Source: Desulfomonilia bacterium | Lineage (GTDB): Bacteria > Desulfobacterota > Desulfomonilia > UBA1062 | Length of the DNA stretch: 64,000 bases | Direction: 5' to 3' | Assembly (NCBI GenBank): GCA_963664325.2 | Contig: CAXXDQ010000002.1 | Span: 1-64,000, forward strand | Shown: positions 1 to 64,000 of the stretch, piece after piece | How the letters are laid out: each line of letters begins with the position of its first letter | Numbering within the stretch: the first letter of the stretch is position 1 | The notes under the pieces: generated by a model | The model's input: only the letters and a program-made list of their open reading frames with translations | What the model was told of the DNA's origin: nothing | Databases searched by the model: none | Program-made: the position numbers and the translations under genes

Positions 1-59
1 TGATAGGCTACTGGCTGGGCGTTTACTACGGGGTGCTTCCCGGTGGAGGCAGCGCATAG
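1..59 (+). CDS. 3' end of an unidentified CDS entering the window (..IGYWLGVYYGVLPGGGSA*)
   Basis: Open frame from position 3 to TAG at 57-59, converging on the next gene; too short to identify. Confidence 0.35.
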   Translation, partial: IGYWLGVYYGVLPGGGSA

Positions 60-115
60 CAACGCTGCGGCTGCATCCCGGTTATCCTTTCAGAATGCTG
101 GTGAGGAAAAAAATT

Positions 116-1465
116 TTACTCCGCTGTGGCTATAAAGCAGCCACCGCCTCCTCCACCGCCTCCTCCACTGTCGCTGGCAGGTGTTGTATTGTCCGGGTTT
201 GGATTCGTCTCCGGGGTTATAATATCAGGCTCCACGTTTGGATTGGCATCCGGCAAGGCTGTCCCCATGTTATTTTTGTAGTAGGTTAAACCCTCAACCG
301 TGGTATTGCTGTAGAGAGGAGTACCTGCACAGAGATCAAGACCTATTGCAGAATCCTTGGCGCAGAATGAAGTCATGTAACCGTCATTGTCAAAAATTAA
401 TTTGGAGAAGTACAAGCCTGTTCCAGCCCCGCTGAACTCAAAGGTATATGGATCAGTGCCGGTTCTATTCATGGAGATATTAAAGATGTTGATTGTTGAA
501 CCCTGCAAGGTTTCTTGTGGAACCCACCACCAGAGATATTGACCGAATGCATTCCAGTTCTCGGGCGGGTAATTGGATGCAGGCGGGATTGTCTGTGTTA
601 TGCTTTTCAGGACCGGAACACTGCCGAAAAAGCAATAATTTTCATCTACCGGCAAAAAGGATTTTATGCTTCCACCGGCCTGGGTTGATGTAATCATTTG
701 TATTGTATCGCCATATCGGGTTTCAACAGAGGCTTTTATATCGACAAGGTTTAAAGGCGTTGACGACTTGGTGGCGTTTGACTTGAACCCGGTATGCGGG
801 CCATTGTCTTCGGCAAAGGCCTTCTGAGTGGTAAAGTCATAATTTATCTCGCTCAATATGAAGAACACTGTTGTTGTCAGTGTCCGCTTGATATTGAACA
901 GGCACAGTCCTGTTTCGGCATCAAAAAATGCGGTCCCTGCGACTTCATCGAAATCCGGGGCCAACAGATTGCCGTAAACCAGCTTTACCACATTCCTCTG
1001 GGCCGCAAGGTCGAATAATGCCTTTATCGGAAGAAGGAGATAAGGGATGGAATTGAATTCGGCATTATTGTTTTTAAAATCATTGTATGAATTATACGCA
1101 TTTCGATATATGGATTTGATGCCGATGCCCATCCAGTTGTCTCCGGCCTGGATGTTCTGGAGCACCTGGGGGTGTATCCAGATAGGGCCTTTGTCGATGC
1201 GGGAGTACGCAACAGCGCTATCTGCCATACTGAGCGAGTCCCAATGGTTTTTTCCTGAATATCTTGTCACCTGAATATTATGCCCGCTGACAGGACCGAA
1301 CAAATATGCCTCTTCCGCATCTGAAGTCATACCGGTGCCGACAGAGCCATAATACCAGACGCGCACTCCCTTCTGCATCCATTTAACGTCAATCGCCCAG
1401 ACATCGGTCCCCAGGGAACTCCACCCAAGAACCACCAGCAGACAGATAAGAAACCTCTTCTTCAT
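116..1465 (-). CDS. Secreted protein with Pro/Asn linker and C-terminal GGGG-CFIATA (CFI-box-CTERM-like) tail
   Basis: 449 aa; signal peptide MKKRFLICLLVVLGWSSLG; ends PETNPNPDNTTPASDSGGGGGGGGGCFIATAE. Confidence 0.8.
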   Translation of the reverse strand: MKKRFLICLLVVLGWSSLGTDVWAIDVKWMQKGVRVWYYGSVGTGMTSDAEEAYLFGPVSGHNIQVTRYSGKNHWDSLSMADSAVAYSRIDKGPIWIHPQVLQNIQAGDNWMGIGIKSIYRNAYNSYNDFKNNNAEFNSIPYLLLPIKALFDLAAQRNVVKLVYGNLLAPDFDEVAGTAFFDAETGLCLFNIKRTLTTTVFFILSEINYDFTTQKAFAEDNGPHTGFKSNATKSSTPLNLVDIKASVETRYGDTIQMITSTQAGGSIKSFLPVDENYCFFGSVPVLKSITQTIPPASNYPPENWNAFGQYLWWWVPQETLQGSTINIFNISMNRTGTDPYTFEFSGAGTGLYFSKLIFDNDGYMTSFCAKDSAIGLDLCAGTPLYSNTTVEGLTYYKNNMGTALPDANPNVEPDIITPETNPNPDNTTPASDSGGGGGGGGGCFIATAE

Positions 1466-1704
1466 AATTGTTCTCCTTGCTAAACGCTAAATTGAAGGTT
1501 GGATAATAACAAAATCATCTTACAATATAATAATAATGTTGGCATTCTTGCGTGTCAATATGGATTCACCTTTGCTTATGATGGGCAGGCTCATGTTGAT
1601 GCCTTTTTATAATTAACAAATACAATTGGAAAAACATTTTATTGCGGTTATAATCATGACCTTGACTTTATAACTTAAGATATTGATTTACCTGGGGAGG
1701 TTTT

Positions 1705-4374
1705 GTGAAAAAGTTTTTATTCGTGTGTGCGTCTATAATTATCCTGGCAGCGTGTTCCGCATCTGATGACAATCACACTTCACAGGTCAGTTCCAACACT
1801 GTCCAAAATCAGACGGAACGGGATGGATTAAGTGCTCAACCGGCAAACATGATCTTTGATTACAAGCCGCCGTATCCTGAAGATTCCCCATGGCCCTGTT
1901 TCAGGCGCGATCACAGAAACTCCGGGAACAGCCCGGTAAAGGCAAACTATAACGGCAGGTCTCCCTGGTCGTTCAAGACTTCAAAGGGCATATTCAGCAC
2001 CCCGGTAATCGACGGGGAGGAAACAGTATATTTCGGATCGGCCGATAAGAATTTCTATGCTGTTAACCCGGATGGCACTCTGAAATGGCAATTCACCTGC
2101 GGGGAGCTTATAGATTCTGCGGCCGCATTAAGCCCGTACAACGATAAGCTCGGGTGTCCAACAATAACCGTCCCTTCAGGCGACGGCTATCTGTATAATC
2201 TCCGCACCGACAGCCTTGGTGAAGCTCAGGAACGTGTAATCTGGAAATATGATGCAACCCGGGACGTGACCGGTGGCGGCAAGTGCAACTGGTGGGAGGC
2301 GAATGTAGTAATGGGTTATGACGGGACCTATTACGCAGGGAACACCAACTGGAATTATTATGCGATCAATCCGGACGGCACGCTGAAATGGGTATATCCG
2401 ACCAGGAACATCGACTGGTCTGCCGCTTCATTCGATGACGAAGGCAATATATTCTGGAGTTCCCTTGACCTTTCCGTCCACAAGGTAAGTCCGGCCGGCA
2501 GGAATATATGGAAAAAGACAACGCTCATGTTTGTTGTCTCGTCAGTGGCCCTGGGTTCGGATGGCACTGCGTATTTCGGTTCATTCGACAATAATGTTTA
2601 TGCCCTTGATCCCGCAACGGGCAAGACAAAATGGCGGTATGTGACGAACGGCCATATATACGGCTCTCCCGCCCTCGGGACGGACAGCGACGGTAAAACT
2701 AATGCAATATATATAGTATCAACCGACGGTATAATCTATGCGTTGAATCCTCAAGGCAAACTGCTGTGGCGGTATGATGCTGGCGACCCGATCCGCTCGT
2801 CTCCGGTAATAGGAAAGGCACCTGCTGATGAGGACCGCGAGATTGTTTATTTCGGATGCTCGGACGGAAGACTCTATGCCATCAATGCGGATACCGGCAA
2901 AAAGCGCTGGTCGTTTGATACGACAACATATGACGATCCCGAATTAAGAGACAGGAATGATCTCAACGGCTCTCCGGCGCTTGGAAGGAACGGTATATAT
3001 ATAGGCGGAGAACACGGCTATCTATGGTTTGTCCCTTATGACTACCCGTTGTCAAATGAAGGAAGTCTTGACAGCAGATGTTCAGTTGGCGGCGGCGAGG
3101 CGTTTGATGATGATGTCAGGGCGGTCTATTTCGTCACACCCGGCGGTTCTACTGAAACAACCGGCATAAATGAACCGTTGTCCGCGGCGACAACTATTAC
3201 AACAAGGCTTGTGGTGAGAGAGGCGGGCGTGACTGTTGACGCCGGCCTTTATTCATTCCCTCTGTTTGACATATATCCCCTTGAAGACATCATAAAAATA
3301 ACACCCGAGGTTGATTTTTCCGCAGAGCTCTCGGCGGACGGCCATTATATCCATATCAACCCGGTGGAATTCCTGGAACCCTTGACCGAATATACGATTA
3401 CATTTGACGGGTTTTACATCGCAATGGGGCTGCATATCGGGAACATTGAAATAGGGGGTACGAGAGGCGGTAAAATCAAGGATGAGGTTAAATTTAAAAC
3501 CGCCGGAACTGTTTCCGGGTTTCCGATGTCTGCAGGTTCGGATGAGGTTTCAGCCCTTGAGATGAGAAGACTTGCCGTCCCTTTCCCGGCAATGATGACA
3601 AGCCTGAACCAGATAGGGTTTGACAGCTATCACTGGATTGAGGGTGTGCTTGATATGACAGGACCTGATGAGAACGGCGAGGGCAGATTCCTTATCTTCT
3701 CAATCGGCGCGGTTTATAACGAAACAGGGGAACTTGTCCCAGATGCCGGAACAGAATTTACATTTCCTTTAAATGGAAAATACAGGGATGATTTTTTTAT
3801 ACTGGAGAACAGAGGCGTGATTTTTAATGTAAGCAATGTGAGGATTCCTTTCAATCTTTTCCAGTTAAGGGGACAGTTCGGAGATAATATGTCGGTCAGG
3901 CCCGGTGCATCGGTTTATGCCGAAGTAAGCCCGTTCAGCGATCCGTATTACGGTCCACTGCTTGTGCTCGGCGGACTGATCAATAAAAATGCAAAAATGG
4001 TCGCAGGCGGAACCTTCATTGCACAGAAATATACCGGAAACGCCAGCAAGAGGCCTTCAGGCGTAACAGTATCAGGCTTGAAATATTCAAAGCCGACGCT
4101 GCTTAAGAAAGGTTATGTGGAAGCTTCGGTCAATGTGGAAAATGGCTCTGCCTGGAATCCTGATGAGCATTTGCCTGGGATTGTTCTTGTAAATCCAGAA
4201 AATCTTGAGGCCGTAAGCCTTGATTATAGAAAACTTATATCCGCTTCAAAAGACGCTTCCGGGAATATAAGCGGCATTAGGCTTGAGATTCCGGCCGGGA
4301 CAAAACTGCCTGCAAAGCTTTCGGCCTATGTTGTTCTAGATGTCTTTCCGGTTTTCAAAAAGGAAATACAATAA
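1705..4374 (+). CDS. Lipoprotein with PQQ-like (BamB-type) beta-propeller repeats and a C-terminal extension
   Basis: Lipobox ILAAC; repeated motifs such as YFGSxDxxxYAxNPDGTLKW; GTG start after GGGGAGG. Confidence 0.85.
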   Translation: MKKFLFVCASIIILAACSASDDNHTSQVSSNTVQNQTERDGLSAQPANMIFDYKPPYPEDSPWPCFRRDHRNSGNSPVKANYNGRSPWSFKTSKGIFSTPVIDGEETVYFGSADKNFYAVNPDGTLKWQFTCGELIDSAAALSPYNDKLGCPTITVPSGDGYLYNLRTDSLGEAQERVIWKYDATRDVTGGGKCNWWEANVVMGYDGTYYAGNTNWNYYAINPDGTLKWVYPTRNIDWSAASFDDEGNIFWSSLDLSVHKVSPAGRNIWKKTTLMFVVSSVALGSDGTAYFGSFDNNVYALDPATGKTKWRYVTNGHIYGSPALGTDSDGKTNAIYIVSTDGIIYALNPQGKLLWRYDAGDPIRSSPVIGKAPADEDREIVYFGCSDGRLYAINADTGKKRWSFDTTTYDDPELRDRNDLNGSPALGRNGIYIGGEHGYLWFVPYDYPLSNEGSLDSRCSVGGGEAFDDDVRAVYFVTPGGSTETTGINEPLSAATTITTRLVVREAGVTVDAGLYSFPLFDIYPLEDIIKITPEVDFSAELSADGHYIHINPVEFLEPLTEYTITFDGFYIAMGLHIGNIEIGGTRGGKIKDEVKFKTAGTVSGFPMSAGSDEVSALEMRRLAVPFPAMMTSLNQIGFDSYHWIEGVLDMTGPDENGEGRFLIFSIGAVYNETGELVPDAGTEFTFPLNGKYRDDFFILENRGVIFNVSNVRIPFNLFQLRGQFGDNMSVRPGASVYAEVSPFSDPYYGPLLVLGGLINKNAKMVAGGTFIAQKYTGNASKRPSGVTVSGLKYSKPTLLKKGYVEASVNVENGSAWNPDEHLPGIVLVNPENLEAVSLDYRKLISASKDASGNISGIRLEIPAGTKLPAKLSAYVVLDVFPVFKKEIQ

Positions 4375-4460
4375 TTGCTGGAACGAAGAGGCGTCTGAAC
4401 ACAGTCCTACCGGTGTGCCTGACGCTGATGGGCTTGTGCAAACAGACCTCCCTTGCGGGA

Positions 4461-5045
4461 TCAGGTGCGGCGGCCCACACCTTCTTTCATTGTCGTCAGG
4501 AAGGCCTGGATTTCCTCATCCGTGAGTCCTGCCTTTTCGATTGAAAGCTCCTGTTTGAGCGCGGCGATGTGGTCTGTGACCGGTTGCAGGGCAGCGTGTG
4601 AAGGTGAAAGCTCTTCGATATACAGGTCGGGGTCCTTGGATGAACCCAGAAGCACATAACGGAAGAGTCGAATGGGCGGCCTCAATGCGTGCTCGAAAAT
4701 TGAAAAGGCCTCGGGGATGAAGGCCGGTGAAACGATTATGATCACGGGCGCGAGGGAGATGTCGATTTCCTCCTTGGTGTAGCAGCGGCCGAGGAAGCTC
4801 AAATTCGTATGGTACCACCAGTAGCCCATGAGAGCTCTGAGCAGGGCGTCTTCAAGGCGCGCTTCATTGACCGTGATCAGGAAGACATTCTTCTCGTCAG
4901 TAGCCAGCATGTCAATGCACCCTGTGAAGGCATTGCCCAGGCCATATTCCACGATGCGCAGTCCGAGCTCCTCGCTGAACCATTGGGCGCAGGCGCGCGT
5001 CGTCTGTTTATAGTCAGTTTCGCTGACCGGTTTAAGGTATCGCAT
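4461..5045 (-). CDS. Hypothetical protein, possible degenerate PD-(D/E)XK-like fold
   Basis: 194 aa; start overlaps the stop of the upstream gene; GCIDMLATD segment resembles the nuclease-fold core but no clear ExK. Confidence 0.6.
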   Translation of the reverse strand: MRYLKPVSETDYKQTTRACAQWFSEELGLRIVEYGLGNAFTGCIDMLATDEKNVFLITVNEARLEDALLRALMGYWWYHTNLSFLGRCYTKEEIDISLAPVIIIVSPAFIPEAFSIFEHALRPPIRLFRYVLLGSSKDPDLYIEELSPSHAALQPVTDHIAALKQELSIEKAGLTDEEIQAFLTTMKEGVGRRT

Positions 5046-5887
5046 CAGGCCTCCTTTACTATGTGTACTTCTACTTGATCCAGTGTTTCAAAGAGCCGTT
5101 CGCATATCTCGCTGAACCTGATACCGGCCTCCGAGCCGCCCCTGGAGAGAACCAGTGGCATATGTTCCTTTATGGAACGCTGGATCCGTTCGTCATGGAT
5201 AAGGTTGCCGATTAGGTGCAGACTGCATCCGAGACGATGTCTGACGAATCCCGCGAACTGCTGGAAGATATTTTCCGACTGTTCTCCCGGGGGCGCATCA
5301 TCGAGAACCAGATGAATCCTGTGGGCGCCCTTTCCCCGCATGACCTTGCAGAAAGCATACGCCTGGAGCAGGCTGTTCCCGTCGGTTTTCGTGGCCAGAA
5401 TATATTCATTGCAGGCCGTGCTTTTGTCAAAGAACTCGAGGGGGCCGGGTGCATTCACCAGGTAGAATCGTCCCAGTACTCCGGCCGGGGGATCCTCGTC
5501 CCGGTCGGCAGGCTGATTCTCGAGCCAGATCTCGCCTGGATCGGATTCTATGATCTCTATCTCGGGTAATCCGTACAAGTGAATGATATTCTTGCCCGGG
5601 CTGTCCTCTTCCGGGAGGATTGCCTCCATTAGTGTTTTTGTCCGGGCCTCGCCCGGCGGGGCGAAGTCCTGCACCCGGACCTGATGACGCCGCTTGGCCA
5701 GTTCCAGGGCAAGATTGGTCAGGAGGCAGGACTGCAGGGTCAGTGAGCCCGGATGACAGACAGCAATGGACCTCCATGCGGTTCTGGCGAAAGCCGCCGT
5801 GGCACGCTGCGGTATGCGCGGAGAAAGGAAATGCTGGGACACGTCATCAAGGCCCCGTCCCAGTTTTGGTTTATCCTTAATGTTCAA
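5045..5887 (-). CDS. MinD/FlhG-like protein with degenerate P-loop and N-terminal ParB-type KLGRGL peptide
   Basis: TNLALELAKRRHQVRVQD, SLLQAYAFCKVM and DERIQRSIKEHMPLV resemble FlhG/MinD segments; KGGxGKT absent; N-terminus KPKLGRGLDDVSQHF. Confidence 0.7.
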   Translation of the reverse strand: MNIKDKPKLGRGLDDVSQHFLSPRIPQRATAAFARTAWRSIAVCHPGSLTLQSCLLTNLALELAKRRHQVRVQDFAPPGEARTKTLMEAILPEEDSPGKNIIHLYGLPEIEIIESDPGEIWLENQPADRDEDPPAGVLGRFYLVNAPGPLEFFDKSTACNEYILATKTDGNSLLQAYAFCKVMRGKGAHRIHLVLDDAPPGEQSENIFQQFAGFVRHRLGCSLHLIGNLIHDERIQRSIKEHMPLVLSRGGSEAGIRFSEICERLFETLDQVEVHIVKEA

Positions 5888-7020
5888 TCGATTTTGATTA
5901 CGGAATTTTCACCGTACTGGTTGGCGGCTGTGTGGGGATTCTGGGGGTCGTTCACCCACTTGTCGTCGACATAGAACTTGTACTCGTATTTTCCGCTGGC
6001 AAGCGGCACGAGCCTCTGCCATACCCCCGTCCCCTCGATTTTCTCCATTGGTGCTTCTCCGATGGTCCATTCGTTGAAATCGGCCACCACGTGGACCCGG
6101 GAGGCCTCCTGGGAATAATAACGGAACAGGACCCCTTCCTCTGTAACCACCGGTGTGAGGCTGCCGATGTCATGGGCGCCCCTGTCCGGCCTGACCTCAT
6201 GGGGAAATTTGGAAGGAAGTGTCGAATCGAACTGGTCGCTGACCTGTCTGGTTTTGCGCAGCGCTATGACCTCGCGCGCCAGGCTTATGTAGTCATTGAA
6301 GCCCGAGCTCAGTATGTCATAGTCGATGATGCTCTGCCCGTATCCGGCGGCTTCCTTCAGCTTCACAGTGTAGTTGATGATCGTTTTGAATGCATGTTCC
6401 TGCATGTGGGTCCTGATTTCCTTGAGCGATTCGTGAGCGATCCTCGTCCTGCGGTCGAACATCGTAGCCAGGGCGTATGCCTGGATTTCCCGGTTGCGCT
6501 GACGGCTCACGATTTCTATTGTTTCCAGGAGCCTGGCCAGGCCGTGCAATGCGAACAGCCCGCTCTCGATCGGTATGATTGCCTCGGTGCAGGCGAAGAT
6601 CGCATTGAAGGTCAGGATTCCGATGTTAGGCGGACAGTCGATGAGGATGAAATCGTACTGGTCGGCAAGAGGTGCAAGTATGATGGCCAGGGCTGTTTCG
6701 CGGTTCTGACGCTGGAGCAGGACCGGCTCGGCCATGCTGAGGCTGATATCGGACGGGAGCAGGTGCAGAGTATCCGAGAGCGTTGCGATGGCGGCTGCGA
6801 CCGCAGTGGTACCGGCAGGGTCCTCCATCAGGAGGTCGGAAACGCTCGGGGCGTCGTCGTCTCTCGCGTGACCGAGGCCCAGGGTGGCATGTGCCTGAGG
6901 GTCCAGATCGACAATGAGGGTCTTTTTCTTTAAAAATGCCAGACAAGCCCCTAGATTCATCGTCGTTGTTGTCTTGCCGCATCCGCCTTTTTGGTTAATA
7001 ACAGCGATACACCTCATCAT
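5884..7020 (-). CDS. ParA/Soj-family ATPase fused to a C-terminal CBM48 (AMPK-beta-like glycogen-binding) domain
   Basis: NQKGGCGKTT, VDLDPQAHAT, IDCPP, TMFDRRT; C-terminal VADFNEW..GVW..GKYEYKFYVDDKWVNDPQNP. Confidence 0.9.
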   Translation of the reverse strand: MMRCIAVINQKGGCGKTTTTMNLGACLAFLKKKTLIVDLDPQAHATLGLGHARDDDAPSVSDLLMEDPAGTTAVAAAIATLSDTLHLLPSDISLSMAEPVLLQRQNRETALAIILAPLADQYDFILIDCPPNIGILTFNAIFACTEAIIPIESGLFALHGLARLLETIEIVSRQRNREIQAYALATMFDRRTRIAHESLKEIRTHMQEHAFKTIINYTVKLKEAAGYGQSIIDYDILSSGFNDYISLAREVIALRKTRQVSDQFDSTLPSKFPHEVRPDRGAHDIGSLTPVVTEEGVLFRYYSQEASRVHVVADFNEWTIGEAPMEKIEGTGVWQRLVPLASGKYEYKFYVDDKWVNDPQNPHTAANQYGENSVIKID

Positions 7021-7058
7021 TCTCTCCTCCTATAATAGGATTTTACCATACTTTTCCT

Positions 7059-7074
7059 TGCCCATATCGTGCCA
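7059..7074 (-). promoter_or_regulatory. Possible sigma54 promoter for the ParA-CBM48 operon
   Basis: Minus strand TGGCACGATATGGGCA: GG-N10-GC with a perfect TGGCAC but GG in place of TT before the -12 GC. Confidence 0.4.
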
Positions 7075-7364
7075 GTCACAAGAATTGCGAGGGCAGTTTA
7101 TTTCTCTGCACGGGCTCTGATATGTCTGTCCTCAGATCCGCAGGGGGAATCGCCCGGCGGTTGTAAAAATTTCTATGCATCTTGGATAACATTGACCCCC
7201 TTGCCTGTCAACTGGATGAATGATTCGCCGATAGACAATACAAGTCTTGATCAAAATGTAACGGCAGGGACGGTGGTAATACTCAATGATAGAGATATAT
7301 CCGGCCATGACGATAGGATCGCTTCATACCTGTAACAGCAAAATCGTTGACCGTCGGAAACAAT

Positions 7365-7425
7365 AACTGGTGCCGGAGGCGGGAATCGAACCCGCACGAG
7401 GCTGAGCCTCTTCGGATTTTGAGTC
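7365..7425 (-). repeat. att-like direct repeat: duplicated 3' part of tRNA-Leu(CAA)
   Basis: 61 bp identical to 20310-20370; identity ends just past the anticodon arm. Confidence 0.95.
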
Positions 7426-7536
7426 TATGGAATAGCCATTTTTATAACCTTTGCTACAAAAATTAGGATCTTAATTTCTGATTCAGTCCGTATTTCAATC
7501 AAATAATTGTAAATTGTCTTTATGGCCAATTTGTTG

Positions 7537-7653
7537 TAGCTCCGACTTGATCTGACAGGCGTCCTTTCTGATTTTGTTTTATTACTCCTCAGAAAGAATA
7601 GCTCGTGGGTACTCTATCTTCAACTACCCAACTGTCAGATTAAATCGGAACTA
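7537..7653. repeat. Nested inverted repeats (22-bp outer arms enclosing two hairpins)
   Basis: 7537-7558 vs 7632-7653 match 19/22 as reverse complements; inner stems CTTTCTGA/TCAGAAAG (7564-7571/7589-7596) and TGGGTA/TACCCA (7606-7611/7625-7630). Confidence 0.7.
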
Positions 7654-7881
7654 TTACACTTCAAAAAATTCATCGATCATTTCATTGATATCAAATTGAG
7701 AAAAACTGTGAGTGCTTTCTGGCCAATAAAGTGCTAATTCTTCCCTCATCTCACCAAGCGTGACTCCGTTAGGATATTCCCTTACTAGTATCCTCAACGC
7801 AAACAGCAAATATATATCAAAACTCATTAACCCCAATCTCTGCGCCAATTCGACCTAATCATATTTTATCTTTTGTGACAT
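7654..7881 (-). pseudogene. Small ORF with an in-frame TAG at codon 9 (MSQKIKYD*VELAQRLGL...)
   Basis: ATG at 7881 after AAAGGGA is in frame with ORF 7654-7848; TAG at 7857-7855. Confidence 0.45.
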
Positions 7882-7936
7882 TATTCAATCCCTTTTTTAA
7901 GGTGACACACTCCCCTCACATTAAGGAATAGATTTC

Positions 7937-9874
7937 TTATTGTTTTTTCATCCTATCGATTTTTTCTGTCATATTCTGCAATCCAAGCTCTGAAAAGATT
8001 GCCCTGCTTTGAGAAAAAAAATGTTCTGCTTTACTATTATCGCCAATTAAAGCATAAGCCTTGCCTATGTTCCCAAGAGCTAAACCCTCACTCCGTTTAT
8101 CCCCGATACGACACACAATTTCTAAACACTTTTCAAAACTTTCAATTGCTTCCTGATAGGCACCAATTTTCATAAGAATAGTACCTCCATTGTTAAATGC
8201 ATTTCCTTCACCACGTTCATCTCCTAGTCTACGGTAAATATTTATGCACTTCATAAAAAATAGTGTTGCTTGAAGATATTGCCTGAGATCGCTATATGTA
8301 AGTCCAAGATTATTTAAGACATTAGCTTCTATTTTCATGTACCCTTCCCGATGTGCTATTTCCAGGCTCTGGTCAAATAATTGGATTGCCTTGCGGGAAT
8401 CGCCTAGACTTCTATGAGTTAATCCAAGATTGTTAATGGCAGTGCACTCACCACGTTTGTCTCCGATGGAAGTTGCTATCTTTAGCGCCTTTTCAAAGTA
8501 TTCAATAGCTTTTGAATTTTCTCCATTTTCTTTATGTATAGTGCCCATATTAATAAAAGCGCCGATCATACCTTCCAAGCTACCAATATGTTGCGAAAAT
8601 TTAAGGCTTTGTTCAACAAGGTCAGTAGCCTCTATATTATTACCTAGTTTGCTGTTAATTAAGCCCATGTTGCCAAAGGCAAAAGTCGTAGCTTTAATAT
8701 CTTTTTCTGTTATAGAATTGAGGAAAAGCATTTCATATTGGTCTAAGGCTGCCTGCCATTCGGAAATGTCATGCAAAAGTCTTCCTAAGATAATATTTTT
8801 GATCGCTTTAGAATTATTTTTTTCAATAAATGAATACCAACTTTGCAATTTTAATTTCCAAGGTAAAGAGTTTACAGCAGGCATATAAAGATATGTTTCA
8901 GTTAATGTTGCATTCCAAAGTTCTTGCACAAAATGATCTGTGTCGATGAATAATCGGGTGCTGCCTTTGAATGATCTAAAAGGATTTTTATCTTTTTGAA
9001 TACAGATGTTTTCTATTTTATAATTACTTGAGTGCTGTACAAAATTTATTTGTATATTTGAATAATTTAGAGATTCAATTTGGGGAGTAATGTCAAATAT
9101 ATCAGAGCAACTATAACCTAACACAATAACCTGTTTATGATCTCCATTTTGAAATATCTGACGTATGATGTTTAAACCTTTTTCAGAATGTTTTTTTTGG
9201 GCAATCTGTTTCAAAGTTATGGCTATTGCTGTTTTGTCATGAATACTCCCATGAATTTTAATCAAACGGATGCAGTCGTGTAACCAGTCAATATTTTCAA
9301 AATTTTCATCATTGTAGAGTACAAAATAATCTTTATTTACATAAAGATTTTGTTGTTCCAGTGCTTTTTCAATAAGTTGATCGAAATTGGTTGTTACAAC
9401 TGTTTTAATTTTACCAGCAGCTAGGAGCTTGGCTATTACAATATGATTAATGTTTGGTTTAATGGGCTGCTCATATTTTTCAGCATCATAAATATCTAGA
9501 ATCTCATCAATATTGCAATTGTCACGAAGAGCTTCAATAAAGGCTTCGAAGGGAAGTTTGTTCAGAATTTTATTTATGATATCTGATGATGTGCTAAACT
9601 TTTCAGCGATAATCTGTGTTAGTTGTTTTATACGTTCATTATTATCTGGAATATTTTCTAATAATTTCTCAGTAGTATTGATCTCTTCTTTTGTTGAACA
9701 TAGAGTTAAAAGTACATACGGAACAAACTCATTTACAATAGGAATACCGGAATTCAAGGAAATACCAGCCCCACAAAAGATGATCGTCTGTCCATCTTTA
9801 TTTAGAGTATTAGCAATCTCATTGATAAAATTAGACATTTCTGATGGAATCGGAGGGTAATTATTGGACAGCAT
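7937..9874 (-). CDS. SIR2-like (SIR2_2) domain protein with C-terminal TPR repeats
   Basis: IFCGAGISLNSGIP, VVTTNFDQLIE, LIKIHGS, VLGYS; TPR repeats of the type NNLGLxxxxLGxxxxAIxxFxxxLEI. Confidence 0.9.
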   Translation of the reverse strand: MLSNNYPPIPSEMSNFINEIANTLNKDGQTIIFCGAGISLNSGIPIVNEFVPYVLLTLCSTKEEINTTEKLLENIPDNNERIKQLTQIIAEKFSTSSDIINKILNKLPFEAFIEALRDNCNIDEILDIYDAEKYEQPIKPNINHIVIAKLLAAGKIKTVVTTNFDQLIEKALEQQNLYVNKDYFVLYNDENFENIDWLHDCIRLIKIHGSIHDKTAIAITLKQIAQKKHSEKGLNIIRQIFQNGDHKQVIVLGYSCSDIFDITPQIESLNYSNIQINFVQHSSNYKIENICIQKDKNPFRSFKGSTRLFIDTDHFVQELWNATLTETYLYMPAVNSLPWKLKLQSWYSFIEKNNSKAIKNIILGRLLHDISEWQAALDQYEMLFLNSITEKDIKATTFAFGNMGLINSKLGNNIEATDLVEQSLKFSQHIGSLEGMIGAFINMGTIHKENGENSKAIEYFEKALKIATSIGDKRGECTAINNLGLTHRSLGDSRKAIQLFDQSLEIAHREGYMKIEANVLNNLGLTYSDLRQYLQATLFFMKCINIYRRLGDERGEGNAFNNGGTILMKIGAYQEAIESFEKCLEIVCRIGDKRSEGLALGNIGKAYALIGDNSKAEHFFSQSRAIFSELGLQNMTEKIDRMKKQ

Positions 9875-10315
9875 AGATCCTCCTCAAAAACAATTATATG
9901 TAATTTAGAGCATACCATATTAACATAAACAAGTTAATATTATGTCTGATGTTAAAATATATTACCAATATTCCTAGAAGTTGTCTTGCGAAACGTTTAT
10001 TGTCAAAAAGGAGAACTTAATATAACTTCATGATCATTGCTGTCCAAAATAAACCAGATCATCGATTTGGGACAAGAAAAACCTGAATTTGTGATCTAGA
10101 AATTTAATTTTTTCAAAATGAGGTTGTCCACACCGATTATTTTCACTCATGCTGTCCAATATACTGGTTAAGCAAAGATTGCTGAATTGGGAAGAGTTCC
10201 GGTGGGGGAGATTCAAACGGATCATTGATCCACTTTTGTCTATATGATTATATTTAATATCATGATATATATTAAAATATTTATTGTTATTTGTAGATGT
10301 AAAAAGGAGTCTACA

Positions 10316-10993
10316 ATGAAAAAAAATCACATGCTCATCAATCAAGATTGCTGTATATGTGATGAAATTGAGTCGGGAAAGTTTCCTTCACCTTATACTG
10401 AAAAGTATGAAGCTGAAAACAGATGTTGTGCTGAAACATCTGATTTTATAGTCTTCCCATCTATTTCTCCTCTAGCAGTAGGACACATATTAATTTTTCC
10501 TAAATATCATATAACTTCATTATCCAAACTAAGCTATAAAGCTTTAATGAACCTTGAAATGCTTATTCATCACTTGTCGGATTATATCATTGATGATTTT
10601 AATACTTCTTATATTTTTGAGCATGGCGTCTCTTCAGATGGATTAGGTGGTTGTGGAATCACACATGCACACCTGCATGTTATCCCATTAACTATTAATA
10701 ATATTAACAAGATTAATGTCCAAGTTATTAATACTTATCCAAATACAATAAAAGGGAATCTTGTAGACCTTATGTGTAGAGCAAGAAAAACTAAAATGTA
10801 CATTCTTTTTGGAAATAATTTGAATGAACTTTATTTATCTTGTTCAAGTGAAATTCCATCTCAATTTATGAGGCGCATAATTGCCAATACAATGGGATAT
10901 GTAAAATGGGATTGGCGAGAAAGCACAGGGAAAGAATATTTTGTATCGACTCTTGGCAAATTTTCAACATCAAAATTGTTCCTTAATCTTTAA
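10316..10993 (+). CDS. HIT-family nucleotide hydrolase/transferase
   Basis: CCIC, PLAVGHILIFPKYH, FEHG and histidine triad HAHLHVIP; ATG 10316 after AAGGAG. Confidence 0.85.
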   Translation: MKKNHMLINQDCCICDEIESGKFPSPYTEKYEAENRCCAETSDFIVFPSISPLAVGHILIFPKYHITSLSKLSYKALMNLEMLIHHLSDYIIDDFNTSYIFEHGVSSDGLGGCGITHAHLHVIPLTINNINKINVQVINTYPNTIKGNLVDLMCRARKTKMYILFGNNLNELYLSCSSEIPSQFMRRIIANTMGYVKWDWRESTGKEYFVSTLGKFSTSKLFLNL

Positions 10994-11000
10994 AGAGTAT

Positions 11001-12131
11001 ATGTTAAATCCAAAGATCACAATATATTCAGACTTTCTCAATAAATACGACAAACAATTGTTAATCAAAATATGCAAGAAGAGAGAAGCAAATAATATTC
11101 ACATATCACAATTTAAACGATTTGGATTTTCTGGAGCAAAGCTTCTTCTTGCTTACTTTAATAAATATGCTAGTGGACTACCTTTTTTAGTAAAAGTAGC
11201 TCAAAAGAATGATATCCAAAGTGAATATCAGGCTATAAATAGCATGAAAAACCACGTTAGGGATTGTAGTTTATTAGCATCAGATAAATGCTTCTCTTCT
11301 GGTGATTGGGGTATGCTTATTTATCATCATGCTGGTACAAATACATGTTCAAATGCGCAGACACCTAAATCTCTCAGAGAAGTCCTATATTGCAAAGATA
11401 CAGATTTTTCAAAAGAAGATCTTACTAAAACGCTTAAGGAGGTATACGATCGTCTAAAAAATGCACATTCTTGCAATAAATGTTTATTAATTTCACCAGA
11501 GGATCATTATAAGCGATATTTTCGAGAGCATAAATCAAGAGATAAGGTGATTAATATATTAGGGAAAGATAACAAATTAGATTCATTCAAATTTTTAAAT
11601 GAAGAAATCTATAATCCACTCACCTTATTAAAGAAATTACCCAAAAAATTAAGAATTCCAGTAGGTCTGGTTCATGGTGATCTTCACCCTGATAATATTA
11701 TCATTGGTAATATGAACAATCCTTATTTGATTGATTTTGCCTGGGCAGAAAAAAAAAGAGATGTTCTTGTTGACTACGTATTAATAGAGAATTCCATCCG
11801 CTTTAAGGATTTTCCAAGAGGAATAAACTTAGAAGAACAAAGACAAGTTGATCAATTTTTACTAGATGAAGACGGATGGAAAAATATTGATAAGTGTAAT
11901 TTTGCTACAGATGAGCTTTTAAGAATAAATACCCGATTAGCATCGATGATAGGCACAATAAGGGAAAGTGCTAAAAGTATTCTGGGTGAATATTTCTTTT
12001 TTGAAAAATATCTTTTTACTCAATTTATTGTACTTTATGGCCTTTTAAGGTTTGATGAATATGAGCAATATTCTGCTACCCGTGCATTGGGAATGATTTC
12101 TAAGAGGGTAAAGGAATCTGGACTTATTTGA
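11001..12131 (+). CDS. Aminoglycoside-phosphotransferase/protein-kinase-like fold kinase (TCAD9-like)
   Basis: GFSGAKL loop, FLVKV lysine, HGDLHPDNI catalytic loop, LIDFA; starts 7 nt after the HIT stop. Confidence 0.85.
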   Translation: MLNPKITIYSDFLNKYDKQLLIKICKKREANNIHISQFKRFGFSGAKLLLAYFNKYASGLPFLVKVAQKNDIQSEYQAINSMKNHVRDCSLLASDKCFSSGDWGMLIYHHAGTNTCSNAQTPKSLREVLYCKDTDFSKEDLTKTLKEVYDRLKNAHSCNKCLLISPEDHYKRYFREHKSRDKVINILGKDNKLDSFKFLNEEIYNPLTLLKKLPKKLRIPVGLVHGDLHPDNIIIGNMNNPYLIDFAWAEKKRDVLVDYVLIENSIRFKDFPRGINLEEQRQVDQFLLDEDGWKNIDKCNFATDELLRINTRLASMIGTIRESAKSILGEYFFFEKYLFTQFIVLYGLLRFDEYEQYSATRALGMISKRVKESGLI

Positions 12132-12162
12132 TTTCTTGAATAGATTATCATAGGATAACATC

Positions 12163-13035
12163 ATGGTTTCTTTAGCTACTCTTATTGTAACTACTTCATC
12201 AGAAATATGGTATGATGATAAGGTAGATGTTGATTTCCTTCGTACAAAAGGTTTGTATAAAACCTTATCACTTGCCCTTGCAGCCCAAAACTCGATAAAA
12301 ATCCCACCGACCCTTTTGATGATCGATCAAAATGATAACGTATTACTTGAGTTAGCCAAAAATTGGCACCTTCCTCTAATGATAAGACTAGATTATTCAT
12401 CATATCCGAATCCCAAACCACTTGGGGGTATACCATTAAATTCTCTAAAATCTTTATCAAAAATAACTAATAATTTATTTATTAATAACTGTTTTCCGCT
12501 ATTGCACCCCAATATTAATCGGTTTGAAAATATATATAGTGCAAATGTTATGCTTAATTCATCTGAATATAATGCCTGTTTTGAAATAGTTGGAAAGAGT
12601 TTTGATGCAAGTGACTTACGTCATGGTGTTGGGACACTTCATGAATATTTCATTTATAATTTAATAGAAAATAAAATCAATGAACGGTATATTATTGAGG
12701 ATAAAAGATATGATTTGGAGAGGGTAAATCGCGCTCAACGCATAGCGAGATTAAAACAATATATTAAATTAGCAAATAAAAACGGCTACCTATCCTCATC
12801 CCTTGCAGAATATGATGTCAGTGATGAGCAAATTTATAAAGAAATTAAGACAATTCCAATACAATATATTCCTTTGAATAAATCTAAAATTAAGCATCTT
12901 GTGCAATTAGCATGGAATATACGTAATATAATCCCAATATTACCAACTACAAAAAATTATATTGGCTCAGTTTCATTAGTGCCTAATGTGGGTTGGATAC
13001 TTTGGGATATTTATGGAGAATGGTATAAACGTTAA
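12163..13035 (+). CDS. Hypothetical protein, probable divergent ATP-grasp (PPDK-N-like) fold
   Basis: GLYKTLSL..IKIPPTLLM, PLMIRLD, FEIVGKSFDASDLRHG and GWILWDI are spaced like PPDK/PEP-synthase nucleotide-binding motifs; recognised by eye only. Confidence 0.5.
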   Translation: MVSLATLIVTTSSEIWYDDKVDVDFLRTKGLYKTLSLALAAQNSIKIPPTLLMIDQNDNVLLELAKNWHLPLMIRLDYSSYPNPKPLGGIPLNSLKSLSKITNNLFINNCFPLLHPNINRFENIYSANVMLNSSEYNACFEIVGKSFDASDLRHGVGTLHEYFIYNLIENKINERYIIEDKRYDLERVNRAQRIARLKQYIKLANKNGYLSSSLAEYDVSDEQIYKEIKTIPIQYIPLNKSKIKHLVQLAWNIRNIIPILPTTKNYIGSVSLVPNVGWILWDIYGEWYKR

Positions 13036-13192
13036 TTACACTTCATATTGCGAAAAAATTACTTTTCTCAACTAAGTGCCCTCACTAATACCTTTATTAT
13101 TATAGTATTGAATCATTATATATTTAGTAGTAAATTTCAATTCTAGTTGTTGTGATGCATAAGGCAATGAACTTAAAAAGGAGGGGGTATTT

Positions 13193-14825
13193 GTGGAGTA
13201 CAAGAGGTTCCGTATACCAAATCGTGACGTTAAATTAACAGAATTTGAGGCTTCTATTACTAGGACACATAGTTTTCAACGTCTGTTCTATTTAAAACAA
13301 TTAGGTTTAGTTCACTATGTATATCCTTGTGCTACTCATACACGAGCTGGTCATAGTATTGAATGCTTGGATGAAGCCAATAACATTTTAGAATCCATAG
13401 GAGTTAGTTATAAAGATGAGTGTTGGACCGAAGTAAGAATGGCAGCTTTATTACATGATATTGGTCATATCCCTTTTAGTCATACACTTGAGGATGAAAA
13501 TGTGGTCTTTGATAGGCACGATAAAGCAGATAGGATCTTAAAAGTTCTTAATAAACTAAAATCAGAAGTTGTACCGGAAACCAAGAGATATAATTCAAAA
13601 AGCAGAACCAATAATTTTATCCATATCCTCAAATAAAGAAGAAGACCGAGATTGGCGTAGTGATCTAGTTGGTAACACTGTCTGTGCAGACCTTCTCGCC
13701 TATATAAAGACGGATGCTGCTTGGACAGGTATTGAAAAACGACCAGGATATTATCGAATATATGATTACTTTAAGAAATCTGAAAAATTAATGTCTAATG
13801 GAGTTAAAAAAACAAGGCTTAGTATTCTCCTCACTAAGGGGGGTCTCCGTTCTGATATTGTTTCTGCCATCCTAGATCTTCTTGATATGAGGTATGCTCT
13901 AACTGAGCGGGTTATATTTCATCATGCAAAAGCCATTGCAAGTGCAATGCTAGCTCGTGTAGCACGCTTGGTTGAGTTAAACAATGATAACGAAATTTTA
14001 GATATGGGTGATGAGGGTTTCTTTGATTATTTAAAAAAACGAGCAGATGAGCATACTAACGTAGTTAATGGAAAAGCTGCTAAAATGATTATGGAACATC
14101 TTTCATCTAGAAATCTTTACAAGCGGATTTTTAAGGTGCAAAGAGCTGATATGGACACATGGGATAGGAGTAAAGGCAAAAATGATCATGACAAATTCTG
14201 TTCTAGATGGAGAAATGGTCAAAACGTTGAAAACTTATTATCTAAAGTAGAAGACAGGTTTGATCTCCCTAGAGGTTCTCTTGTTTTATGGTGTCCCGAT
14301 ATAGAATCGGGTATGAAATTAGTAAAAGTTAACGTTGTTTGGGATCAATCGGGAGGTGAGTTACATCAACCTGTAGAACTTAGAAGTGAAGATGTAAAGA
14401 AACAATTTCCTAGAGTACATGAGAGAGTACAAGCAATAGAAAATCAATACTTTGACCTTTGGACCTTCTGGATTGGAATACATCCTGAATATATCAAGAA
14501 TGCTCCCGGAGTAGTAGCAGCCTTATCTTCTGAATTAGAAATAGAATGTGACCCTGTATTCTTAGAAACTTATGCTAAGAAACGGTTACCAGGATTTGCT
14601 GAGTCCGCTGATATTCAAAATATAATTGATGGGACTTGGCAAAAAGAAATAATGCCAGAAACAACAAGTATGGTATTGAAGATGGCAGCACGCCAAGGAT
14701 CTCAAGTAAATAAATCAGTAATAACTGAAGCTATACATGCTGTATCCAACAAGAAGAAATCTGGTAAAAAAGTTGATCGGTCTAAAAATAATAAGCAAAC
14801 TGATTTATTTAATGAGCAGGAGTAA
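13193..14825 (+). CDS. HD-domain phosphohydrolase of the SAMHD1/dNTP triphosphohydrolase type, split by a +1 frameshift near 13583
   Basis: FQRLFYLKQLG..YPCATHTRAGHS, AALLHDIGHIPFSH in 13193-13636; CADLLAYIKTD and RVIFHH in 13569-14825; deleting one A from ACCAAGAGAT joins the frames. Confidence 0.85.
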
Positions 14826-14843
14826 ATAAGGCACATTCTAAAA

Positions 14844-15602
14844 ATGGAAGAAGAACGTGAAAAATTAATTTATAACTTACTCAATTCAAAGGGAGAATCT
14901 TACAAACAAGCAATAGAAGAAGCTTCTAAGTTTCTATTACTTAACTATTTTGAAAAATGGCGAGAATTTATCCCTATAGAGCTTAACAGACTTGCTTATA
15001 CATTAGGTGCCAAGATTATACCCAAAAATGACATCAACGGTGAAGCTATATTACTACCATATCGCGATGGATTTCTTATCCTTGTAAAAACTAACCAACA
15101 CATAGGGCGTTACAGGATGTCTATCGCACATGAATTAGGGCATACACTTTTCTTTACGAGTCAAAATAATAAACAGGAGAGGATTATTCCTTATAGTCAA
15201 CAAGAAGAATTTATTTGTTTTGATTTAGCACGTCATCTCCTTGCCCCAAAGTATCACCTTGAAACATTAGGTTTTTTTGATGAAGTTGATCCTAAATTGA
15301 TGTTCTTAAAATTGACAGGTATTCTTTTTTTAAGCAGACCTATTGCTGCACGTGTTATGTTAGCTGATCATATGCTAGTTAAGGGAATTGGAGGACGATG
15401 GTGCCAAACTGAAAATGAGTGGAAACTAGTAAAAGGATATTCTGCTGCAACTCCCACACTTTCAGAATATGAAAGAAAAAAATTAAGAAGTATAGCAAGG
15501 GATTTCCTTAAACACCCTAATCTAAAAAAGTCAGACTACAATATAATATTTTTTCCGGAAATATCAGATAATGGTATATTTGTAATAATCACTGAAAAAT
15601 GA
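14844..15602 (+). CDS. ImmA/IrrE-family metallopeptidase
   Basis: GRYRMSIAHELGH (HExxH), EEFICFDLARHLLAP; no N-terminal HTH. Confidence 0.85.
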   Translation: MEEEREKLIYNLLNSKGESYKQAIEEASKFLLLNYFEKWREFIPIELNRLAYTLGAKIIPKNDINGEAILLPYRDGFLILVKTNQHIGRYRMSIAHELGHTLFFTSQNNKQERIIPYSQQEEFICFDLARHLLAPKYHLETLGFFDEVDPKLMFLKLTGILFLSRPIAARVMLADHMLVKGIGGRWCQTENEWKLVKGYSAATPTLSEYERKKLRSIARDFLKHPNLKKSDYNIIFFPEISDNGIFVIITEK

Positions 15603-15625
15603 ATTAAGTTCATTTAATCCCGTTA

Positions 15626-15826
15626 ATGGTAAGACATAATCAAAGACAAGCATATTATTTTGTAAAAGATATTTCCGAAATGTCAGGAGTTGGTAGTGCT
15701 GTCAGAACCGGTAAAATTCTATGGGAGCTGGAATCCTGCGGAGTAATAACTAGGCACGGCAAATGGGTATCAATCTGCCTTGCTCACTCATGGAACATTC
15801 CTCAAGAAATGAAAGAGTGTGGATAG
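15626..15826 (+). CDS. Small hypothetical ORF or gene remnant
   Basis: 66 aa directly after the peptidase; weak winged-helix-like pattern GKILWELESCGVITR. Confidence 0.3.
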   Translation: MVRHNQRQAYYFVKDISEMSGVGSAVRTGKILWELESCGVITRHGKWVSICLAHSWNIPQEMKECG

Positions 15827-15947
15827 ATAAGAATCCTTATCCTGTACGGTGATAAGGAGGCTTTAATGATAATACTAAAAAGCCATTTACACAAAAATTC
15901 TGATACCCTCTTATTCACATTTGAATTGGATCTGTTATTTATAATAA

Positions 15948-16598
15948 TCATTTCAAGAAAATTGTAATTAAGATTTGATAAATATCAGTTGCAAGGCCGT
16001 ACAATAATAAAAGTAAACCAGTAAATAAAAAAAATGAAACAACTAATCTAATACCAACAGTTGAAATGTTTTCTGACTTCCAAATAATACGCATTAAATC
16101 TTTAGGATCACCATGTTCAGATAAATCAGGCCAACCTTTTATCTCATCGAAGTAATTTTTACTAAAATATTTTTTATTTAATCCACCAATAATTGTTTCC
16201 ACATAATTATCCGAATACAAGGTTGGAAGATTAATGCCTATTATTATTCCAGCTTTTCTTATTTTTTCAACAAAATCAATTCCAACCAAAGTGCTACATA
16301 GGCCAATATTATACTCTTCCCATGTAGCATATCTTTTTATAATTTCAGGGCAAAAAATGTTTGTTAATATATGTGTTATTAACAATGAAATACCAGCCAA
16401 GATAATAATTGAACTATTATGAATAACTTTGTCTACAATTAATGATCCTGGTGCAATACGATATAGTATTCGAACCAATGAAAGATAAAGTATTAATGGA
16501 ATCACGATAGTTGACCTTGATATATCCCAAATAGACCGCCACTTTAATATGTGCGTCTTAAGCCAGATAATTATCTCACCCCATTTTTTATAGCACAT
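15948..16598 (-). CDS. Hypothetical membrane protein (about 3 TM)
   Basis: Hydrophobic stretches near both ends; GGGAGG RBS; AT-rich. Confidence 0.7.
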   Translation of the reverse strand: MCYKKWGEIIIWLKTHILKWRSIWDISRSTIVIPLILYLSLVRILYRIAPGSLIVDKVIHNSSIIILAGISLLITHILTNIFCPEIIKRYATWEEYNIGLCSTLVGIDFVEKIRKAGIIIGINLPTLYSDNYVETIIGGLNKKYFSKNYFDEIKGWPDLSEHGDPKDLMRIIWKSENISTVGIRLVVSFFLFTGLLLLLYGLATDIYQILITIFLK

Positions 16599-16659
16599 TA
16601 TTTCCTCCCTCTATGATGTATTGTTGATAATTGCATAATCTGAAAGCTTCTTTTATGTC

Positions 16660-17412
16660 TTATGACTCAACCGGGACTGGTTCATGTTCGCCCCAGACGC
16701 GGGCGAGGGTAGTTTGGATCTTCTTCTCGAAGCGGGCGATCAGTTCGCGGTTGGCGGCGACTAGCGCCTGCTCGGCTTCGATCTCGGCGACGATGTCTTG
16801 CTGCGTGGTTAGAGGGCGGATGGGAATTGGATAGTCCCTAAAGAACCCATTGTAGAAGCTCTGCACAGTCACCCCAGGTTTAATGCCCTTTTCAATAATC
16901 GAAGACGACCTCGTCTTAAGCACATAGAACAAAAACTTAGAGATGACCGCATCTGTTCTTGGCCTAAATGCGACAAGGTCTTGGTTGATGCACATATCTC
17001 TGCTGAGTAAAGCCACCGGGAATGTGTGCTTGAGGATGCCGGACCTGACTACGCAGATAACAGACCCAGCGGGGATAAGTTTTGTCGCACTCGCTTCAAC
17101 GGCAGCGACTGGCGGACTATTCCCATAGATATTCCAGGTCACTGTGTCCGTACCGCATATATGTTTTGCTTTGACAGTGAGGATGTGATTCCCTGCCTCC
17201 GCAGTGTAAACATATGATTTATCGGCGTTCGCAATGGGAACCCCATCTAAGGTCCAGGCATAGGCCGCATTGGAAGGAAACACCTTCACACTGAAGGTCT
17301 TCTGCACACCCAATTTTATTGTGACATTATTGGTATTTGGTGTTTTGGATAATATGCAACCGCTCAGAAAAACTGTAAATATGCAGATGATAAGGATAAC
17401 AGACCTTCTCAT
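16660..17412 (-). pseudogene. Chimeric ORF: lipoprotein N-terminus fused in frame to the C-terminal part of a restriction-modification specificity (HsdS-type) domain
   Basis: First ~100 aa are paralogous to the N-terminus of 17474-20059 up to NSPPVA; the rest (ATKLIPAGSVICVVRSGILKHTFPVA..INQD..IPIRPLTTQQDIVAEIE) is HsdS TRD plus coiled coil. Confidence 0.8.
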
Positions 17413-17473
17413 AATAAACTCCTTCACGGGGATGAAGAAAAAGACATCCCCATTGATTGAATTTTATCTTAAC

Positions 17474-20059
17474 TCATAACCCTTTTGGTGTTCGTATGGC
17501 CGGGGCATTACCCTCGGCATCGGTCTTTATAAGCCAGGCATCCCAATGACTCATATAATCTGAATTTTGAGTCGCTCCTGCCAGTATGTACCCACCATCG
17601 CTCGTCTGTTGGACAGCAGAGGCATAGTCCTCGTCGCTTCCCCCGAATGTCCTGTCCCAGAGCTTGTTACCATTCGAATCTGTCTTGATAAGCCAGGCAT
17701 CCTGACCACCAACACCATATGAAGAGGTATACCCAGCCAGTATGTACCCGCCATCACTCGTCTGCTGGACGGAAGAGGCATATTCGTCGTCGCTTCCCCC
17801 GAATGTCCTGTCCCAGAGCTTGTTACCATTCGAATCTGTCTTGATAAGCCAGGCATCTTGACCACCAACCCCATATGAAGAGGTATATCCAGCCAGTATG
17901 TACCCGCCATCACTCGTCTGCTGGACGGAAGAGGCATATTCGTCGAAGCTTCCCCCGAATGTCCTGTCCCAGAGCTTGTTACCACTTGAATCGGTCTTAA
18001 TCAGCCAAGCATCCTGACCACCAGCACCATATGATTTTGTATATCCAGTCAGTATATACCCGCCATCACTCGTCTGCTGGATGGCATAGGTATAATCGTT
18101 ATTGCTTCCCCCGAAGGTCTTGCCCCAGAGCTTGTTCCCACTTGAATCGGTTTTTGTCAGCCATGCATCATAATTACCGGCAGTTGTATACCCAGCCGTT
18201 ATGTACCCGCCATCACTCGTCTGCTGGACTGCATAGGCATATTCCCCGTTGCCTAAACCGAAAACTCTGACCCATTCTGTGTCATTATTATAACAATTGC
18301 CAGTTTCATTGTGATAATTACATGTCAAGCCAGAAGAGTCAGTCTTGATAAGCCAGGCATCGTGATCAGTATATCCGGCCAGTATGTACCCACCATCGCT
18401 CGTCTGCCGAACTGCACGGGCATAGTGAGAAAAGTAATGGTAGGAGTAGGTTTTATTAAATATACGGTCCCAGAGTAAGTCCCCATTTGCATCTGCTTTG
18501 ACAAGCAAGGCATCATCATTAATTGCTGATTTATATCCAGCTAGTATGTATCCACCATCGCTCGTCTGCTGGACTGCATATCCTTCTTCCCAAGTCGACC
18601 ATCCGAAGGTATTGTTAAAGGTAATACTGACAACGGAAACCATACATGTGTCTTTATTTGTTAACCCCCCTGCATCCGTCACGGTCAGTTCGAATGTAAG
18701 TGTTGAGCCTACTGCTACAGAAGCGACAAACTGTGCTGTGGTCGTGCTGGCATTGGATATTGTCACAGATGGACCACCTGTCTGTTGCCATTGATATAAA
18801 ATAATTCCATTATCAGGATCTGTTGATTCTCCACCATTGAGTGTTACAACCATCCCTTGTACTACACTTTGGTTAGGGCCTGCTTCAGCTATAGGTGGGT
18901 CATTGACACCAATTACATTGACTGTGCAGGTGTCAGTCGATTTAAGACCACCATTGTCCGTCACGGTCAGTTTAAATTTAAGGATTGCCCCTGACTCGAT
19001 AACATTCGGAGCCATAAAGGTTGGCTTGATTGCAGACGCATTAGAAAGGATCGCTGCTGGGCCATCTGTCTGCTGCCAATCGTAAGATACTATCCCATCC
19101 TTGTCATAGGAGTTAGATGCATCGAGCGTCACAACGGTGACTTCAGCGACGGTCTGGTCAGGCCCAGCATCGGCCACTGGAGGCTCGTTTATCCATGTGA
19201 CATTGACAATGCAGGTAGCATTTGACTTGAGGCCTCCGTGATCCGTCACAGTTAATCTAAATGTAAGTGATGTCCCGCTTGGACCAACATCCGGTGATAT
19301 GAAGGTGGCTTGTTCTTTATCAGCATCCGCTAAAATGACAATGGGTCCATCAATCTGGACCCACTCATAGGATGCTATGCCATCATCAGGATCTGTCGAA
19401 CCCGAACCATCCAGGACAACAGGTACTCCTTCTTCGACAGTCTGATCCGGTCTAACAATTGCCATAGGCGGTTCATCTATCCATGTAACGTTTACTATAG
19501 TTGTGGCCATGGATATCAAAGCTGTGCTGTCTGTCACGGTGAGCTTGAAAGAGAGGGCTTCACTCTGATGACTCTCGTCAGGTGCCAGGAATGTAGTGGT
19601 CATATTGTTGGGGCTGGACAACTCAACTGGTGTGCCACTGGTTTGTTCCCATTCATAAGAGACGATGTCATCATCAAGATCCGTTGAATTGGATGCGTCT
19701 AAAGTGACCAACATTCCTTCTATCACTGTCTGGTCTGGTCCTGTACGAGCCACAGGAGGGCTGTTTGATAGGATGTTCCATGCCTGCGTATCGGTGCCTA
19801 AAAAATTCTTTGCTCTGACAATTAGGATGTGGTCTCCTCCTTGAGAAATGTATTCATAGGATTTCCCTGTGTTTGAAAGGGGTGTACTATCAAGTGACCA
19901 AGAATAAGTAGCCCCAAGAGGAAAAACGTTAACACTAAATGTTTTCTGCTCATTGTACGACATATAAACATCATTGGTGCTGGGTGATTTTGATAAGATG
20001 CACCCACTCAGCATGGATATGGGAATAGCAATAAACAGGAATGCAACGGCTTTTTTCAT
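17474..20059 (-). CDS. Surface lipoprotein with four PKD/K319L-like Ig repeats and a C-terminal beta-propeller
   Basis: Lipobox LSGC; four PPxAxAGPDQTV..LDAS.S.D.D..YxWxQ repeats; repeated QQTSDGGYILAG/DAWLIKTD blades. Confidence 0.9.
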   Translation of the reverse strand: MKKAVAFLFIAIPISMLSGCILSKSPSTNDVYMSYNEQKTFSVNVFPLGATYSWSLDSTPLSNTGKSYEYISQGGDHILIVRAKNFLGTDTQAWNILSNSPPVARTGPDQTVIEGMLVTLDASNSTDLDDDIVSYEWEQTSGTPVELSSPNNMTTTFLAPDESHQSEALSFKLTVTDSTALISMATTIVNVTWIDEPPMAIVRPDQTVEEGVPVVLDGSGSTDPDDGIASYEWVQIDGPIVILADADKEQATFISPDVGPSGTSLTFRLTVTDHGGLKSNATCIVNVTWINEPPVADAGPDQTVAEVTVVTLDASNSYDKDGIVSYDWQQTDGPAAILSNASAIKPTFMAPNVIESGAILKFKLTVTDNGGLKSTDTCTVNVIGVNDPPIAEAGPNQSVVQGMVVTLNGGESTDPDNGIILYQWQQTGGPSVTISNASTTTAQFVASVAVGSTLTFELTVTDAGGLTNKDTCMVSVVSITFNNTFGWSTWEEGYAVQQTSDGGYILAGYKSAINDDALLVKADANGDLLWDRIFNKTYSYHYFSHYARAVRQTSDGGYILAGYTDHDAWLIKTDSSGLTCNYHNETGNCYNNDTEWVRVFGLGNGEYAYAVQQTSDGGYITAGYTTAGNYDAWLTKTDSSGNKLWGKTFGGSNNDYTYAIQQTSDGGYILTGYTKSYGAGGQDAWLIKTDSSGNKLWDRTFGGSFDEYASSVQQTSDGGYILAGYTSSYGVGGQDAWLIKTDSNGNKLWDRTFGGSDDEYASSVQQTSDGGYILAGYTSSYGVGGQDAWLIKTDSNGNKLWDRTFGGSDEDYASAVQQTSDGGYILAGATQNSDYMSHWDAWLIKTDAEGNAPAIRTPKGL
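17581..18150 (-). repeat. Intragenic 156-bp (52-aa) tandem repeats
   Basis: CCAGTATGTACCC recurs at 17581, 17737 and 17893; neighbouring copies are near identical. Confidence 0.9.
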
Positions 20060-20173
20060 GATAATCTCCTCCAAATTATTGGCCAAAGTACAGCCGAAAT
20101 TGTAATAAATAATATTTGAACAATAAGATGATTTCTTAACAAGTCAAGGTAAAGCTCTGCCTGGTAAGATGAG

Positions 20174-20202
20174 AAGTCAGGTAGGGAAAGCCTGACTTTT
20201 TT
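20174..20202 (+). terminator. Hairpin followed by T-tract (intrinsic terminator-like)
   Basis: AAGTCAGG-tagggaaag-CCTGACTT followed by TTTT. Confidence 0.5.
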
Positions 20203-20234
20203 ATTGTTCAGTGAGAAGGGGAAACCCTGCATCA

Positions 20235-20253
20235 TGTTGCACTATTGTTGCAC
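20235..20253. repeat. Direct repeat TGTTGCAC x2, possible integrase arm-type sites
   Basis: Copies at 20235-20242 and 20246-20253 (11-bp period), ~60 bp inside the att core. Confidence 0.5.
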
Positions 20254-20312
20254 CTGGTTAATATCGAGTTACTATTTTAAGAGATTTAAAATTTATGGAT
20301 GAGCTTAAAAAC

Positions 20313-20400
20313 TGGTGCCGGAGGCGGGAATCGAACCCGCACGAGGCTGAGCCTCTTCGGATTTTGAGTCCGACGCGTCTGCCAGTTCCACCACTCCGGC
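20313..20400 (-). tRNA. tRNA-Leu(CAA)
   Basis: GCCGGAGTGGTGGAACTGGCAGACGCGTCGGACTCAAAATCCGA..GGGTTCGATTCCCGCCTCCGGCACCA; long variable arm; encoded CCA. Confidence 0.97.
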
Positions 20401-20507
20401 TTATTTTTGGCTTTGTAGCAAAGAGGCTTTTCTTTTGCAAGGCATCTATTGACAAATTGAACAACTTCAAACAATACCATTAAGATACTATTCTATTGGG
20501 GGCGACT

Positions 20508-20747
20508 ATGGCAGATGAAAGTATTCTTGTTCATTCTTTCATGAAAAATGCACTTGAAGAGGTCCGGGTGTCCGTGAGCACTTTCAAAGGTAAGAAATAC
20601 CTTGATATCAGGGTATACTACCAGGACGACAACGGTGAATTCAAACCTTCAAAAAAAGGTATCGCTATCAGTCCCGAGCTCCTTCCGGAACTTGAGAGTT
20701 CAATAGGAAAACTGAAGAAAATTCTTGAGGCTCCTGATAAGGAATAA
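20508..20747 (+). CDS. PC4/p15 (YdbC-like) ssDNA-binding protein
   Basis: VRVSVSTFKGKKYLDIRVYY..PSKKGIAI. Confidence 0.9.
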   Translation: MADESILVHSFMKNALEEVRVSVSTFKGKKYLDIRVYYQDDNGEFKPSKKGIAISPELLPELESSIGKLKKILEAPDKE

Positions 20748-20924
20748 TGCTGTTCACTGCAGGCGCTTTAAACCTGTCATGGTTCGGGACCCGGTTCAAC
20801 CAAACTTGATTGCCGGAAATTTATTTTCAATATTGTCAGCTTTCATTTGTTGAGCTATGTCCACGGCATTGTCAATTATAATTACCTGCTTGTATTTATG
20901 TTAAAAAGATGAACGGAGGCTGAA

Positions 20925-22073
20925 ATGAACTTTAACATTACCCAGGAACAAAGGATGCTTCAGGAAACAGTAAAACGTTTTGCCGAAAAAGAAGTTGCCC
21001 CCCTTGTTGAAGAAATGGATCGTGATGAAAAGTTCGATGAACAGCTCTGGGAAAAGGCAAAGCCCGTAGGACTTCTTGGAATGGGCGTGGAGCCGGAATA
21101 TGGAGGCATGCTCACGGACTATCTTGCGTTTGGCCTTATGGCTCAGGAACTGAGCAAGGTCGATGCCGGAGTTACGGTAACTTTGGGGGCGCATTCTCTT
21201 TTATGCGCCAACAACATTGCAAGGAATGCAACAGAAGAGCAGAAAAAGAAATACCTGCCTGCACTGGCGAACGGCGACTTGAAAGGCTGCATGGGCCTTA
21301 CCGAGCCGGGAGCAGGCTCGGATGCCATCTCGCTCAAGACAAGGGCCAGAAGGGACGGGGATTATTATATCTTGAACGGAAGCAAGACATTCATATCGAA
21401 TGCTCCGATTGCCGACATTGCACTCATATATGCGACCACTGACCCCGCACTTGGCCTTGCAGGCCTTTGCGCATTCATAGTTGAGAAAAAATTTCCCGGA
21501 TATAAGGTCGGCCGGAAGCTTTCGAAAATGGGGCTTCGTTCATCTCCGACCGGAGAGATAATCATGGAAGACTGCAGGGTGCCTGTTGAAAATCTGCTTG
21601 GGGGAGTCGAGGGTAAAGGCCTGAAAACGATGTTCTCCGGTCTCGATGTCGAGCGTTTCATGTGGTCGTGCATGGCAATTGGCATTGCGGAGGCTGCTTT
21701 CGGCGCAGCCTTAAAATATTCAAAGGAAAGGGAACAGTTCGGTCAGCCGATATTCAACTTCCAGATGATACAGGACAAGCTTGCCACCATGCTTGTTGAG
21801 ATTGAGGCCTCAAAGCTTCTTGCGTACAAGGGGATTACATGCTGGGACGAGGGTAATTTCAAGGAAGCCAGGATGCTTGCCGCGCAGGTCAAGCTCTATG
21901 CATGTGAAATGGTAAACCGCGTAACTGCCGAAGCGGTCCATATTCATGGCGGTTATGGCTATATGAAGGAATTCCCGGTCGAACGATATATGCGCGACGC
22001 AAAGGTGTTTCCGATAGGTGCTGGAACGAGTGAGGTCCAGAAGCTTATAATTACAAATTATCTGAACAAATAA
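20925..22073 (+). CDS. Acyl-CoA dehydrogenase (isovaleryl/butyryl-CoA type)
   Basis: MGLTEPGAGSD, LNGSKTFISN, REQFGQPI, HGGYGYMKEFPVERYMRDAK. Confidence 0.95.
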   Translation: MNFNITQEQRMLQETVKRFAEKEVAPLVEEMDRDEKFDEQLWEKAKPVGLLGMGVEPEYGGMLTDYLAFGLMAQELSKVDAGVTVTLGAHSLLCANNIARNATEEQKKKYLPALANGDLKGCMGLTEPGAGSDAISLKTRARRDGDYYILNGSKTFISNAPIADIALIYATTDPALGLAGLCAFIVEKKFPGYKVGRKLSKMGLRSSPTGEIIMEDCRVPVENLLGGVEGKGLKTMFSGLDVERFMWSCMAIGIAEAAFGAALKYSKEREQFGQPIFNFQMIQDKLATMLVEIEASKLLAYKGITCWDEGNFKEARMLAAQVKLYACEMVNRVTAEAVHIHGGYGYMKEFPVERYMRDAKVFPIGAGTSEVQKLIITNYLNK

Positions 22074-22084
22074 AGGTATCATCC

Positions 22085-22435
22085 ATGCATGAACTTCCGG
22101 TCACTGAGGGCATACTTAATATTGTGCTGAAGCATGCGGCCGGAGCCCAGGTTAAAAAGGTCGTTTCAATCTCACTGAAAATCGGCGAGATGAGCGACCT
22201 AGAAGACGAGTGGATTCAGCGATACTTTGACTATCTGAGTAAAGACACTGTTGCACAGGGTGCAAAACTGAAAATCGAAAGGGTGCCTGTAATGATCCGT
22301 TGCAATAATTGTTCTGAGGTTTATGCATTAGACATCAGGAAAACAACTGATACCTGCTGTCCAGCCTGCGGAAGTGATGCAGGGACAATGATATCCGGCA
22401 GGGAATACCATGTGAAGGATATGGAGGTCATCTGA
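22085..22435 (+). CDS. hypA: Nickel metallochaperone HypA
   Basis: MHE N-terminus, two CxxC motifs, GRE near the C-terminus. Confidence 0.95.
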   Translation: MHELPVTEGILNIVLKHAAGAQVKKVVSISLKIGEMSDLEDEWIQRYFDYLSKDTVAQGAKLKIERVPVMIRCNNCSEVYALDIRKTTDTCCPACGSDAGTMISGREYHVKDMEVI

Positions 22436-23112
22436 TGGAGGAGATACGCCTTATCGAACTCAAAGAAGACATTATGGCCGACAACAGTTCCCTTGCCGCT
22501 GAGCTAAAAAAAATGCTGAAGGAAAAAAAGACATTCCTGCTCAATATAATGTCATCTCCGGGTGCTGGTAAGACCACGCTGATTCTGAAGACATTGGAAT
22601 CATTGAAGACCAGATTCAGGATTGCCGTCATTGAGGCGGATATCGATTCTGTTGTGGATGCGGAAAAGGTCGCCCTGATGGGGGTGAAAGCGGTTCAGCT
22701 GAGGACCGGCGGGTTTTGTCATCTTGATTCATCCATGGTCAAAAAGGGCCTTGATACACTCGATCTTGACAATCTTGACCTGGTAATTGTCGAAAATGTG
22801 GGCAACCTTGTCTGCCCCGCAGAGTTTGACACCGGCGCAATCAGTAACGCCATGATATTGAGCATCCCGGAAGGCGACGACAAACCCCTTAAATACCCTC
22901 TCATGTTTACTGTCTGCGACTGCCTTATAGTGAGCAAGATGGATTGTGTTTCAATGTTTGACTTTGATATGGACGTGCTTGAAAAACGTGCCAGAAAGCT
23001 TAATCCGGCAATAAGCATTTTTCCTGTTTCAGCGAAAAAGGGAACGGGGATGCAAGCTTGGACCAAATGGCTGGAAAGGGAGATCGGCGAGTTTATCGGC
23101 AGTCCCGCTTGA
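22435..23112 (+). CDS. hypB: Nickel-insertion GTPase HypB
   Basis: SSPGAGKT, CHLD, ENVGNLVCPA, EGDDKPLKYP. Confidence 0.95.
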   Translation: MEEIRLIELKEDIMADNSSLAAELKKMLKEKKTFLLNIMSSPGAGKTTLILKTLESLKTRFRIAVIEADIDSVVDAEKVALMGVKAVQLRTGGFCHLDSSMVKKGLDTLDLDNLDLVIVENVGNLVCPAEFDTGAISNAMILSIPEGDDKPLKYPLMFTVCDCLIVSKMDCVSMFDFDMDVLEKRARKLNPAISIFPVSAKKGTGMQAWTKWLEREIGEFIGSPA

Positions 23113-23116
23113 GATC

Positions 23117-23662
23117 TTATTGCACCGACCCCCGGGGCCCTTTATAGGCAGCCAGCAGCTTTATCAGGCGGCCTGCCGTTTTGGTATCCATATTAGCCAG
23201 GATAGCCCCTGAAATATCCCCGTTCATACCCGCCAGGACCTCTACTGTCTGTTCAGTATCAAGGCCTTCCATAAGACGGGCGGCAGACTTTGCGTCCATT
23301 GCCGAATATATTTTGACAAGTCTTCTGACTCTTGCGTCACTTACACGGTTTATCTGTTTCAGCTCCTGTTGAACACGCGACTCGATCTGTTCAAGCTTTC
23401 TGAGCCTGTCATCGATGTTCTTTTCAAGGAGTTCAAGCCCGGCCTCTTTTGCCCTGAGTTCCTCGCGCTGTTTCATTACCTGGTAAAATTCGTTTTCAGG
23501 ATCAGGAGGCATGACCTTAGGAACCTGTTTTACTGTAGGAATCTCGGCTGCATACGGACTTGCAGATAACATGACCATGCAGGTTAATATGATCAGCGAG
23601 GAAAGAAATTTTATAATGCCTTTATTGTCAGACAAGCACATCTTCCCTTCCTTTGCCTGCAA
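23117..23662 (-). CDS. MotE/FlbB-like protein (coiled coil plus MgtE-N-like domain)
   Basis: N-terminal hydrophobic segment, coiled coil, then LVKIYSAMDAKSAARLM..ILANMD..AGRL. Confidence 0.8.
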   Translation of the reverse strand: MQAKEGKMCLSDNKGIIKFLSSLIILTCMVMLSASPYAAEIPTVKQVPKVMPPDPENEFYQVMKQREELRAKEAGLELLEKNIDDRLRKLEQIESRVQQELKQINRVSDARVRRLVKIYSAMDAKSAARLMEGLDTEQTVEVLAGMNGDISGAILANMDTKTAGRLIKLLAAYKGPRGSVQ

Positions 23663-25298
23663 TTACAAGCCTTCCCAGCCTTTCCAGTTTCCTGGCAATG
23701 CGGATAATATTCTGCTGTGCTGTCTCGACATCGGCAATCCTTACCGGACCAAGGGATTCCATATCCTCTTTGAGCATTTCAGCAGCCCTGTTTGACATGT
23801 TCGAGAATATCTTTTCTTTCAACTCGTCATTTGCGGTCTTGAGAGCGAGGTTAAGGTCTTCATTGGTGATTTCCTTTAAAAGCGTCTGGATTCCGCGGCT
23901 GTCAATATACATTATGTCCTCAAAGACAAACATCTTCTGGCGTATCCTGTCTGCAAGCAGAGGGTCTGCATCTTCAAGGGATGCAAAGATAATGTTCTCG
24001 GTATTTATATCCAGATGATTCATGATATCTGCAACATATTCAACGCCTCCCAGTTTTCTGCCCTCATATGCACCCATTGCCTCGATGTCTCTTTTAAGCA
24101 CCTGGTCGAGTTCGTCTATTACCACCCTGGGGATTACCCCCATATTGGCCATCCTGAATATGACTTCACCCTGTATCCTTTCAGGCATGGCGGCCAGTAT
24201 TCTGGCAGACCTGTTTCCTGGGAGATGCGACAAAACAACCGCAATAGTCTGCGGATGTTCTCCTTTGAGATAATCTGAAAGAATTGAGGCATCCACATGG
24301 TTCAGCGTGGCAAACGGGCCTGTATCTTCTTCATTCTGCACTTTGACATCAGCAGTTTCAGCTTTAACATCAATCTTATCCTCAGAAATTGAACTCTTCA
24401 CTAAAGAACCGTCTTTTAATGCTGGCGCATGTACGGCAATGTCATGCTGCATGACTGGCACGCCTGGCAAGTATTCTGCAGTCCTGTTTTTCCTCATTGA
24501 GTATATTAAAGCTGTAAGCATTAAGACAAAAGCAATTACAAGCACAACAGGAAGCATCGGCAGGGATTTTAAAATACCGTCCGCAGGAGAACCATCCCCG
24601 TACCTCTGAGTCGTTTCTTTGGCAAAAGGCATTGAGGTGACGGCAATTGTGTCATCCCGGGTCTCATCAAATCCCAGCGCCTGCTTCAGCACGGCCTCGA
24701 TATTTTTTAGTTCACTCTCGGTTGCTGGAATAAATACCTTCTTCCCTGATCTGCCAGTCGAATAGGTTCCGTCCACGATAACTGATACTGAAAGCCTTCT
24801 GATATCACCTGGAGTCTGTATATATTCAGTTACGATATCCTGAGGGGTTACAGCTTCATTCCTGCTGTACGGCAACTGAGATCCCGGGCCTTCAGTTCCC
24901 CTGACCCTTTTCATGACCTCCATATCAATATCCGCATTGATTGTTACAAGGGCCCGGCCCGGACCCAGAAGCCTTTCCAGGATATCCTGAGCCCTTTTTT
25001 CAAGACTGCTCTCAACCATTTGTTTTGCTTCGACACCCTGATTTGATGCTTTAGGACTAATGTCAGCATCTTGCTGCTTGATAATGCCTGGAGACATCTT
25101 GGGGGTGTTTACAGACATGAATAAAAGCATTGCAAAAACTATAACCAGGACAGTCAGCGTAATTATCAAGGCAGTGCTGATATATTGAAACCTTTTTAAA
25201 AACGGCCCTGATATACCGTTTGCACCAATGGCAACAGCGGTTTCGGCTGCATGTCTTTCTGATGGCCTATCCATTATCGTATCCATTACGCTATCCAT
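23628..25298 (-). CDS. Natural fusion of a shortened FliF (TM-RBM3-TM) to FliG middle and C-terminal domains
   Basis: FliF-C motifs LEKRAQDILERLLGPG, IRRLSVSVIVDG, ALGFDETRDDTIAVTSMPF; FliG motifs EHPQ, GG linker, MFVFED, NMSNRAAEMLKEDMESLGPVR. Confidence 0.92.
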   Translation of the reverse strand: MDSVMDTIMDRPSERHAAETAVAIGANGISGPFLKRFQYISTALIITLTVLVIVFAMLLFMSVNTPKMSPGIIKQQDADISPKASNQGVEAKQMVESSLEKRAQDILERLLGPGRALVTINADIDMEVMKRVRGTEGPGSQLPYSRNEAVTPQDIVTEYIQTPGDIRRLSVSVIVDGTYSTGRSGKKVFIPATESELKNIEAVLKQALGFDETRDDTIAVTSMPFAKETTQRYGDGSPADGILKSLPMLPVVLVIAFVLMLTALIYSMRKNRTAEYLPGVPVMQHDIAVHAPALKDGSLVKSSISEDKIDVKAETADVKVQNEEDTGPFATLNHVDASILSDYLKGEHPQTIAVVLSHLPGNRSARILAAMPERIQGEVIFRMANMGVIPRVVIDELDQVLKRDIEAMGAYEGRKLGGVEYVADIMNHLDINTENIIFASLEDADPLLADRIRQKMFVFEDIMYIDSRGIQTLLKEITNEDLNLALKTANDELKEKIFSNMSNRAAEMLKEDMESLGPVRIADVETAQQNIIRIARKLERLGRLVIAGKGREDVLV

Positions 25299-25310
25299 GA
25301 ATATCCAATA

Positions 25311-25326
25311 AGCAAATGCCGTACCA
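25311..25326 (-). promoter_or_regulatory. sigma54 (-24/-12) promoter for the fliF-fliG fusion
   Basis: Minus strand TGGTAC-GGCAT-TTGCT vs consensus TGGCAC-N5-TTGCW. Confidence 0.7.
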
Positions 25327-25355
25327 TGCCTGCATACTGTCTATATAAGCCATTT

Positions 25356-27437
25356 TCAGTTCACCTTTTTGGAAGCTTTCTTTGAAAGTGCAGGATTTTT
25401 GACGCTTCCGGTTTCAGGATTGAAATATCTGTCCAATATAAATTCCATATTTTTTTCATTTAAGGACAAGCGTGCTGCAAGGCCAATGGAGGTTTCCTTG
25501 CCTGATGGCGGGAAATTTTCAAAAGGCTGGGGGAGGGGTGAAAAATCCCGGTCTTGAACCAGCGACGACCGAAAAAGTATCGCCTGGGACAGGTATAAAG
25601 AAGAAGGGTATTCCCTGATAAGTCTTGAAAAAAGATTATATGCCCGCGGCGGTTCTTTTTCAGCAAGATCGCATGCCCTGATAAAAAGTGTACGTTCGAT
25701 GACAGGCGAAGAAGGGGTTTTGAGTCCTATTATATTATCGTAAACACCCATCTCCCTGTCCGTTTCATTGAACATTCGATAAAGGGCGGCCTTCAATCGC
25801 AATCGGCTGAGGCTGTCATTGTCATCAGGCCCCAGGTTTTCAAGATAAACAAGCGCCTCCTTATATTTCCCAAGCATCATGAGCAGTTCTGCTTTTTTTG
25901 TTTTCACAGCAGGGATGTCCTGGCCGTTTTTAGAATTTTCCAAATAAACATCAGCCAGTCCAAGCGCCTTGCTTAAATGTCCTTTCCTTGTCTCGATATT
26001 TACGTGCAAAGGAATTGAACGGATTTTCATGTCGGCTGATTCCACATTATCAAGTCTGTCTGCAAATTCCGACGCATCATCGATGTATCCTTCTTTAAGC
26101 AGAAGGCCTGAAAGCCTGATCATCAATTGCGGGTCATTGATGTCTTTAAACAGGCCGTCTTTATATGAAATATAGGCAGTTGACAGCACACTGTCCCATT
26201 TGCCGTTATCCTGGACTATGAGGTTTTTAAGAAGGCCTTCCGCTGCTGACTTTGAATATGCATGAACCGGATCATTCATACCGGTAATCGCCCATGCCTC
26301 ATAATACATCTTGAAAGCCTGGGTAATATCGCCATATCTGGCATTGGTCCTTGCCGAGCTGTATGCGACAATCGGAAGGCTGTCAGGGTAATCCGAAAGG
26401 GCTCTTTTGTAGATGGCTGTCAGTTGCTTATATGTTTTGCCGCTCAGCATTTTGTTTGAAACGATATCACGTTCTTCAAGGATTGAAGCCATTCGCAGCA
26501 TAGCGGCCACCGCACCTGGTGATCTGCTTGTTGAGGCTTCATAATAAAGGACATATGCACTGTTCTGTCCGCCAAGCATGTTTAAACAGTCCCCCAGAAG
26601 AATCAGAGCGCCAGTCCTGGAAGAGGGGATGCCTAAATCAATCGCTTTCTCAAGGAAAAGGACTGCATTAACCGGATTACCGGTTTTGGACAATGCAATT
26701 CCTGTTTTCAGGTAAATGTCAGGGCTGTATCTGTGGATATTCTTATCAAGGGCCAGGGCCTTGTTATACATCTGAAGAGCTTTTGAGTATTCGTTAAGTC
26801 CGGAATACGTGTCTCCAGATACCGCTTGAAAACGGGCCTGTAATGTAATCGGGATATTATTCAAATTGAAATTTCTGTTTATGCGTACTGTTTCGGCATA
26901 TGCATCGTGGTATTTTTTTTGAATATTATAAGAGTCTGTTTTAAGGATGCAGGATGAGAACCTTGACTCTACATCAGAGGAAGCAGTTATTTTATCGATC
27001 AGCCTTATGGCTTCTTCAGGTCTTGATGTTTTGTTGAGCATATCCGCATACTCTGTCAGGAGCTTGTCGTTATTTGATCCGCGGGGCATTAATTTAACGG
27101 CTTCTCCCATAAGAGCACAGCTCTTTTGAGCCATTGTCTGATTGTAAGGGTAGTACATCAACCAATAAATTCTTGCCAGCAGGGACATTTCATCAGCGTT
27201 CAATTTTTCCCCGCGATTCTTTAAAGCTGATGCCGCATATGAATAGTTTCCGGTTTCATAGGCGTTAAGAAGAACTTGATATGTTGTGATTGAGGTGCGG
27301 GGAATTTTGACGCCGGCACCTGACTGACTGGCTGTGCCGGACAGGCATATGTTATACAATAAAAACAATAAACCCAGTGTTAATGAGCTTGTATGAACAT
27401 ATTTGTATATAACTTCACTTGTTTTTGTTGATTTCAC
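25356..27437 (-). CDS. Large TPR-repeat protein, probably exported or membrane anchored
   Basis: N-terminal hydrophobic segment; many TPR-like helices (GDTYSGLNEYSKALQMYNKAL). Confidence 0.75.
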   Translation of the reverse strand: MKSTKTSEVIYKYVHTSSLTLGLLFLLYNICLSGTASQSGAGVKIPRTSITTYQVLLNAYETGNYSYAASALKNRGEKLNADEMSLLARIYWLMYYPYNQTMAQKSCALMGEAVKLMPRGSNNDKLLTEYADMLNKTSRPEEAIRLIDKITASSDVESRFSSCILKTDSYNIQKKYHDAYAETVRINRNFNLNNIPITLQARFQAVSGDTYSGLNEYSKALQMYNKALALDKNIHRYSPDIYLKTGIALSKTGNPVNAVLFLEKAIDLGIPSSRTGALILLGDCLNMLGGQNSAYVLYYEASTSRSPGAVAAMLRMASILEERDIVSNKMLSGKTYKQLTAIYKRALSDYPDSLPIVAYSSARTNARYGDITQAFKMYYEAWAITGMNDPVHAYSKSAAEGLLKNLIVQDNGKWDSVLSTAYISYKDGLFKDINDPQLMIRLSGLLLKEGYIDDASEFADRLDNVESADMKIRSIPLHVNIETRKGHLSKALGLADVYLENSKNGQDIPAVKTKKAELLMMLGKYKEALVYLENLGPDDNDSLSRLRLKAALYRMFNETDREMGVYDNIIGLKTPSSPVIERTLFIRACDLAEKEPPRAYNLFSRLIREYPSSLYLSQAILFRSSLVQDRDFSPLPQPFENFPPSGKETSIGLAARLSLNEKNMEFILDRYFNPETGSVKNPALSKKASKKVN

Positions 27438-27449
27438 AAATAATAGTTA

Positions 27450-27465
27450 TTCAACTTTTGTGCCA
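27450..27465 (-). promoter_or_regulatory. sigma54 promoter for the TPR gene
   Basis: Minus strand TGGCAC-AAAAG-TTGAA (one mismatch at -12). Confidence 0.6.
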
Positions 27466-27502
27466 GTTATCAGGGCTGTGTAAAAACAACCAGAGGTTCT
27501 GT

Positions 27503-28480
27503 TTAAGACTGGATGCCCTGTTTTTTGATCTTTTCCACAAGGGTCGTCCGGTTCAGGTTTAATAGTTTGGCAGCCCTGTTTTTCACCCAGCCCGTCTTGT
27601 TCAGAGCCTGGATTATAATATTTTTCTCGAATTCACTGACGGTGTCAGAAAGATCGATACCTTCGTCCGGAAGGATAAACCCAAGCGATGAGCCTGAGGC
27701 TTGAGTATGTCCAGTCAGTATCTTTTCCGGCAGATCGGTTATGGTAACGGTATTGCCGTCACAGAGCACGGAAAGCCTTTCTATAAGGTTTTCGAGTTCC
27801 CTGACATTGCCGGGCCATCTGTAGTTCAAGAAGTGCTGCATGACCTGTTTGTTTATATCCAAAACTTCCAGCGATCTCTCTCTTGCATTTTTTTCAATAA
27901 AATATTTGACCAGCGCAGGTATATCCGAAAGCCTTTCGCGTAGCGGTGGAAGGAGAATGGGAATAACGTTGAGCCTGTAGTATAGGTCTTCCCTGAAGCG
28001 GCTCTTTTCAACCTCTTCTTCGAGGTTCTTATTTGTTGCCGCTATTATCCGTACATCGGTCCTGATGGTATTGATGCCGCCAACACGTTCAAACTCCTTT
28101 TCCTGGAGAACCCTGAGAAGTTTGACCTGAAGGTTCGGGCTCATTTCAGATATTTCATCCAGGAAGATACTTCCTCCTGCCGCCATCTCAAACCTGCCCG
28201 TGTGCATCCTGAAAGCCCCTGTAAAAGCGCCTTTCTCATGCCCGAACAGTTCGCTTTCCAGAAGTTCTTCAGGGATCGCCCCGCAGTTTACCGGTACAAA
28301 GGGGAGGCGTGACCGCCGGGATTTTCCGTGGATTGCCCTTGCCACAAGTTCCTTGCCGGTTCCGGATTCTCCAAGGATAAGTACGGTGGAGTCGGTTGAG
28401 GCAATCTTTGAGACGAGGTCAAACACTTTGATCATTTTTTCTGAAGTGCCGACCATATTATCGATTTTATACTTGTCCAT
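27503..28480 (-). CDS. sigma54-dependent activator (AAA+ and Fis-type HTH) without an N-terminal sensory domain
   Basis: GESGTGKE, GAFTGA, FLDEI, WPGNVREL, AAKLLNLNRTTL. Confidence 0.95.
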   Translation of the reverse strand: MDKYKIDNMVGTSEKMIKVFDLVSKIASTDSTVLILGESGTGKELVARAIHGKSRRSRLPFVPVNCGAIPEELLESELFGHEKGAFTGAFRMHTGRFEMAAGGSIFLDEISEMSPNLQVKLLRVLQEKEFERVGGINTIRTDVRIIAATNKNLEEEVEKSRFREDLYYRLNVIPILLPPLRERLSDIPALVKYFIEKNARERSLEVLDINKQVMQHFLNYRWPGNVRELENLIERLSVLCDGNTVTITDLPEKILTGHTQASGSSLGFILPDEGIDLSDTVSEFEKNIIIQALNKTGWVKNRAAKLLNLNRTTLVEKIKKQGIQS

Positions 28481-28552
28481 TATTATCCTCTAAAGAGGAC
28501 GGTAGCACAGCAAAGGTGGGAGCGTCAATATTTAGACGCTCCTGAATTAGGT

Positions 28553-28837
28553 TTACTGCAAGTTTGCGTTGACCCTGTCCTTCATATCCTTGCCGGTCTT
28601 GAAGAACGGGAGACTCTTTGGTCTTACCTTGATTTTTTCTCCGCTTTTCGGATTTCTTCCCACATATGGCTTGTAATCCCTGATCATAAAACTGCCGAAT
28701 CCCCTGATCTCAACTCGTTGTGAATCTTTCAGGGACTTGATAATGGAATCAAACACAGTGTTCACTACCGTTTCCGCTTTCTTGGGATGGAGCGCCAGTT
28801 TCATCGACAGCTCTTCAATTAATTCAGACTTGTTCAC
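28553..28837 (-). CDS. ihfB: Integration host factor beta subunit
   Basis: MNKSELI, RVEIRGFGSF, GRNPKSGE, PFFKTGK. Confidence 0.85.
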   Translation of the reverse strand: MNKSELIEELSMKLALHPKKAETVVNTVFDSIIKSLKDSQRVEIRGFGSFMIRDYKPYVGRNPKSGEKIKVRPKSLPFFKTGKDMKDRVNANLQ

Positions 28838-28891
28838 ATCTTACCTCCATAAAAATGATTGATTAGAAGTATAAAGCCCAGGATGGCCAAG

Positions 28892-29620
28892 TCAAGTAAC
28901 TTTGTGCTTTTTTTGTATATTCTGTAGCGCCCTTACTTCCAGAACATCCAATTCCCTTATTTCTCGCGGTTTCATTTTCCCGAGAGATACTGGGCCGATT
29001 GCAATCCTTCTGATAGAAACGACCCTGAGACCTACAGCCCCGGCCATTTTTTTAATCTGGTTTTTAAGTCCCTGCATGAGGGTGATTCTTACTGTTGTCA
29101 TATCTTTTTCATCTTTCAGCCTTTCTACGAGTGCCTTCCTTGTAACAATGCCTTCGATTTCAACGCCTTCGGACATTTTACGGAGCGCTGCGGCAGATGC
29201 TTCAGGTTTTAACTCTACAATATATACTTTTCCCATATTGTGTGTCGGGTGGTGGATGGCATTTGCCAGGAAGCCGTCATTTGTCAGAATCAAGAGTCCC
29301 TCCGCATCAAAATCCAGCCTCCCGACAGGAAAAACTCCTTTGTATTTTCCAGGTATTATATCTTTTATGCACTCCCTGCCTTCGGGATCTTTCATGGTAG
29401 TGACCATATATTTCGGCTTATAAGCCGCCAGATAAAATTTCCGGTTTTGATGCAGGGCTTTTCCGTCAAGTCTTATATCATCTGATTCAGTGTTTATGTT
29501 CTCCCCCAGAGATGCGGTGTGACCGTTTACAGAAATCCTTCCTGCCGTGATTGCATTATCAGCAGCACGTCTTGACATGGCCCCGCATTGGGAAAGGTAT
29601 CTGTTGATCCTGACTTGCAT
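28892..29620 (-). CDS. rRNA pseudouridine synthase (RsuA/RluB family)
   Basis: S4 domain SRRAAD; PVGRLDFDAEGLLILTNDG. Confidence 0.95.
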   Translation of the reverse strand: MQVRINRYLSQCGAMSRRAADNAITAGRISVNGHTASLGENINTESDDIRLDGKALHQNRKFYLAAYKPKYMVTTMKDPEGRECIKDIIPGKYKGVFPVGRLDFDAEGLLILTNDGFLANAIHHPTHNMGKVYIVELKPEASAAALRKMSEGVEIEGIVTRKALVERLKDEKDMTTVRITLMQGLKNQIKKMAGAVGLRVVSIRRIAIGPVSLGKMKPREIRELDVLEVRALQNIQKKHKVT

Positions 29621-29704
29621 AAGGGCAATATATATGTTTTTTATCGCTTCAACAAAAAGATATTTATATTGACCGCATATAAGTCAAAAGATATGTTTGA
29701 AGAG

Positions 29705-30889
29705 ATGAAAAGCAGAATTGACTCCCAGGAAAAACGAAATGTTCTTGGTATGGGCTTAATAAGCCTTATGAACGATATGGCAAGCGAGATGATATATCCG
29801 CTGCTGCCAATATTTTTAACGTCAGTTCTTCACGCAGGTGCTGCTTCCATAGGCATTATCGAGGGACTGGCGGAAACAGTGGTTTCGCTGCTCAAATATT
29901 TTTCAGGTGCTTATTCTGACAGGCTGGGGAAAAGGAAGCCTGTTTTTGCCACCGGATATACCTTCTCGAACATAGTCCGTCCGTTGATCGGCATTGCAGG
30001 TTCATGGTGGCAGGTGCTTGTTTTCCGTGTATCGGACCGTATTGGCAAGGGTGTAAGAAGCGCCCCCAGAGATGCCTTGCTGGCCGATTCGGCCTCCCCT
30101 GAACATATGGGCATCGCATTCGGATTCCAGCGGTCAATGGATCATGCCGGGGCAATTATAGGACCTCTGATAGCAACAGCCCTAATCCAATTCGGCGGAC
30201 TCTCAATAAAGACAGTATTTCTTATCTCTGCAATACCGGGAATCATAACAATTATCCTAGCCTGGTTTCTTGTTGTTGAAAAACCTAAAAAGAAGGTGTC
30301 TTCAGGACAGAGTGTCATGCTTACCGGGTCAATAAAAAACAGGGGCTATATGCTGTTTCTCTTTGCCGTGATTATATTCACCCTTGGGAATTCGACAGAT
30401 GCTTTCCTGCTGCTCAAGGCAAGGGATACGGGCATTGCCATTGCAATGCTTCCGATAATCTGGGTAGTGCTCCATATAAGCAAGGCTGTTTTTTCCATTC
30501 CCGGAGGGTGGCTGTCTGACAGGATAGGCAGGAAACCTGTTATTGTTGCCGGCTGGATAGTATACGGGCTCGTTTATCTCGGGTTTGCATTTGCATCGAC
30601 AAAACTTTCAATATGGTTTCTTTTCTTTGCATACGGATTATTCTTCGGGTTGTGCGAAGGTACCGAAAAGGCATTTGTTGCTGACCTTGTAGAGGGTGAA
30701 AACCGTGGAGGCGCATATGGCCTCTATAACATGGCTATAGGTATTGCAGCTTTTCCAGCATCGGTTATATTTGGTGTTGTGTGGGAAAAAATCGGCAGCC
30801 ATTCTGCCTTTATAATGGGAGCAGCTTTTGCTGTCGCTGCTTCAATTATTCTTATGTTTGCAAGAAAGACTTATCAGGAGGCTCAATGA
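29705..30889 (+). CDS. MFS transporter
   Basis: About 12 TM; SDRLGKRK, DRIGKGVRSAPRDAL, SDRIGRK. Confidence 0.92.
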   Translation: MKSRIDSQEKRNVLGMGLISLMNDMASEMIYPLLPIFLTSVLHAGAASIGIIEGLAETVVSLLKYFSGAYSDRLGKRKPVFATGYTFSNIVRPLIGIAGSWWQVLVFRVSDRIGKGVRSAPRDALLADSASPEHMGIAFGFQRSMDHAGAIIGPLIATALIQFGGLSIKTVFLISAIPGIITIILAWFLVVEKPKKKVSSGQSVMLTGSIKNRGYMLFLFAVIIFTLGNSTDAFLLLKARDTGIAIAMLPIIWVVLHISKAVFSIPGGWLSDRIGRKPVIVAGWIVYGLVYLGFAFASTKLSIWFLFFAYGLFFGLCEGTEKAFVADLVEGENRGGAYGLYNMAIGIAAFPASVIFGVVWEKIGSHSAFIMGAAFAVAASIILMFARKTYQEAQ

Positions 30890-31656
30890 TGCAAATCGTG
30901 AATGGTGCAGAACCGATTTTTCTAAAGGGCGGAGACAGGGCCTGTCTGCTCATACACGGCTTGACGGGAAGCCCGTCTGAAATGGCGTATCTTGCCGGAA
31001 TGATGAACACAGCCGGATATACCGTTAAAGCTCCTCTTTTGCCGGGACATGGCACGAGCATCAAGGATCTTAACAAAACAGCCTGGCCTTCATGGGTCGG
31101 TGCAGTTTCAGAAGAACTTTTCAGAATGTCGGAAAGGCATGAAAAAGTCTGTGTTGCAGGCCAGTCAATGGGCGGGATAATGACGCTTGTGCTTGCATCA
31201 CTGCATGGAAACCTTATTCATGCATGTGCGGTTTTTTCAACTCCTCTTTGGTTCAAGCCTTTTGCAGCAAGATATATTCTGCCGATTCTTGGTGGAACTC
31301 CCCTGGGACGCATGATTGGGGATCTGCCCTCGACACCGGGCGAGGATGTAAAAGAACCCCAGGGCGCACCTCATTTCAGCTATGGCAGGAACTCGATACC
31401 GGCAACATATTCATTACTTGAATTGATGGGCATTATAAGAAAGAAGGGCTTTCTTTCCACTGTTAAAACACCGATGCTAATCATGCAGTCAAGCCAGGAC
31501 ATCTTCATACATCCGGGCAGTGCAAGGAAGATTTACAGCAGCATCAGTTCATCCAGAAAGGAGATCGTCATGCTGCACGACTCATACCATGCGATCACGG
31601 CGGACAGGGAACGGGGGAAGGTTACTGATGCCATGATAAGGTTTTTTTCTGATTAG
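30886..31656 (+). CDS. Alpha/beta-hydrolase carboxylesterase
   Basis: HGLTGSP, GQSMGG nucleophile elbow, SYHAIT. Confidence 0.9.
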   Translation: MMQIVNGAEPIFLKGGDRACLLIHGLTGSPSEMAYLAGMMNTAGYTVKAPLLPGHGTSIKDLNKTAWPSWVGAVSEELFRMSERHEKVCVAGQSMGGIMTLVLASLHGNLIHACAVFSTPLWFKPFAARYILPILGGTPLGRMIGDLPSTPGEDVKEPQGAPHFSYGRNSIPATYSLLELMGIIRKKGFLSTVKTPMLIMQSSQDIFIHPGSARKIYSSISSSRKEIVMLHDSYHAITADRERGKVTDAMIRFFSD

Positions 31657-31682
31657 CCGGACGGACAACAAGGAAAATTGAA

Positions 31683-32723
31683 TTAATCAGAGTTGATCAG
31701 TCCGTAATCTGTATTACCAAGACCAATGCTATCAGCATATGAAAATATACCCGACCCGTCAACACCTGTGGCCGATTTAAATATGTCCTTGCCTTTATGT
31801 TCCCGAACCACAAGGTCGTATGCGGCCTTGTCGCATGCGACAGCATCCACTGACGCCACAAGGCCCACATCATTGCCTATTATTCTGGTGTCAGCCATGC
31901 AGTCGCAGTCTTTTGTTATGTTGTTAATAAAGGTCAAGCAGACGAGTTTTTTATTCTTAACTGCACCTAGGGCGTATTCGGAACACCTGTTTTGAACCTC
32001 CCTGCTAGTTGCACCGCCCCAGGGGACAGAGATCGCCTCCTTCGGGCATACGGCGATGCAGAAGGCACACCCCTCGCAGATTCCATGGTCGATTGATGCC
32101 TTTTCGCCGACAAGGGATATTGCATGGGCGCGGCAGTTTTCCAGGCACAGACCGCATCCGTTGCAGCGTCTTGATACCGAGGGTTTGACCTTGGAATGCA
32201 TCTCGAGTTTTCCTGCGCGCGATCCGCTTCCCATGCCTAGATTTTTTATCGCACCGCCGAAACCGAACATGACATGTCCTTTGAAGTGGCTTATGGCAAC
32301 AACTGCATCAGCATCCGCAATCGCCCTGGCGATTCTGACGCTGCTGAATATCTTTCCAGGTATACCAACAGATTTTTCATCTTTTCCTTCGTTGCCGTCC
32401 GCTATGACGACGGGTACGCCAAGCTTTGTGAATCCATGCTTCTCAGCCATCTCCATGTGATCCCGGCCGTTGTGTCTTCTGCCGGTGTAAAGCGTATTGG
32501 CATCCGTCAGGAAACAGTTGCGAGAATATTTTAAAAGGATATCTACAGCCGGTTTAACCTGCTCTGGTCTGACAAACCGGGTATTGCCCTTTTCCCCGAA
32601 GTGAAGTTTGACGGCAACCTTATCAGAAGCTTCAATTCCAGTCTTCAGGCCGGTTAGCGCTCTTTCAAATATTGAGCGTATGGCGGTTTCTTCAAAAGTC
32701 CTGCTGAAATATACCTTGGTCAT
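31683..32723 (-). CDS. DUF362-family Fe-S protein with a 2x[4Fe-4S] domain
   Basis: KLHFGEKGN, SHFKGH, GGAIKNLGMG, two CxxCxxCxxxC motifs. Confidence 0.9.
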   Translation of the reverse strand: MTKVYFSRTFEETAIRSIFERALTGLKTGIEASDKVAVKLHFGEKGNTRFVRPEQVKPAVDILLKYSRNCFLTDANTLYTGRRHNGRDHMEMAEKHGFTKLGVPVVIADGNEGKDEKSVGIPGKIFSSVRIARAIADADAVVAISHFKGHVMFGFGGAIKNLGMGSGSRAGKLEMHSKVKPSVSRRCNGCGLCLENCRAHAISLVGEKASIDHGICEGCAFCIAVCPKEAISVPWGGATSREVQNRCSEYALGAVKNKKLVCLTFINNITKDCDCMADTRIIGNDVGLVASVDAVACDKAAYDLVVREHKGKDIFKSATGVDGSGIFSYADSIGLGNTDYGLINSD

Positions 32724-32727
32724 ATCA

Positions 32728-33933
32728 TTACAACCCCGTCTTCAGCACAAGGTCTGTTATCGGGCCGCGCGACTTGCTGCCTTTCAGCACCATATGGCCA
32801 TAGTTTGGATAACCCTTAAACTTCTTTACTATCCAGTTAAGACCGTTGTTTGAAGAATTGAGGTATGGATGATCCACCTGGTTCGTATCACCCAAAACAT
32901 AACACTTAACATTTTCTCCCATTCGCGTCAGCAGAGCCCTAGTCTGATAGCGGGTCATATTCTGCGCTTCGTCTATAATGACCACAGCATTTTCTATATT
33001 CATGCCGCGTATGAAATTCAGGCTGACGATTTCTATCTTCTTTGGATTCAATTCCAGTCTTGCGCTCTGCGCATCCATAAACAGGGAATTCGCCGGCCGC
33101 TGGCTATGGAGCTTTACTATAAGGTCAAGGATGCCGCGCATATAGGGCGCGAGCTTTTCTTTTTCGTCACCCGGGAGATAGCCGAGCTTTTCACCGATTT
33201 CAACTACCGGTTTGAATATGAATATCCTGTCATATGCCTTGGGTTTCTGAAGTACAAGGTGGAAAGCGCATGCAAGGGCAATATATGTCTTGCCGAATCC
33301 TGCCTCCGACTGGAGCGTCACTGCATCGATGTGGTGTGATAGCATGAGTTCCATTGCGCAATTCTGATATACCGTCCTCGGTTTCACTCCCCATGGATTG
33401 TGCTCATAGTCGATATAGGACTCTTTACCTTCAAACCATAACTGGCCGTTTTCATCCCAATAAAATGAGTTTGCAATCTTCTCATCGGATTCTTTTATGA
33501 ATCCCGTGTAAAGCTGGCTTTCGGAATGGAACGGCTTGGAGTCGCGGAATTCCTGCGCCCTGAATCCCTCAATAACCAGCCTTACCCTGAACATCCTGTC
33601 ATTAGATACGATGATGGGCTCAAGACCGTCTATAAAATGATCTGAATTTTTATGAGCATACCGGATGTCTTCCAGGATATCATCATCATTGGTTTCGCTT
33701 CCCGCATATGTCTTATCCGGGATTTTTATAATGTTAAGCTTGGGATCGTTTTCAAGCCGCGCGGCAATCAGGCTGATTATATGGCTTAAATCGGCTCTTT
33801 TTTTGAGTCTATCAAGCTCCATTATCACTGAATAAGGTATTAGAACCCGATTCTCTTCGCCATTTCTGAACACATCAATACAATCAGGATTTTCAATTAA
33901 TGCATTTGTATCAAGTATATAACATTTTTTCAT
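32728..33933 (-). CDS. PIN-PhoH family protein (YlaK/PhoH2-like)
   Basis: ILDTNAL PIN start; AGFGKT; LGYLPGD; IIDEAQN; TRMGEN. Confidence 0.92.
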   Translation of the reverse strand: MKKCYILDTNALIENPDCIDVFRNGEENRVLIPYSVIMELDRLKKRADLSHIISLIAARLENDPKLNIIKIPDKTYAGSETNDDDILEDIRYAHKNSDHFIDGLEPIIVSNDRMFRVRLVIEGFRAQEFRDSKPFHSESQLYTGFIKESDEKIANSFYWDENGQLWFEGKESYIDYEHNPWGVKPRTVYQNCAMELMLSHHIDAVTLQSEAGFGKTYIALACAFHLVLQKPKAYDRIFIFKPVVEIGEKLGYLPGDEKEKLAPYMRGILDLIVKLHSQRPANSLFMDAQSARLELNPKKIEIVSLNFIRGMNIENAVVIIDEAQNMTRYQTRALLTRMGENVKCYVLGDTNQVDHPYLNSSNNGLNWIVKKFKGYPNYGHMVLKGSKSRGPITDLVLKTGL

Positions 33934-34823
33934 AAACCGGCCCGCCTTGATGTTTTATTAGATCCGGATAAAGGATTAAAACCCCGAAATATTGCATCAT
34001 CTTTTGTTATTCTCAACAATCCTTTTGAAACTGTTTGTTCATGCAGTTTCTTGTAAAATTGATCTTCAATATCCTTAATTTTTTGAGGATGGGAATCAAT
34101 TATATCTTTAAACAATAAAGGTCTTTTTTTTGCAACATATTCAACACAATCAGAGATATCATCGGGTGTGAAACGCATTGCATTATCGTAGGGCAGCATT
34201 TCCACTCTTTCAAAATAAGGTTTCAATAACCGGTAACCGTCTTCAAGACAGAATGCCTTCAGTAATTTGTTTATGGTGAATTCGCAGGATGCTGTAATGC
34301 CTGATTGCTCCATACTGTACGGTAACAAATCTATAATTTCTTTTAAAGAATATCTGCTGTGAGTTATTGAGATGAAAATGCCGTTCGGTTTTAGGATTCT
34401 TGCTATGTCTTCAATAAGATGAGGGAAAAAATATAATGAATAGCTGGCTATTATAAGATCATATGTCCGGCTTTTAATCGTCCGGATAACGTCAGCTTCC
34501 TTGCCGATGAAAATTCCCGAGTAGCCACAGTCCTTGACGGTCGTTAAAAAAGGTGCCTTGTTTGCATCCGCAATATCAATACCTGCAATACTGGCATTGT
34601 ATGCAAGTCTGCCTTTAAGTTTTTCTTCAAAAAGACCGTAGCCGCAACCGAGATCGAGCACATTGCTGACCCATGTAAGATCAATATCTGACAGGGCGAT
34701 TTCCCTCACGTCACATCTGTTGGTTGAATATTTGGATATTATATTTTTAGTAATCCTGTGGTCGTGAACCTTATCGTATGTTTCGGTTATATCTTCCAAT
34801 GAGTACAGGGGGGTTCGGTTCAT
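33930..34823 (-). CDS. Class I SAM-dependent methyltransferase
   Basis: VLDLGCGYG; YDLII; RILKPNG. Confidence 0.85.
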   Translation of the reverse strand: MNRTPLYSLEDITETYDKVHDHRITKNIISKYSTNRCDVREIALSDIDLTWVSNVLDLGCGYGLFEEKLKGRLAYNASIAGIDIADANKAPFLTTVKDCGYSGIFIGKEADVIRTIKSRTYDLIIASYSLYFFPHLIEDIARILKPNGIFISITHSRYSLKEIIDLLPYSMEQSGITASCEFTINKLLKAFCLEDGYRLLKPYFERVEMLPYDNAMRFTPDDISDCVEYVAKKRPLLFKDIIDSHPQKIKDIEDQFYKKLHEQTVSKGLLRITKDDAIFRGFNPLSGSNKTSRRAGL

Positions 34824-34993
34824 GATTTAAATAAATATTAAGGGATTGAATACTCTTTTTCAACCCTGATCGGGTTTAAATAATAAAATAAAAGGCATGT
34901 TTCTTAATAATACATGATTTATACAAGGGCTCCTGTCTTGGTGATTCCAGGCGTGTTATGTTATTGCATGTCAATTGTAATAAGGAGACATCT

Positions 34994-35199
34994 ATGCAGC
35001 TTTTAAAGAAATGGCCGGACAACAACGGCATCAGCCAGAAGGAATTTGCAGGCATGATCTGTGTTTCATCGAGTGCTGTTTACAGGGTTGTTACAGTTAA
35101 ACCCGGCCCGAGCTCGATACTGAAAAAAATGAAACCCTGACCAATGGTGAAGTTTCACGATGGTCTTTTTTATATCCCTTGGAAACTAAGATTCATTAA
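34994..35199 (+). pseudogene. Frameshifted Cro/YdaS-like HTH gene
   Basis: AAGGAG RBS; ISQKEFAGMICVSSSAVYRV helix-turn-helix; continuation ETLTNGEVSRWSFLYP in another frame after an A7 run near 35123-35130. Confidence 0.55.
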
Positions 35200-35401
35200 T
35201 ATTATTAAGATAATACTACGCTGTTTTGTTGATTATCGCATTGGTCTATATATTGTCAGCTACTATTGAAACGGCTTCACATGAGTGGCAAATGTTTTCA
35301 GTATGAAGATAAATACCGCATGCGGAAAACAGTAATATAAATTTTGGATTCAAGTTACTTGACTTTTAAAAAAATATTTGCTTATCCACAAGCTGCAAAC
35401 C

Positions 35402-35436
35402 GATACTGGCGGACATTAACTGCCGGTATCTTTTTT
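35402..35436 (+). terminator. Intrinsic terminator in the greA leader (attenuator-like)
   Basis: GATACTGGCG/TGCCGGTATC 10-bp stem then TTTTTT, between a TTGACT element (35359) and the greA RBS. Confidence 0.75.
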
Positions 35437-35458
35437 ATTTTCTGTTCGGAGGAATTTA

Positions 35459-35932
35459 ATGCAGAGAACTCCCATTACAAAAAACGGCTATCAGGTGCTC
35501 AGAGACGAGTTGGATAATATCAAGAAGGTTGAACGGCCCAAGGTCATAGCAGCCATTGAAGAAGCCCGCGGGCATGGGGATCTTTCGGAAAATGCGGAAT
35601 ACCAGTATGCAAAAGAAAAGCAGGCATTCATTGAGACAAGAATACAGGAACTTGAAACAAAGCTTGCCACTGCCGAAATAATTGATACTTCAAAGATACC
35701 CAAGGATAAAGTCGTATTCGGATCAAAATTTATTGTCTGCAATACAGAAACCGATGAAGAAACCACTTATCAGATTGTGGGCGTGGACGAATCTGATATC
35801 GGTAAAGGACTCATTTCTATCGCATCGCCGCTTGCTAAGGCCCTTATCGGCAAGAAACCCGGAGATACCGCGGTGTTCAAGTCGCCTGCAGGCGAGAAAG
35901 AATATGAGGTACTTGAAATTATTGCCGGATAA
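35459..35932 (+). CDS. greA: Transcription elongation factor GreA
   Basis: ARGHGDLSENAEY, ISIASPLAKALIGK. Confidence 0.97.
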   Translation: MQRTPITKNGYQVLRDELDNIKKVERPKVIAAIEEARGHGDLSENAEYQYAKEKQAFIETRIQELETKLATAEIIDTSKIPKDKVVFGSKFIVCNTETDEETTYQIVGVDESDIGKGLISIASPLAKALIGKKPGDTAVFKSPAGEKEYEVLEIIAG

Positions 35933-36710
35933 CCGTATCAGGCTTCAGGAATATATGGGGGTAGTTTAAGGATTCTCCGGCAATTATTTCAACGCTTGTG
36001 TTATATACACTGTCTATATTTCTTTTTGTAAGAACCTCTGACGGGGTACCTTCGGCAAAAACTTTGCCCTTATCGATAAGTAGAATTTTATCACAGTAGG
36101 CAGCTGCCAGATTAAGATCGTGGACTATCATTAATACTGGTATACCTATCGAAAGGCACTTTCTTTTAATCAGATTAAGCATTATTGACTGATGCCCGAT
36201 ATCAAGATGGGAGGTTGGTTCATCCAGCATAAGGATCTCAGGCTCCTGGGCCAGGGCCTGTGATATATAAACGCGCTGGAGTTCGCCACCGGAGAGTTCG
36301 TCGATCTTTTTTTCGACAAGTGCCTCAAGCTTCATGGAGAGCAGGGATTCTTCAATAATCTTATGATCAGAGGATTGGAGCATTCCGAAACGACCCCTTT
36401 TAGGGTACCTGCCCATCTGAACGAATTCCTTAACCCTGAAAGGGAAGAAGGCTTCCTGAAATTGGGGAACGGCCGCCATTGTGCATGCAAGTTCGCGCCT
36501 TGACATATGGTAAATATCTTTGCCTTTTAATCTAATGCTCCCCTTCCATGGTTTTAAAACGCCGCTTGCGGCTTTGAATAATGTAGATTTGCCGGCACCA
36601 TTGGGACCTATTATTCCATAAAATGTTCCCGGGCTTATCTTGAATGACAGATCATAAATAACAATCTTTTTATCATACCCGATTGTCAGGTCTGAAATAT
36701 CAAGAATCAT
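35919..36710 (-). CDS. ABC transporter ATPase (BtuD/FepC type)
   Basis: GPNGAGKS, LSGGE, LDEPTSHLD, HDLNLA. Confidence 0.93.
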   Translation of the reverse strand: MILDISDLTIGYDKKIVIYDLSFKISPGTFYGIIGPNGAGKSTLFKAASGVLKPWKGSIRLKGKDIYHMSRRELACTMAAVPQFQEAFFPFRVKEFVQMGRYPKRGRFGMLQSSDHKIIEESLLSMKLEALVEKKIDELSGGELQRVYISQALAQEPEILMLDEPTSHLDIGHQSIMLNLIKRKCLSIGIPVLMIVHDLNLAAAYCDKILLIDKGKVFAEGTPSEVLTKRNIDSVYNTSVEIIAGESLNYPHIFLKPDTVIRQ

Positions 36711-37693
36711 GTAATCTCCTCTCCGTGCCAGAGAAGCATGAACAGGAAGAACAAGCCCCCCATGATACCTGTTATTACACCGACAGGCAACTCAAGGGGA
36801 GAAATGACTGTACGTGCAATGGTATCCGAAAGTACGAGCAATGCTGCACCCGCTATCATTGATGAAGGGAGAAGCAGCCTGTGATCCGGTCCGATTATCT
36901 TTCTCATGACATGTGGCACGATAAGACCCATAAAGCTGATCACCCCTGCCACGGCAACACAGGCCCCGGTTATCAAAGAAGAGATGAAAAACAGGACAGC
37001 CCTGGCAGATTTGACGTTTAAACCAAGATACATGGCTTTTTCATCACCCAGACTCAGTATATTGACATCACGTGAAAAGAGAATCAATGCCAGGACAAGA
37101 GGCAGCACGAAATAAACCATAATCCTTATGGAATCTTTGCTTGGTGCGCTCAGGCTTCCCATGAGCCACATGACAGATGCATATACATCCCTTGTCGTTG
37201 AAAGAGAAAAAAGGAGCATCATTATGGACGAAAGCAGAAAACCGATAATGACGCCACATAATATCAGCATCGTGTTGGAAAAACCTTTTATCGATGCAAG
37301 CCCTAATATCAGAAAAATTGTCAATAGGCATCCGAGGAAACACATTCCCACCATTGCAGCCCCTGATAACCCCATCATTATGGAGATTGTCGCACCAAGA
37401 GCCCCGCCGCTCGACACTCCGAGAGTGTACGGTTCTGCGAGAGGATTTCGTAAAACAGCCTGGAAGATTACACCACAGGCGGAAAGGGCTGCACCGACAA
37501 CCATGCCGTTTATAATTCTCGGGATTCTCAGGTCCCAGATTATTGCATTCAACAACGGGCTGCCGCTTTTCCTAAATAATACGGATACCAATCCTTCGGC
37601 TGTAAGGTCGGCGCTGCCTGAAACCAGGGATATTGTTGTTACTACCAAAATCAGGAGAAAAAGAATCATGAAAACAGCAGCAGGCCGCTTCAT
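36707..37693 (-). CDS. FecCD/BtuC-family ABC permease
   Basis: LRIPR, RNPLAEPYTLGVSSG, GLIVPH, ELPVG. Confidence 0.93.
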   Translation of the reverse strand: MKRPAAVFMILFLLILVVTTISLVSGSADLTAEGLVSVLFRKSGSPLLNAIIWDLRIPRIINGMVVGAALSACGVIFQAVLRNPLAEPYTLGVSSGGALGATISIMMGLSGAAMVGMCFLGCLLTIFLILGLASIKGFSNTMLILCGVIIGFLLSSIMMLLFSLSTTRDVYASVMWLMGSLSAPSKDSIRIMVYFVLPLVLALILFSRDVNILSLGDEKAMYLGLNVKSARAVLFFISSLITGACVAVAGVISFMGLIVPHVMRKIIGPDHRLLLPSSMIAGAALLVLSDTIARTVISPLELPVGVITGIMGGLFFLFMLLWHGEEIT

Positions 37694-38520
37694 CAGGGTT
37701 TACCTGCCAGTATTGATGAAACAAGCTTTAAGCCGTCAACGAATCTTGTCGGTGTAGCCTGGCATACCCTGTCGGCCTGTACTGTGAATATCCTTCCCTT
37801 TGATACGGCGTTTATTCCTTTCATCGGTTTCCAGATATCAGCGCCGGCGCCCATACCGGATATGACAATTATTACGTCCGGATTCCTTAACAGTACCTCC
37901 TCCATACTGACTCGAGGATACTTGGTTTTTATGTCGCCGAAGATATTGGTGCATCCTGACAGTCTTATAAAATCATTTGCAAAGGTAGCACCGCCTGCAG
38001 CCACAATGGGGTTTGTTCCTATCTGCCACAGGACTTTGTATTTTCTTGAGAGGGTCCCGGCGCTGATGGAGTAAACCTCTTTCCTGCATTTCTCAACGAT
38101 CCGTTCCGCATCTTTCTGCCGGCCTGTCAATTTTCCCAGCTTTATGAACTCAATACACATGCAATCAAAGTTCTCGCAGCCTTCGATAATCTCTACCCTG
38201 AACCCCATGGACAATAGTTTTTCTATATCTTTTTTCCTGTTTGCATCTTTTCCGGCAATAATCAAATCGGGTTTAAGGAGAATTATTTTTTCGAGATTTA
38301 TGTCAGTCAGGTTGCCGATAATTTCTTTTTTATTTCCCGGGTTAATGCAGTATCTGGTGACGCCTATCAGATTTTTCTGAGCCCCAAGGTCATACAGCTC
38401 GCTTGTGATCGCCGGTGAAAGCGAGATGATCCTGACGGGTGCGGCCAGGGCTGCTGATGCCGCAGTGGCAAACAACCAGTAAACCAGAATAATGAATGTC
38501 AGGATTAGAAATCTTCTCAT
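37693..38520 (-). CDS. Cobalamin/iron-chelate substrate-binding protein (BtuF-like)
   Basis: RIISLSPAITSELY, EKIILLKPDL, EEVLLRNPDVI. Confidence 0.88.
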   Translation of the reverse strand: MRRFLILTFIILVYWLFATAASAALAAPVRIISLSPAITSELYDLGAQKNLIGVTRYCINPGNKKEIIGNLTDINLEKIILLKPDLIIAGKDANRKKDIEKLLSMGFRVEIIEGCENFDCMCIEFIKLGKLTGRQKDAERIVEKCRKEVYSISAGTLSRKYKVLWQIGTNPIVAAGGATFANDFIRLSGCTNIFGDIKTKYPRVSMEEVLLRNPDVIIVISGMGAGADIWKPMKGINAVSKGRIFTVQADRVCQATPTRFVDGLKLVSSILAGKP

Positions 38521-38615
38521 TCTGGAAAATATATTCGTTAAACATCAACCGTGCAAGAAATTATACATCCTTTGTGTTATATTCCAGACAAGCGAGGGTT
38601 TTAACCGGAGGTCAT

Positions 38616-39848
38616 ATGATCTATGCGGCCATGGCAACAGGTCTTATAATCGGGTTTATTATAGGCTGGCTTGTTTCAAGACAGGAGGCAGTTGCGTTAA
38701 AGGCGTCTCTTAATGCCCAGATATCGAGCATTGAAGATGCAAGGACCAGGATGTCCGAAAGTTTTGGAAGTGCTGCTACGGAGGCTCTGAAAGCCAACAG
38801 CATTCTGTTTATAGATCAGGCCAGGGGTGTTCTTGAAACCTTGATTGAACAGTCAAAAGGCGATCTTTCGGTCAGACAGGAGGCAATAGCAGGCATTGTT
38901 AAACCCCTTGGAGATGCCCTGACACGGTATGAAGCCTATATCGGCGAGATGGAAAACAAAAGGCATGCATCTTCAGGAGAACTCAAGGCCATGATTGAAC
39001 AAATGTTAAATGCCAATGCAAAGCTGGAAAGCCAGACGCGTTCTCTTACGACCGCTCTAAAGCGCCCTGAAGTCAAAGGCAGATGGGGGGAGATTACCCT
39101 GATGCGTGTAGTTGAGGTCTCCGGAATGAGCCAGTACTGCGATTTTGATGTGCAGCAATCCTCACATACCGAAGAAGGGAGAAAGCGTCCGGATATGATT
39201 GTGAGATTACCCCAGGGACATTCGATCGTTGTTGATTCCAAGGCTCCTCTCGATGCCTATATGGAGGCGATTGATACACAGGATGAGACGATAAGGAAGG
39301 AAAAATTGAACCGCCATGCCCAGAAAGTCCGCCAGCATATGACTTCTCTGTCATCAAAAGAGTACTGGAAGGATTTCAGTCCTGAAACTGAATTTGTTGT
39401 CCTGTTCCTACCCGGGGAAAGCTTTTTCAGCGCGGCACTTGAGCAGGACAGGCAGCTTATCGAGGACGGGATTGCAAAACGCGTCATACTTGCAACGCCC
39501 ACTACTCTCATCGCACTTCTAAGGACTGTTGCCGTCTCATGGCAGCAGCATTCACTTCAAGAGAATGCAAAAGAAATAGGTAAGGCCGGAGTGGAACTTT
39601 TTGACAGACTGTCAACATATGCGGATCATATGAAAAAAATAAGGGACGGGCTGCAGAAGGCTGTTAATGCATTCAATCAGGCTGCAGGTTCCTGGGAATC
39701 AAGGGTTATGCCTTCTGTCAACCGTATGAAAGACCTTGGCGGCAGAGAGGCTGAAGAAGGCATATCGTCAATTGATCATGTTGACGGTTACATAAAGACA
39801 ATAAAGGGTGAGACTGAAGATGGGATTCCTGGCAACAACGAAGGATGA
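38616..39848 (+). CDS. rmuC: DNA recombination protein RmuC
   Basis: KGRWGE, RPDMIVRLP, VVDSK, FVVLFLPGE, TPTTLIALL. Confidence 0.93.
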   Translation: MIYAAMATGLIIGFIIGWLVSRQEAVALKASLNAQISSIEDARTRMSESFGSAATEALKANSILFIDQARGVLETLIEQSKGDLSVRQEAIAGIVKPLGDALTRYEAYIGEMENKRHASSGELKAMIEQMLNANAKLESQTRSLTTALKRPEVKGRWGEITLMRVVEVSGMSQYCDFDVQQSSHTEEGRKRPDMIVRLPQGHSIVVDSKAPLDAYMEAIDTQDETIRKEKLNRHAQKVRQHMTSLSSKEYWKDFSPETEFVVLFLPGESFFSAALEQDRQLIEDGIAKRVILATPTTLIALLRTVAVSWQQHSLQENAKEIGKAGVELFDRLSTYADHMKKIRDGLQKAVNAFNQAAGSWESRVMPSVNRMKDLGGREAEEGISSIDHVDGYIKTIKGETEDGIPGNNEG

Positions 39849-41475
39849 ATTAAGGGGCAGAGACCCTGACATCATAATAGTTACCGGTGATGCCTATGTT
39901 GACCACCCGTCATTCGGGGCGGCAATCATCGGCCGTATTCTGGAAAAGGCCGGCTATCATGTGGCTATACTATCCATGCCCGACTGGAAGGACCCCGAAT
40001 CGATAACAGCTTTGGGCAGGCCGAGGCTTTTCTTCGGTGTCACATCAGGTAATGTCGATTCAATGCTCAGCCTTTATACTGCGTTCAAAAAAAGGCGCTC
40101 CGATGATCCGTATGTGCCTGGCGGTAATTCAGGCAGAAAGCCGGAGCATGCCATTATAAGTTACTGCAACCTGATTAAGGCAAAATTCAAGGATGTTCCA
40201 CTAGTTATCGGCGGGATCGAAGCCTCCATGAGAAGGCTTGTCCATTATGATTTCTGGGATAACAGATTAAGGCGTTCAATTATCGAAGACTCCCGTGCAG
40301 ATATTCTTGCATACGGCATGGCGGAAACAGCTGTTGTTGAAATTGCCGACAGGATAGCCGCTAATAAATCGCTTGAGGGGATACCGGGCACTCTGGTTAT
40401 GGAAGGAAAACCACCCGAGAATGCTGTTCTGCTTCCTTCCGAGGAAGAATCAATGGGAAATCAGGGCGCATTCCTGGAGACTTACAGGATTTTTTATGAA
40501 AACCAGGACAGGATTGTATCCCAGAAGACAGGCTCCCGGTTTCTTGTCTATTATCCTCAACAAATTATGTCTCAGAAACAGATTGATGCGATCTATTCTC
40601 TGCCCTTCATGTATGCACCGCACCCTTCATACAAGGAACCAGTGCCGGCATTTGAAATGATTTTTGGTTCAATCAATGCACATAGAGGTTGTGTTTCGGG
40701 ATGTTCTTTCTGCTCGGTAGGGCTTCATCAGGGGAAAAAAATAACTGCAAGAAGTCCGGAATCAGTTCTTGATGAGGCCGGGCGCCTGGCAGGGAACCCC
40801 CTTTTCAGAAGGCACGTAAAGGACATTGGCGGGCCGTCTGCGAATATGTACGGATACAGCTGCAAATCAAACTGGAGGTGCTCCAGGGTAAGCTGCATCC
40901 ATCCTGAATTGTGTGGAAACCTTGAGATAAAATCATTGCCTTGGATAAAACTGCTGGGGGATGTTTCAAAGGTAAATGGCATATCTAATGTGACTGTCGG
41001 TTCAGGTATACGTTATGACCTGTTCATGCGGGATAAGGATTCTTTGCCTGCCTTGAGGGCCCTTATCAGAAAGCATATCAGCGGTCAGCTAAAAATTGCC
41101 CCTGAACACACAGTTCGACATGTTCTCCTGGCAATGAGGAAGACCCCTGTGTTTGACCTGAGAGAATTTGCAGGCATGTTTAGAAATGAGACAGAAAAAA
41201 TACTTAAAAAACAATACCTGCTGCCTTATCTGATGTCCTGCCATCCAGGGTGTTCAAGAGATGATATGCTTGCCATGAAAAAGGATATTAAGGCTGTATT
41301 CGGCTTCCTGCCGGAACAGGTTCAGGCATTCATTCCTCTTCCCATGACACTTTCATCGGCGATGTATTTCACAGGCCTCGATCCCTTGTCGGGAGACCGG
41401 TATCAAACAAACAGAACCACTGAAGAAAGAAGGATACAGCACAACGTAATTACTAAGAAAAGACCTATTTCATGA
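39820..41475 (+). CDS. YgiQ-family radical SAM protein
   Basis: VTGDAYVDHPSFG, RGCVSGCSFC, GGPSANMY, APEH. Confidence 0.93.
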   Translation: MGFLATTKDELRGRDPDIIIVTGDAYVDHPSFGAAIIGRILEKAGYHVAILSMPDWKDPESITALGRPRLFFGVTSGNVDSMLSLYTAFKKRRSDDPYVPGGNSGRKPEHAIISYCNLIKAKFKDVPLVIGGIEASMRRLVHYDFWDNRLRRSIIEDSRADILAYGMAETAVVEIADRIAANKSLEGIPGTLVMEGKPPENAVLLPSEEESMGNQGAFLETYRIFYENQDRIVSQKTGSRFLVYYPQQIMSQKQIDAIYSLPFMYAPHPSYKEPVPAFEMIFGSINAHRGCVSGCSFCSVGLHQGKKITARSPESVLDEAGRLAGNPLFRRHVKDIGGPSANMYGYSCKSNWRCSRVSCIHPELCGNLEIKSLPWIKLLGDVSKVNGISNVTVGSGIRYDLFMRDKDSLPALRALIRKHISGQLKIAPEHTVRHVLLAMRKTPVFDLREFAGMFRNETEKILKKQYLLPYLMSCHPGCSRDDMLAMKKDIKAVFGFLPEQVQAFIPLPMTLSSAMYFTGLDPLSGDRYQTNRTTEERRIQHNVITKKRPIS

Positions 41476-41494
41476 ATTAGTTGCAATTTGCAGT

Positions 41495-41521
41495 TAAAGC
41501 TTTGCTCCTAACATCCGATAT
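41495..41521 (+). promoter_or_regulatory. sigma28 (FliA) promoter
   Basis: TAAAGCTT-N11-TCCGATAT vs consensus TAAAGTTT-N11-GCCGATAA, directly upstream of the FlgM-like gene. Confidence 0.75.
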
Positions 41522-41543
41522 GTAAAATTAGAAGGAGCAAATC

Positions 41544-41993
41544 GTGGAAGTAAAAAGCATCAAAGTAGCCAATATTAAAAAAACCTATGAAAAGTTAAAG
41601 GCTCAAATTGAAAACCGAAAGAATGTCGATGCAGATAAGGAAATTATTAATATCTCCATAAATGCAGCGGACCGTGTCTTCGGGGAGCTGATGGAAAATT
41701 CAATTAAAAAGTCTCTCGGCATTAAGCCTGCCGGAAATAAGGCAGGTGTTGCCAGAAATGATAGAAAATCCTTTCGTCATTATGTGGACAGAGCAGGCCT
41801 GATCTCAAAGACCGCCCGGCACGGAGGAGCTCTCGAAATGAACAACATCATGAACAGGATTGATGAAATGCCGGATATACGTGTAAATGTAGCGGATGAT
41901 ATACTAATTAAAATAAACGAAGGTACTTACGAGACAGACTATTTGATTATTGCAGAAAAGCTATTAAGTCATGATATAGTGATGCGTATTTAG
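41544..41993 (+). CDS. flgM: FlgM-like anti-sigma28 factor with long N-terminus
   Basis: C-terminal MPDIRVNVADDILIKINEGTYETDYLIIAEKLL matches the FlgM signature. Confidence 0.7.
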   Translation: MEVKSIKVANIKKTYEKLKAQIENRKNVDADKEIINISINAADRVFGELMENSIKKSLGIKPAGNKAGVARNDRKSFRHYVDRAGLISKTARHGGALEMNNIMNRIDEMPDIRVNVADDILIKINEGTYETDYLIIAEKLLSHDIVMRI

Positions 41994-43180
41994 CTTTGGT
42001 AGATCAGCTTAATTTCTTCAACGAGCTCAGTATCAGACCTGTTTAACTTGACCACAAAAATATTCTTTTTAACAGAACCGTCCTCCATCAGGCCGATTGT
42101 GCCTGTAAGGTACATTTCATTGTCAATTTTTGAAAGCTGGGAGATCATATCAGCCTTGGTTTCCTGAGCATGGACCGCTGCATCAACTAACAGGAAAAGG
42201 GCATCTGCTGAAATAAGCACCCCTGTTTCAGGTGCTATTTTTTCACTTGATAAAATTTCCAGCAAACGCTTGCAACGTTCATTTTTTGTGGGCTGGAAGG
42301 AAAAATCGCTTATCAGGTAAATTCCAGCGATTCCTCTTAACGAGTCAAGGATTTCTTCATTCTGTGGAGATTGTATAAAAAGCACGGGGGCTTTGATGTT
42401 GTTTTTTCTGAGAATCTTTGCAATCTCGGATGTTTTCTTATTGGCATTGGGAATAAGAATAAGGGATGGATCCTTTTCCCTCAAATGTGAAATCCTGCTT
42501 GCAGTTTCCTTTTCATTCGTGCCGTAAATATCGACGATTTTACCGCCGGATTTGGTGAATTCTTTTAAGAACAGGGTTACTGATTTGATGCTGCCGGCAT
42601 CTTCTGAATCGAAGATGACTGCTATCCGGTTTGCCTTCATTGTTGATATGATGAAATGCAATGAGGCCTGGACCAGCTCATTTGAAGAAGGCAGCAGCCT
42701 CCAGATGCCATCGCAGGTTTTTGGAACAGTATCAGGGCTGTTGATAATTATTATTGGTACCTGAATCTGCTCTCGGGTTTGATTTTTTTTATTTACTCCG
42801 GGACAGTACAAACGGCCCAGCTCCATGGCTTCTTTTCCATATGCAATTAAAATTATTCCTGCCACATCCTCCTTTGCCATGGTGCTTATTGCCTCGATGG
42901 TCGTCTTATAATCTCCCCCCGAGTCTCTTGCTATTATCGTTATATTTCTGCCGGAAACTGCAGGTGCCGTTTTAATGGCGGCTTTAACAGCAGCAAGATT
43001 TTTTCTGGCGATTGATTCATAAGGCCCGGCGGCAGGTAGAATGATGCCTATTCTTAAAGGCTGCATTCCGGAGATCGATCTGATCCCTTCAGATTGACCA
43101 TCTTTGAGACAGCCCTGAACAGCAATCAGGATAAGTATTGATAATGCCGGAAAAATCAAAATGGATTCAATCTTTTTCAT
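41990..43180 (-). CDS. Branched-chain-amino-acid-type periplasmic binding lipoprotein
   Basis: VQGC lipobox; LRIGIILPAAGPY; RIAVIF; GGKIV. Confidence 0.75.
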   Translation of the reverse strand: MKKIESILIFPALSILILIAVQGCLKDGQSEGIRSISGMQPLRIGIILPAAGPYESIARKNLAAVKAAIKTAPAVSGRNITIIARDSGGDYKTTIEAISTMAKEDVAGIILIAYGKEAMELGRLYCPGVNKKNQTREQIQVPIIIINSPDTVPKTCDGIWRLLPSSNELVQASLHFIISTMKANRIAVIFDSEDAGSIKSVTLFLKEFTKSGGKIVDIYGTNEKETASRISHLREKDPSLILIPNANKKTSEIAKILRKNNIKAPVLFIQSPQNEEILDSLRGIAGIYLISDFSFQPTKNERCKRLLEILSSEKIAPETGVLISADALFLLVDAAVHAQETKADMISQLSKIDNEMYLTGTIGLMEDGSVKKNIFVVKLNRSDTELVEEIKLIYQS

Positions 43181-43257
43181 TTGCAGTTCTTCTTATTCAA
43201 AATGCCTGATTTTTCCAAGTGTTAAATTATTTATCAGGATGTCAAACCATCTTTATT

Positions 43258-44037
43258 ATGTTATTGGATGAGAAAAATATTGAGGTGCTTGAGTTGCCGT
43301 ACATAGAAATCTCGGGAAACAGATTTGAAGCCGATCTCATAATATTTGATAAAGACGGTACACTCGTTGATTTTAGAGGGACCTGGCTCAACCTTTTCAG
43401 GGAACTGACAAAGCACTTGTTAACCAAAACGGGCCTGAGTGAAAACCTGTCAGACAGGATACAGGATGCACTCGGCATGGACTTTGAGAAATGGGAAATC
43501 GACGGCAACGGCCCGCTGGCTATGGGGACTTCGTTTGAAGTTGAAAATCTTCTCGCGGGATGCGTTTACAGGGAAGGCATCAGATGGGACACTTCAGTAG
43601 AAACCGTAAAAGAAACGATCAAGGAAGTTTTCACTGGCCCGATCAGGGAAAGGAACTTGAAACCTTCAAAAGGCGCGATAGAAATATTGAGGCTAGTCAA
43701 GCAAAGGGGATTTTTGACGGCAGTGGCTACTAATGATAATACACTCGATGCAACAAATGACATGAATGCCATTGGCGCGCTTCCTTACCTTGACCTTGTC
43801 GTAGGGGCGGACAGCGTAAGAAACACCAAGCCTGCACCCGACATGATCTTCCACATATGCGATCTGCTCGGAAAGAAACCGGAAAATTCGGTCATGATCG
43901 GTGACACCATGATGGACGTGATTATGGGTGCCAACGCCGGGGTTAAACTCAATATAGGCATTGCCGAGATAGTTCCGGCAGAGGATCTGGCAACAAAAAC
44001 CGATATTGTCATCAGGGGCATGGACGAAATCGGTTAG
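43258..44037 (+). CDS. HAD-superfamily phosphatase
   Basis: IFDKDGTL, ATND, KPAPD, MIGDTMMD; exact start uncertain. Confidence 0.9.
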   Translation: MLLDEKNIEVLELPYIEISGNRFEADLIIFDKDGTLVDFRGTWLNLFRELTKHLLTKTGLSENLSDRIQDALGMDFEKWEIDGNGPLAMGTSFEVENLLAGCVYREGIRWDTSVETVKETIKEVFTGPIRERNLKPSKGAIEILRLVKQRGFLTAVATNDNTLDATNDMNAIGALPYLDLVVGADSVRNTKPAPDMIFHICDLLGKKPENSVMIGDTMMDVIMGANAGVKLNIGIAEIVPAEDLATKTDIVIRGMDEIG

Positions 44038-44184
44038 GACACGATAAAAACTCCTTTTTGCTTTCAATATTACAAAAGATCGGCAAGGATATAACGATTA
44101 AAGGGTACAGTTTCAGAATCCTGAAGACTCGTGAAACAGCAAGCAATTATAGCGGATGAATACGAACCGGAAAAAGGAGACAAT

Positions 44185-45675
44185 ATGTCTGACTATGATG
44201 CCATAGTAATTGGTGCGGGAAATGGCGGTCTTACTGCTGCAGTCGGTCTTGCAAGAAAAGGACATAAGGTGCTTCTCCTTGAAAGGCACAATGTCCCTGG
44301 AGGTTGTGCTACAAGCTTTATCAGGGGAAGATTCGAATTCGAAGTAGCCCTCCACCAGTTGAGCGGACTGGGACTTCCTGAATTCCCGGGGCCGTTAAGG
44401 GGTGTTTTAAGCGATTTGGGGGTGCTTGATAAAATCGAGTTCGTCCAGCAGAAAAACCTTTACCGCATAGTGGTTCCTTCCCGGATGGATATAACCCTGA
44501 AGGCTGATAGATCGGCAATTGAAGAAACACTGGCAGAAAGGTTTCCTTCAGAAAAGAATGGCATCAGGAAATTCTTTGACCTTGTTTATGCGTTCTCGAT
44601 GGAAATGGTCGGGGTCCTTTTCATGCATGACCAGAAAGCATGCCCAGAAAAGTACCCGTTGTTCTTCAGCCTGGCGCTCAAGGAAACACAGCCCATACTG
44701 GATCAGTATCTCAAGGATCCGCTTCTGCAGGCCGCTGTTGCCATATACTGGGGATATGCGGGGCTTCCTCCCAGCAGGCTGAGTTTTATGGATTTTGCCA
44801 TTATGCTGTGGGCATATATCGAGTTCAAACCCTGGCATATGAAAGGCGGGTCGCAGGCGATGTCAAATGCATTATGTGATACCTTCCTCGAGTATGGCGG
44901 TCATGCGCGTTTCAATTGTGCCGCAAAGAAGATCATTCTGGAAAACGGCAGAATAAAATCTGTTATTACGGAAGATGGAGATGAGATACCAACCCGGGTC
45001 GTAGTGTCAAATGCAGGACCCATACCCACGCTTATTGATATGGTGGGAGCCGATAACTGTCCCGCAGCTGAAGTAAAAATGCTTAATTCAAGGACAGTCG
45101 GACTTTCTGCATTTACTCTGTACCTCGGTTTTGACTGCAATCCGTCTGAGCTCGGTATTGAGAAGGCGACTAATTTCATCTGTTCGTCGACTGATCCGGA
45201 GAAGGCATATCTGAGCATGAAAACGCTTAATCCTGCCGATTATACGCTCCTGACGTGCTATGACGTAGATGATCCCGATTTTTCCCCCGAAGGCGCCTGC
45301 CAGGCGTCTCTGGTAACACTTCAGTATGCCGAGCCATGGATGAGCGTATCACCTTCCCGTTATTATGATATGAAGTACCGTTATGCAGAACATATGCTGA
45401 AACTTGCGGAAAAGGTGTTTCCTGATATGAGGAAGCATATTGAAGAGGCTGAACCTGCAACACCGCTTACCCATATGCGTTATCTGGGCCATCCGGGCGG
45501 GTCAATCTACGGTTCGGATCACTTTACAAGGGAGAACAGCATGTTCGTTAATTCCAAGTCGGAAATCGAGGGGCTTTATTATACGGGTGCATGGAACGGC
45601 GCTGGCGGATTCCAGCCGACACTTCAGTCCGGGGCATCAATTGCAAGGGCTGCTTCAAGGATGCTTAGTGTTTAG
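44185..45675 (+). CDS. Phytoene-desaturase/retinol-saturase-family FAD oxidoreductase
   Basis: IGAGNGGL, ERHNVPGGCATSF, GGSQAMS, ATPLT, GGSIYG. Confidence 0.9.
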   Translation: MSDYDAIVIGAGNGGLTAAVGLARKGHKVLLLERHNVPGGCATSFIRGRFEFEVALHQLSGLGLPEFPGPLRGVLSDLGVLDKIEFVQQKNLYRIVVPSRMDITLKADRSAIEETLAERFPSEKNGIRKFFDLVYAFSMEMVGVLFMHDQKACPEKYPLFFSLALKETQPILDQYLKDPLLQAAVAIYWGYAGLPPSRLSFMDFAIMLWAYIEFKPWHMKGGSQAMSNALCDTFLEYGGHARFNCAAKKIILENGRIKSVITEDGDEIPTRVVVSNAGPIPTLIDMVGADNCPAAEVKMLNSRTVGLSAFTLYLGFDCNPSELGIEKATNFICSSTDPEKAYLSMKTLNPADYTLLTCYDVDDPDFSPEGACQASLVTLQYAEPWMSVSPSRYYDMKYRYAEHMLKLAEKVFPDMRKHIEEAEPATPLTHMRYLGHPGGSIYGSDHFTRENSMFVNSKSEIEGLYYTGAWNGAGGFQPTLQSGASIARAASRMLSV

Positions 45676-45689
45676 CCAGGGAGGCGGTT

Positions 45690-46847
45690 ATGGGCATTAA
45701 AGATATATTCAAAAAAATTGAAAATTACGATGAAATGCTGAAGGATACGGCAGTCCTCGAAAAGTATGGATTTGATTACCAGGCAAGAAAAGGAGAAGTG
45801 GGGAGGATTATTGACGAACTTCACCCTAAAAGGCTCAACCTCATCGTTTCGGAAATCAGGCAGGAAACTCCAAGCACAAGATCATTCAGGCTTACTTCCG
45901 CTGATGGGTATCTGCCTCCGTTTCAGGCCGGACAGTATATCAACCTGTTTGCAGATATAGGAGGGGTGAGAACAAGCAGACCCTACAGCATTGCCTCTGC
46001 ACCAACTCAATCGGGTTATTACGAAATTGCTGTCAGGCGCATTGATGACGGCTTTGTATCAAATTATTTGCTGGATGAGTTGAAGGCCGGTGCTTTGATT
46101 GAATCCTCATCTCCGGCGGGAAGCTTCCACTATAATCCTTTATATCAAGGCGACAACCTTGCTTTTATTGCAGGAGGCAGCGGGATTACCCCTTTCATGA
46201 GCATGATCAGGGAACTGGGGGACAGGAATGAGACCCGAAGAATACACCTGTTCTATGGAAGCAGGGTCGAAGAGGATGTCATATATCTTGAAGAGCTGAA
46301 AAAGATTGCTTCAGCCCACAAGAATTTTTCATATGATATTATTATCTCGGAACCGGCAGCCGGTTATACTGGGAAAAAGGGTTTTATCAGTGCTGATGTG
46401 ATTAAAGATAAAATATCATCAGAAGATTGGATGTTCTTTATCTGCGGTCCTGAGGCGATGTATAATTTCTGCCTGCCTGAAGTCGGCAGACTTTCATTGC
46501 CTTCAAGAAAAATCAAGGTCGAGATTATGGGAGCTCCAAAGGATATAACACTGCAGCCCGGTTGGCCTGAAAATGTAAAGGCAAAGGATGTTTTCAGGGT
46601 TTCTATCAGGGGTGGAAAAACCATAAACGCCAGGGCCTCGGAACCGCTGATGGTATCTCTGGAAAGGTCGGGCATCACGATTCCCGCTTTATGCAGATCA
46701 GGAGAATGCAGCCTTTGCAGGACAAAGATATTGTCCGGCAAAGTGTTTCAGCCAAGCGGGGTTAAGCTCAGAAAGTCAGACAGGCGGTTCGGCTACATCC
46801 ATCCATGTGCGGCCTATCCGCTTGAGGATATCGAGATAATGCTTTAA
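45690..46847 (+). CDS. FNR-type flavin reductase with C-terminal [2Fe-2S] ferredoxin
   Basis: RPYS, GFVSNY, AGGSGITP, ICGP, CRSGECSLC. Confidence 0.92.
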   Translation: MGIKDIFKKIENYDEMLKDTAVLEKYGFDYQARKGEVGRIIDELHPKRLNLIVSEIRQETPSTRSFRLTSADGYLPPFQAGQYINLFADIGGVRTSRPYSIASAPTQSGYYEIAVRRIDDGFVSNYLLDELKAGALIESSSPAGSFHYNPLYQGDNLAFIAGGSGITPFMSMIRELGDRNETRRIHLFYGSRVEEDVIYLEELKKIASAHKNFSYDIIISEPAAGYTGKKGFISADVIKDKISSEDWMFFICGPEAMYNFCLPEVGRLSLPSRKIKVEIMGAPKDITLQPGWPENVKAKDVFRVSIRGGKTINARASEPLMVSLERSGITIPALCRSGECSLCRTKILSGKVFQPSGVKLRKSDRRFGYIHPCAAYPLEDIEIML

Positions 46848-46943
46848 TTTTCATGAAATTATGGAGATGCTTTACGAAATTCTTTACTGTAGCCGGGAAA
46901 TTGCATATATTATGATGATAACTTGATTGAGCGGGAGGATATT

Positions 46944-47135
46944 ATGTCTAATTTAACATCAAAAGATGTCGAAATGGCAAAAAAATGTGTGTCCTGTGTG
47001 GTTTGCAAAAGGGCCAGAAAAAATCAGTCCGGTTTTTCTTTCTGGTTTGTCAAAAATATTGAAGACAGTCTTTGCCCTTACTGTAAGGCCTATGAAAGGG
47101 TATACGGCAAAAAGGCGCATGAACCTATTAATTAA
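46944..47135 (+). CDS. Small Cys-rich protein
   Basis: GGGAGG RBS; CVSCVVC and CPYC. Confidence 0.7.
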   Translation: MSNLTSKDVEMAKKCVSCVVCKRARKNQSGFSFWFVKNIEDSLCPYCKAYERVYGKKAHEPIN

Positions 47136-47174
47136 GCTGGTGCAAGGTTTTACAAATAAAAGGAGGGGGTAAAT

Positions 47175-49124
47175 ATGGGTAAAGGTTATATGGGAAAAGT
47201 TTTATTTGTTGACCTGACAAAGGGCGGGTTCAACGAAGAAATTATTCCGGATGAAGTTTACGAAAAATATCTGTCCGGGACAGGCCTGGCTGCTTACCTT
47301 CTTTATAACAGAATTCCTGCCGGCGCCGATCCGCTTGGCCCCAAAAATATCTTCGGGCTTATGTCGGGTCTCCTTACGGGAACAGGAAGCCTCTTTTCAG
47401 GCAGGTGGATGGCTGTAGGCAAATCCCCTCTTACCGGCGGCTGGGGTGACGCCAATTGCGGCGGCCAGTTTTCACCGGCTATCAAAAGAGCGGGATATGA
47501 CGGAATATTCTTTACTGGCGCGAGCAAAAAACCGGTTTATCTGTTCATAGGCGATGGCAAAATGGAACTCAGGGATGCGTCCAGTCTCTGGGGAAAGGAT
47601 GCTGTCGAAACAGAAGAGATGCTGATCGAAGAACATGGCCATGATGCAAAAGTCGCCTGTATCGGAACTTCCGGTGAAAATCTCTCACTGATTTCCGGTA
47701 TATGCAACGACAAGGGCAGGATTGCCGCTCGTTCAGGGCTTGGAGCGGTAATGGGTTCAAAAAAATTAAAGGCAGTCGTCCTTTCAGGTTGCAAACGCAT
47801 ACCAGTGGCAAATCGTGACGAGATGAAAAAGCTCAGCAGGGTTTGCAATAAATGGATTCAGATGCAGCCGCCGTTCGTGCCCGGTTCCATGACCGGTTTT
47901 ATCGGTGCATTCATGCGCATACTTCCGACCCAGATGGCCCAGGATGGTATGCTTTATAAGGTCATGCTCAGAAAATGGGGAACCGTGAGCATGAATCAGG
48001 TTTCCGCCGAAATGGGCGATTCTCCCATAAAGAATTGGTCAGGCAGTGAAAAAGACTTCGGCATGTCCAAGTCCAAACATGTCAATCCCGATGTATTCAC
48101 TGACTGCGAAACAGTAAAATATCACTGCTATTCATGCCCTCTCGGCTGCGGCGGGATTTGCAAAATGACAGGCAAATTCACCGAAACACACAAACCGGAA
48201 TATGAGAGCGTGCTTGCCCTTGGCGGTCTTTGCATGAACGAGGATGCAGACAGCATATTCTACATGAACGAGCTTCTTAACCGAGCCGGTATGGATACCA
48301 TATCAGCCGGCGGTACCATCGCCTTTGCGATTGAATGCTATGAGCGGGGCATTCTTACGAAAGAAGACACTGACGGACTCGAGCTTAATTGGGGTAATAC
48401 CAATGCAATTGTCGCACTCATATACAAGATGATCAAACGTGAAGGCATCGGCGATCTTCTGGCTGACGGGTCAAAGGTGGCTTCCGAAAAGATCGGCAAA
48501 GGATCTGAGCGTTATGCAATTCATGCGGGAGGCCAGGAGCTTGCAATGCATGATGGAAGAGCCGACCCCGGTTTCGGCCTGCATTACAGTGTGGACCCTA
48601 CACCCGGCAGACACACTATCGGCGCATGGCTTTATTATGAGATGTTCCAGCTTTGGAAAAAGGTTAAAAGCCTGCCTGCTGTCAAACCACTTTACCACAA
48701 AAATGCCAAATATAAGGCCGATGAGGAAAAGATGGTATGGTCAAGCGCCTGCAGTAAATTCATGAATGTGCTCAACGGTGCAGGCATGTGCATGTTCGGT
48801 GCATTTGTCGGAATAAAGAGAACTCCTACCTTTGACTGGCTGAATGCTGCAACCGGCTGGAACAAGGATCCTGAAGAGTATATGGCTATGGGCGAGCGTA
48901 TTCAGACCCTTAAACAGCAGTTTAACGTAAAACAGGGAATTGAGCCTAAGTCATTTAAGGCAAACGACCGTTCACTTGGCATTCCGCCTCTGCTCGAAGG
49001 CGGGAACAAAGGCAGGACGGTTGAGATCGACAAGCTGATGGAAGGTTACTGGACGGCATTCGGATGGGATGCCGAGACGGGAAAACCCAAGGCTGAAACC
49101 CTGGCAAGGCTGGGAATAGAATAA
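47175..49124 (+). CDS. Aldehyde:ferredoxin oxidoreductase (tungstopterin AOR family)
   Basis: KSPLTGGWG, GLGAVMGSKKLKAV, CYSCPLGC, PEYE, GMDTIS. Confidence 0.95.
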   Translation: MGKGYMGKVLFVDLTKGGFNEEIIPDEVYEKYLSGTGLAAYLLYNRIPAGADPLGPKNIFGLMSGLLTGTGSLFSGRWMAVGKSPLTGGWGDANCGGQFSPAIKRAGYDGIFFTGASKKPVYLFIGDGKMELRDASSLWGKDAVETEEMLIEEHGHDAKVACIGTSGENLSLISGICNDKGRIAARSGLGAVMGSKKLKAVVLSGCKRIPVANRDEMKKLSRVCNKWIQMQPPFVPGSMTGFIGAFMRILPTQMAQDGMLYKVMLRKWGTVSMNQVSAEMGDSPIKNWSGSEKDFGMSKSKHVNPDVFTDCETVKYHCYSCPLGCGGICKMTGKFTETHKPEYESVLALGGLCMNEDADSIFYMNELLNRAGMDTISAGGTIAFAIECYERGILTKEDTDGLELNWGNTNAIVALIYKMIKREGIGDLLADGSKVASEKIGKGSERYAIHAGGQELAMHDGRADPGFGLHYSVDPTPGRHTIGAWLYYEMFQLWKKVKSLPAVKPLYHKNAKYKADEEKMVWSSACSKFMNVLNGAGMCMFGAFVGIKRTPTFDWLNAATGWNKDPEEYMAMGERIQTLKQQFNVKQGIEPKSFKANDRSLGIPPLLEGGNKGRTVEIDKLMEGYWTAFGWDAETGKPKAETLARLGIE

Positions 49125-49139
49125 GGGGAGGATAGCAGG

Positions 49140-49568
49140 ATGTCATATACCATAATTGAAGTTTGCAATGGCTGTGGTGCATGCAAAAAGATATGCCCGG
49201 CTAATGCCATAAGCGGGACCGCGAAGAAGCTTCATGTAATAGATGATGCACTCTGCATTGAGTGCGGAGCCTGCGGGAAAGTCTGCCCCAAAGAGGCTGT
49301 CAAGGACAATTTCGGCAGGATATGCACCCTTGTCAAGAAATCCGAATGGGAAAAACCGGTATTCGATAACAAGAAATGCAATTCATGCGTGATATGTGTA
49401 GATGCATGTCCGACCGGGTGCCTTGCCATGTCAGGAGCGATGGGGCTTGATAAGCATGCAAAGCCATATATCAAGGACGATAAGGCTTGCATCGGGTGCG
49501 GCTTCTGTTCAGTCGAATGCCCGGTCGATGCAATAACGATGGTAAAGCCTGCTCCGAAGGCTGCTTAG
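49140..49568 (+). CDS. Polyferredoxin (four [4Fe-4S] motifs)
   Basis: Four CxxCxxCxxxCP motifs. Confidence 0.95.
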   Translation: MSYTIIEVCNGCGACKKICPANAISGTAKKLHVIDDALCIECGACGKVCPKEAVKDNFGRICTLVKKSEWEKPVFDNKKCNSCVICVDACPTGCLAMSGAMGLDKHAKPYIKDDKACIGCGFCSVECPVDAITMVKPAPKAA

Positions 49569-49664
49569 TAAAATGCCGCGGTACACATCCGGGATGTGGT
49601 GTGTACCGCTGATTATCATGTTAATATCCTTTCAACAAATCTGAATTATTCGATTATCAAGCAA

Positions 49665-50726
49665 ATGCGTACTGGAATAATGACAACGCCGCTTCATGGT
49701 GGAAAGGCCCCGGTCTGGCTTTTTAAAAGGATGCAGGCCCTTGCCGGAGAGATAGTAAAGGCAATCGTGATAGATTATGGGACAGATGAACTGTTGAAAA
49801 GGCTGTCAGAGCCCTTATGGTTTCAGGCGCTTGGCTGCGTACTTGGATTTGACTGGCATTCAAGCGGGGTGACGACAACCGTCTGCGGTGCAATCAAAGA
49901 GGGCATAGCCGGTTTTGAGCATGAAATAGGCTTTTTCGCCTGCGGGGGCAAAGGGGCGAGATCGCGGCAGACGCCGGCCGATATTGAAGCAAGGTGCGAA
50001 AAACTCGGTGTCGAACCCACCGGACTTGTCCGTGCCAGCAGGCTCTCGGCCAAGGTTGACAACAATGCCCTGCAGGACGGACATCAGCTTTACCATCACA
50101 ACCTCTTTTTTGACTCCTCACTGAAATGGACGGTTGTCCAGCAGGGCATGAATGAAGAGATGCGGATTGCCCGCAGATACCACTGGTATTCGCCGTTCCT
50201 GAGGGATTTTGTCGAGGAGCCTCATACTGGGATAACCGCACAATCATCCCTGCAATCGGTCTATGACCTCACTGCAAAGTCGAGCCGTGATGCCAGGGAT
50301 GCATCGGTTGAAATACTTTTGCAGGGTCCTAATTTTGTCATTGGCGAACTGAAGAGGGCAAAGGAATACAGCCTGCCTTTCAGGCATGAAGTTATGCTTC
50401 GCGACATAAATCCGGATAATATACGCAGGGTCCTCATTGAAACTTATGAACAGAATCCGGCGGATTTTACCTCTCTCATAGGGGCCAAAGGTGCAGGTCC
50501 GAAAACAATAAGGGCCTTATCCCTGCTGGCAGAGATCATCCACGGCACAAAAGTCAGCCGTACCGATCCTGCTGTTTTTTCATTCGCGCATGGAGGGAAG
50601 GACGGTACACCTTACCCGGTTGACAGGAAGAACTATGACCATTCGATAGAAGTTCTGAAAACAGCTCTAGAAAAGGCGAGGATTGGCGACAAGGAAAAGC
50701 TTGATGCTATGAAAAGGCTTGCCTGA
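49665..50726 (+). CDS. DUF763-family protein
   Basis: PLHGGKAPVWLF, DWHSSGVTT, SAKVDN, FAHGGKDG. Confidence 0.88.
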   Translation: MRTGIMTTPLHGGKAPVWLFKRMQALAGEIVKAIVIDYGTDELLKRLSEPLWFQALGCVLGFDWHSSGVTTTVCGAIKEGIAGFEHEIGFFACGGKGARSRQTPADIEARCEKLGVEPTGLVRASRLSAKVDNNALQDGHQLYHHNLFFDSSLKWTVVQQGMNEEMRIARRYHWYSPFLRDFVEEPHTGITAQSSLQSVYDLTAKSSRDARDASVEILLQGPNFVIGELKRAKEYSLPFRHEVMLRDINPDNIRRVLIETYEQNPADFTSLIGAKGAGPKTIRALSLLAEIIHGTKVSRTDPAVFSFAHGGKDGTPYPVDRKNYDHSIEVLKTALEKARIGDKEKLDAMKRLA

Positions 50727-50739
50727 AGATTTTGATCCT

Positions 50740-51117
50740 TCAGATAAAATGTTCGGTTTTGGCTGTCACCGTCTTTTTTACAGTAGTAAGCGTATCCGTC
50801 AACACCGGGATAACATGTTCCCTGATATCGCCGGCGACGGCAATAAGCAGCAGGTCATCTCCCACTTCCAGTTCACCCTCGTTTACATGGACCAGGATTT
50901 CGAATATCCCGGGACGTGATTTCTGATCGGCAATTATATCCTCGAGCTTATTCCTGTCTGCCGAGACGGTTACACCGCTAACTTTTCTGCCGTCGCGGGA
51001 GGTTCCTCTTACAATTCCGTTGTGGCATAGTATCATGCCCACTGAATCCGATCCGGGCATGGCTTTTATTTTCCTTACCATATCATCAAGGATTGTCTGT
51101 TTTCCCATATAGCTCAC
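50740..51117 (-). CDS. moaE: Molybdopterin synthase catalytic subunit MoaE-like
   Basis: GMILCHNGIVRG, GELEVGD, AVAGDIR, KTE. Confidence 0.8.
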   Translation of the reverse strand: MSYMGKQTILDDMVRKIKAMPGSDSVGMILCHNGIVRGTSRDGRKVSGVTVSADRNKLEDIIADQKSRPGIFEILVHVNEGELEVGDDLLLIAVAGDIREHVIPVLTDTLTTVKKTVTAKTEHFI

Positions 51118-52520
51118 TTTTTCTTTTTGATAAGCCCCAGTTCATCCGCCTTAATATAAAATGTCTTATAGTTCATGCCCGATTCTCGGGCGGCCTCTGC
51201 TATCACGCCTTTGTTTTTTTCAAGGAGTTCGTAGATGAATCTGTACTCAAAATTATCGAGCAGCTTCTTTTTCTGTTCATGATAATTACCTGTCGGTTTC
51301 TGTTCGGACAGAAAGTCTTGCTCAGGTCCTGATGCGCTCGGGTTGTCCTGCTGGAGCAAAAAAGGGAATCCTTCAATATAACCGGCCTGCGCTGAGACTA
51401 TTGCCCGCTGTACGACATTTTCAAGTTCGCGGACATTGCCTGGCCAGGGATATTTCATCAGTTCGTCCATGGCTTTCGGGGTAACGCCTTTAAGGGCCGG
51501 ATTGAGTTTTCTGCCGTATTTGCTGATGAAGTGACCGACAAGAATCGGTATGTCCTCTATCCTTTGTCTTAGCGGGGGGATCATTATCGGAAAAACGCTT
51601 ATCCGGTAATAGAGGTCCTCCCTGAAGAGCTTTTCCTTTATCATGTTCTGAATCGGGCGGTTTGTTGCACAGACCAGCCTGAAATCGAGTTCCACCTCCT
51701 TGTTGCTCCCAAGCCTGGTTATGCAGCCATCCTGGACAACCCTTAATATTTTTGCCTGAAGGCCGGTCGGGATGTCGCCGATCTCATCAAGAAAGAGCGT
51801 TCCAGTGTGGGCCTTTTCAAACCGTCCTATCCTTTGCGTAAGGGCACCGGTGAAGGCGCCCTTTTCATGCCCGAAAAATTCGCTCTCCAAAAGGTTTTCC
51901 GGGACGGCGGCACAGTTTATTGTCACAAAAGGCCTGCCCCTGCGTGAACTCCTGTGGTGGATGGACCGCGCTACGAGCTCTTTACCGGTCCCAGTTTCTC
52001 CCAGTATCAGAACGGTAAGATCTGTGTCTGCGGCCATGATTATCTGGTCATAGACCTTCTGCATGGAAGAATGGGCCCCGATGATCTGGTCCAGCCCTTG
52101 TCCGTGCTGCTGTAACTGGCCTTTCAGTTCGATATTTTCCTTTAGAATTTCCTGCTGCCTTATAATCTTTGTAAGGGCTATTTCCAGGGTGTCCATATTA
52201 AACGGCTTTTCCAGGAAATCATACGCTCCGTACCTCATGGCTTCAACGGCCAGAGAGACATTTCCGAATGCAGTAACGACAACCACATATGTTCCCGGGT
52301 GCTTTTCATTGATTGTTTTAAGGAGGGTCATGCCGTTCATCCTCGGCATGCGCATGTCTGTTATCACTATGTCAAATGACTCCCGGGACATTTTATCAAG
52401 TGCTTCGATCCCGTCGCCTGCAGTGTTTATCTCAAAGGTCGGATGCGAATGCAGCAGGGCTTCTTTGAGTTGTTCAACAAAGACTTCTTCGTCATCAACA
52501 AGCAGGACTTTTTTGGTCAT
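51114..52520 (-). CDS. NtrC-family sigma54 response regulator
   Basis: REC (VDDE, TDMRMP, KP), GETGTGKE, GAFTGA, C-terminal HTH. Confidence 0.95.
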   Translation of the reverse strand: MTKKVLLVDDEEVFVEQLKEALLHSHPTFEINTAGDGIEALDKMSRESFDIVITDMRMPRMNGMTLLKTINEKHPGTYVVVVTAFGNVSLAVEAMRYGAYDFLEKPFNMDTLEIALTKIIRQQEILKENIELKGQLQQHGQGLDQIIGAHSSMQKVYDQIIMAADTDLTVLILGETGTGKELVARSIHHRSSRRGRPFVTINCAAVPENLLESEFFGHEKGAFTGALTQRIGRFEKAHTGTLFLDEIGDIPTGLQAKILRVVQDGCITRLGSNKEVELDFRLVCATNRPIQNMIKEKLFREDLYYRISVFPIMIPPLRQRIEDIPILVGHFISKYGRKLNPALKGVTPKAMDELMKYPWPGNVRELENVVQRAIVSAQAGYIEGFPFLLQQDNPSASGPEQDFLSEQKPTGNYHEQKKKLLDNFEYRFIYELLEKNKGVIAEAARESGMNYKTFYIKADELGLIKKKK

Positions 52521-54052
52521 ATTGAAGGCTCCGTATATTTTGAATTTCTTACAATTTTCATCGGGTCCAGCGGCAGCCTGATAACAAATTCGGCGCCTTT
52601 ACCAGGTGGATTTTGGGCAAAAACATAGCCGCCATGCGCTTCAACAACCTTTTGGACCAGCGAAAGCCCAAGGCCCGTGCCGGTCTTCTTGGTGGTGAAA
52701 AACGGCTGAAATACTTTTTTAAACTCGTCTTCTGGTATACCTGGGCCCGTATCGCTGATGCTTATTTCCAAAGCATCCGACTTTATCAAAAGGCCCCCGG
52801 TCTCGAAGTCATGGGACTTCAACAGGCGCGTTTTAAAAGAAAGAACGCCTCCAGCCTGCATCGCATCCATTGCATTATCCAATATGTCTTCTATGGCCTG
52901 CCTGAGCTGTATGCCGTCTGCCACGACAGAATCGGCCCTTGTGTCATAATCAGTTTCAACCATGATATTTCTTTCATTGAGTTCAGCCTCATGGTTGAAT
53001 ATAAGCCCGTCAATTATATTTCCCACATGGTAGACTCTGAGTTTGAGCCTTCCCGATCTGCTCCAGTCCAGGACTTCCGTCACAAACCGTTCCAGATTTT
53101 CAATTCCCTGGTTGACTCCTTCGAGGATTCTTTTCTGCTTTTTATCCAGTGAGCTTGACAATGATAGCAGTTCTAGTCCGGTCTTGATTTTCTGCAGGGG
53201 ATTCCTAACCTCATGGGCGACATGGGCGCTCATCTCACCAAGAATGGCCATTTTTCTCGTTTCGGCCAGTTCGCGTTCCATTTGTTTCCTCTGTGTAATA
53301 TCTCGAATGATATTCTGCGTGGCTATGCTTCCCTCATATTCAATAATCGCTGGCGTTATCTCAGAATCATGCCAGCAGCCGTCCTTTCCGACAAAAGATA
53401 TTTCATACTGGGCAGGTACTTTTTCACCCCGTATCCTTCTTACGTAGCGATCTTCTATAAAGTCCGCAAGCTCAGGATGGACAATGTCACGCAGGCCCAT
53501 GTTCAGAAGTTCCTTTTCCGTATAACCCAATATTTCATAGAACTTTGAGTTGGCATACCGGAAACGGTGATCCTGATAGACGAATATTCCGTCATTCGCT
53601 TTTTCGACAAGTATACGATATTTCTCTTCAGACACCCTGAGTTTGTCCTGTACCGCTTTAATGGGTCTCAAATCCCGGAATATATTCATTGTCGCAGCCG
53701 GATTTCCGTGCCGGTAGATATAGGAAACAGAGAGTGAAATAGGGATGAGGGAACCGTCTTTTGCATAAAGCGTGGTTTCCTCCCCGACCAGTTTAAGCGG
53801 ATTTTCAGCTGTCCCTTTGTTTAAAATCGAAAGAATCCTCTCCTGCTCGCCCTGTCCCATGAAACGCCTGAAGGAGACCTTTTTATCGATAATGTCCTCC
53901 GAATTGTAGCCTGTCATTTTCTGGGCAGCCTCATTGAAAATCAGCACGCGGCCTTCTATATCGGTTGCAATGATGGCATCGCTTGAGTTGTCGATCAGGC
54001 TGAAGAGGAAATCTTCTTCCAGCTTAAAGAGCCTTCCTTTTTTACCGGCCAA
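52517..54052 (-). CDS. Cytoplasmic two-PAS sensor histidine kinase
   Basis: Two PAS domains; AHEVRNPL, DTGPGI, PFFTTK, GTGLGL. Confidence 0.95.
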   Translation of the reverse strand: MAGKKGRLFKLEEDFLFSLIDNSSDAIIATDIEGRVLIFNEAAQKMTGYNSEDIIDKKVSFRRFMGQGEQERILSILNKGTAENPLKLVGEETTLYAKDGSLIPISLSVSYIYRHGNPAATMNIFRDLRPIKAVQDKLRVSEEKYRILVEKANDGIFVYQDHRFRYANSKFYEILGYTEKELLNMGLRDIVHPELADFIEDRYVRRIRGEKVPAQYEISFVGKDGCWHDSEITPAIIEYEGSIATQNIIRDITQRKQMERELAETRKMAILGEMSAHVAHEVRNPLQKIKTGLELLSLSSSLDKKQKRILEGVNQGIENLERFVTEVLDWSRSGRLKLRVYHVGNIIDGLIFNHEAELNERNIMVETDYDTRADSVVADGIQLRQAIEDILDNAMDAMQAGGVLSFKTRLLKSHDFETGGLLIKSDALEISISDTGPGIPEDEFKKVFQPFFTTKKTGTGLGLSLVQKVVEAHGGYVFAQNPPGKGAEFVIRLPLDPMKIVRNSKYTEPSI

Positions 54053-54160
54053 CTATTTGACTCCTTTTTGGTTTTATCTTGAAAACTATACCAGCAAATT
54101 GCATTGAAGACAAATTAGGGATAGTAGTTTAAGTGTTTTTACTGACAGGCGAGGGCTAGA

Positions 54161-54697
54161 ATGGAGTACATTATCAATGGCAATAAACTCGAGCTTATTA
54201 TGGGCGATATAACAGCTCAGGATACAGAGGCTGTAGTGAATGCCGCCAATTCAAGGCTTGCGCCGGGTGGCGGAGTAGCCGGCGCCATACACAGGGCAGC
54301 CGGACCCGGCTTATGGGATGAGTGCTCCGGACTGGGCGGGTGTGCTACGGGTGAAGCAAAACTCAGCGGCGGTCACAAGCTGCCTAATAAATATGTTATA
54401 CATACTGTAGGGCCTGTTTACAGCGGGTCATCAAGTGATCCGGTATTGCTAGGATCCTGCTACAGAAAATCACTTGAAATCGCCGAAAGGAATAACATCA
54501 AGACAATCTCTTTCCCGGCGCTGTCGACAGGTATCTTCGGGTATCCTGTTAAAGACGCCGCGGAAGTGGCGTTTAAAACAATTATTGACTATCTGAAAAG
54601 CACTTCGAAAATAAACGTTGTCAGGATGGTCTTATATGACGAGGCATCATATAGGGTTCATGCGGAGGTTTTGAAAGAAATGACCGGAGGAAAGTGA
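54161..54697 (+). CDS. Macro-domain (YmdB-like) ADP-ribose-processing protein
   Basis: GDIT, VNAAN, GGGVAGAIHRAAG, IHTVGP, STGIFGYP. Confidence 0.95.
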   Translation: MEYIINGNKLELIMGDITAQDTEAVVNAANSRLAPGGGVAGAIHRAAGPGLWDECSGLGGCATGEAKLSGGHKLPNKYVIHTVGPVYSGSSSDPVLLGSCYRKSLEIAERNNIKTISFPALSTGIFGYPVKDAAEVAFKTIIDYLKSTSKINVVRMVLYDEASYRVHAEVLKEMTGGK

Positions 54698-55411
54698 ATG
54701 AAGATTGTTGCCGTGATACCTGCCAGGTTCGCATCTACGAGATTTCCCGGAAAACCACTCACCGATGTCTGCGGCAAGACGATGATAGAACGTGTTTATG
54801 AACAGGCTGCCAAGATAGCCGGAATTGAGAAAGTCATTGTTGCAACCGATGATGAAAGGATAATGGCCGCCGTAAAGGGATTTGGCGGCAGTCCGGTCAT
54901 GACAGGCCAGGAATGTGCGTCGGGAACGGACCGGGTGGCGGAGGCGGTAAAAGATATTGACGCTGATGCAGTCATTAATGTCCAGGGCGATCAGGTTATA
55001 CTTGATTCCGGTGCGCTGGCCGGTCTTGTGGAGTGCATGGCCCGGGGTGAACGGATGGCAACTATAGCGGTACCTGCAAGGCCTGTTGATGTGGATGACC
55101 CCAACATCGTAAAGGTGGTCTGTTCAATTAAGGGATACGCCCTTTATTTTTCGCGTTCCACGATTCCTTACCTGAGAAACTGCGGCCATTACAGGATGCT
55201 GAAGCATGTGGGGATCTACGGATATACCAAGGAGACGCTTTTCAGTTTCAGGGATCTGCCCCAGTCGCCGCTTGAGATGAGCGAATCGCTTGAGCAGTTG
55301 AGGGCGCTTGAAAACGGCATACCGATAAAAGTGGTTATGGCTGAAGGAGAATTTCATGAGATCAACACGGAGCAGGACAGGGAAAGGATAATCAGGGCGT
55401 GGCCTCTCTGA
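54698..55411 (+). CDS. kdsB: CMP-Kdo synthetase
   Basis: IPARFASTRFPGKPL, SGTDR, NVQGD, LEQLRALENG. Confidence 0.96.
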   Translation: MKIVAVIPARFASTRFPGKPLTDVCGKTMIERVYEQAAKIAGIEKVIVATDDERIMAAVKGFGGSPVMTGQECASGTDRVAEAVKDIDADAVINVQGDQVILDSGALAGLVECMARGERMATIAVPARPVDVDDPNIVKVVCSIKGYALYFSRSTIPYLRNCGHYRMLKHVGIYGYTKETLFSFRDLPQSPLEMSESLEQLRALENGIPIKVVMAEGEFHEINTEQDRERIIRAWPL

Positions 55412-56652
55412 TGCTCCTTGTCTATCGCATCCTGATATGGATTGCGCTGGTGCCGATATGTATTTTTGTCCGGAATCACCCGAACTTTAAGAATACGCTT
55501 GTCTCAAGGCTTGGCATTGATATCCCGACGCGGCCTGACGGAGAACTCGTCTGGCTGCACTGTGCCTCTCTCGGTGAGGTAAAGGCGGCAGAACTGCTGA
55601 TCGGGGCCTTGAAAAAAGCAAGGCCGGACCTGCTGATATATGTTTCGTCAATGACTGCAACGGGCCGCGAGGCAGCCATGAAAACACCGGGGGTAGACCA
55701 GGTTTTCCCGGTTCCATTTGACCTTGCACCTGTAATGTGCCGTTTCATGAAACATCTCAAGCCTTCAGTCGTAGCAATAATGGAAACCGAGATATGGCCA
55801 AACCTTCTGGTTGAAGCACATAATAAAAAAATACCGGTAGTATTTATCAATGCACGGATGTCTGAGAAATCAGTCCAAAATTATAAATTTATCAAACCCC
55901 TGACATCAATGATACTGAACAATGCATCCATTCTTGCCATTTCAGATACCGATGCCGACAGGTTTACTTCAATTGGGGCCAGAGGGGTAAAAGTGATTGG
56001 AAACATTAAATTCGATGCTGTCAAGCAGGCTGACGCCTCGAAAAGGGAAGAATTAAAAGCAAGTATAAATGCAACTGGCAGGCCGGTATTTATCGCCGGA
56101 AGCGTAAGGGAAGGGGAGGAAAAATTTGTAGTTGATGCAATTAAATACGCTTCATCGGAAATCCCTGGTCTTATATCAATCATTGTCCCTCGTCATCCGG
56201 ACAGGGTGGGGCTTATGTGCGATATTGCTGAAACTTCAGGCCTGTCGTTTTCTCTCAGAAGCAGCAGGAATCCTTCTGATATAATTATTGTAGATACAAT
56301 GGGAGAGCTCTTCAGCCTTTATGGTGCATCCGATGCAGCCTTTGTCGGAGGGAGTCTTGTGGACCTGGGTGGACAGAACATCCTTGAACCCATTGCATGG
56401 GGAATCCCCACGATTCACGGGCGATATATGTCAAATTTCATCTGGGCCCTCGATGTAGTCGGGCAATGGACAAATAAAGTCGATAACCCGGAGAAACTTG
56501 GGAAGATAGTAACCGAAGTGCTCCGGAATCCTGAAAAGTATGATGCAATGGCAAAAAGAGCCTTAAATGAACTTGCCGGGATTAAGGGCATTTCAATGAA
56601 TTATGCAGAGCATGTTATTGGATTATTCAACGGAAAGCAACAAGTTGCCTGA
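55399..56652 (+). CDS. waaA: Kdo transferase
   Basis: WLHCASLGE, ETEIWPN, NARMS, PRHP, GGQNILEP. Confidence 0.95.
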   Translation: MASLMLLVYRILIWIALVPICIFVRNHPNFKNTLVSRLGIDIPTRPDGELVWLHCASLGEVKAAELLIGALKKARPDLLIYVSSMTATGREAAMKTPGVDQVFPVPFDLAPVMCRFMKHLKPSVVAIMETEIWPNLLVEAHNKKIPVVFINARMSEKSVQNYKFIKPLTSMILNNASILAISDTDADRFTSIGARGVKVIGNIKFDAVKQADASKREELKASINATGRPVFIAGSVREGEEKFVVDAIKYASSEIPGLISIIVPRHPDRVGLMCDIAETSGLSFSLRSSRNPSDIIIVDTMGELFSLYGASDAAFVGGSLVDLGGQNILEPIAWGIPTIHGRYMSNFIWALDVVGQWTNKVDNPEKLGKIVTEVLRNPEKYDAMAKRALNELAGIKGISMNYAEHVIGLFNGKQQVA

Positions 56653-56825
56653 TGATACAAGACCTGATATCTATGAAGAATATTTTGATTCATGAAGTAT
56701 TTTTTAACGGCAAAGGTAATATACTGAACAGTATTGAGAAGAGAGATAAAAAATGAACATGGATCTTCAAGTCACCATGATGGCGGAGCTTTACATATAT
56801 CAATTATGGAAAAGGCAGAATACTG

Positions 56826-57698
56826 ATGATTAAAAAAGGGATAATACTCGCCGGAGGTTCCGGGACAAGGCTTTATCCGATAACCAAGGCTGTCAGCAAG
56901 CAACTTCTTTCCATTTATGATAAACCCATGATTTATTATCCGTTGAGTGTGCTGATGCTCGCAGGGATAAGGGATATCCTAATAATAAATACGCCTCATG
57001 AGCAGGTTCTTTTCAAAAACCTTCTGGGTGACGGCAGCCAGTGGGGAATAAACCTGTCTTATGCTGTTCAGCCAAGCCCTGACGGGATTGCACAGGCATT
57101 CATTATTGGAAGAGATTTTATAAATGGGGATGGATGCGCCCTTGTACTCGGGGATAACATATTCTTCGGTCACGACCTTGTTGCAGGTCTTAAATCCGCT
57201 GTCAGCCAGAAAGATGGCGCAACGGTGTTTGCTTACAGGGTAAGTGATCCCGAACGTTACGGAGTTGTTGATTTTGACGATGAAGGCAATGCGCTGTCTA
57301 TTGAAGAAAAGCCTGAAAGGCCAAAGTCTTATTATGCAGTGACCGGATTGTATTTTTATGATGAGAAGGTTGTCGACCTTGCAATGGGCATGAAGCCCTC
57401 TGCACGTGGGGAATTGGAGATAACCGACCTTAACAGGATGTATCTTGAAAAAGGCCTGCTGAAAGTAGTAACACTGGGAAGGGGTTTTGCCTGGCTGGAT
57501 ACGGGCACCTATGAGTCCCTGCTCCAGGCCTCCAATTTCATCGAAACAATACAGGAAAGACAGGGCTTGATGGTTGCCTGTCCTGAGGAGATTTCTTTCA
57601 GGCAGGGATGGATCAATTCGGAGCACCTGTTAAGGCTTGCCGAACCTCTTAAAAAAAACAGCTATGGCAAATATCTTATTGCAATGTTAAACAACTGA
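56826..57698 (+). CDS. rfbA: Glucose-1-phosphate thymidylyltransferase
   Basis: [35 protein letters not shown]. Confidence 0.97.
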
Positions 57699-57787
57699 TT
57701 TGACTTGAATGGAATCTTGGTTTAAAAAAATGGAATATAATAAATTGAAATGAAACTTTATTCAGGGGGGAATGATTAGAAATCGGC

Positions 57788-59712
57788 ATGAGAATATTAT
57801 TCAGAAAAAATTTCTACGTTATTTTCGTACTTGATGTTATCCTGTTGATATCAGGTTATTACTTTGCCACATGGCTCAGGTACGAGGGGCATCTTCCTCC
57901 TGAAGTACAAAAGTTATTCTATCATACCGTATTGTCTCTGGTGATAATGAAGATAGCCAGTTTCTTTATATTCGATCTGTATCACGGCATGTGGAGATTT
58001 ACGGGCATCAAAGATTTGATGAATGTAATAAAGGGCTCCCTGCTCGGTTCTCTTATGTTTATTGCATACATAGCTGCAATTTACAGATTTAACAATTTTT
58101 CCAGGTCTGTAATTTTAATAGAGTTCATATTGAGCATAATTACAATCGGCGGGCTGAGATTATTTGTCAGATTATACTATCAGGACGGTTCTGACTTCAT
58201 GGAAAGCCTCATGTTCTGGCGGAAGATAAACAAGATCCGCAAGAGGATTATTATTCTCGGCGCCGGTGAAGTGGGGGAAAGGCTTTTAAGGGCTTTAAAC
58301 CATAATCCGGAACAGCCTTACAATGTTATAGGTTTTGTCGAAGAAGGCCTGGTCAACAAAGGTATGAAGATCCATGGCGTGCCGATTCTCGGCATTGTTT
58401 CAGACCTGCCGCAGTTAATAGATTATTATTCAATTGATTATATTTTTATTGCGGCCCCGAGCATGCGCTCAGAAAAATTGAAAATGCTGATCGAGGAATG
58501 CACTGGCCTGGGGATAAAGTTTAAGGTAATCCCCTCAGTGACTGACTGGCTTAATGATAATGTCAAAATACCATTACGCGATATAAATGTTGAAGACCTT
58601 TTAAAAAGAGACACGGTAAATACTGATATGGCATCAGTAAGACGAAGCCTGGAAGGGGAAAACGGTCATGGTGACCGGGGCAGGAGGTTCTATAGGTTCA
58701 GAGCTGGCAAGACAGATACTGGAATTTAATCCGGAAAAATTAATCCTGCTCGATAATGCTGAAACGCCGTTGTTTGATATTGATAATGAACTTGCAAAAA
58801 AAACAAAGGGGACAAAGGTTATTGCATGCATCGGAGATATAAGAACAAATAGAGGCCTTGAGAGGATTTTCAGGATGCATAAGCCCAACTATGTCTATCA
58901 TGCTGCGGCTTATAAGCATGTTCCCCTGATGGAAATAACGCCTGATGAAGCTGCAAAAAATAATATTATCGGAACATATAAACTCGCAAGCGTGGCCTGC
59001 TCTCATAATGTGGAAAAATTTGTACTGATCTCTACAGATAAAGCGGTTAAGCCGTCTTCGGTAATGGGGGCGACAAAACGGGTTGCAGAAATGGTGGTTC
59101 AGGCCATGAACGGGAAGGGAACATGTTTTACTGTCGTCAGATTCGGCAATGTCCTCGCCAGTAACGGAAGCGTTTGTCCCGACATTTGAAAAGCAGATAG
59201 AGGAAGGCGGTCCTGTTACCGTGACACACCCTGAAGTCACAAGATACTTTATGACTATTCCGGAGGCGGCGATGCTTGTCCTCCAGTCCGGTGCGATCAG
59301 TAAGGGAGGAGAGCTTTTCCTGCTTGATATGGGAGAGCCGGTTAAAATTGTTGATCTGGCGAAAAACATGATAAGGCTTGCAGGTCTCGTTCCGGACAAG
59401 GATATCGAAATAGTGTATACCGGTTTAAGACCGGGAGAAAAGCTGCATGAAGAGCTGCTGATAGCGGGAGAAGGCGTTGTATCGACTGCATACGATAAAA
59501 TAAAGATATGCACTCATAAAAACGGTTTTGATAAAAAAAGGCTCTTTGATCAAATAGAAATTTTGAGCAGGGTGGTTGAAAACGAAACCGATCCCAATAG
59601 AGCGCTTGATATAATTAAGGATCTTGTTCCGGCATACGCCATACAATCAGATCAGTCGGAGAACAATCACATGGACAATGTAGTGGAGCTTAATGCTGCG
59701 AGAAAAGCTTGA
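57788..59712 (+). CDS. Nucleotide-sugar 4,6-dehydratase (CapD/PglF/WbpM type) split by two +1 frameshifts
   Basis: Four TM, then [40 protein letters not shown] across three ORFs; extra G at 58655-58658 and extra T at 59173-59175. Confidence 0.9.
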
Positions 59713-59932
59713 AGTTTACATGACGCTTGTTCTGATGTCTTGAGATTATAGTGGGCTCGGTGGTTTCCCTGATGAAAGAAATTCAAATACCAGACAACAT
59801 ACTCAATAAGAGAACCCGATTTAAAATAATAAACATTGATTAATACTAATTAGAATGTCAAAAAACTAAAGCAATCCCAAGTATAATTGATTCGGACAAA
59901 AGAAAAATTAATTTAGTGCAGGGGAAAACTGA

Positions 59933-60965
59933 ATGAAGACAGCGTTTATTACGGGTATAACGGGGCAGGATGGTTCGTATCTTGCGGAGTTGTTGCTGGG
60001 GAAAGGGGTATCAGGTACATGGATTGATAAGGAGGGCCAGTACCTTCAATACTGATCGGATAGACCATCTTTTTAAAGATTTGCATGACCCTGAAGCCAG
60101 GCTTTTCCTTCATTATGGAGATCTTTCAGTATCAGGGCAGTTAACCGATATGCTGCATAGTATAAGGCCTGATGAAATATATAATCTTGGGGCCCAGAGT
60201 CATGTCAGGGTCAGCTTTGACATGCCCGAATATACCGGGGATATAACCGGCCTTGGAACCTTGAGGATTCTTGAGGCCATCAGGAAGACCGGCATCAAGA
60301 CTAAATTTTACCAGGCTTCGTCATCGGAAATGTTTGGAGCTGCATTGCCTCCGCAGAATGAAAAGACGTTGTTTCAGCCGAGAAGCCCCTATGCCGCAGC
60401 AAAGGTTTATTCGTACTATATCAGTATAAACTATCGTGAGGCTTATAATATGTTTGCCTGTAACGGCATTCTTTTCAATCATGAATCTCCAAGGCGGGGG
60501 GAGACGTTTGTGACGCGCAAAGTCACACGTGCGGCCACCAGAATAAAGATGGGCCTTCAGGACAAGCTCTATCTTGGAAACCTTGATGCAAAGCGCGACT
60601 GGGGATATGCCGGGGATTTTGTTGAGGCTATGTGGCTCATGCTCCAGCATGAAAGGCCTGATGATTATGTGGTTGCCACAGGTGAAACGCATTCGGTAAA
60701 GGAGTTCGTGCAGAGAACCTTTGAGAAGCTGGACCTGGATTATGAAAGGCACGTTGTTATTGATCCGAGGTATTTCAGGCCTTCGGAGGTTGATGTATTG
60801 CTTGGTGATGCGTCCAAAGCAAGGAAGATCCTTAACTGGCGGCCCAAGGTAACTTTCGATAAGCTGATTGATATGATGGTTGAGTTTGACATGGAGGCTG
60901 CGAAGAGGGAGAAGACACTTACCGATGCCGGGTTTGCCTGCAGGAATGAAGGCAGATTGATATAG
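59933..60965 (+). CDS. gmd: GDP-mannose 4,6-dehydratase with a +1 frameshift near 59998-60008
   Basis: [22 protein letters not shown] from 59933 continues as [30 protein letters not shown] in another frame across G runs. Confidence 0.93.
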
Positions 60966-61017
60966 GAAGCATCGTTCGTGTAGATTCAATCATATGTTGA
61001 ATCATTGAGTAGATAAA

Positions 61018-62349
61018 ATGACAGAAGCGGGATTAAGGAAACAGATATCAGCATTGATAGCTGAAATTTACCACTTGCAGGATGAAACAAGCCCATTTAT
61101 TCCCGGTGTGACACCCGTGCGTTATGCCGGCCGGGTTTATGATGAAAAGGAGATGCAGGCTGCAGTTGAGGCATCCCTCGATTTCTGGCTTACCGAAGGC
61201 CGCTTTACCGAAGAATTTCAGAAACAACTTGCAGCAAAGGTCGGTACCAAATATGCAATTCTGACAAATTCCGGTTCATCTGCAAATCTGCTGGCTGTAT
61301 CGGCACTTGCATCGCATCTTCTTGGTGAGAAGCGACTCAGGCCCGGCGATGAAGTTATTACTGTAGCCGCAGGCTTTCCCACTACTCTGAACCCGATTAT
61401 ACAGAATGGCTTTGTCCCTGTGTTTGTAGATGTCGGAATACCCACATACAATGTTATTACCGAACAGATAAGAGAAGCGATCGGTCCTAAAACGAAGGCA
61501 ATCTTCATAGCGCATACATTGGGAAATCCCTTTGATATTGAAGGGGTTTTAAAAATAGTCAAAGAACACGATCTGTTCCTGATTGAGGATTGCTGTGACG
61601 CCCTCTGTTCAAGTTATTCCGTAACGAGTTCTTCGCAAAAAACATCTTTTGTAGGTACGTTCGGTCATATTGCCACATGCAGCTTTTATCCCGCACATCA
61701 CATAACTATGGGTGAAGGCGGGGCTCTGCTGACTTCTGACAAAACTTTTGCACGGATAATCCGTTCATTGAAGGATTGGGGACGCGACTGTTATTGCGGG
61801 CCCGGTCAAAGCAACTGCTGCGGCAGCCGCTATACAAAACAGTTCGGGGAACTTCCCGAAGGGTATGACCATAAGTATGTATATTCACACATTGGATATA
61901 ATTTAAAGGCAACAGACATACAGGCTGCCATTGGAGTCGAACAGCTTAAGAAACTGGACCGTTTCTGTCAGACAAGGCGAGATAATTTCAGATTATGGGT
62001 GAGTGGCTTCGAAAAATTCAAAGACCACTTTATTCTTCCCGAGGCGACACCCAACAGCGATCCGGCCTGGTTTGCATTTCCCGTATCAGTCAAGGAAAAA
62101 ACCAGCTTTTCACGAACGGAATTAACCACTTATTTGAGCGATCATCTGATAGAAACAAGGAACTTGTTTGGCGGGAATCTTTTAAGACAACCCGCATACC
62201 TCAACATCCCGCACAGAAAAATTGGCAATCTGGAGAATACTGATAAAATCATGAACAGCACTTTCTTTTTAGGCACGTTTCCGGGTATTGGAAAAGAGCA
62301 GATCGATTATACAATTAGCATAATCGATAGGTTCATTGGAGCAAGTTAA
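61018..62349 (+). CDS. rfbH: CDP-4-keto-6-deoxyglucose 3-dehydrase (RfbH/DdhC)
   Basis: NSGSSANL, SFYPAHHITMGEGG (His in place of the PLP Lys), DWGRDCYC..NCC. Confidence 0.93.
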   Translation: MTEAGLRKQISALIAEIYHLQDETSPFIPGVTPVRYAGRVYDEKEMQAAVEASLDFWLTEGRFTEEFQKQLAAKVGTKYAILTNSGSSANLLAVSALASHLLGEKRLRPGDEVITVAAGFPTTLNPIIQNGFVPVFVDVGIPTYNVITEQIREAIGPKTKAIFIAHTLGNPFDIEGVLKIVKEHDLFLIEDCCDALCSSYSVTSSSQKTSFVGTFGHIATCSFYPAHHITMGEGGALLTSDKTFARIIRSLKDWGRDCYCGPGQSNCCGSRYTKQFGELPEGYDHKYVYSHIGYNLKATDIQAAIGVEQLKKLDRFCQTRRDNFRLWVSGFEKFKDHFILPEATPNSDPAWFAFPVSVKEKTSFSRTELTTYLSDHLIETRNLFGGNLLRQPAYLNIPHRKIGNLENTDKIMNSTFFLGTFPGIGKEQIDYTISIIDRFIGAS

Positions 62350-62353
62350 GGCT

Positions 62354-63430
62354 ATGCTGAAGGATTTCTTTAAAAACAAGAGAGTTCTGATTACAGGCCA
62401 CACCGGGTTTAAAGGCTCCTGGCTGGCGTTATGGCTCAATGACCTTGGTGCCGAAGTAACCGGACTGGCATTGGAGCCAAACACCGAGCCTTCCCATTTC
62501 AATCTGGTGAAACTCGAAGATTTGATAACCCATGTTAAAGGCGATATAAGGGATATCAGAGCAGTCGAGAAAACATTCAGACAATCGAAACCGGAAATAG
62601 TCTTTCACCTTGCGGCTCAGGCATTGGTGAGGGATTCATACAGTGAGCCCAAAATTACTTTTGACACTAATGTTGGCGGGACCGTAAACGTGCTGGAATC
62701 GGTACGCAATTTTTCTGATGTCAAGGCAGTGATTATTATTACATCTGATAAATGCTATGAAAACAGGGAATGGATCTGGGGATACCGTGAAAATGACCCT
62801 ATGGGAGGTTATGATCCCTACAGCGCCAGCAAGGGGGCTGTTGAAATAATATGTGCTGCGTATCACAGGTCATTTTTCCAGAAGACGAATACCGGTTTTG
62901 CAACAGCGCGGGCGGGAAATGTTATTGGTGGCGGGGACTGGGCAAAGGACCGTATTATCCCGGATTGCGTAAGGGCACTGTCAAGCGGGAATCCCATTGC
63001 CATACGTAATCCCGATGCAGTCCGTCCGTGGCAGCATGTGCTGGACCCTTTGTCCGGATATCTCCTCCTGGCAATGAAGGTCTATAATAATCGGGAAAAG
63101 TTTTCCGGCTCATGGAATTTCGGTCCTGCCGGAAGCGGACAGATAAGAGTAATTGAGCTGGCAGAAAAATTTATCAGAGCCTGGGGCAGCGGCAGGATAG
63201 AGAGACCTGATCCGGAAATAAAAGCTCCCCATGAGGCGCACCTGCTCAGGCTGTGTATTGACAAAGCGGTTCATATCCTCAAGTGGAGGCCGGTGATTGA
63301 CAGCAGAACTGCCGTTGATTGGACAGTTGAGTGGTATAAGGCATGGCATGAAAACAAGGCAAGCATGCAAGATGTATCGCTGGAACAAATAAGAAAATTT
63401 CAAATATTAATTAACGAGGAAGGTTTCTGA
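62354..63430 (+). CDS. rfbG: CDP-glucose 4,6-dehydratase
   Basis: TGHTGFKGSWL, TSDKCY, DPYSASK, RAGNVIGGGDW, RPWQHVL. Confidence 0.95.
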   Translation: MLKDFFKNKRVLITGHTGFKGSWLALWLNDLGAEVTGLALEPNTEPSHFNLVKLEDLITHVKGDIRDIRAVEKTFRQSKPEIVFHLAAQALVRDSYSEPKITFDTNVGGTVNVLESVRNFSDVKAVIIITSDKCYENREWIWGYRENDPMGGYDPYSASKGAVEIICAAYHRSFFQKTNTGFATARAGNVIGGGDWAKDRIIPDCVRALSSGNPIAIRNPDAVRPWQHVLDPLSGYLLLAMKVYNNREKFSGSWNFGPAGSGQIRVIELAEKFIRAWGSGRIERPDPEIKAPHEAHLLRLCIDKAVHILKWRPVIDSRTAVDWTVEWYKAWHENKASMQDVSLEQIRKFQILINEEGF

Positions 63431-64000
63431 TGGCACAAAATATACCTGTTGTAATCCTTTGCGGCGGTATGGGGACGCGCTTGCGTGAGGAAACGGAATA
63501 CAAACCCAAGCCCATGGTCGAAATTGGCGGCAGGCCGGTTTTATGGCATATAATGAAAATCTATGCCCACTATGGATTCACCGAATTCATTCTGTGCCTT
63601 GGGTATAAAGGCAATGTCATCAAGGAATATTTTCTCAACTATGAAATGATGTGCAATGACTGCACGGTTCAGCTTGGCAAAGGCAGCAAGATAACTTTTC
63701 AAAATGACCATCAGGAACAGGATTTCAAAATCACCCTGGTTGATACGGGTCTGCATACAATGACCGGCGGAAGGATCAAACGCATAGAACCTTATATCAA
63801 GGCCGATACATTCATGGCCACATACGGTGACGGGCTTGCTGATATTAATATAACAAAGCTGCTTGAATTTCACAAATCGCATGGGAAGACGGCAACCCTT
63901 ACTGCAACCCGTGCACCTTCGCGTTATGGAATACTCGATATGAATGAAGATGGACATGTAAAGAGCTTCAGGGAAAAAGTCGAGACTGAATGGATTAACG
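63430..64000 (+). CDS. rfbF: Glucose-1-phosphate cytidylyltransferase (runs off the window end)
   Basis: ATG at 63430: MAQNIPVVILCGGMGTRLREETEYKPKPMVEIG..TMTGGRIKR..TYGDG. Confidence 0.93.
   Translation, partial: MAQNIPVVILCGGMGTRLREETEYKPKPMVEIGGRPVLWHIMKIYAHYGFTEFILCLGYKGNVIKEYFLNYEMMCNDCTVQLGKGSKITFQNDHQEQDFKITLVDTGLHTMTGGRIKRIEPYIKADTFMATYGDGLADINITKLLEFHKSHGKTATLTATRAPSRYGILDMNEDGHVKSFREKVETEWIN

Follow-up and report, generated by a model that had tools for sequence, protein, structure and literature searches.

A natural fusion of FliF and FliG in a genus of Desulfomonilia: probable rotor subunit of a flagellar motor core kept after loss of the flagellum

The fusion gene and its neighbours

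The window, the stretch of 64,000 nucleotides analysed here from a Desulfomonilia genome (G000), contains the gene order RluB, HU, a sigma-54 activator (EBP, 325 aa), a TPR protein (693 aa), a fusion of parts of FliF and FliG, and an MgtE_N protein (181 aa). The genes and regulatory elements considered in the window were:

23117..23662, reverse strand: FlgY/FlbB/YlxF-type E-ring protein, 181 aa, overlapping the end of the fusion gene
23628..25298, reverse strand: FliF(RBM3)-FliG(MC) fusion gene, a single open frame of 556 aa in the ORF listing
25312..25326, reverse strand: putative sigma-54-type promoter TGGTAC-N5-TTGC, just upstream of the fusion gene
25356..27437, reverse strand: TPR protein, 693 aa, with an N-terminal hydrophobic segment (Pfam TPR families; dN/dS 0.25)
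27451..27465, reverse strand: putative sigma-54-like element TGGCAC-N5-TTGA, its -12 imperfect, upstream of the TPR gene
27503..28480, reverse strand: sigma-54 activator, AAA+ and HTH, 325 aa (Pfam; dN/dS 0.06)
41544..41993, forward strand: FlgM-like anti-sigma-28 candidate, 149 aa (Pfam FlgM 24.5 bits, cut-off 25)

The fusion protein probably starts at M5 (position 25286), giving 552 aa and matching both a database protein (P0001) and the protein of another species of the genus (G003). It consists, in order, of a TM helix, an RBM3 domain with a cut beta-collar, a second TM helix, a disordered linker, FliG-M and FliG-C. This order in one uninterrupted 556-aa frame had been described in a first-pass annotation, and the ORF listing, Pfam and the AF2 model agree with it. 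Numbered on the 556-aa frame, the parts are:

25107..25205, reverse strand: TM helix 1, residues 32-64 (AF2 helix; dN/dS 0.10)
24615..25040, reverse strand: periplasmic FliF RBM3 (S-ring) domain, residues 87-228 (identity to relatives' FliF, Foldseek)
24834..24899, reverse strand: remnant of the beta-collar insert, residues 134-155, about 22 aa (alignment; pLDDT below 50; dN/dS 0.33)
24480..24557, reverse strand: TM helix 2, residues 248-273 (AF2; aligns with FliF TM2; variable, dN/dS 0.48)
24324..24479, reverse strand: disordered cytoplasmic tether, residues 274-325 (pLDDT below 50; dN/dS 0.54; alignments)
24054..24323, reverse strand: FliG middle domain, residues 326-415, with EHPQ, R382 and the Gly-Gly linker (Pfam, residue mapping, dN/dS 0.03)
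23631..24053, reverse strand: FliG C-terminal domain, residues 416-556, with MFVF and the torque-helix charges (Pfam, residue mapping, dN/dS 0.04)

In the FliF half, Pfam matched YscJ_FliF_C (PF08345) at residues 155-225 (E 4.7e-19, 69.7 bits), covering profile positions 86-147 only, and PF01514 (RBM1/2) gave no match in the fusion protein or elsewhere in G000. The NCBIfam FliF model TIGR00206 scored 45.2 bits against a cut-off of 129.75. The RBM3 part shares 35-38% identity with FliF residues 231-420 of flagellated relatives. When the fusion was aligned with the FliF of two flagellated relatives and of E. coli, the collar insert measured about 22 aa, as against about 67 aa in the relative G014 and about 90 aa in E. 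coli, in line with the very short insert first noted; for TM1 and the N-terminus the alignment leaves descent from FliF undecided. Two spacings were corrected: TM1 and RBM3 are separated by about 22 aa rather than about 40 aa, and the linker is about 52 aa long rather than about 60 aa.

In the FliG half, Pfam detected FliG_M at residues 338-410 (1.1e-22, 80.5 bits) and FliG_C at residues 440-546 (2.3e-43, 147.3 bits). TIGR00207 (fliG) aligned residues 319-556 with profile positions 101-338 (247.7 bits, cut-off 226.7). Since the profile is covered over 101-338 only, FliG-N is absent; similarity to canonical FliG begins at canonical residue 107. A weak Pfam FliG_N match at residues 349-427 was rejected as an N domain because it falls on the FliG_M repeats. 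The lack of RBM1, RBM2 and FliG-N that had been read from the sequence was thus borne out, the tether standing in place of the FliF C-terminus and the FliG N domain.

The AF2 model places TM1 at 32-64, RBM3 at 87-222, TM2 at 248-273, a disordered linker at 274-325 and FliG M/C at 331-540, the latter with pLDDT of 80-90. Searching with this model, Foldseek matched FliG-MC structures (1lkv, E 1.8e-17) and RBM3/S-ring chains of Salmonella and Vibrio FliF (8t8p_A 2.8e-8, 6sd1_A, 8z4g). Complex prediction with four copies of RBM3 (residues 85-228) gave a score of 0.31 against a mark of 0.42, a value that speaks in neither direction on ring formation.

EHPQ (residues 347-350), LGGV, MFVF and NMSNRAAEMLKEDMESLGPVR are all found in the fusion. 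EHPQ belongs to the EHPQR-type motif with which FliG-M binds FliM. In 4/4 species, K487, R504, E511, D512 and R520 correspond to K264, R281, D288, D289 and R297 of E. coli FliG. The charges previously claimed at R281, D288/D289 and R297 are therefore kept, E replacing D at the D288 position. Compared with the canonical FliG-MC of the family, the fusion displays 25 fixed differences, mostly conservative.

The 181-aa neighbour matches Pfam MgtE_N (28 bits, cut-off 25.9) and, below its cut-off, NCBIfam collar_FlbB (E 1.4e-5). It is 36% identical to the MgtE_N gene located after fliJ in G014, with a dN/dS of 0.18. AF2 predicts a TM helix (12-33), a long helix (55-121) and a helical head (124-172), and the best Foldseek match is the YlxF chain 9a67_B (E 7.3e-4). 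The neighbour thus exhibits the sequence and model features by which E-ring members are recognised in PMC13023049 (TM helix or signal peptide, long helix, MgtE_N head, gene beside fliJ/fliK), and it is predicted to form a ring. The TPR protein is a trimmed orthologue of a 1004-1062-aa TPR protein in the flagellar locus of relatives and shares 29-30% identity with its syntenic counterparts in G012 and G014; in the NCBIfam and Pfam searches it matched generic TPR families only. The syntenic gene of G014 encodes a 467-aa REC-AAA-HTH protein, to whose residues 140-460 the sigma-54 activator is 72% identical; the activator lacks the receiver domain that its orthologue in flagellated relatives possesses.

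A loose sigma-54 pattern does not exceed chance in the locus (5 found, 3.3 expected); the putative promoter of the fusion gene is called because of its position and its conservation in 4/4 species, where the core CATGGTACGGCA[T/A]TTGCTTA is kept and the flanks differ. The element upstream of the TPR gene is likewise conserved in 4/4 species, as TGGCA[CT]A[AG]AAGTTG.

Occurrence, origin and selection

Among the 61 genomes searched, which are drafts of 9 to 260 contigs, the full-length fusion (query 1-556) was detected only in the 4/4 genomes of one genus (g1 of family f1, Desulfomonilia). In the rest of this family 31/33 genomes match the fusion, never as one full-length frame: most carry separate FliF and FliG, and a few the FliG part only. 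No match was obtained in the 24 genomes of a second family. Ten further database clusters of 551-556 aa, 71-87% identical to the fusion, have the same Pfam architecture, so the search for this architecture in relatives, suggested with the first annotation, gave a positive answer. Regarding reads across the frame, contigs of two runs cover positions 23000-25500 with 0 differences and no joints (same sample, possibly the source). Nothing among the raw reads of run X12 aligned on the fusion stretch, and run X5 yielded short fragments of a relative only, 90-99% alike and mostly over the FliG part. The sequencing-run search with the stretch listed no RNA run. Small shares of the stretch appear in wetland, soil and peat metagenome runs, which are a basis for no habitat claim. 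That assembly or gene calling joined separate fliF and fliG, the chimera against which the first annotation had warned, is hardly conceivable: the draft state of the genomes is all that favours it, whereas frame, length and boundaries are identical in four species at 71-74% identity, the gene order of the locus is the same in 4/4 genomes, independent metagenome proteins share the architecture and the two runs' contigs span it.

The origin of the fusion can be read from its surroundings. In G014 the order is RluB, HU, REC-EBP (467 aa), TPR (1062 aa), second EBP, flgB, flgC, (fliE), fliF (545 aa), fliG (338 aa), fliH, fliI, fliJ, MgtE_N protein (204 aa). Because the flagellated sister genera carry this flgB-flgC-(fliE)-fliF-fliG-fliH-fliI-fliJ block at the syntenic site, the fusion arose in place, from adjacent fliF and fliG, through in-frame deletions. 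RBM1/RBM2, the FliF C-terminus, FliG-N and most of the beta-collar were lost in this way, while neighbouring deletions removed flgB, flgC and fliE on one side and fliH, fliI and fliJ on the other. The several clean in-frame deletions supposed at first are thereby supported by the intact block of the sister genera. In this genus the fusion is of recent, local and very probably independent origin, and flagellated sister genera exist.

Horizontal acquisition of a FliF-FliG/MotAB module from other phyla is highly unlikely. In its favour are the same overall architecture, with a TPR partner and MotA/MotB present, and Atlas clusters with PF08345, PF14841 and PF01706 in Pseudomonadota, Elusimicrobiota, Balneolota and others. 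However, the FliG part of the fusion is 57-67% identical to the canonical FliG of its own family, and the genus's own kind apart, none of the 120 best database matches has the fused architecture. In a tree built from 12 fused proteins and canonical FliGs, the fused ones group together (100/100) and nest within canonical FliGs with the source names Syntrophaceae, Desulfomonilia or Deltaproteobacteria. The flanks (RluB, HU, EBP, TPR, MgtE_N protein) are syntenic with the relatives' flagellar locus, and motAB is not next to the fusion but in its ancestral motA-motB-fliM-fliN context. It lies on another contig than the fusion, the motor genes being spread over three ancestral loci and not gathered in a compact operon. 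No outer-membrane barrel gene was detected in the fusion locus from its ORFs and Pfam.

We calculated dN/dS ratios (mean NG86 over species pairs), a check also proposed earlier. The fusion has an overall ratio of 0.145, with 0.06 and 0.08 for the RBM3 halves and 0.03-0.04 for FliG M/C, values that show strong purifying selection on its folded domains. The periplasmic linker 65-86 (0.77) and the collar remnant evolve almost freely, and accordingly the periplasmic side shows no conserved surface to which an output partner could bind. The other genes gave 0.038 (motA), 0.079 (fliN), 0.12 (fliM), 0.19 (motB), 0.18 (FlgY-like) and 0.25 (TPR), and housekeeping controls 0.02-0.08. Values of dS between the four genomes range from 0.2 to 1.3, which excludes near-clonality. 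Between G000 and the other three species dS is about 1.2, near saturation, so the ratios of these pairs are approximate; for the fusion, values of 0.15-0.22 come from the three more closely related pairs.

These values also bear on the possibility of a slowly decaying remnant of a flagellar operon with no present function. Such a relic would account for the loss of most flagellar genes, the fast evolution of the linkers and TM2, a FliM Pfam score of 165-173 bits against 196-224 bits in flagellated kin (whole genes), and the MotA of G001 that ends early in that draft genome. It is nevertheless very unlikely and already largely refuted, since every folded domain has a dN/dS of 0.03-0.08 with synonymous sites near saturation, frames are intact in 4/4 species and in 10 full-length metagenomic clusters, and functional residues and promoters are conserved. 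The decaying relic unique to one genome, with dN/dS near 1, that the first annotation had named as a possible refutation fails on both counts.

Motor genes kept and flagellar genes lost

The genus has kept a cluster of motA, an OmpA-like gene, motB, fliM and fliN. MotA contains the MotA_N and MotA_ExbB domains and MotB the plug and OmpA domains. FliM, present in 4/4 genus genomes, scores 270 bits with TIGR01397 (cut-off 219.6), and FliN 110.7 bits with TIGR02480 (cut-off 84). Within the kept set MotA is conserved best, at 92-94% identity between species. MotA R90, E98, P173 and P222 and MotB D32 are retained, and the CheY-binding peptide of FliM reads LSQEEVDALL in 3/4 species and LTQEEVDALL in G003. 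FlhG (86-87% identity), FliA (98% identical between species), a CheY-like gene and a 152-aa gene are each found in 4/4 species, and a MotB paralogue is also kept. The 152-aa gene, located after the CheY-like gene, was not called FliL, its FliL match being sub-threshold (E 0.019). Judged from sequence, the residues that serve torque, ion path and CheY binding are preserved; the kept stator, C-ring, E-ring protein, TPR partner, FlhG, FliA and CheY-like regulator are under purifying selection.

The motA operon has a putative sigma-28-type promoter conserved in 4/4 species. A genome-wide scan for TAAA-N14-16-GCCGATAA returned 10 sites; the motA site is tied to a motor gene and the others to none, so no FliA regulon is readable. 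FlgM-like matches in the genus reach 23-30 bits in frames of 151-153 aa, as against 47-69 bits and 89-117 aa in relatives, so the candidate exceeds that of flagellated kin in length and has diverged further.

FHIPEP (FlhA) and flagellin (Flagellin_N) are each found in 0/4 genus genomes versus 35/37 in the rest of the family. FlgI (P-ring), FlhB (Bac_export_2), Flg_bb_rod and the CheA dimerisation domain were likewise detected in 0/4 genus genomes and MCP in 1/4; FliP was not found in G000. Using G012 proteins as tblastn queries, FliH, FliJ, FliK, hook proteins, FliL and FliOPQR were not found, FliI gave only an ATPase paralogue at 31.5% and FlhF only a 27% match over 197 aa. As the genus genomes are 93-97% complete, these absences mean "not found", though they are consistent across four genomes. 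The inventory recommended with the first annotation thus leaves FlhA, FlhB, FliP, rod and hook, FlgI, flagellin and the FliF N-half absent, and MotA, MotB, FliM and FliN kept. With FlhF, canonical FliL, CheA and MCPs gone, placement and sensory input must differ from those of the flagellum. A genome of another genus (G006, 77% complete) shows none of FliG, FliM, FlhA, flagellin and FlgM, so complete loss may be viable in the family.

A proposed motor core and its relation to known systems

A flagellar motor core probably outlasted the flagellum in one Desulfomonilia genus, with the fusion as its rotor subunit. The best reading of the data is a selected and regulated rotor-switch-stator complex without export gate or axle; the dN/dS values and the gene inventory thereby support the earlier view that selection acted on a rotor ring uncoupled from export and rod. 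Rotation, ring formation and stoichiometry are predictions from homology. The receiver-less sigma-54 activator, probably kinase-independent, would drive the TPR, fusion and FlgY-like genes. The fusion would be anchored in the membrane by its two TM helices, with the periplasmic RBM3 domains forming an S-ring-like ring, and each subunit would hang one FliG-MC below the membrane on a tether of about 50 aa, so that a covalent link would replace the FliF-C/FliG-N joint at 1:1. FliM and FliN would be docked on FliG-M, while FlgY-like dimers and the TPR protein would encircle the ring and position MotA/MotB units. Ion flow would drive MotA against the conserved FliG-C charges, and the ring could thus spin in the membrane without an axle, the CheY-like protein still being able to act on FliM. 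The best candidates for its output are a polar platform with FlhG or a load in the cell envelope. Against the motor-core reading, an idling motor spends ion-motive force for a gain that is not evident.

We hold only tentatively, as a possibility, the more specific picture of an axle-less ion-driven rotor, in which an S-ring/FliG/C-ring wheel would spin in the inner membrane within an E-ring bearing, under a CheA-independent CheY-like switch, for a non-swimming use such as envelope work or, together with FlhG, control of the pole or of division.

The main rival to the motor reading is an FlhG-dependent role at the pole and in division. Ring, C-ring and FlhG would form a static polar platform serving as landmark, where MinD-like FlhG would block polar division, or a transcriptional checkpoint, rotation being irrelevant. 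In Campylobacter jejuni, which is without Min, FlhG needs FlhF, FliF, FliM and FliN against polar division, and fliG and T3SS mutants have a weak or no phenotype (PMC3228812). Consistently, MinC_C is found in 0/41 family genomes, FlhG is well kept in 4/4 species, and the genus's kept set includes FliF', FliM, FliN and FlhG. A static platform is nonetheless unlikely, because it leaves unexplained why no gene is better conserved than motA (dN/dS 0.038) and why MotB D32, every torque charge of FliG-C, the E-ring protein and the TPR partner are retained. Moreover FlhF, needed in C. jejuni, was not found by tblastn beyond the match mentioned above, and G006 may have lost everything. A polar platform is also compatible with a rotating motor.

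Under the motor-core reading, evolution has dismantled a flagellar motor: export and axial parts are gone, the parts that make and control torque were selected, and FliF was welded to FliG. If the complex assembles and turns, RBM3 and TM helices suffice to build a rotor ring, export and rod are all that RBM1/2, the collar and the FliF-C/FliG-N joint serve, and the flagellar rotor has a selectable function apart from swimming. For structural studies of rotor-stator-E-ring contacts the complex would be a minimal target, and it suggests how similar modules of other phyla are likely to have arisen. Should the axle-less rotor be true, the same fused architecture evolved more than once and, as flagellated sister genera still exist, the genus would provide a datable snapshot of flagellum-free FliF-FliG/MotAB machines arising.

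In the canonical motor, RBM1/RBM2 house the export gate, the beta-collar holds the proximal rod and FliG-N binds the FliF C-terminus. With the canonical core (FliF MS-ring, FliG/FliM/FliN C-ring, MotA5B2) the genus shares the RBM3 fold, two TM helices, FliG M/C with EHPQ, Gly-Gly, MFXF and torque charges, the CheY-binding peptide of FliM, FliN, MotA R90/E98, the MotB Asp and control of sigma-54/sigma-28 type. By contrast, the fusion is without RBM1/RBM2, FliF C-terminus and FliG-N, has almost no beta-collar and bears a covalent tether, and the genus is without export gate, ATPase complex, rod, hook, P-ring, filament, FlhF, canonical FliL and CheA, and almost without MCP.

Deletion fusions of FliF and FliG in Salmonella are reportedly motile. 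Laboratory FliF-FliG fusions of Salmonella and Vibrio share the covalent 1:1 link and are reported to form rings (PMC6079021, PMC10941966 and PMC11481574). They are engineered, in flagellated cells, with RBM1/2 and collar present, whereas the fusion of this genus is natural, trimmed and encoded in genomes without export apparatus or axial parts. In the non-subscription literature searched, we found engineered fusions only and no publication on a natural FliF-FliG fusion.

According to PMC13023049, FlgY/FlbB proteins encircle the MS-ring, have TPR partners and take part in loading the stators. The 181-aa neighbour resembles this E-ring or spirochaete collar base (FlgY, FlbB, MotE, YlxF; TPR partners PflA, FlcB, MotC, MotK), with a large TPR gene beside it and an orthologue after fliJ in relatives; unlike in known E-rings, it would surround a rod-less ring. 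Among NCBIfam and Pfam families, no match beyond generic TPR ties the TPR protein to PflA or FlcB. Finally, Buchnera basal bodies and the Lysobacter FT3SS are partial flagellar sets in non-motile bacteria, which reportedly keep the export apparatus or basal body (PMC8109811, PMC7688988 and PMC7277350), whereas this genus keeps the opposite half, the torque and switching parts.

Architecture and distribution of the fused gene

The gene considered here lies in the window at:

23628-25298 (-): FliF(RBM3)-FliG(MC) fusion, single open frame of 556 aa in the ORF listing

The frame is uninterrupted, as the first-pass annotation had described it, and the proposed order TM-RBM3-TM-linker-FliG-M-FliG-C was recovered by Pfam, NCBIfam, AF2 and Foldseek. 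With Pfam, the C-terminal half of the FliF RBM3 model matched residues 155-225, FliG_M residues 338-410 and FliG_C residues 440-546. No Pfam match to the YscJ_FliF (RBM1/2) domain was detected in the protein, in agreement with the claimed absence of RBM1 and RBM2. Positions 101-338 of the NCBIfam fliG profile corresponded to residues 319-556; since the match begins at profile position 101, FliG-N is missing from the fusion, also as claimed. In the AF2 model, obtained from an alignment of 37 sequences, TM1 spans residues 32-64, the RBM3 fold 87-222 and TM2 248-273; residues 274-325 are disordered and the FliG M and C domains are confident. Using this model, Foldseek retrieved FliG-MC structures (E about 1e-17) and the S-ring chains of Salmonella and Vibrio (E about 3e-8). 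All the motifs quoted in the annotation are present, and the torque-helix charges align to K264, R281, D288 (E in the fusion), D289 and R297 of E. coli FliG. Translation probably starts at M5, because a conserved promoter-like element stops 13 nt short of the initial ATG and because the orthologue of the congeneric genome G003 and the database protein P0001 both begin at that Met.

Homologues were searched in 61 related genomes (4 of genus g1, to which the window belongs, 33 others of its family and 24 from a second family of the class). Only the four g1 genomes gave a match over the full length (query 1-556), at 71-74% identity. Matches were obtained in 31 of the 33 other family genomes, none as one full-length frame: most have FliF (about 545 aa) and, after it, FliG (about 338-355 aa) as a protein of its own, and a few genomes show the FliG part alone. 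The fusion query matched none of the 24 genomes of the second family. Among the best 120 protein-database matches, ten clusters are full length (551-556 aa, 71-87% identity, same Pfam architecture), two fused clusters have 463 aa and one 330-aa fragment has no FliF domain; one of these clusters carries the label Desulfomonilia. Contigs from two runs, both of one sample that is possibly the source of the assembly, cover 23000-25500 with 0 differences and no joint. The recurrence of the same frame in all four g1 species and in database clusters shows that the gene is not an assembly chimera, and the architecture to be looked for in relatives is common to the genus instead of unique to one genome. 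Together with the identical order of the flanking genes in the four species, this leads us to reject an artefact or a single-genome oddity.

Origin at a flagellar locus

Gene order at the syntenic loci of G014, a flagellated relative of the same family, and of the window
G014, start: RluB, HU, REC-AAA-HTH sigma-54 activator (467 aa), TPR protein (1062 aa), second activator
G014, middle: flgB, flgC, (fliE), fliF (545 aa), fliG (338 aa)
G014, end: fliH, fliI, fliJ, MgtE_N protein (204 aa)
Window: RluB, HU, activator without REC (325 aa), TPR protein (693 aa), fusion, MgtE_N protein (181 aa)

When aligned with relatives, residues 85-230 of the fusion correspond to FliF 231-420 (35-38% identity) and residues 325-556 to FliG 107-338 (62-67% identity). 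The very short beta-collar insert noticed earlier is real, with about 22 aa against about 67 aa in G014. The window activator is 72% identical to residues 140-460 of that of G014. The sequences indicate that the fusion arose in place at the flagellar locus. A maximum-likelihood tree of FliG-MC was built from 51 rows: 12 fused proteins, 36 canonical ones (every third of the database matches P0014-P0120), G014, G012 (another flagellated relative of the family) and E. coli. The fused proteins form a single clade (support 100/100) with a long stem (0.45), located among canonical FliGs with source names Syntrophaceae, Desulfomonilia or Deltaproteobacteria. This clade joins a long Bdellovibrio-type branch, a pairing that may be due to long-branch attraction. 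Between the fusion and the canonical family FliGs, 25 columns are fixed differently, mostly by conservative changes. Clusters of FliF-FliG fusion architecture occur in several phyla in the ESM Atlas, and the g1 fusion appears from these comparisons to be an independent, recent and local derivative sharing that common architecture.

In the predicted structure of the 181-aa neighbour, a TM helix and a helix of 67 residues are combined with a helical MgtE_N head. Among known structures the protein matches best the YlxF chain in a model of FliF-YlxF, and its orthologue sits after fliJ in relatives. By the criteria of the 2026 E-ring review (PMC13023049), it is a FlgY/FlbB/MotE/YlxF homologue. The review describes such proteins as a hub-and-spoke ring around the MS-ring with TPR partners, FlgY/FlbB-type proteins being needed for stator loading in Borrelia. 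The adjacent TPR protein is a trimmed orthologue of the TPR protein of the family's flagellar locus; its Pfam and NCBIfam matches are limited to generic TPR families and reveal no homology to PflA or FlcB.

A sigma-54-type element, TGGTACGGCA[T/A]TTGC, is located 14-28 nt ahead of the fusion's first ATG and is conserved in the four g1 species, with diverging flanks. A weaker element, TGGCA[C/T]-N5-TTG[A/T], precedes the TPR gene. In all four species motA is preceded, at a distance of about 114 nt, by a sigma-28-type TAAA-N16-GCCGATAA. These elements would place the fusion, the TPR gene and motA under sigma-54 or sigma-28 control. According to PMC3760246, it is the assembled export gate, MS ring and rotor that activate FlgSR in Campylobacter. 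The window's activator, homologous to that system, has lost its receiver domain. This loss may free expression from a checkpoint that g1 can no longer meet.

Elsewhere in the window, the following were observed:

17474-20086 (-): protein of 870 aa that looks secreted, containing about four Ig/PKD-like repeats in tandem (VNVTWINEPP...), then many copies of the motif QQTSDGGYILAGYT
8000-16000: block of low GC (0.31-0.34, the remainder being at about 0.45) with several ORFs, possibly acquired DNA

Flagellar genes kept and lost in the genus

The inventory of flagellar genes proposed in the first-pass annotation gave export and axial parts, flagellin and CheA as not found, and MotA, MotB, FliM and FliN as kept. 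The g1 genomes are 93-97% complete, each absence meaning "not found", and the pattern repeats across the four. FlhA (FHIPEP) and flagellin were each detected in 0/4 g1 genomes versus 35/37 in the rest of the family. P-ring FlgI, FlhB and the rod/hook domain were found in none of the four, nor was the CheA dimerisation domain, of which G012 has 2. A single MCP match was obtained in g1 (genome G002), versus 9 in G012, 7 of them above cut-off. In the genome of the window, G000, neither FliP nor YscJ_FliF was found. Searches by tblastn with the proteins of the G012 flagellar loci detected no FliH, FliJ, FliK, hook genes, FliL or FliOPQR; FliI and FlhF gave no more than weak matches to paralogues. 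Separately, FliG, FliM, FlhA, flagellin and FlgM were not found in G006 (genus g4 of the same family, 1.8 Mb, 77% complete), which may represent complete flagellar loss, contrasting with the selective loss in g1.

The loci bearing on the retained genes are:

G000 contig 3, L008:10281-11045 (-): MotB paralogue between motA and motB (OmpA domain, one TM helix, no channel Asp)
G000 contig 3, 497400-499910 (L041:5405-7909): former flhA-flhF site, with FlhG, FliA/WhiG sigma factor, CheY-like receiver and 152-aa membrane protein; relatives have flhA and flhF upstream
Window, 41544-41993 (+): FlgM-like anti-sigma-28 candidate, 149 aa (Pfam 24.5 against a cut-off of 25 bits)
G000 contig 5, 222349-222780 (+): 121-aa single-domain response regulator with TAAA-N15-GCCGATAA 39 nt upstream, which could be a chance match or mark a second FliA-dependent CheY-like gene
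G001, L030:9026-9826 (-): MotA stopping about 20 residues early, with a long upstream extension in open frame; this could reflect either an error in the draft assembly or a genuine truncation

On a contig other than that of the fusion, motA, the OmpA-type MotB paralogue, motB, fliM and fliN keep the ancestral order, with fliL and fliOPQR cut out. The MotB paralogue is a family trait, since it is also present in the flagellated G012. MotA R90, E98, P173 and P222 and MotB D32 are conserved in the four species. At the N-terminus of FliM, three of them have the peptide LSQEEVDALL and G003 has LTQEEVDALL. The FliA/WhiG sigma factor scores 279.5 bits (cut-off 189.6) and is 98% identical between species, and the 152-aa membrane protein has a sub-threshold FliL match (E 0.019). 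The CheY-like receiver, read by eye and not aligned, has Ile at the T87 and Phe at the Y106 position of E. coli CheY. The FlgM-like candidate is kept in the four genomes and exceeds its counterparts in flagellated kin in length and divergence; as there is no export apparatus to secrete it, FliA control must work differently.

Selection and the proposed rotor

The dN/dS values are NG86 means over six species pairs (three for mutS, the G001 copy being absent). For pairs that include G000, dS is about 1.2, near saturation. The closer pairs give 0.15-0.22 over the whole fusion gene.

Mean dN/dS
Whole gene: fusion 0.145; MotA 0.038; FliN 0.079; FliM 0.12; OmpA-like MotB paralogue 0.135; FlgY-like 0.18; MotB 0.19; TPR 0.25; sigma-54 activator 0.06; housekeeping neighbours 0.02-0.08
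Within the fusion: FliG_M 0.03; FliG_C 0.04; RBM3, two halves, 0.06 and 0.08; TM1 0.10; collar remnant 0.33; TM2 0.48; cytoplasmic tether 0.54; periplasmic linker 65-86, 0.77

Both the overall value and those of FliG_M, FliG_C and RBM3 (0.03-0.08) argue against a decaying relic, the outcome that the annotation wanted checked.

RBM1/2 encircle the export gate and the beta-collar holds the rod. What survives in g1 is the half of the motor that makes torque and does the switching, with bearing and regulators; what has been lost is the half made up of export and axial parts, along with the chemosensory array. Within FliF, the deletions fit this split, because RBM1/2 and the collar are gone with their partners. 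We therefore interpret the fusion as the subunit forming the rotor in a functional rotor-switch-stator complex that has no axle. Inventory, dN/dS and FliF deletions thus favour the repurposed rotor ring, uncoupled from export and rod, that had been suggested. It is likely that the fusion is a selected ring-forming motor component; the chances that its ring rotates in vivo are roughly even.

The leading rival to this reading, which could also complement it, is a polar platform for FlhG. None of 41 family genomes gave a MinC match and, according to PMC3228812, C. jejuni FlhG needs FlhF, FliF, FliM and FliN to block polar division. However, FlhF is gone in g1, and a platform does not explain why MotA, the MotB Asp, the FliG charges and the E-ring protein are so very highly conserved. 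The flagellated sister genera make the transition from flagellum to the proposed axle-less motor directly comparable. Our literature search found no published description of a natural FliF-FliG fusion. Engineered FliF-FliG fusions form rings, as reported in PMC6079021, PMC10941966 and PMC11481574; these are laboratory-made, whereas the g1 fusion is natural.
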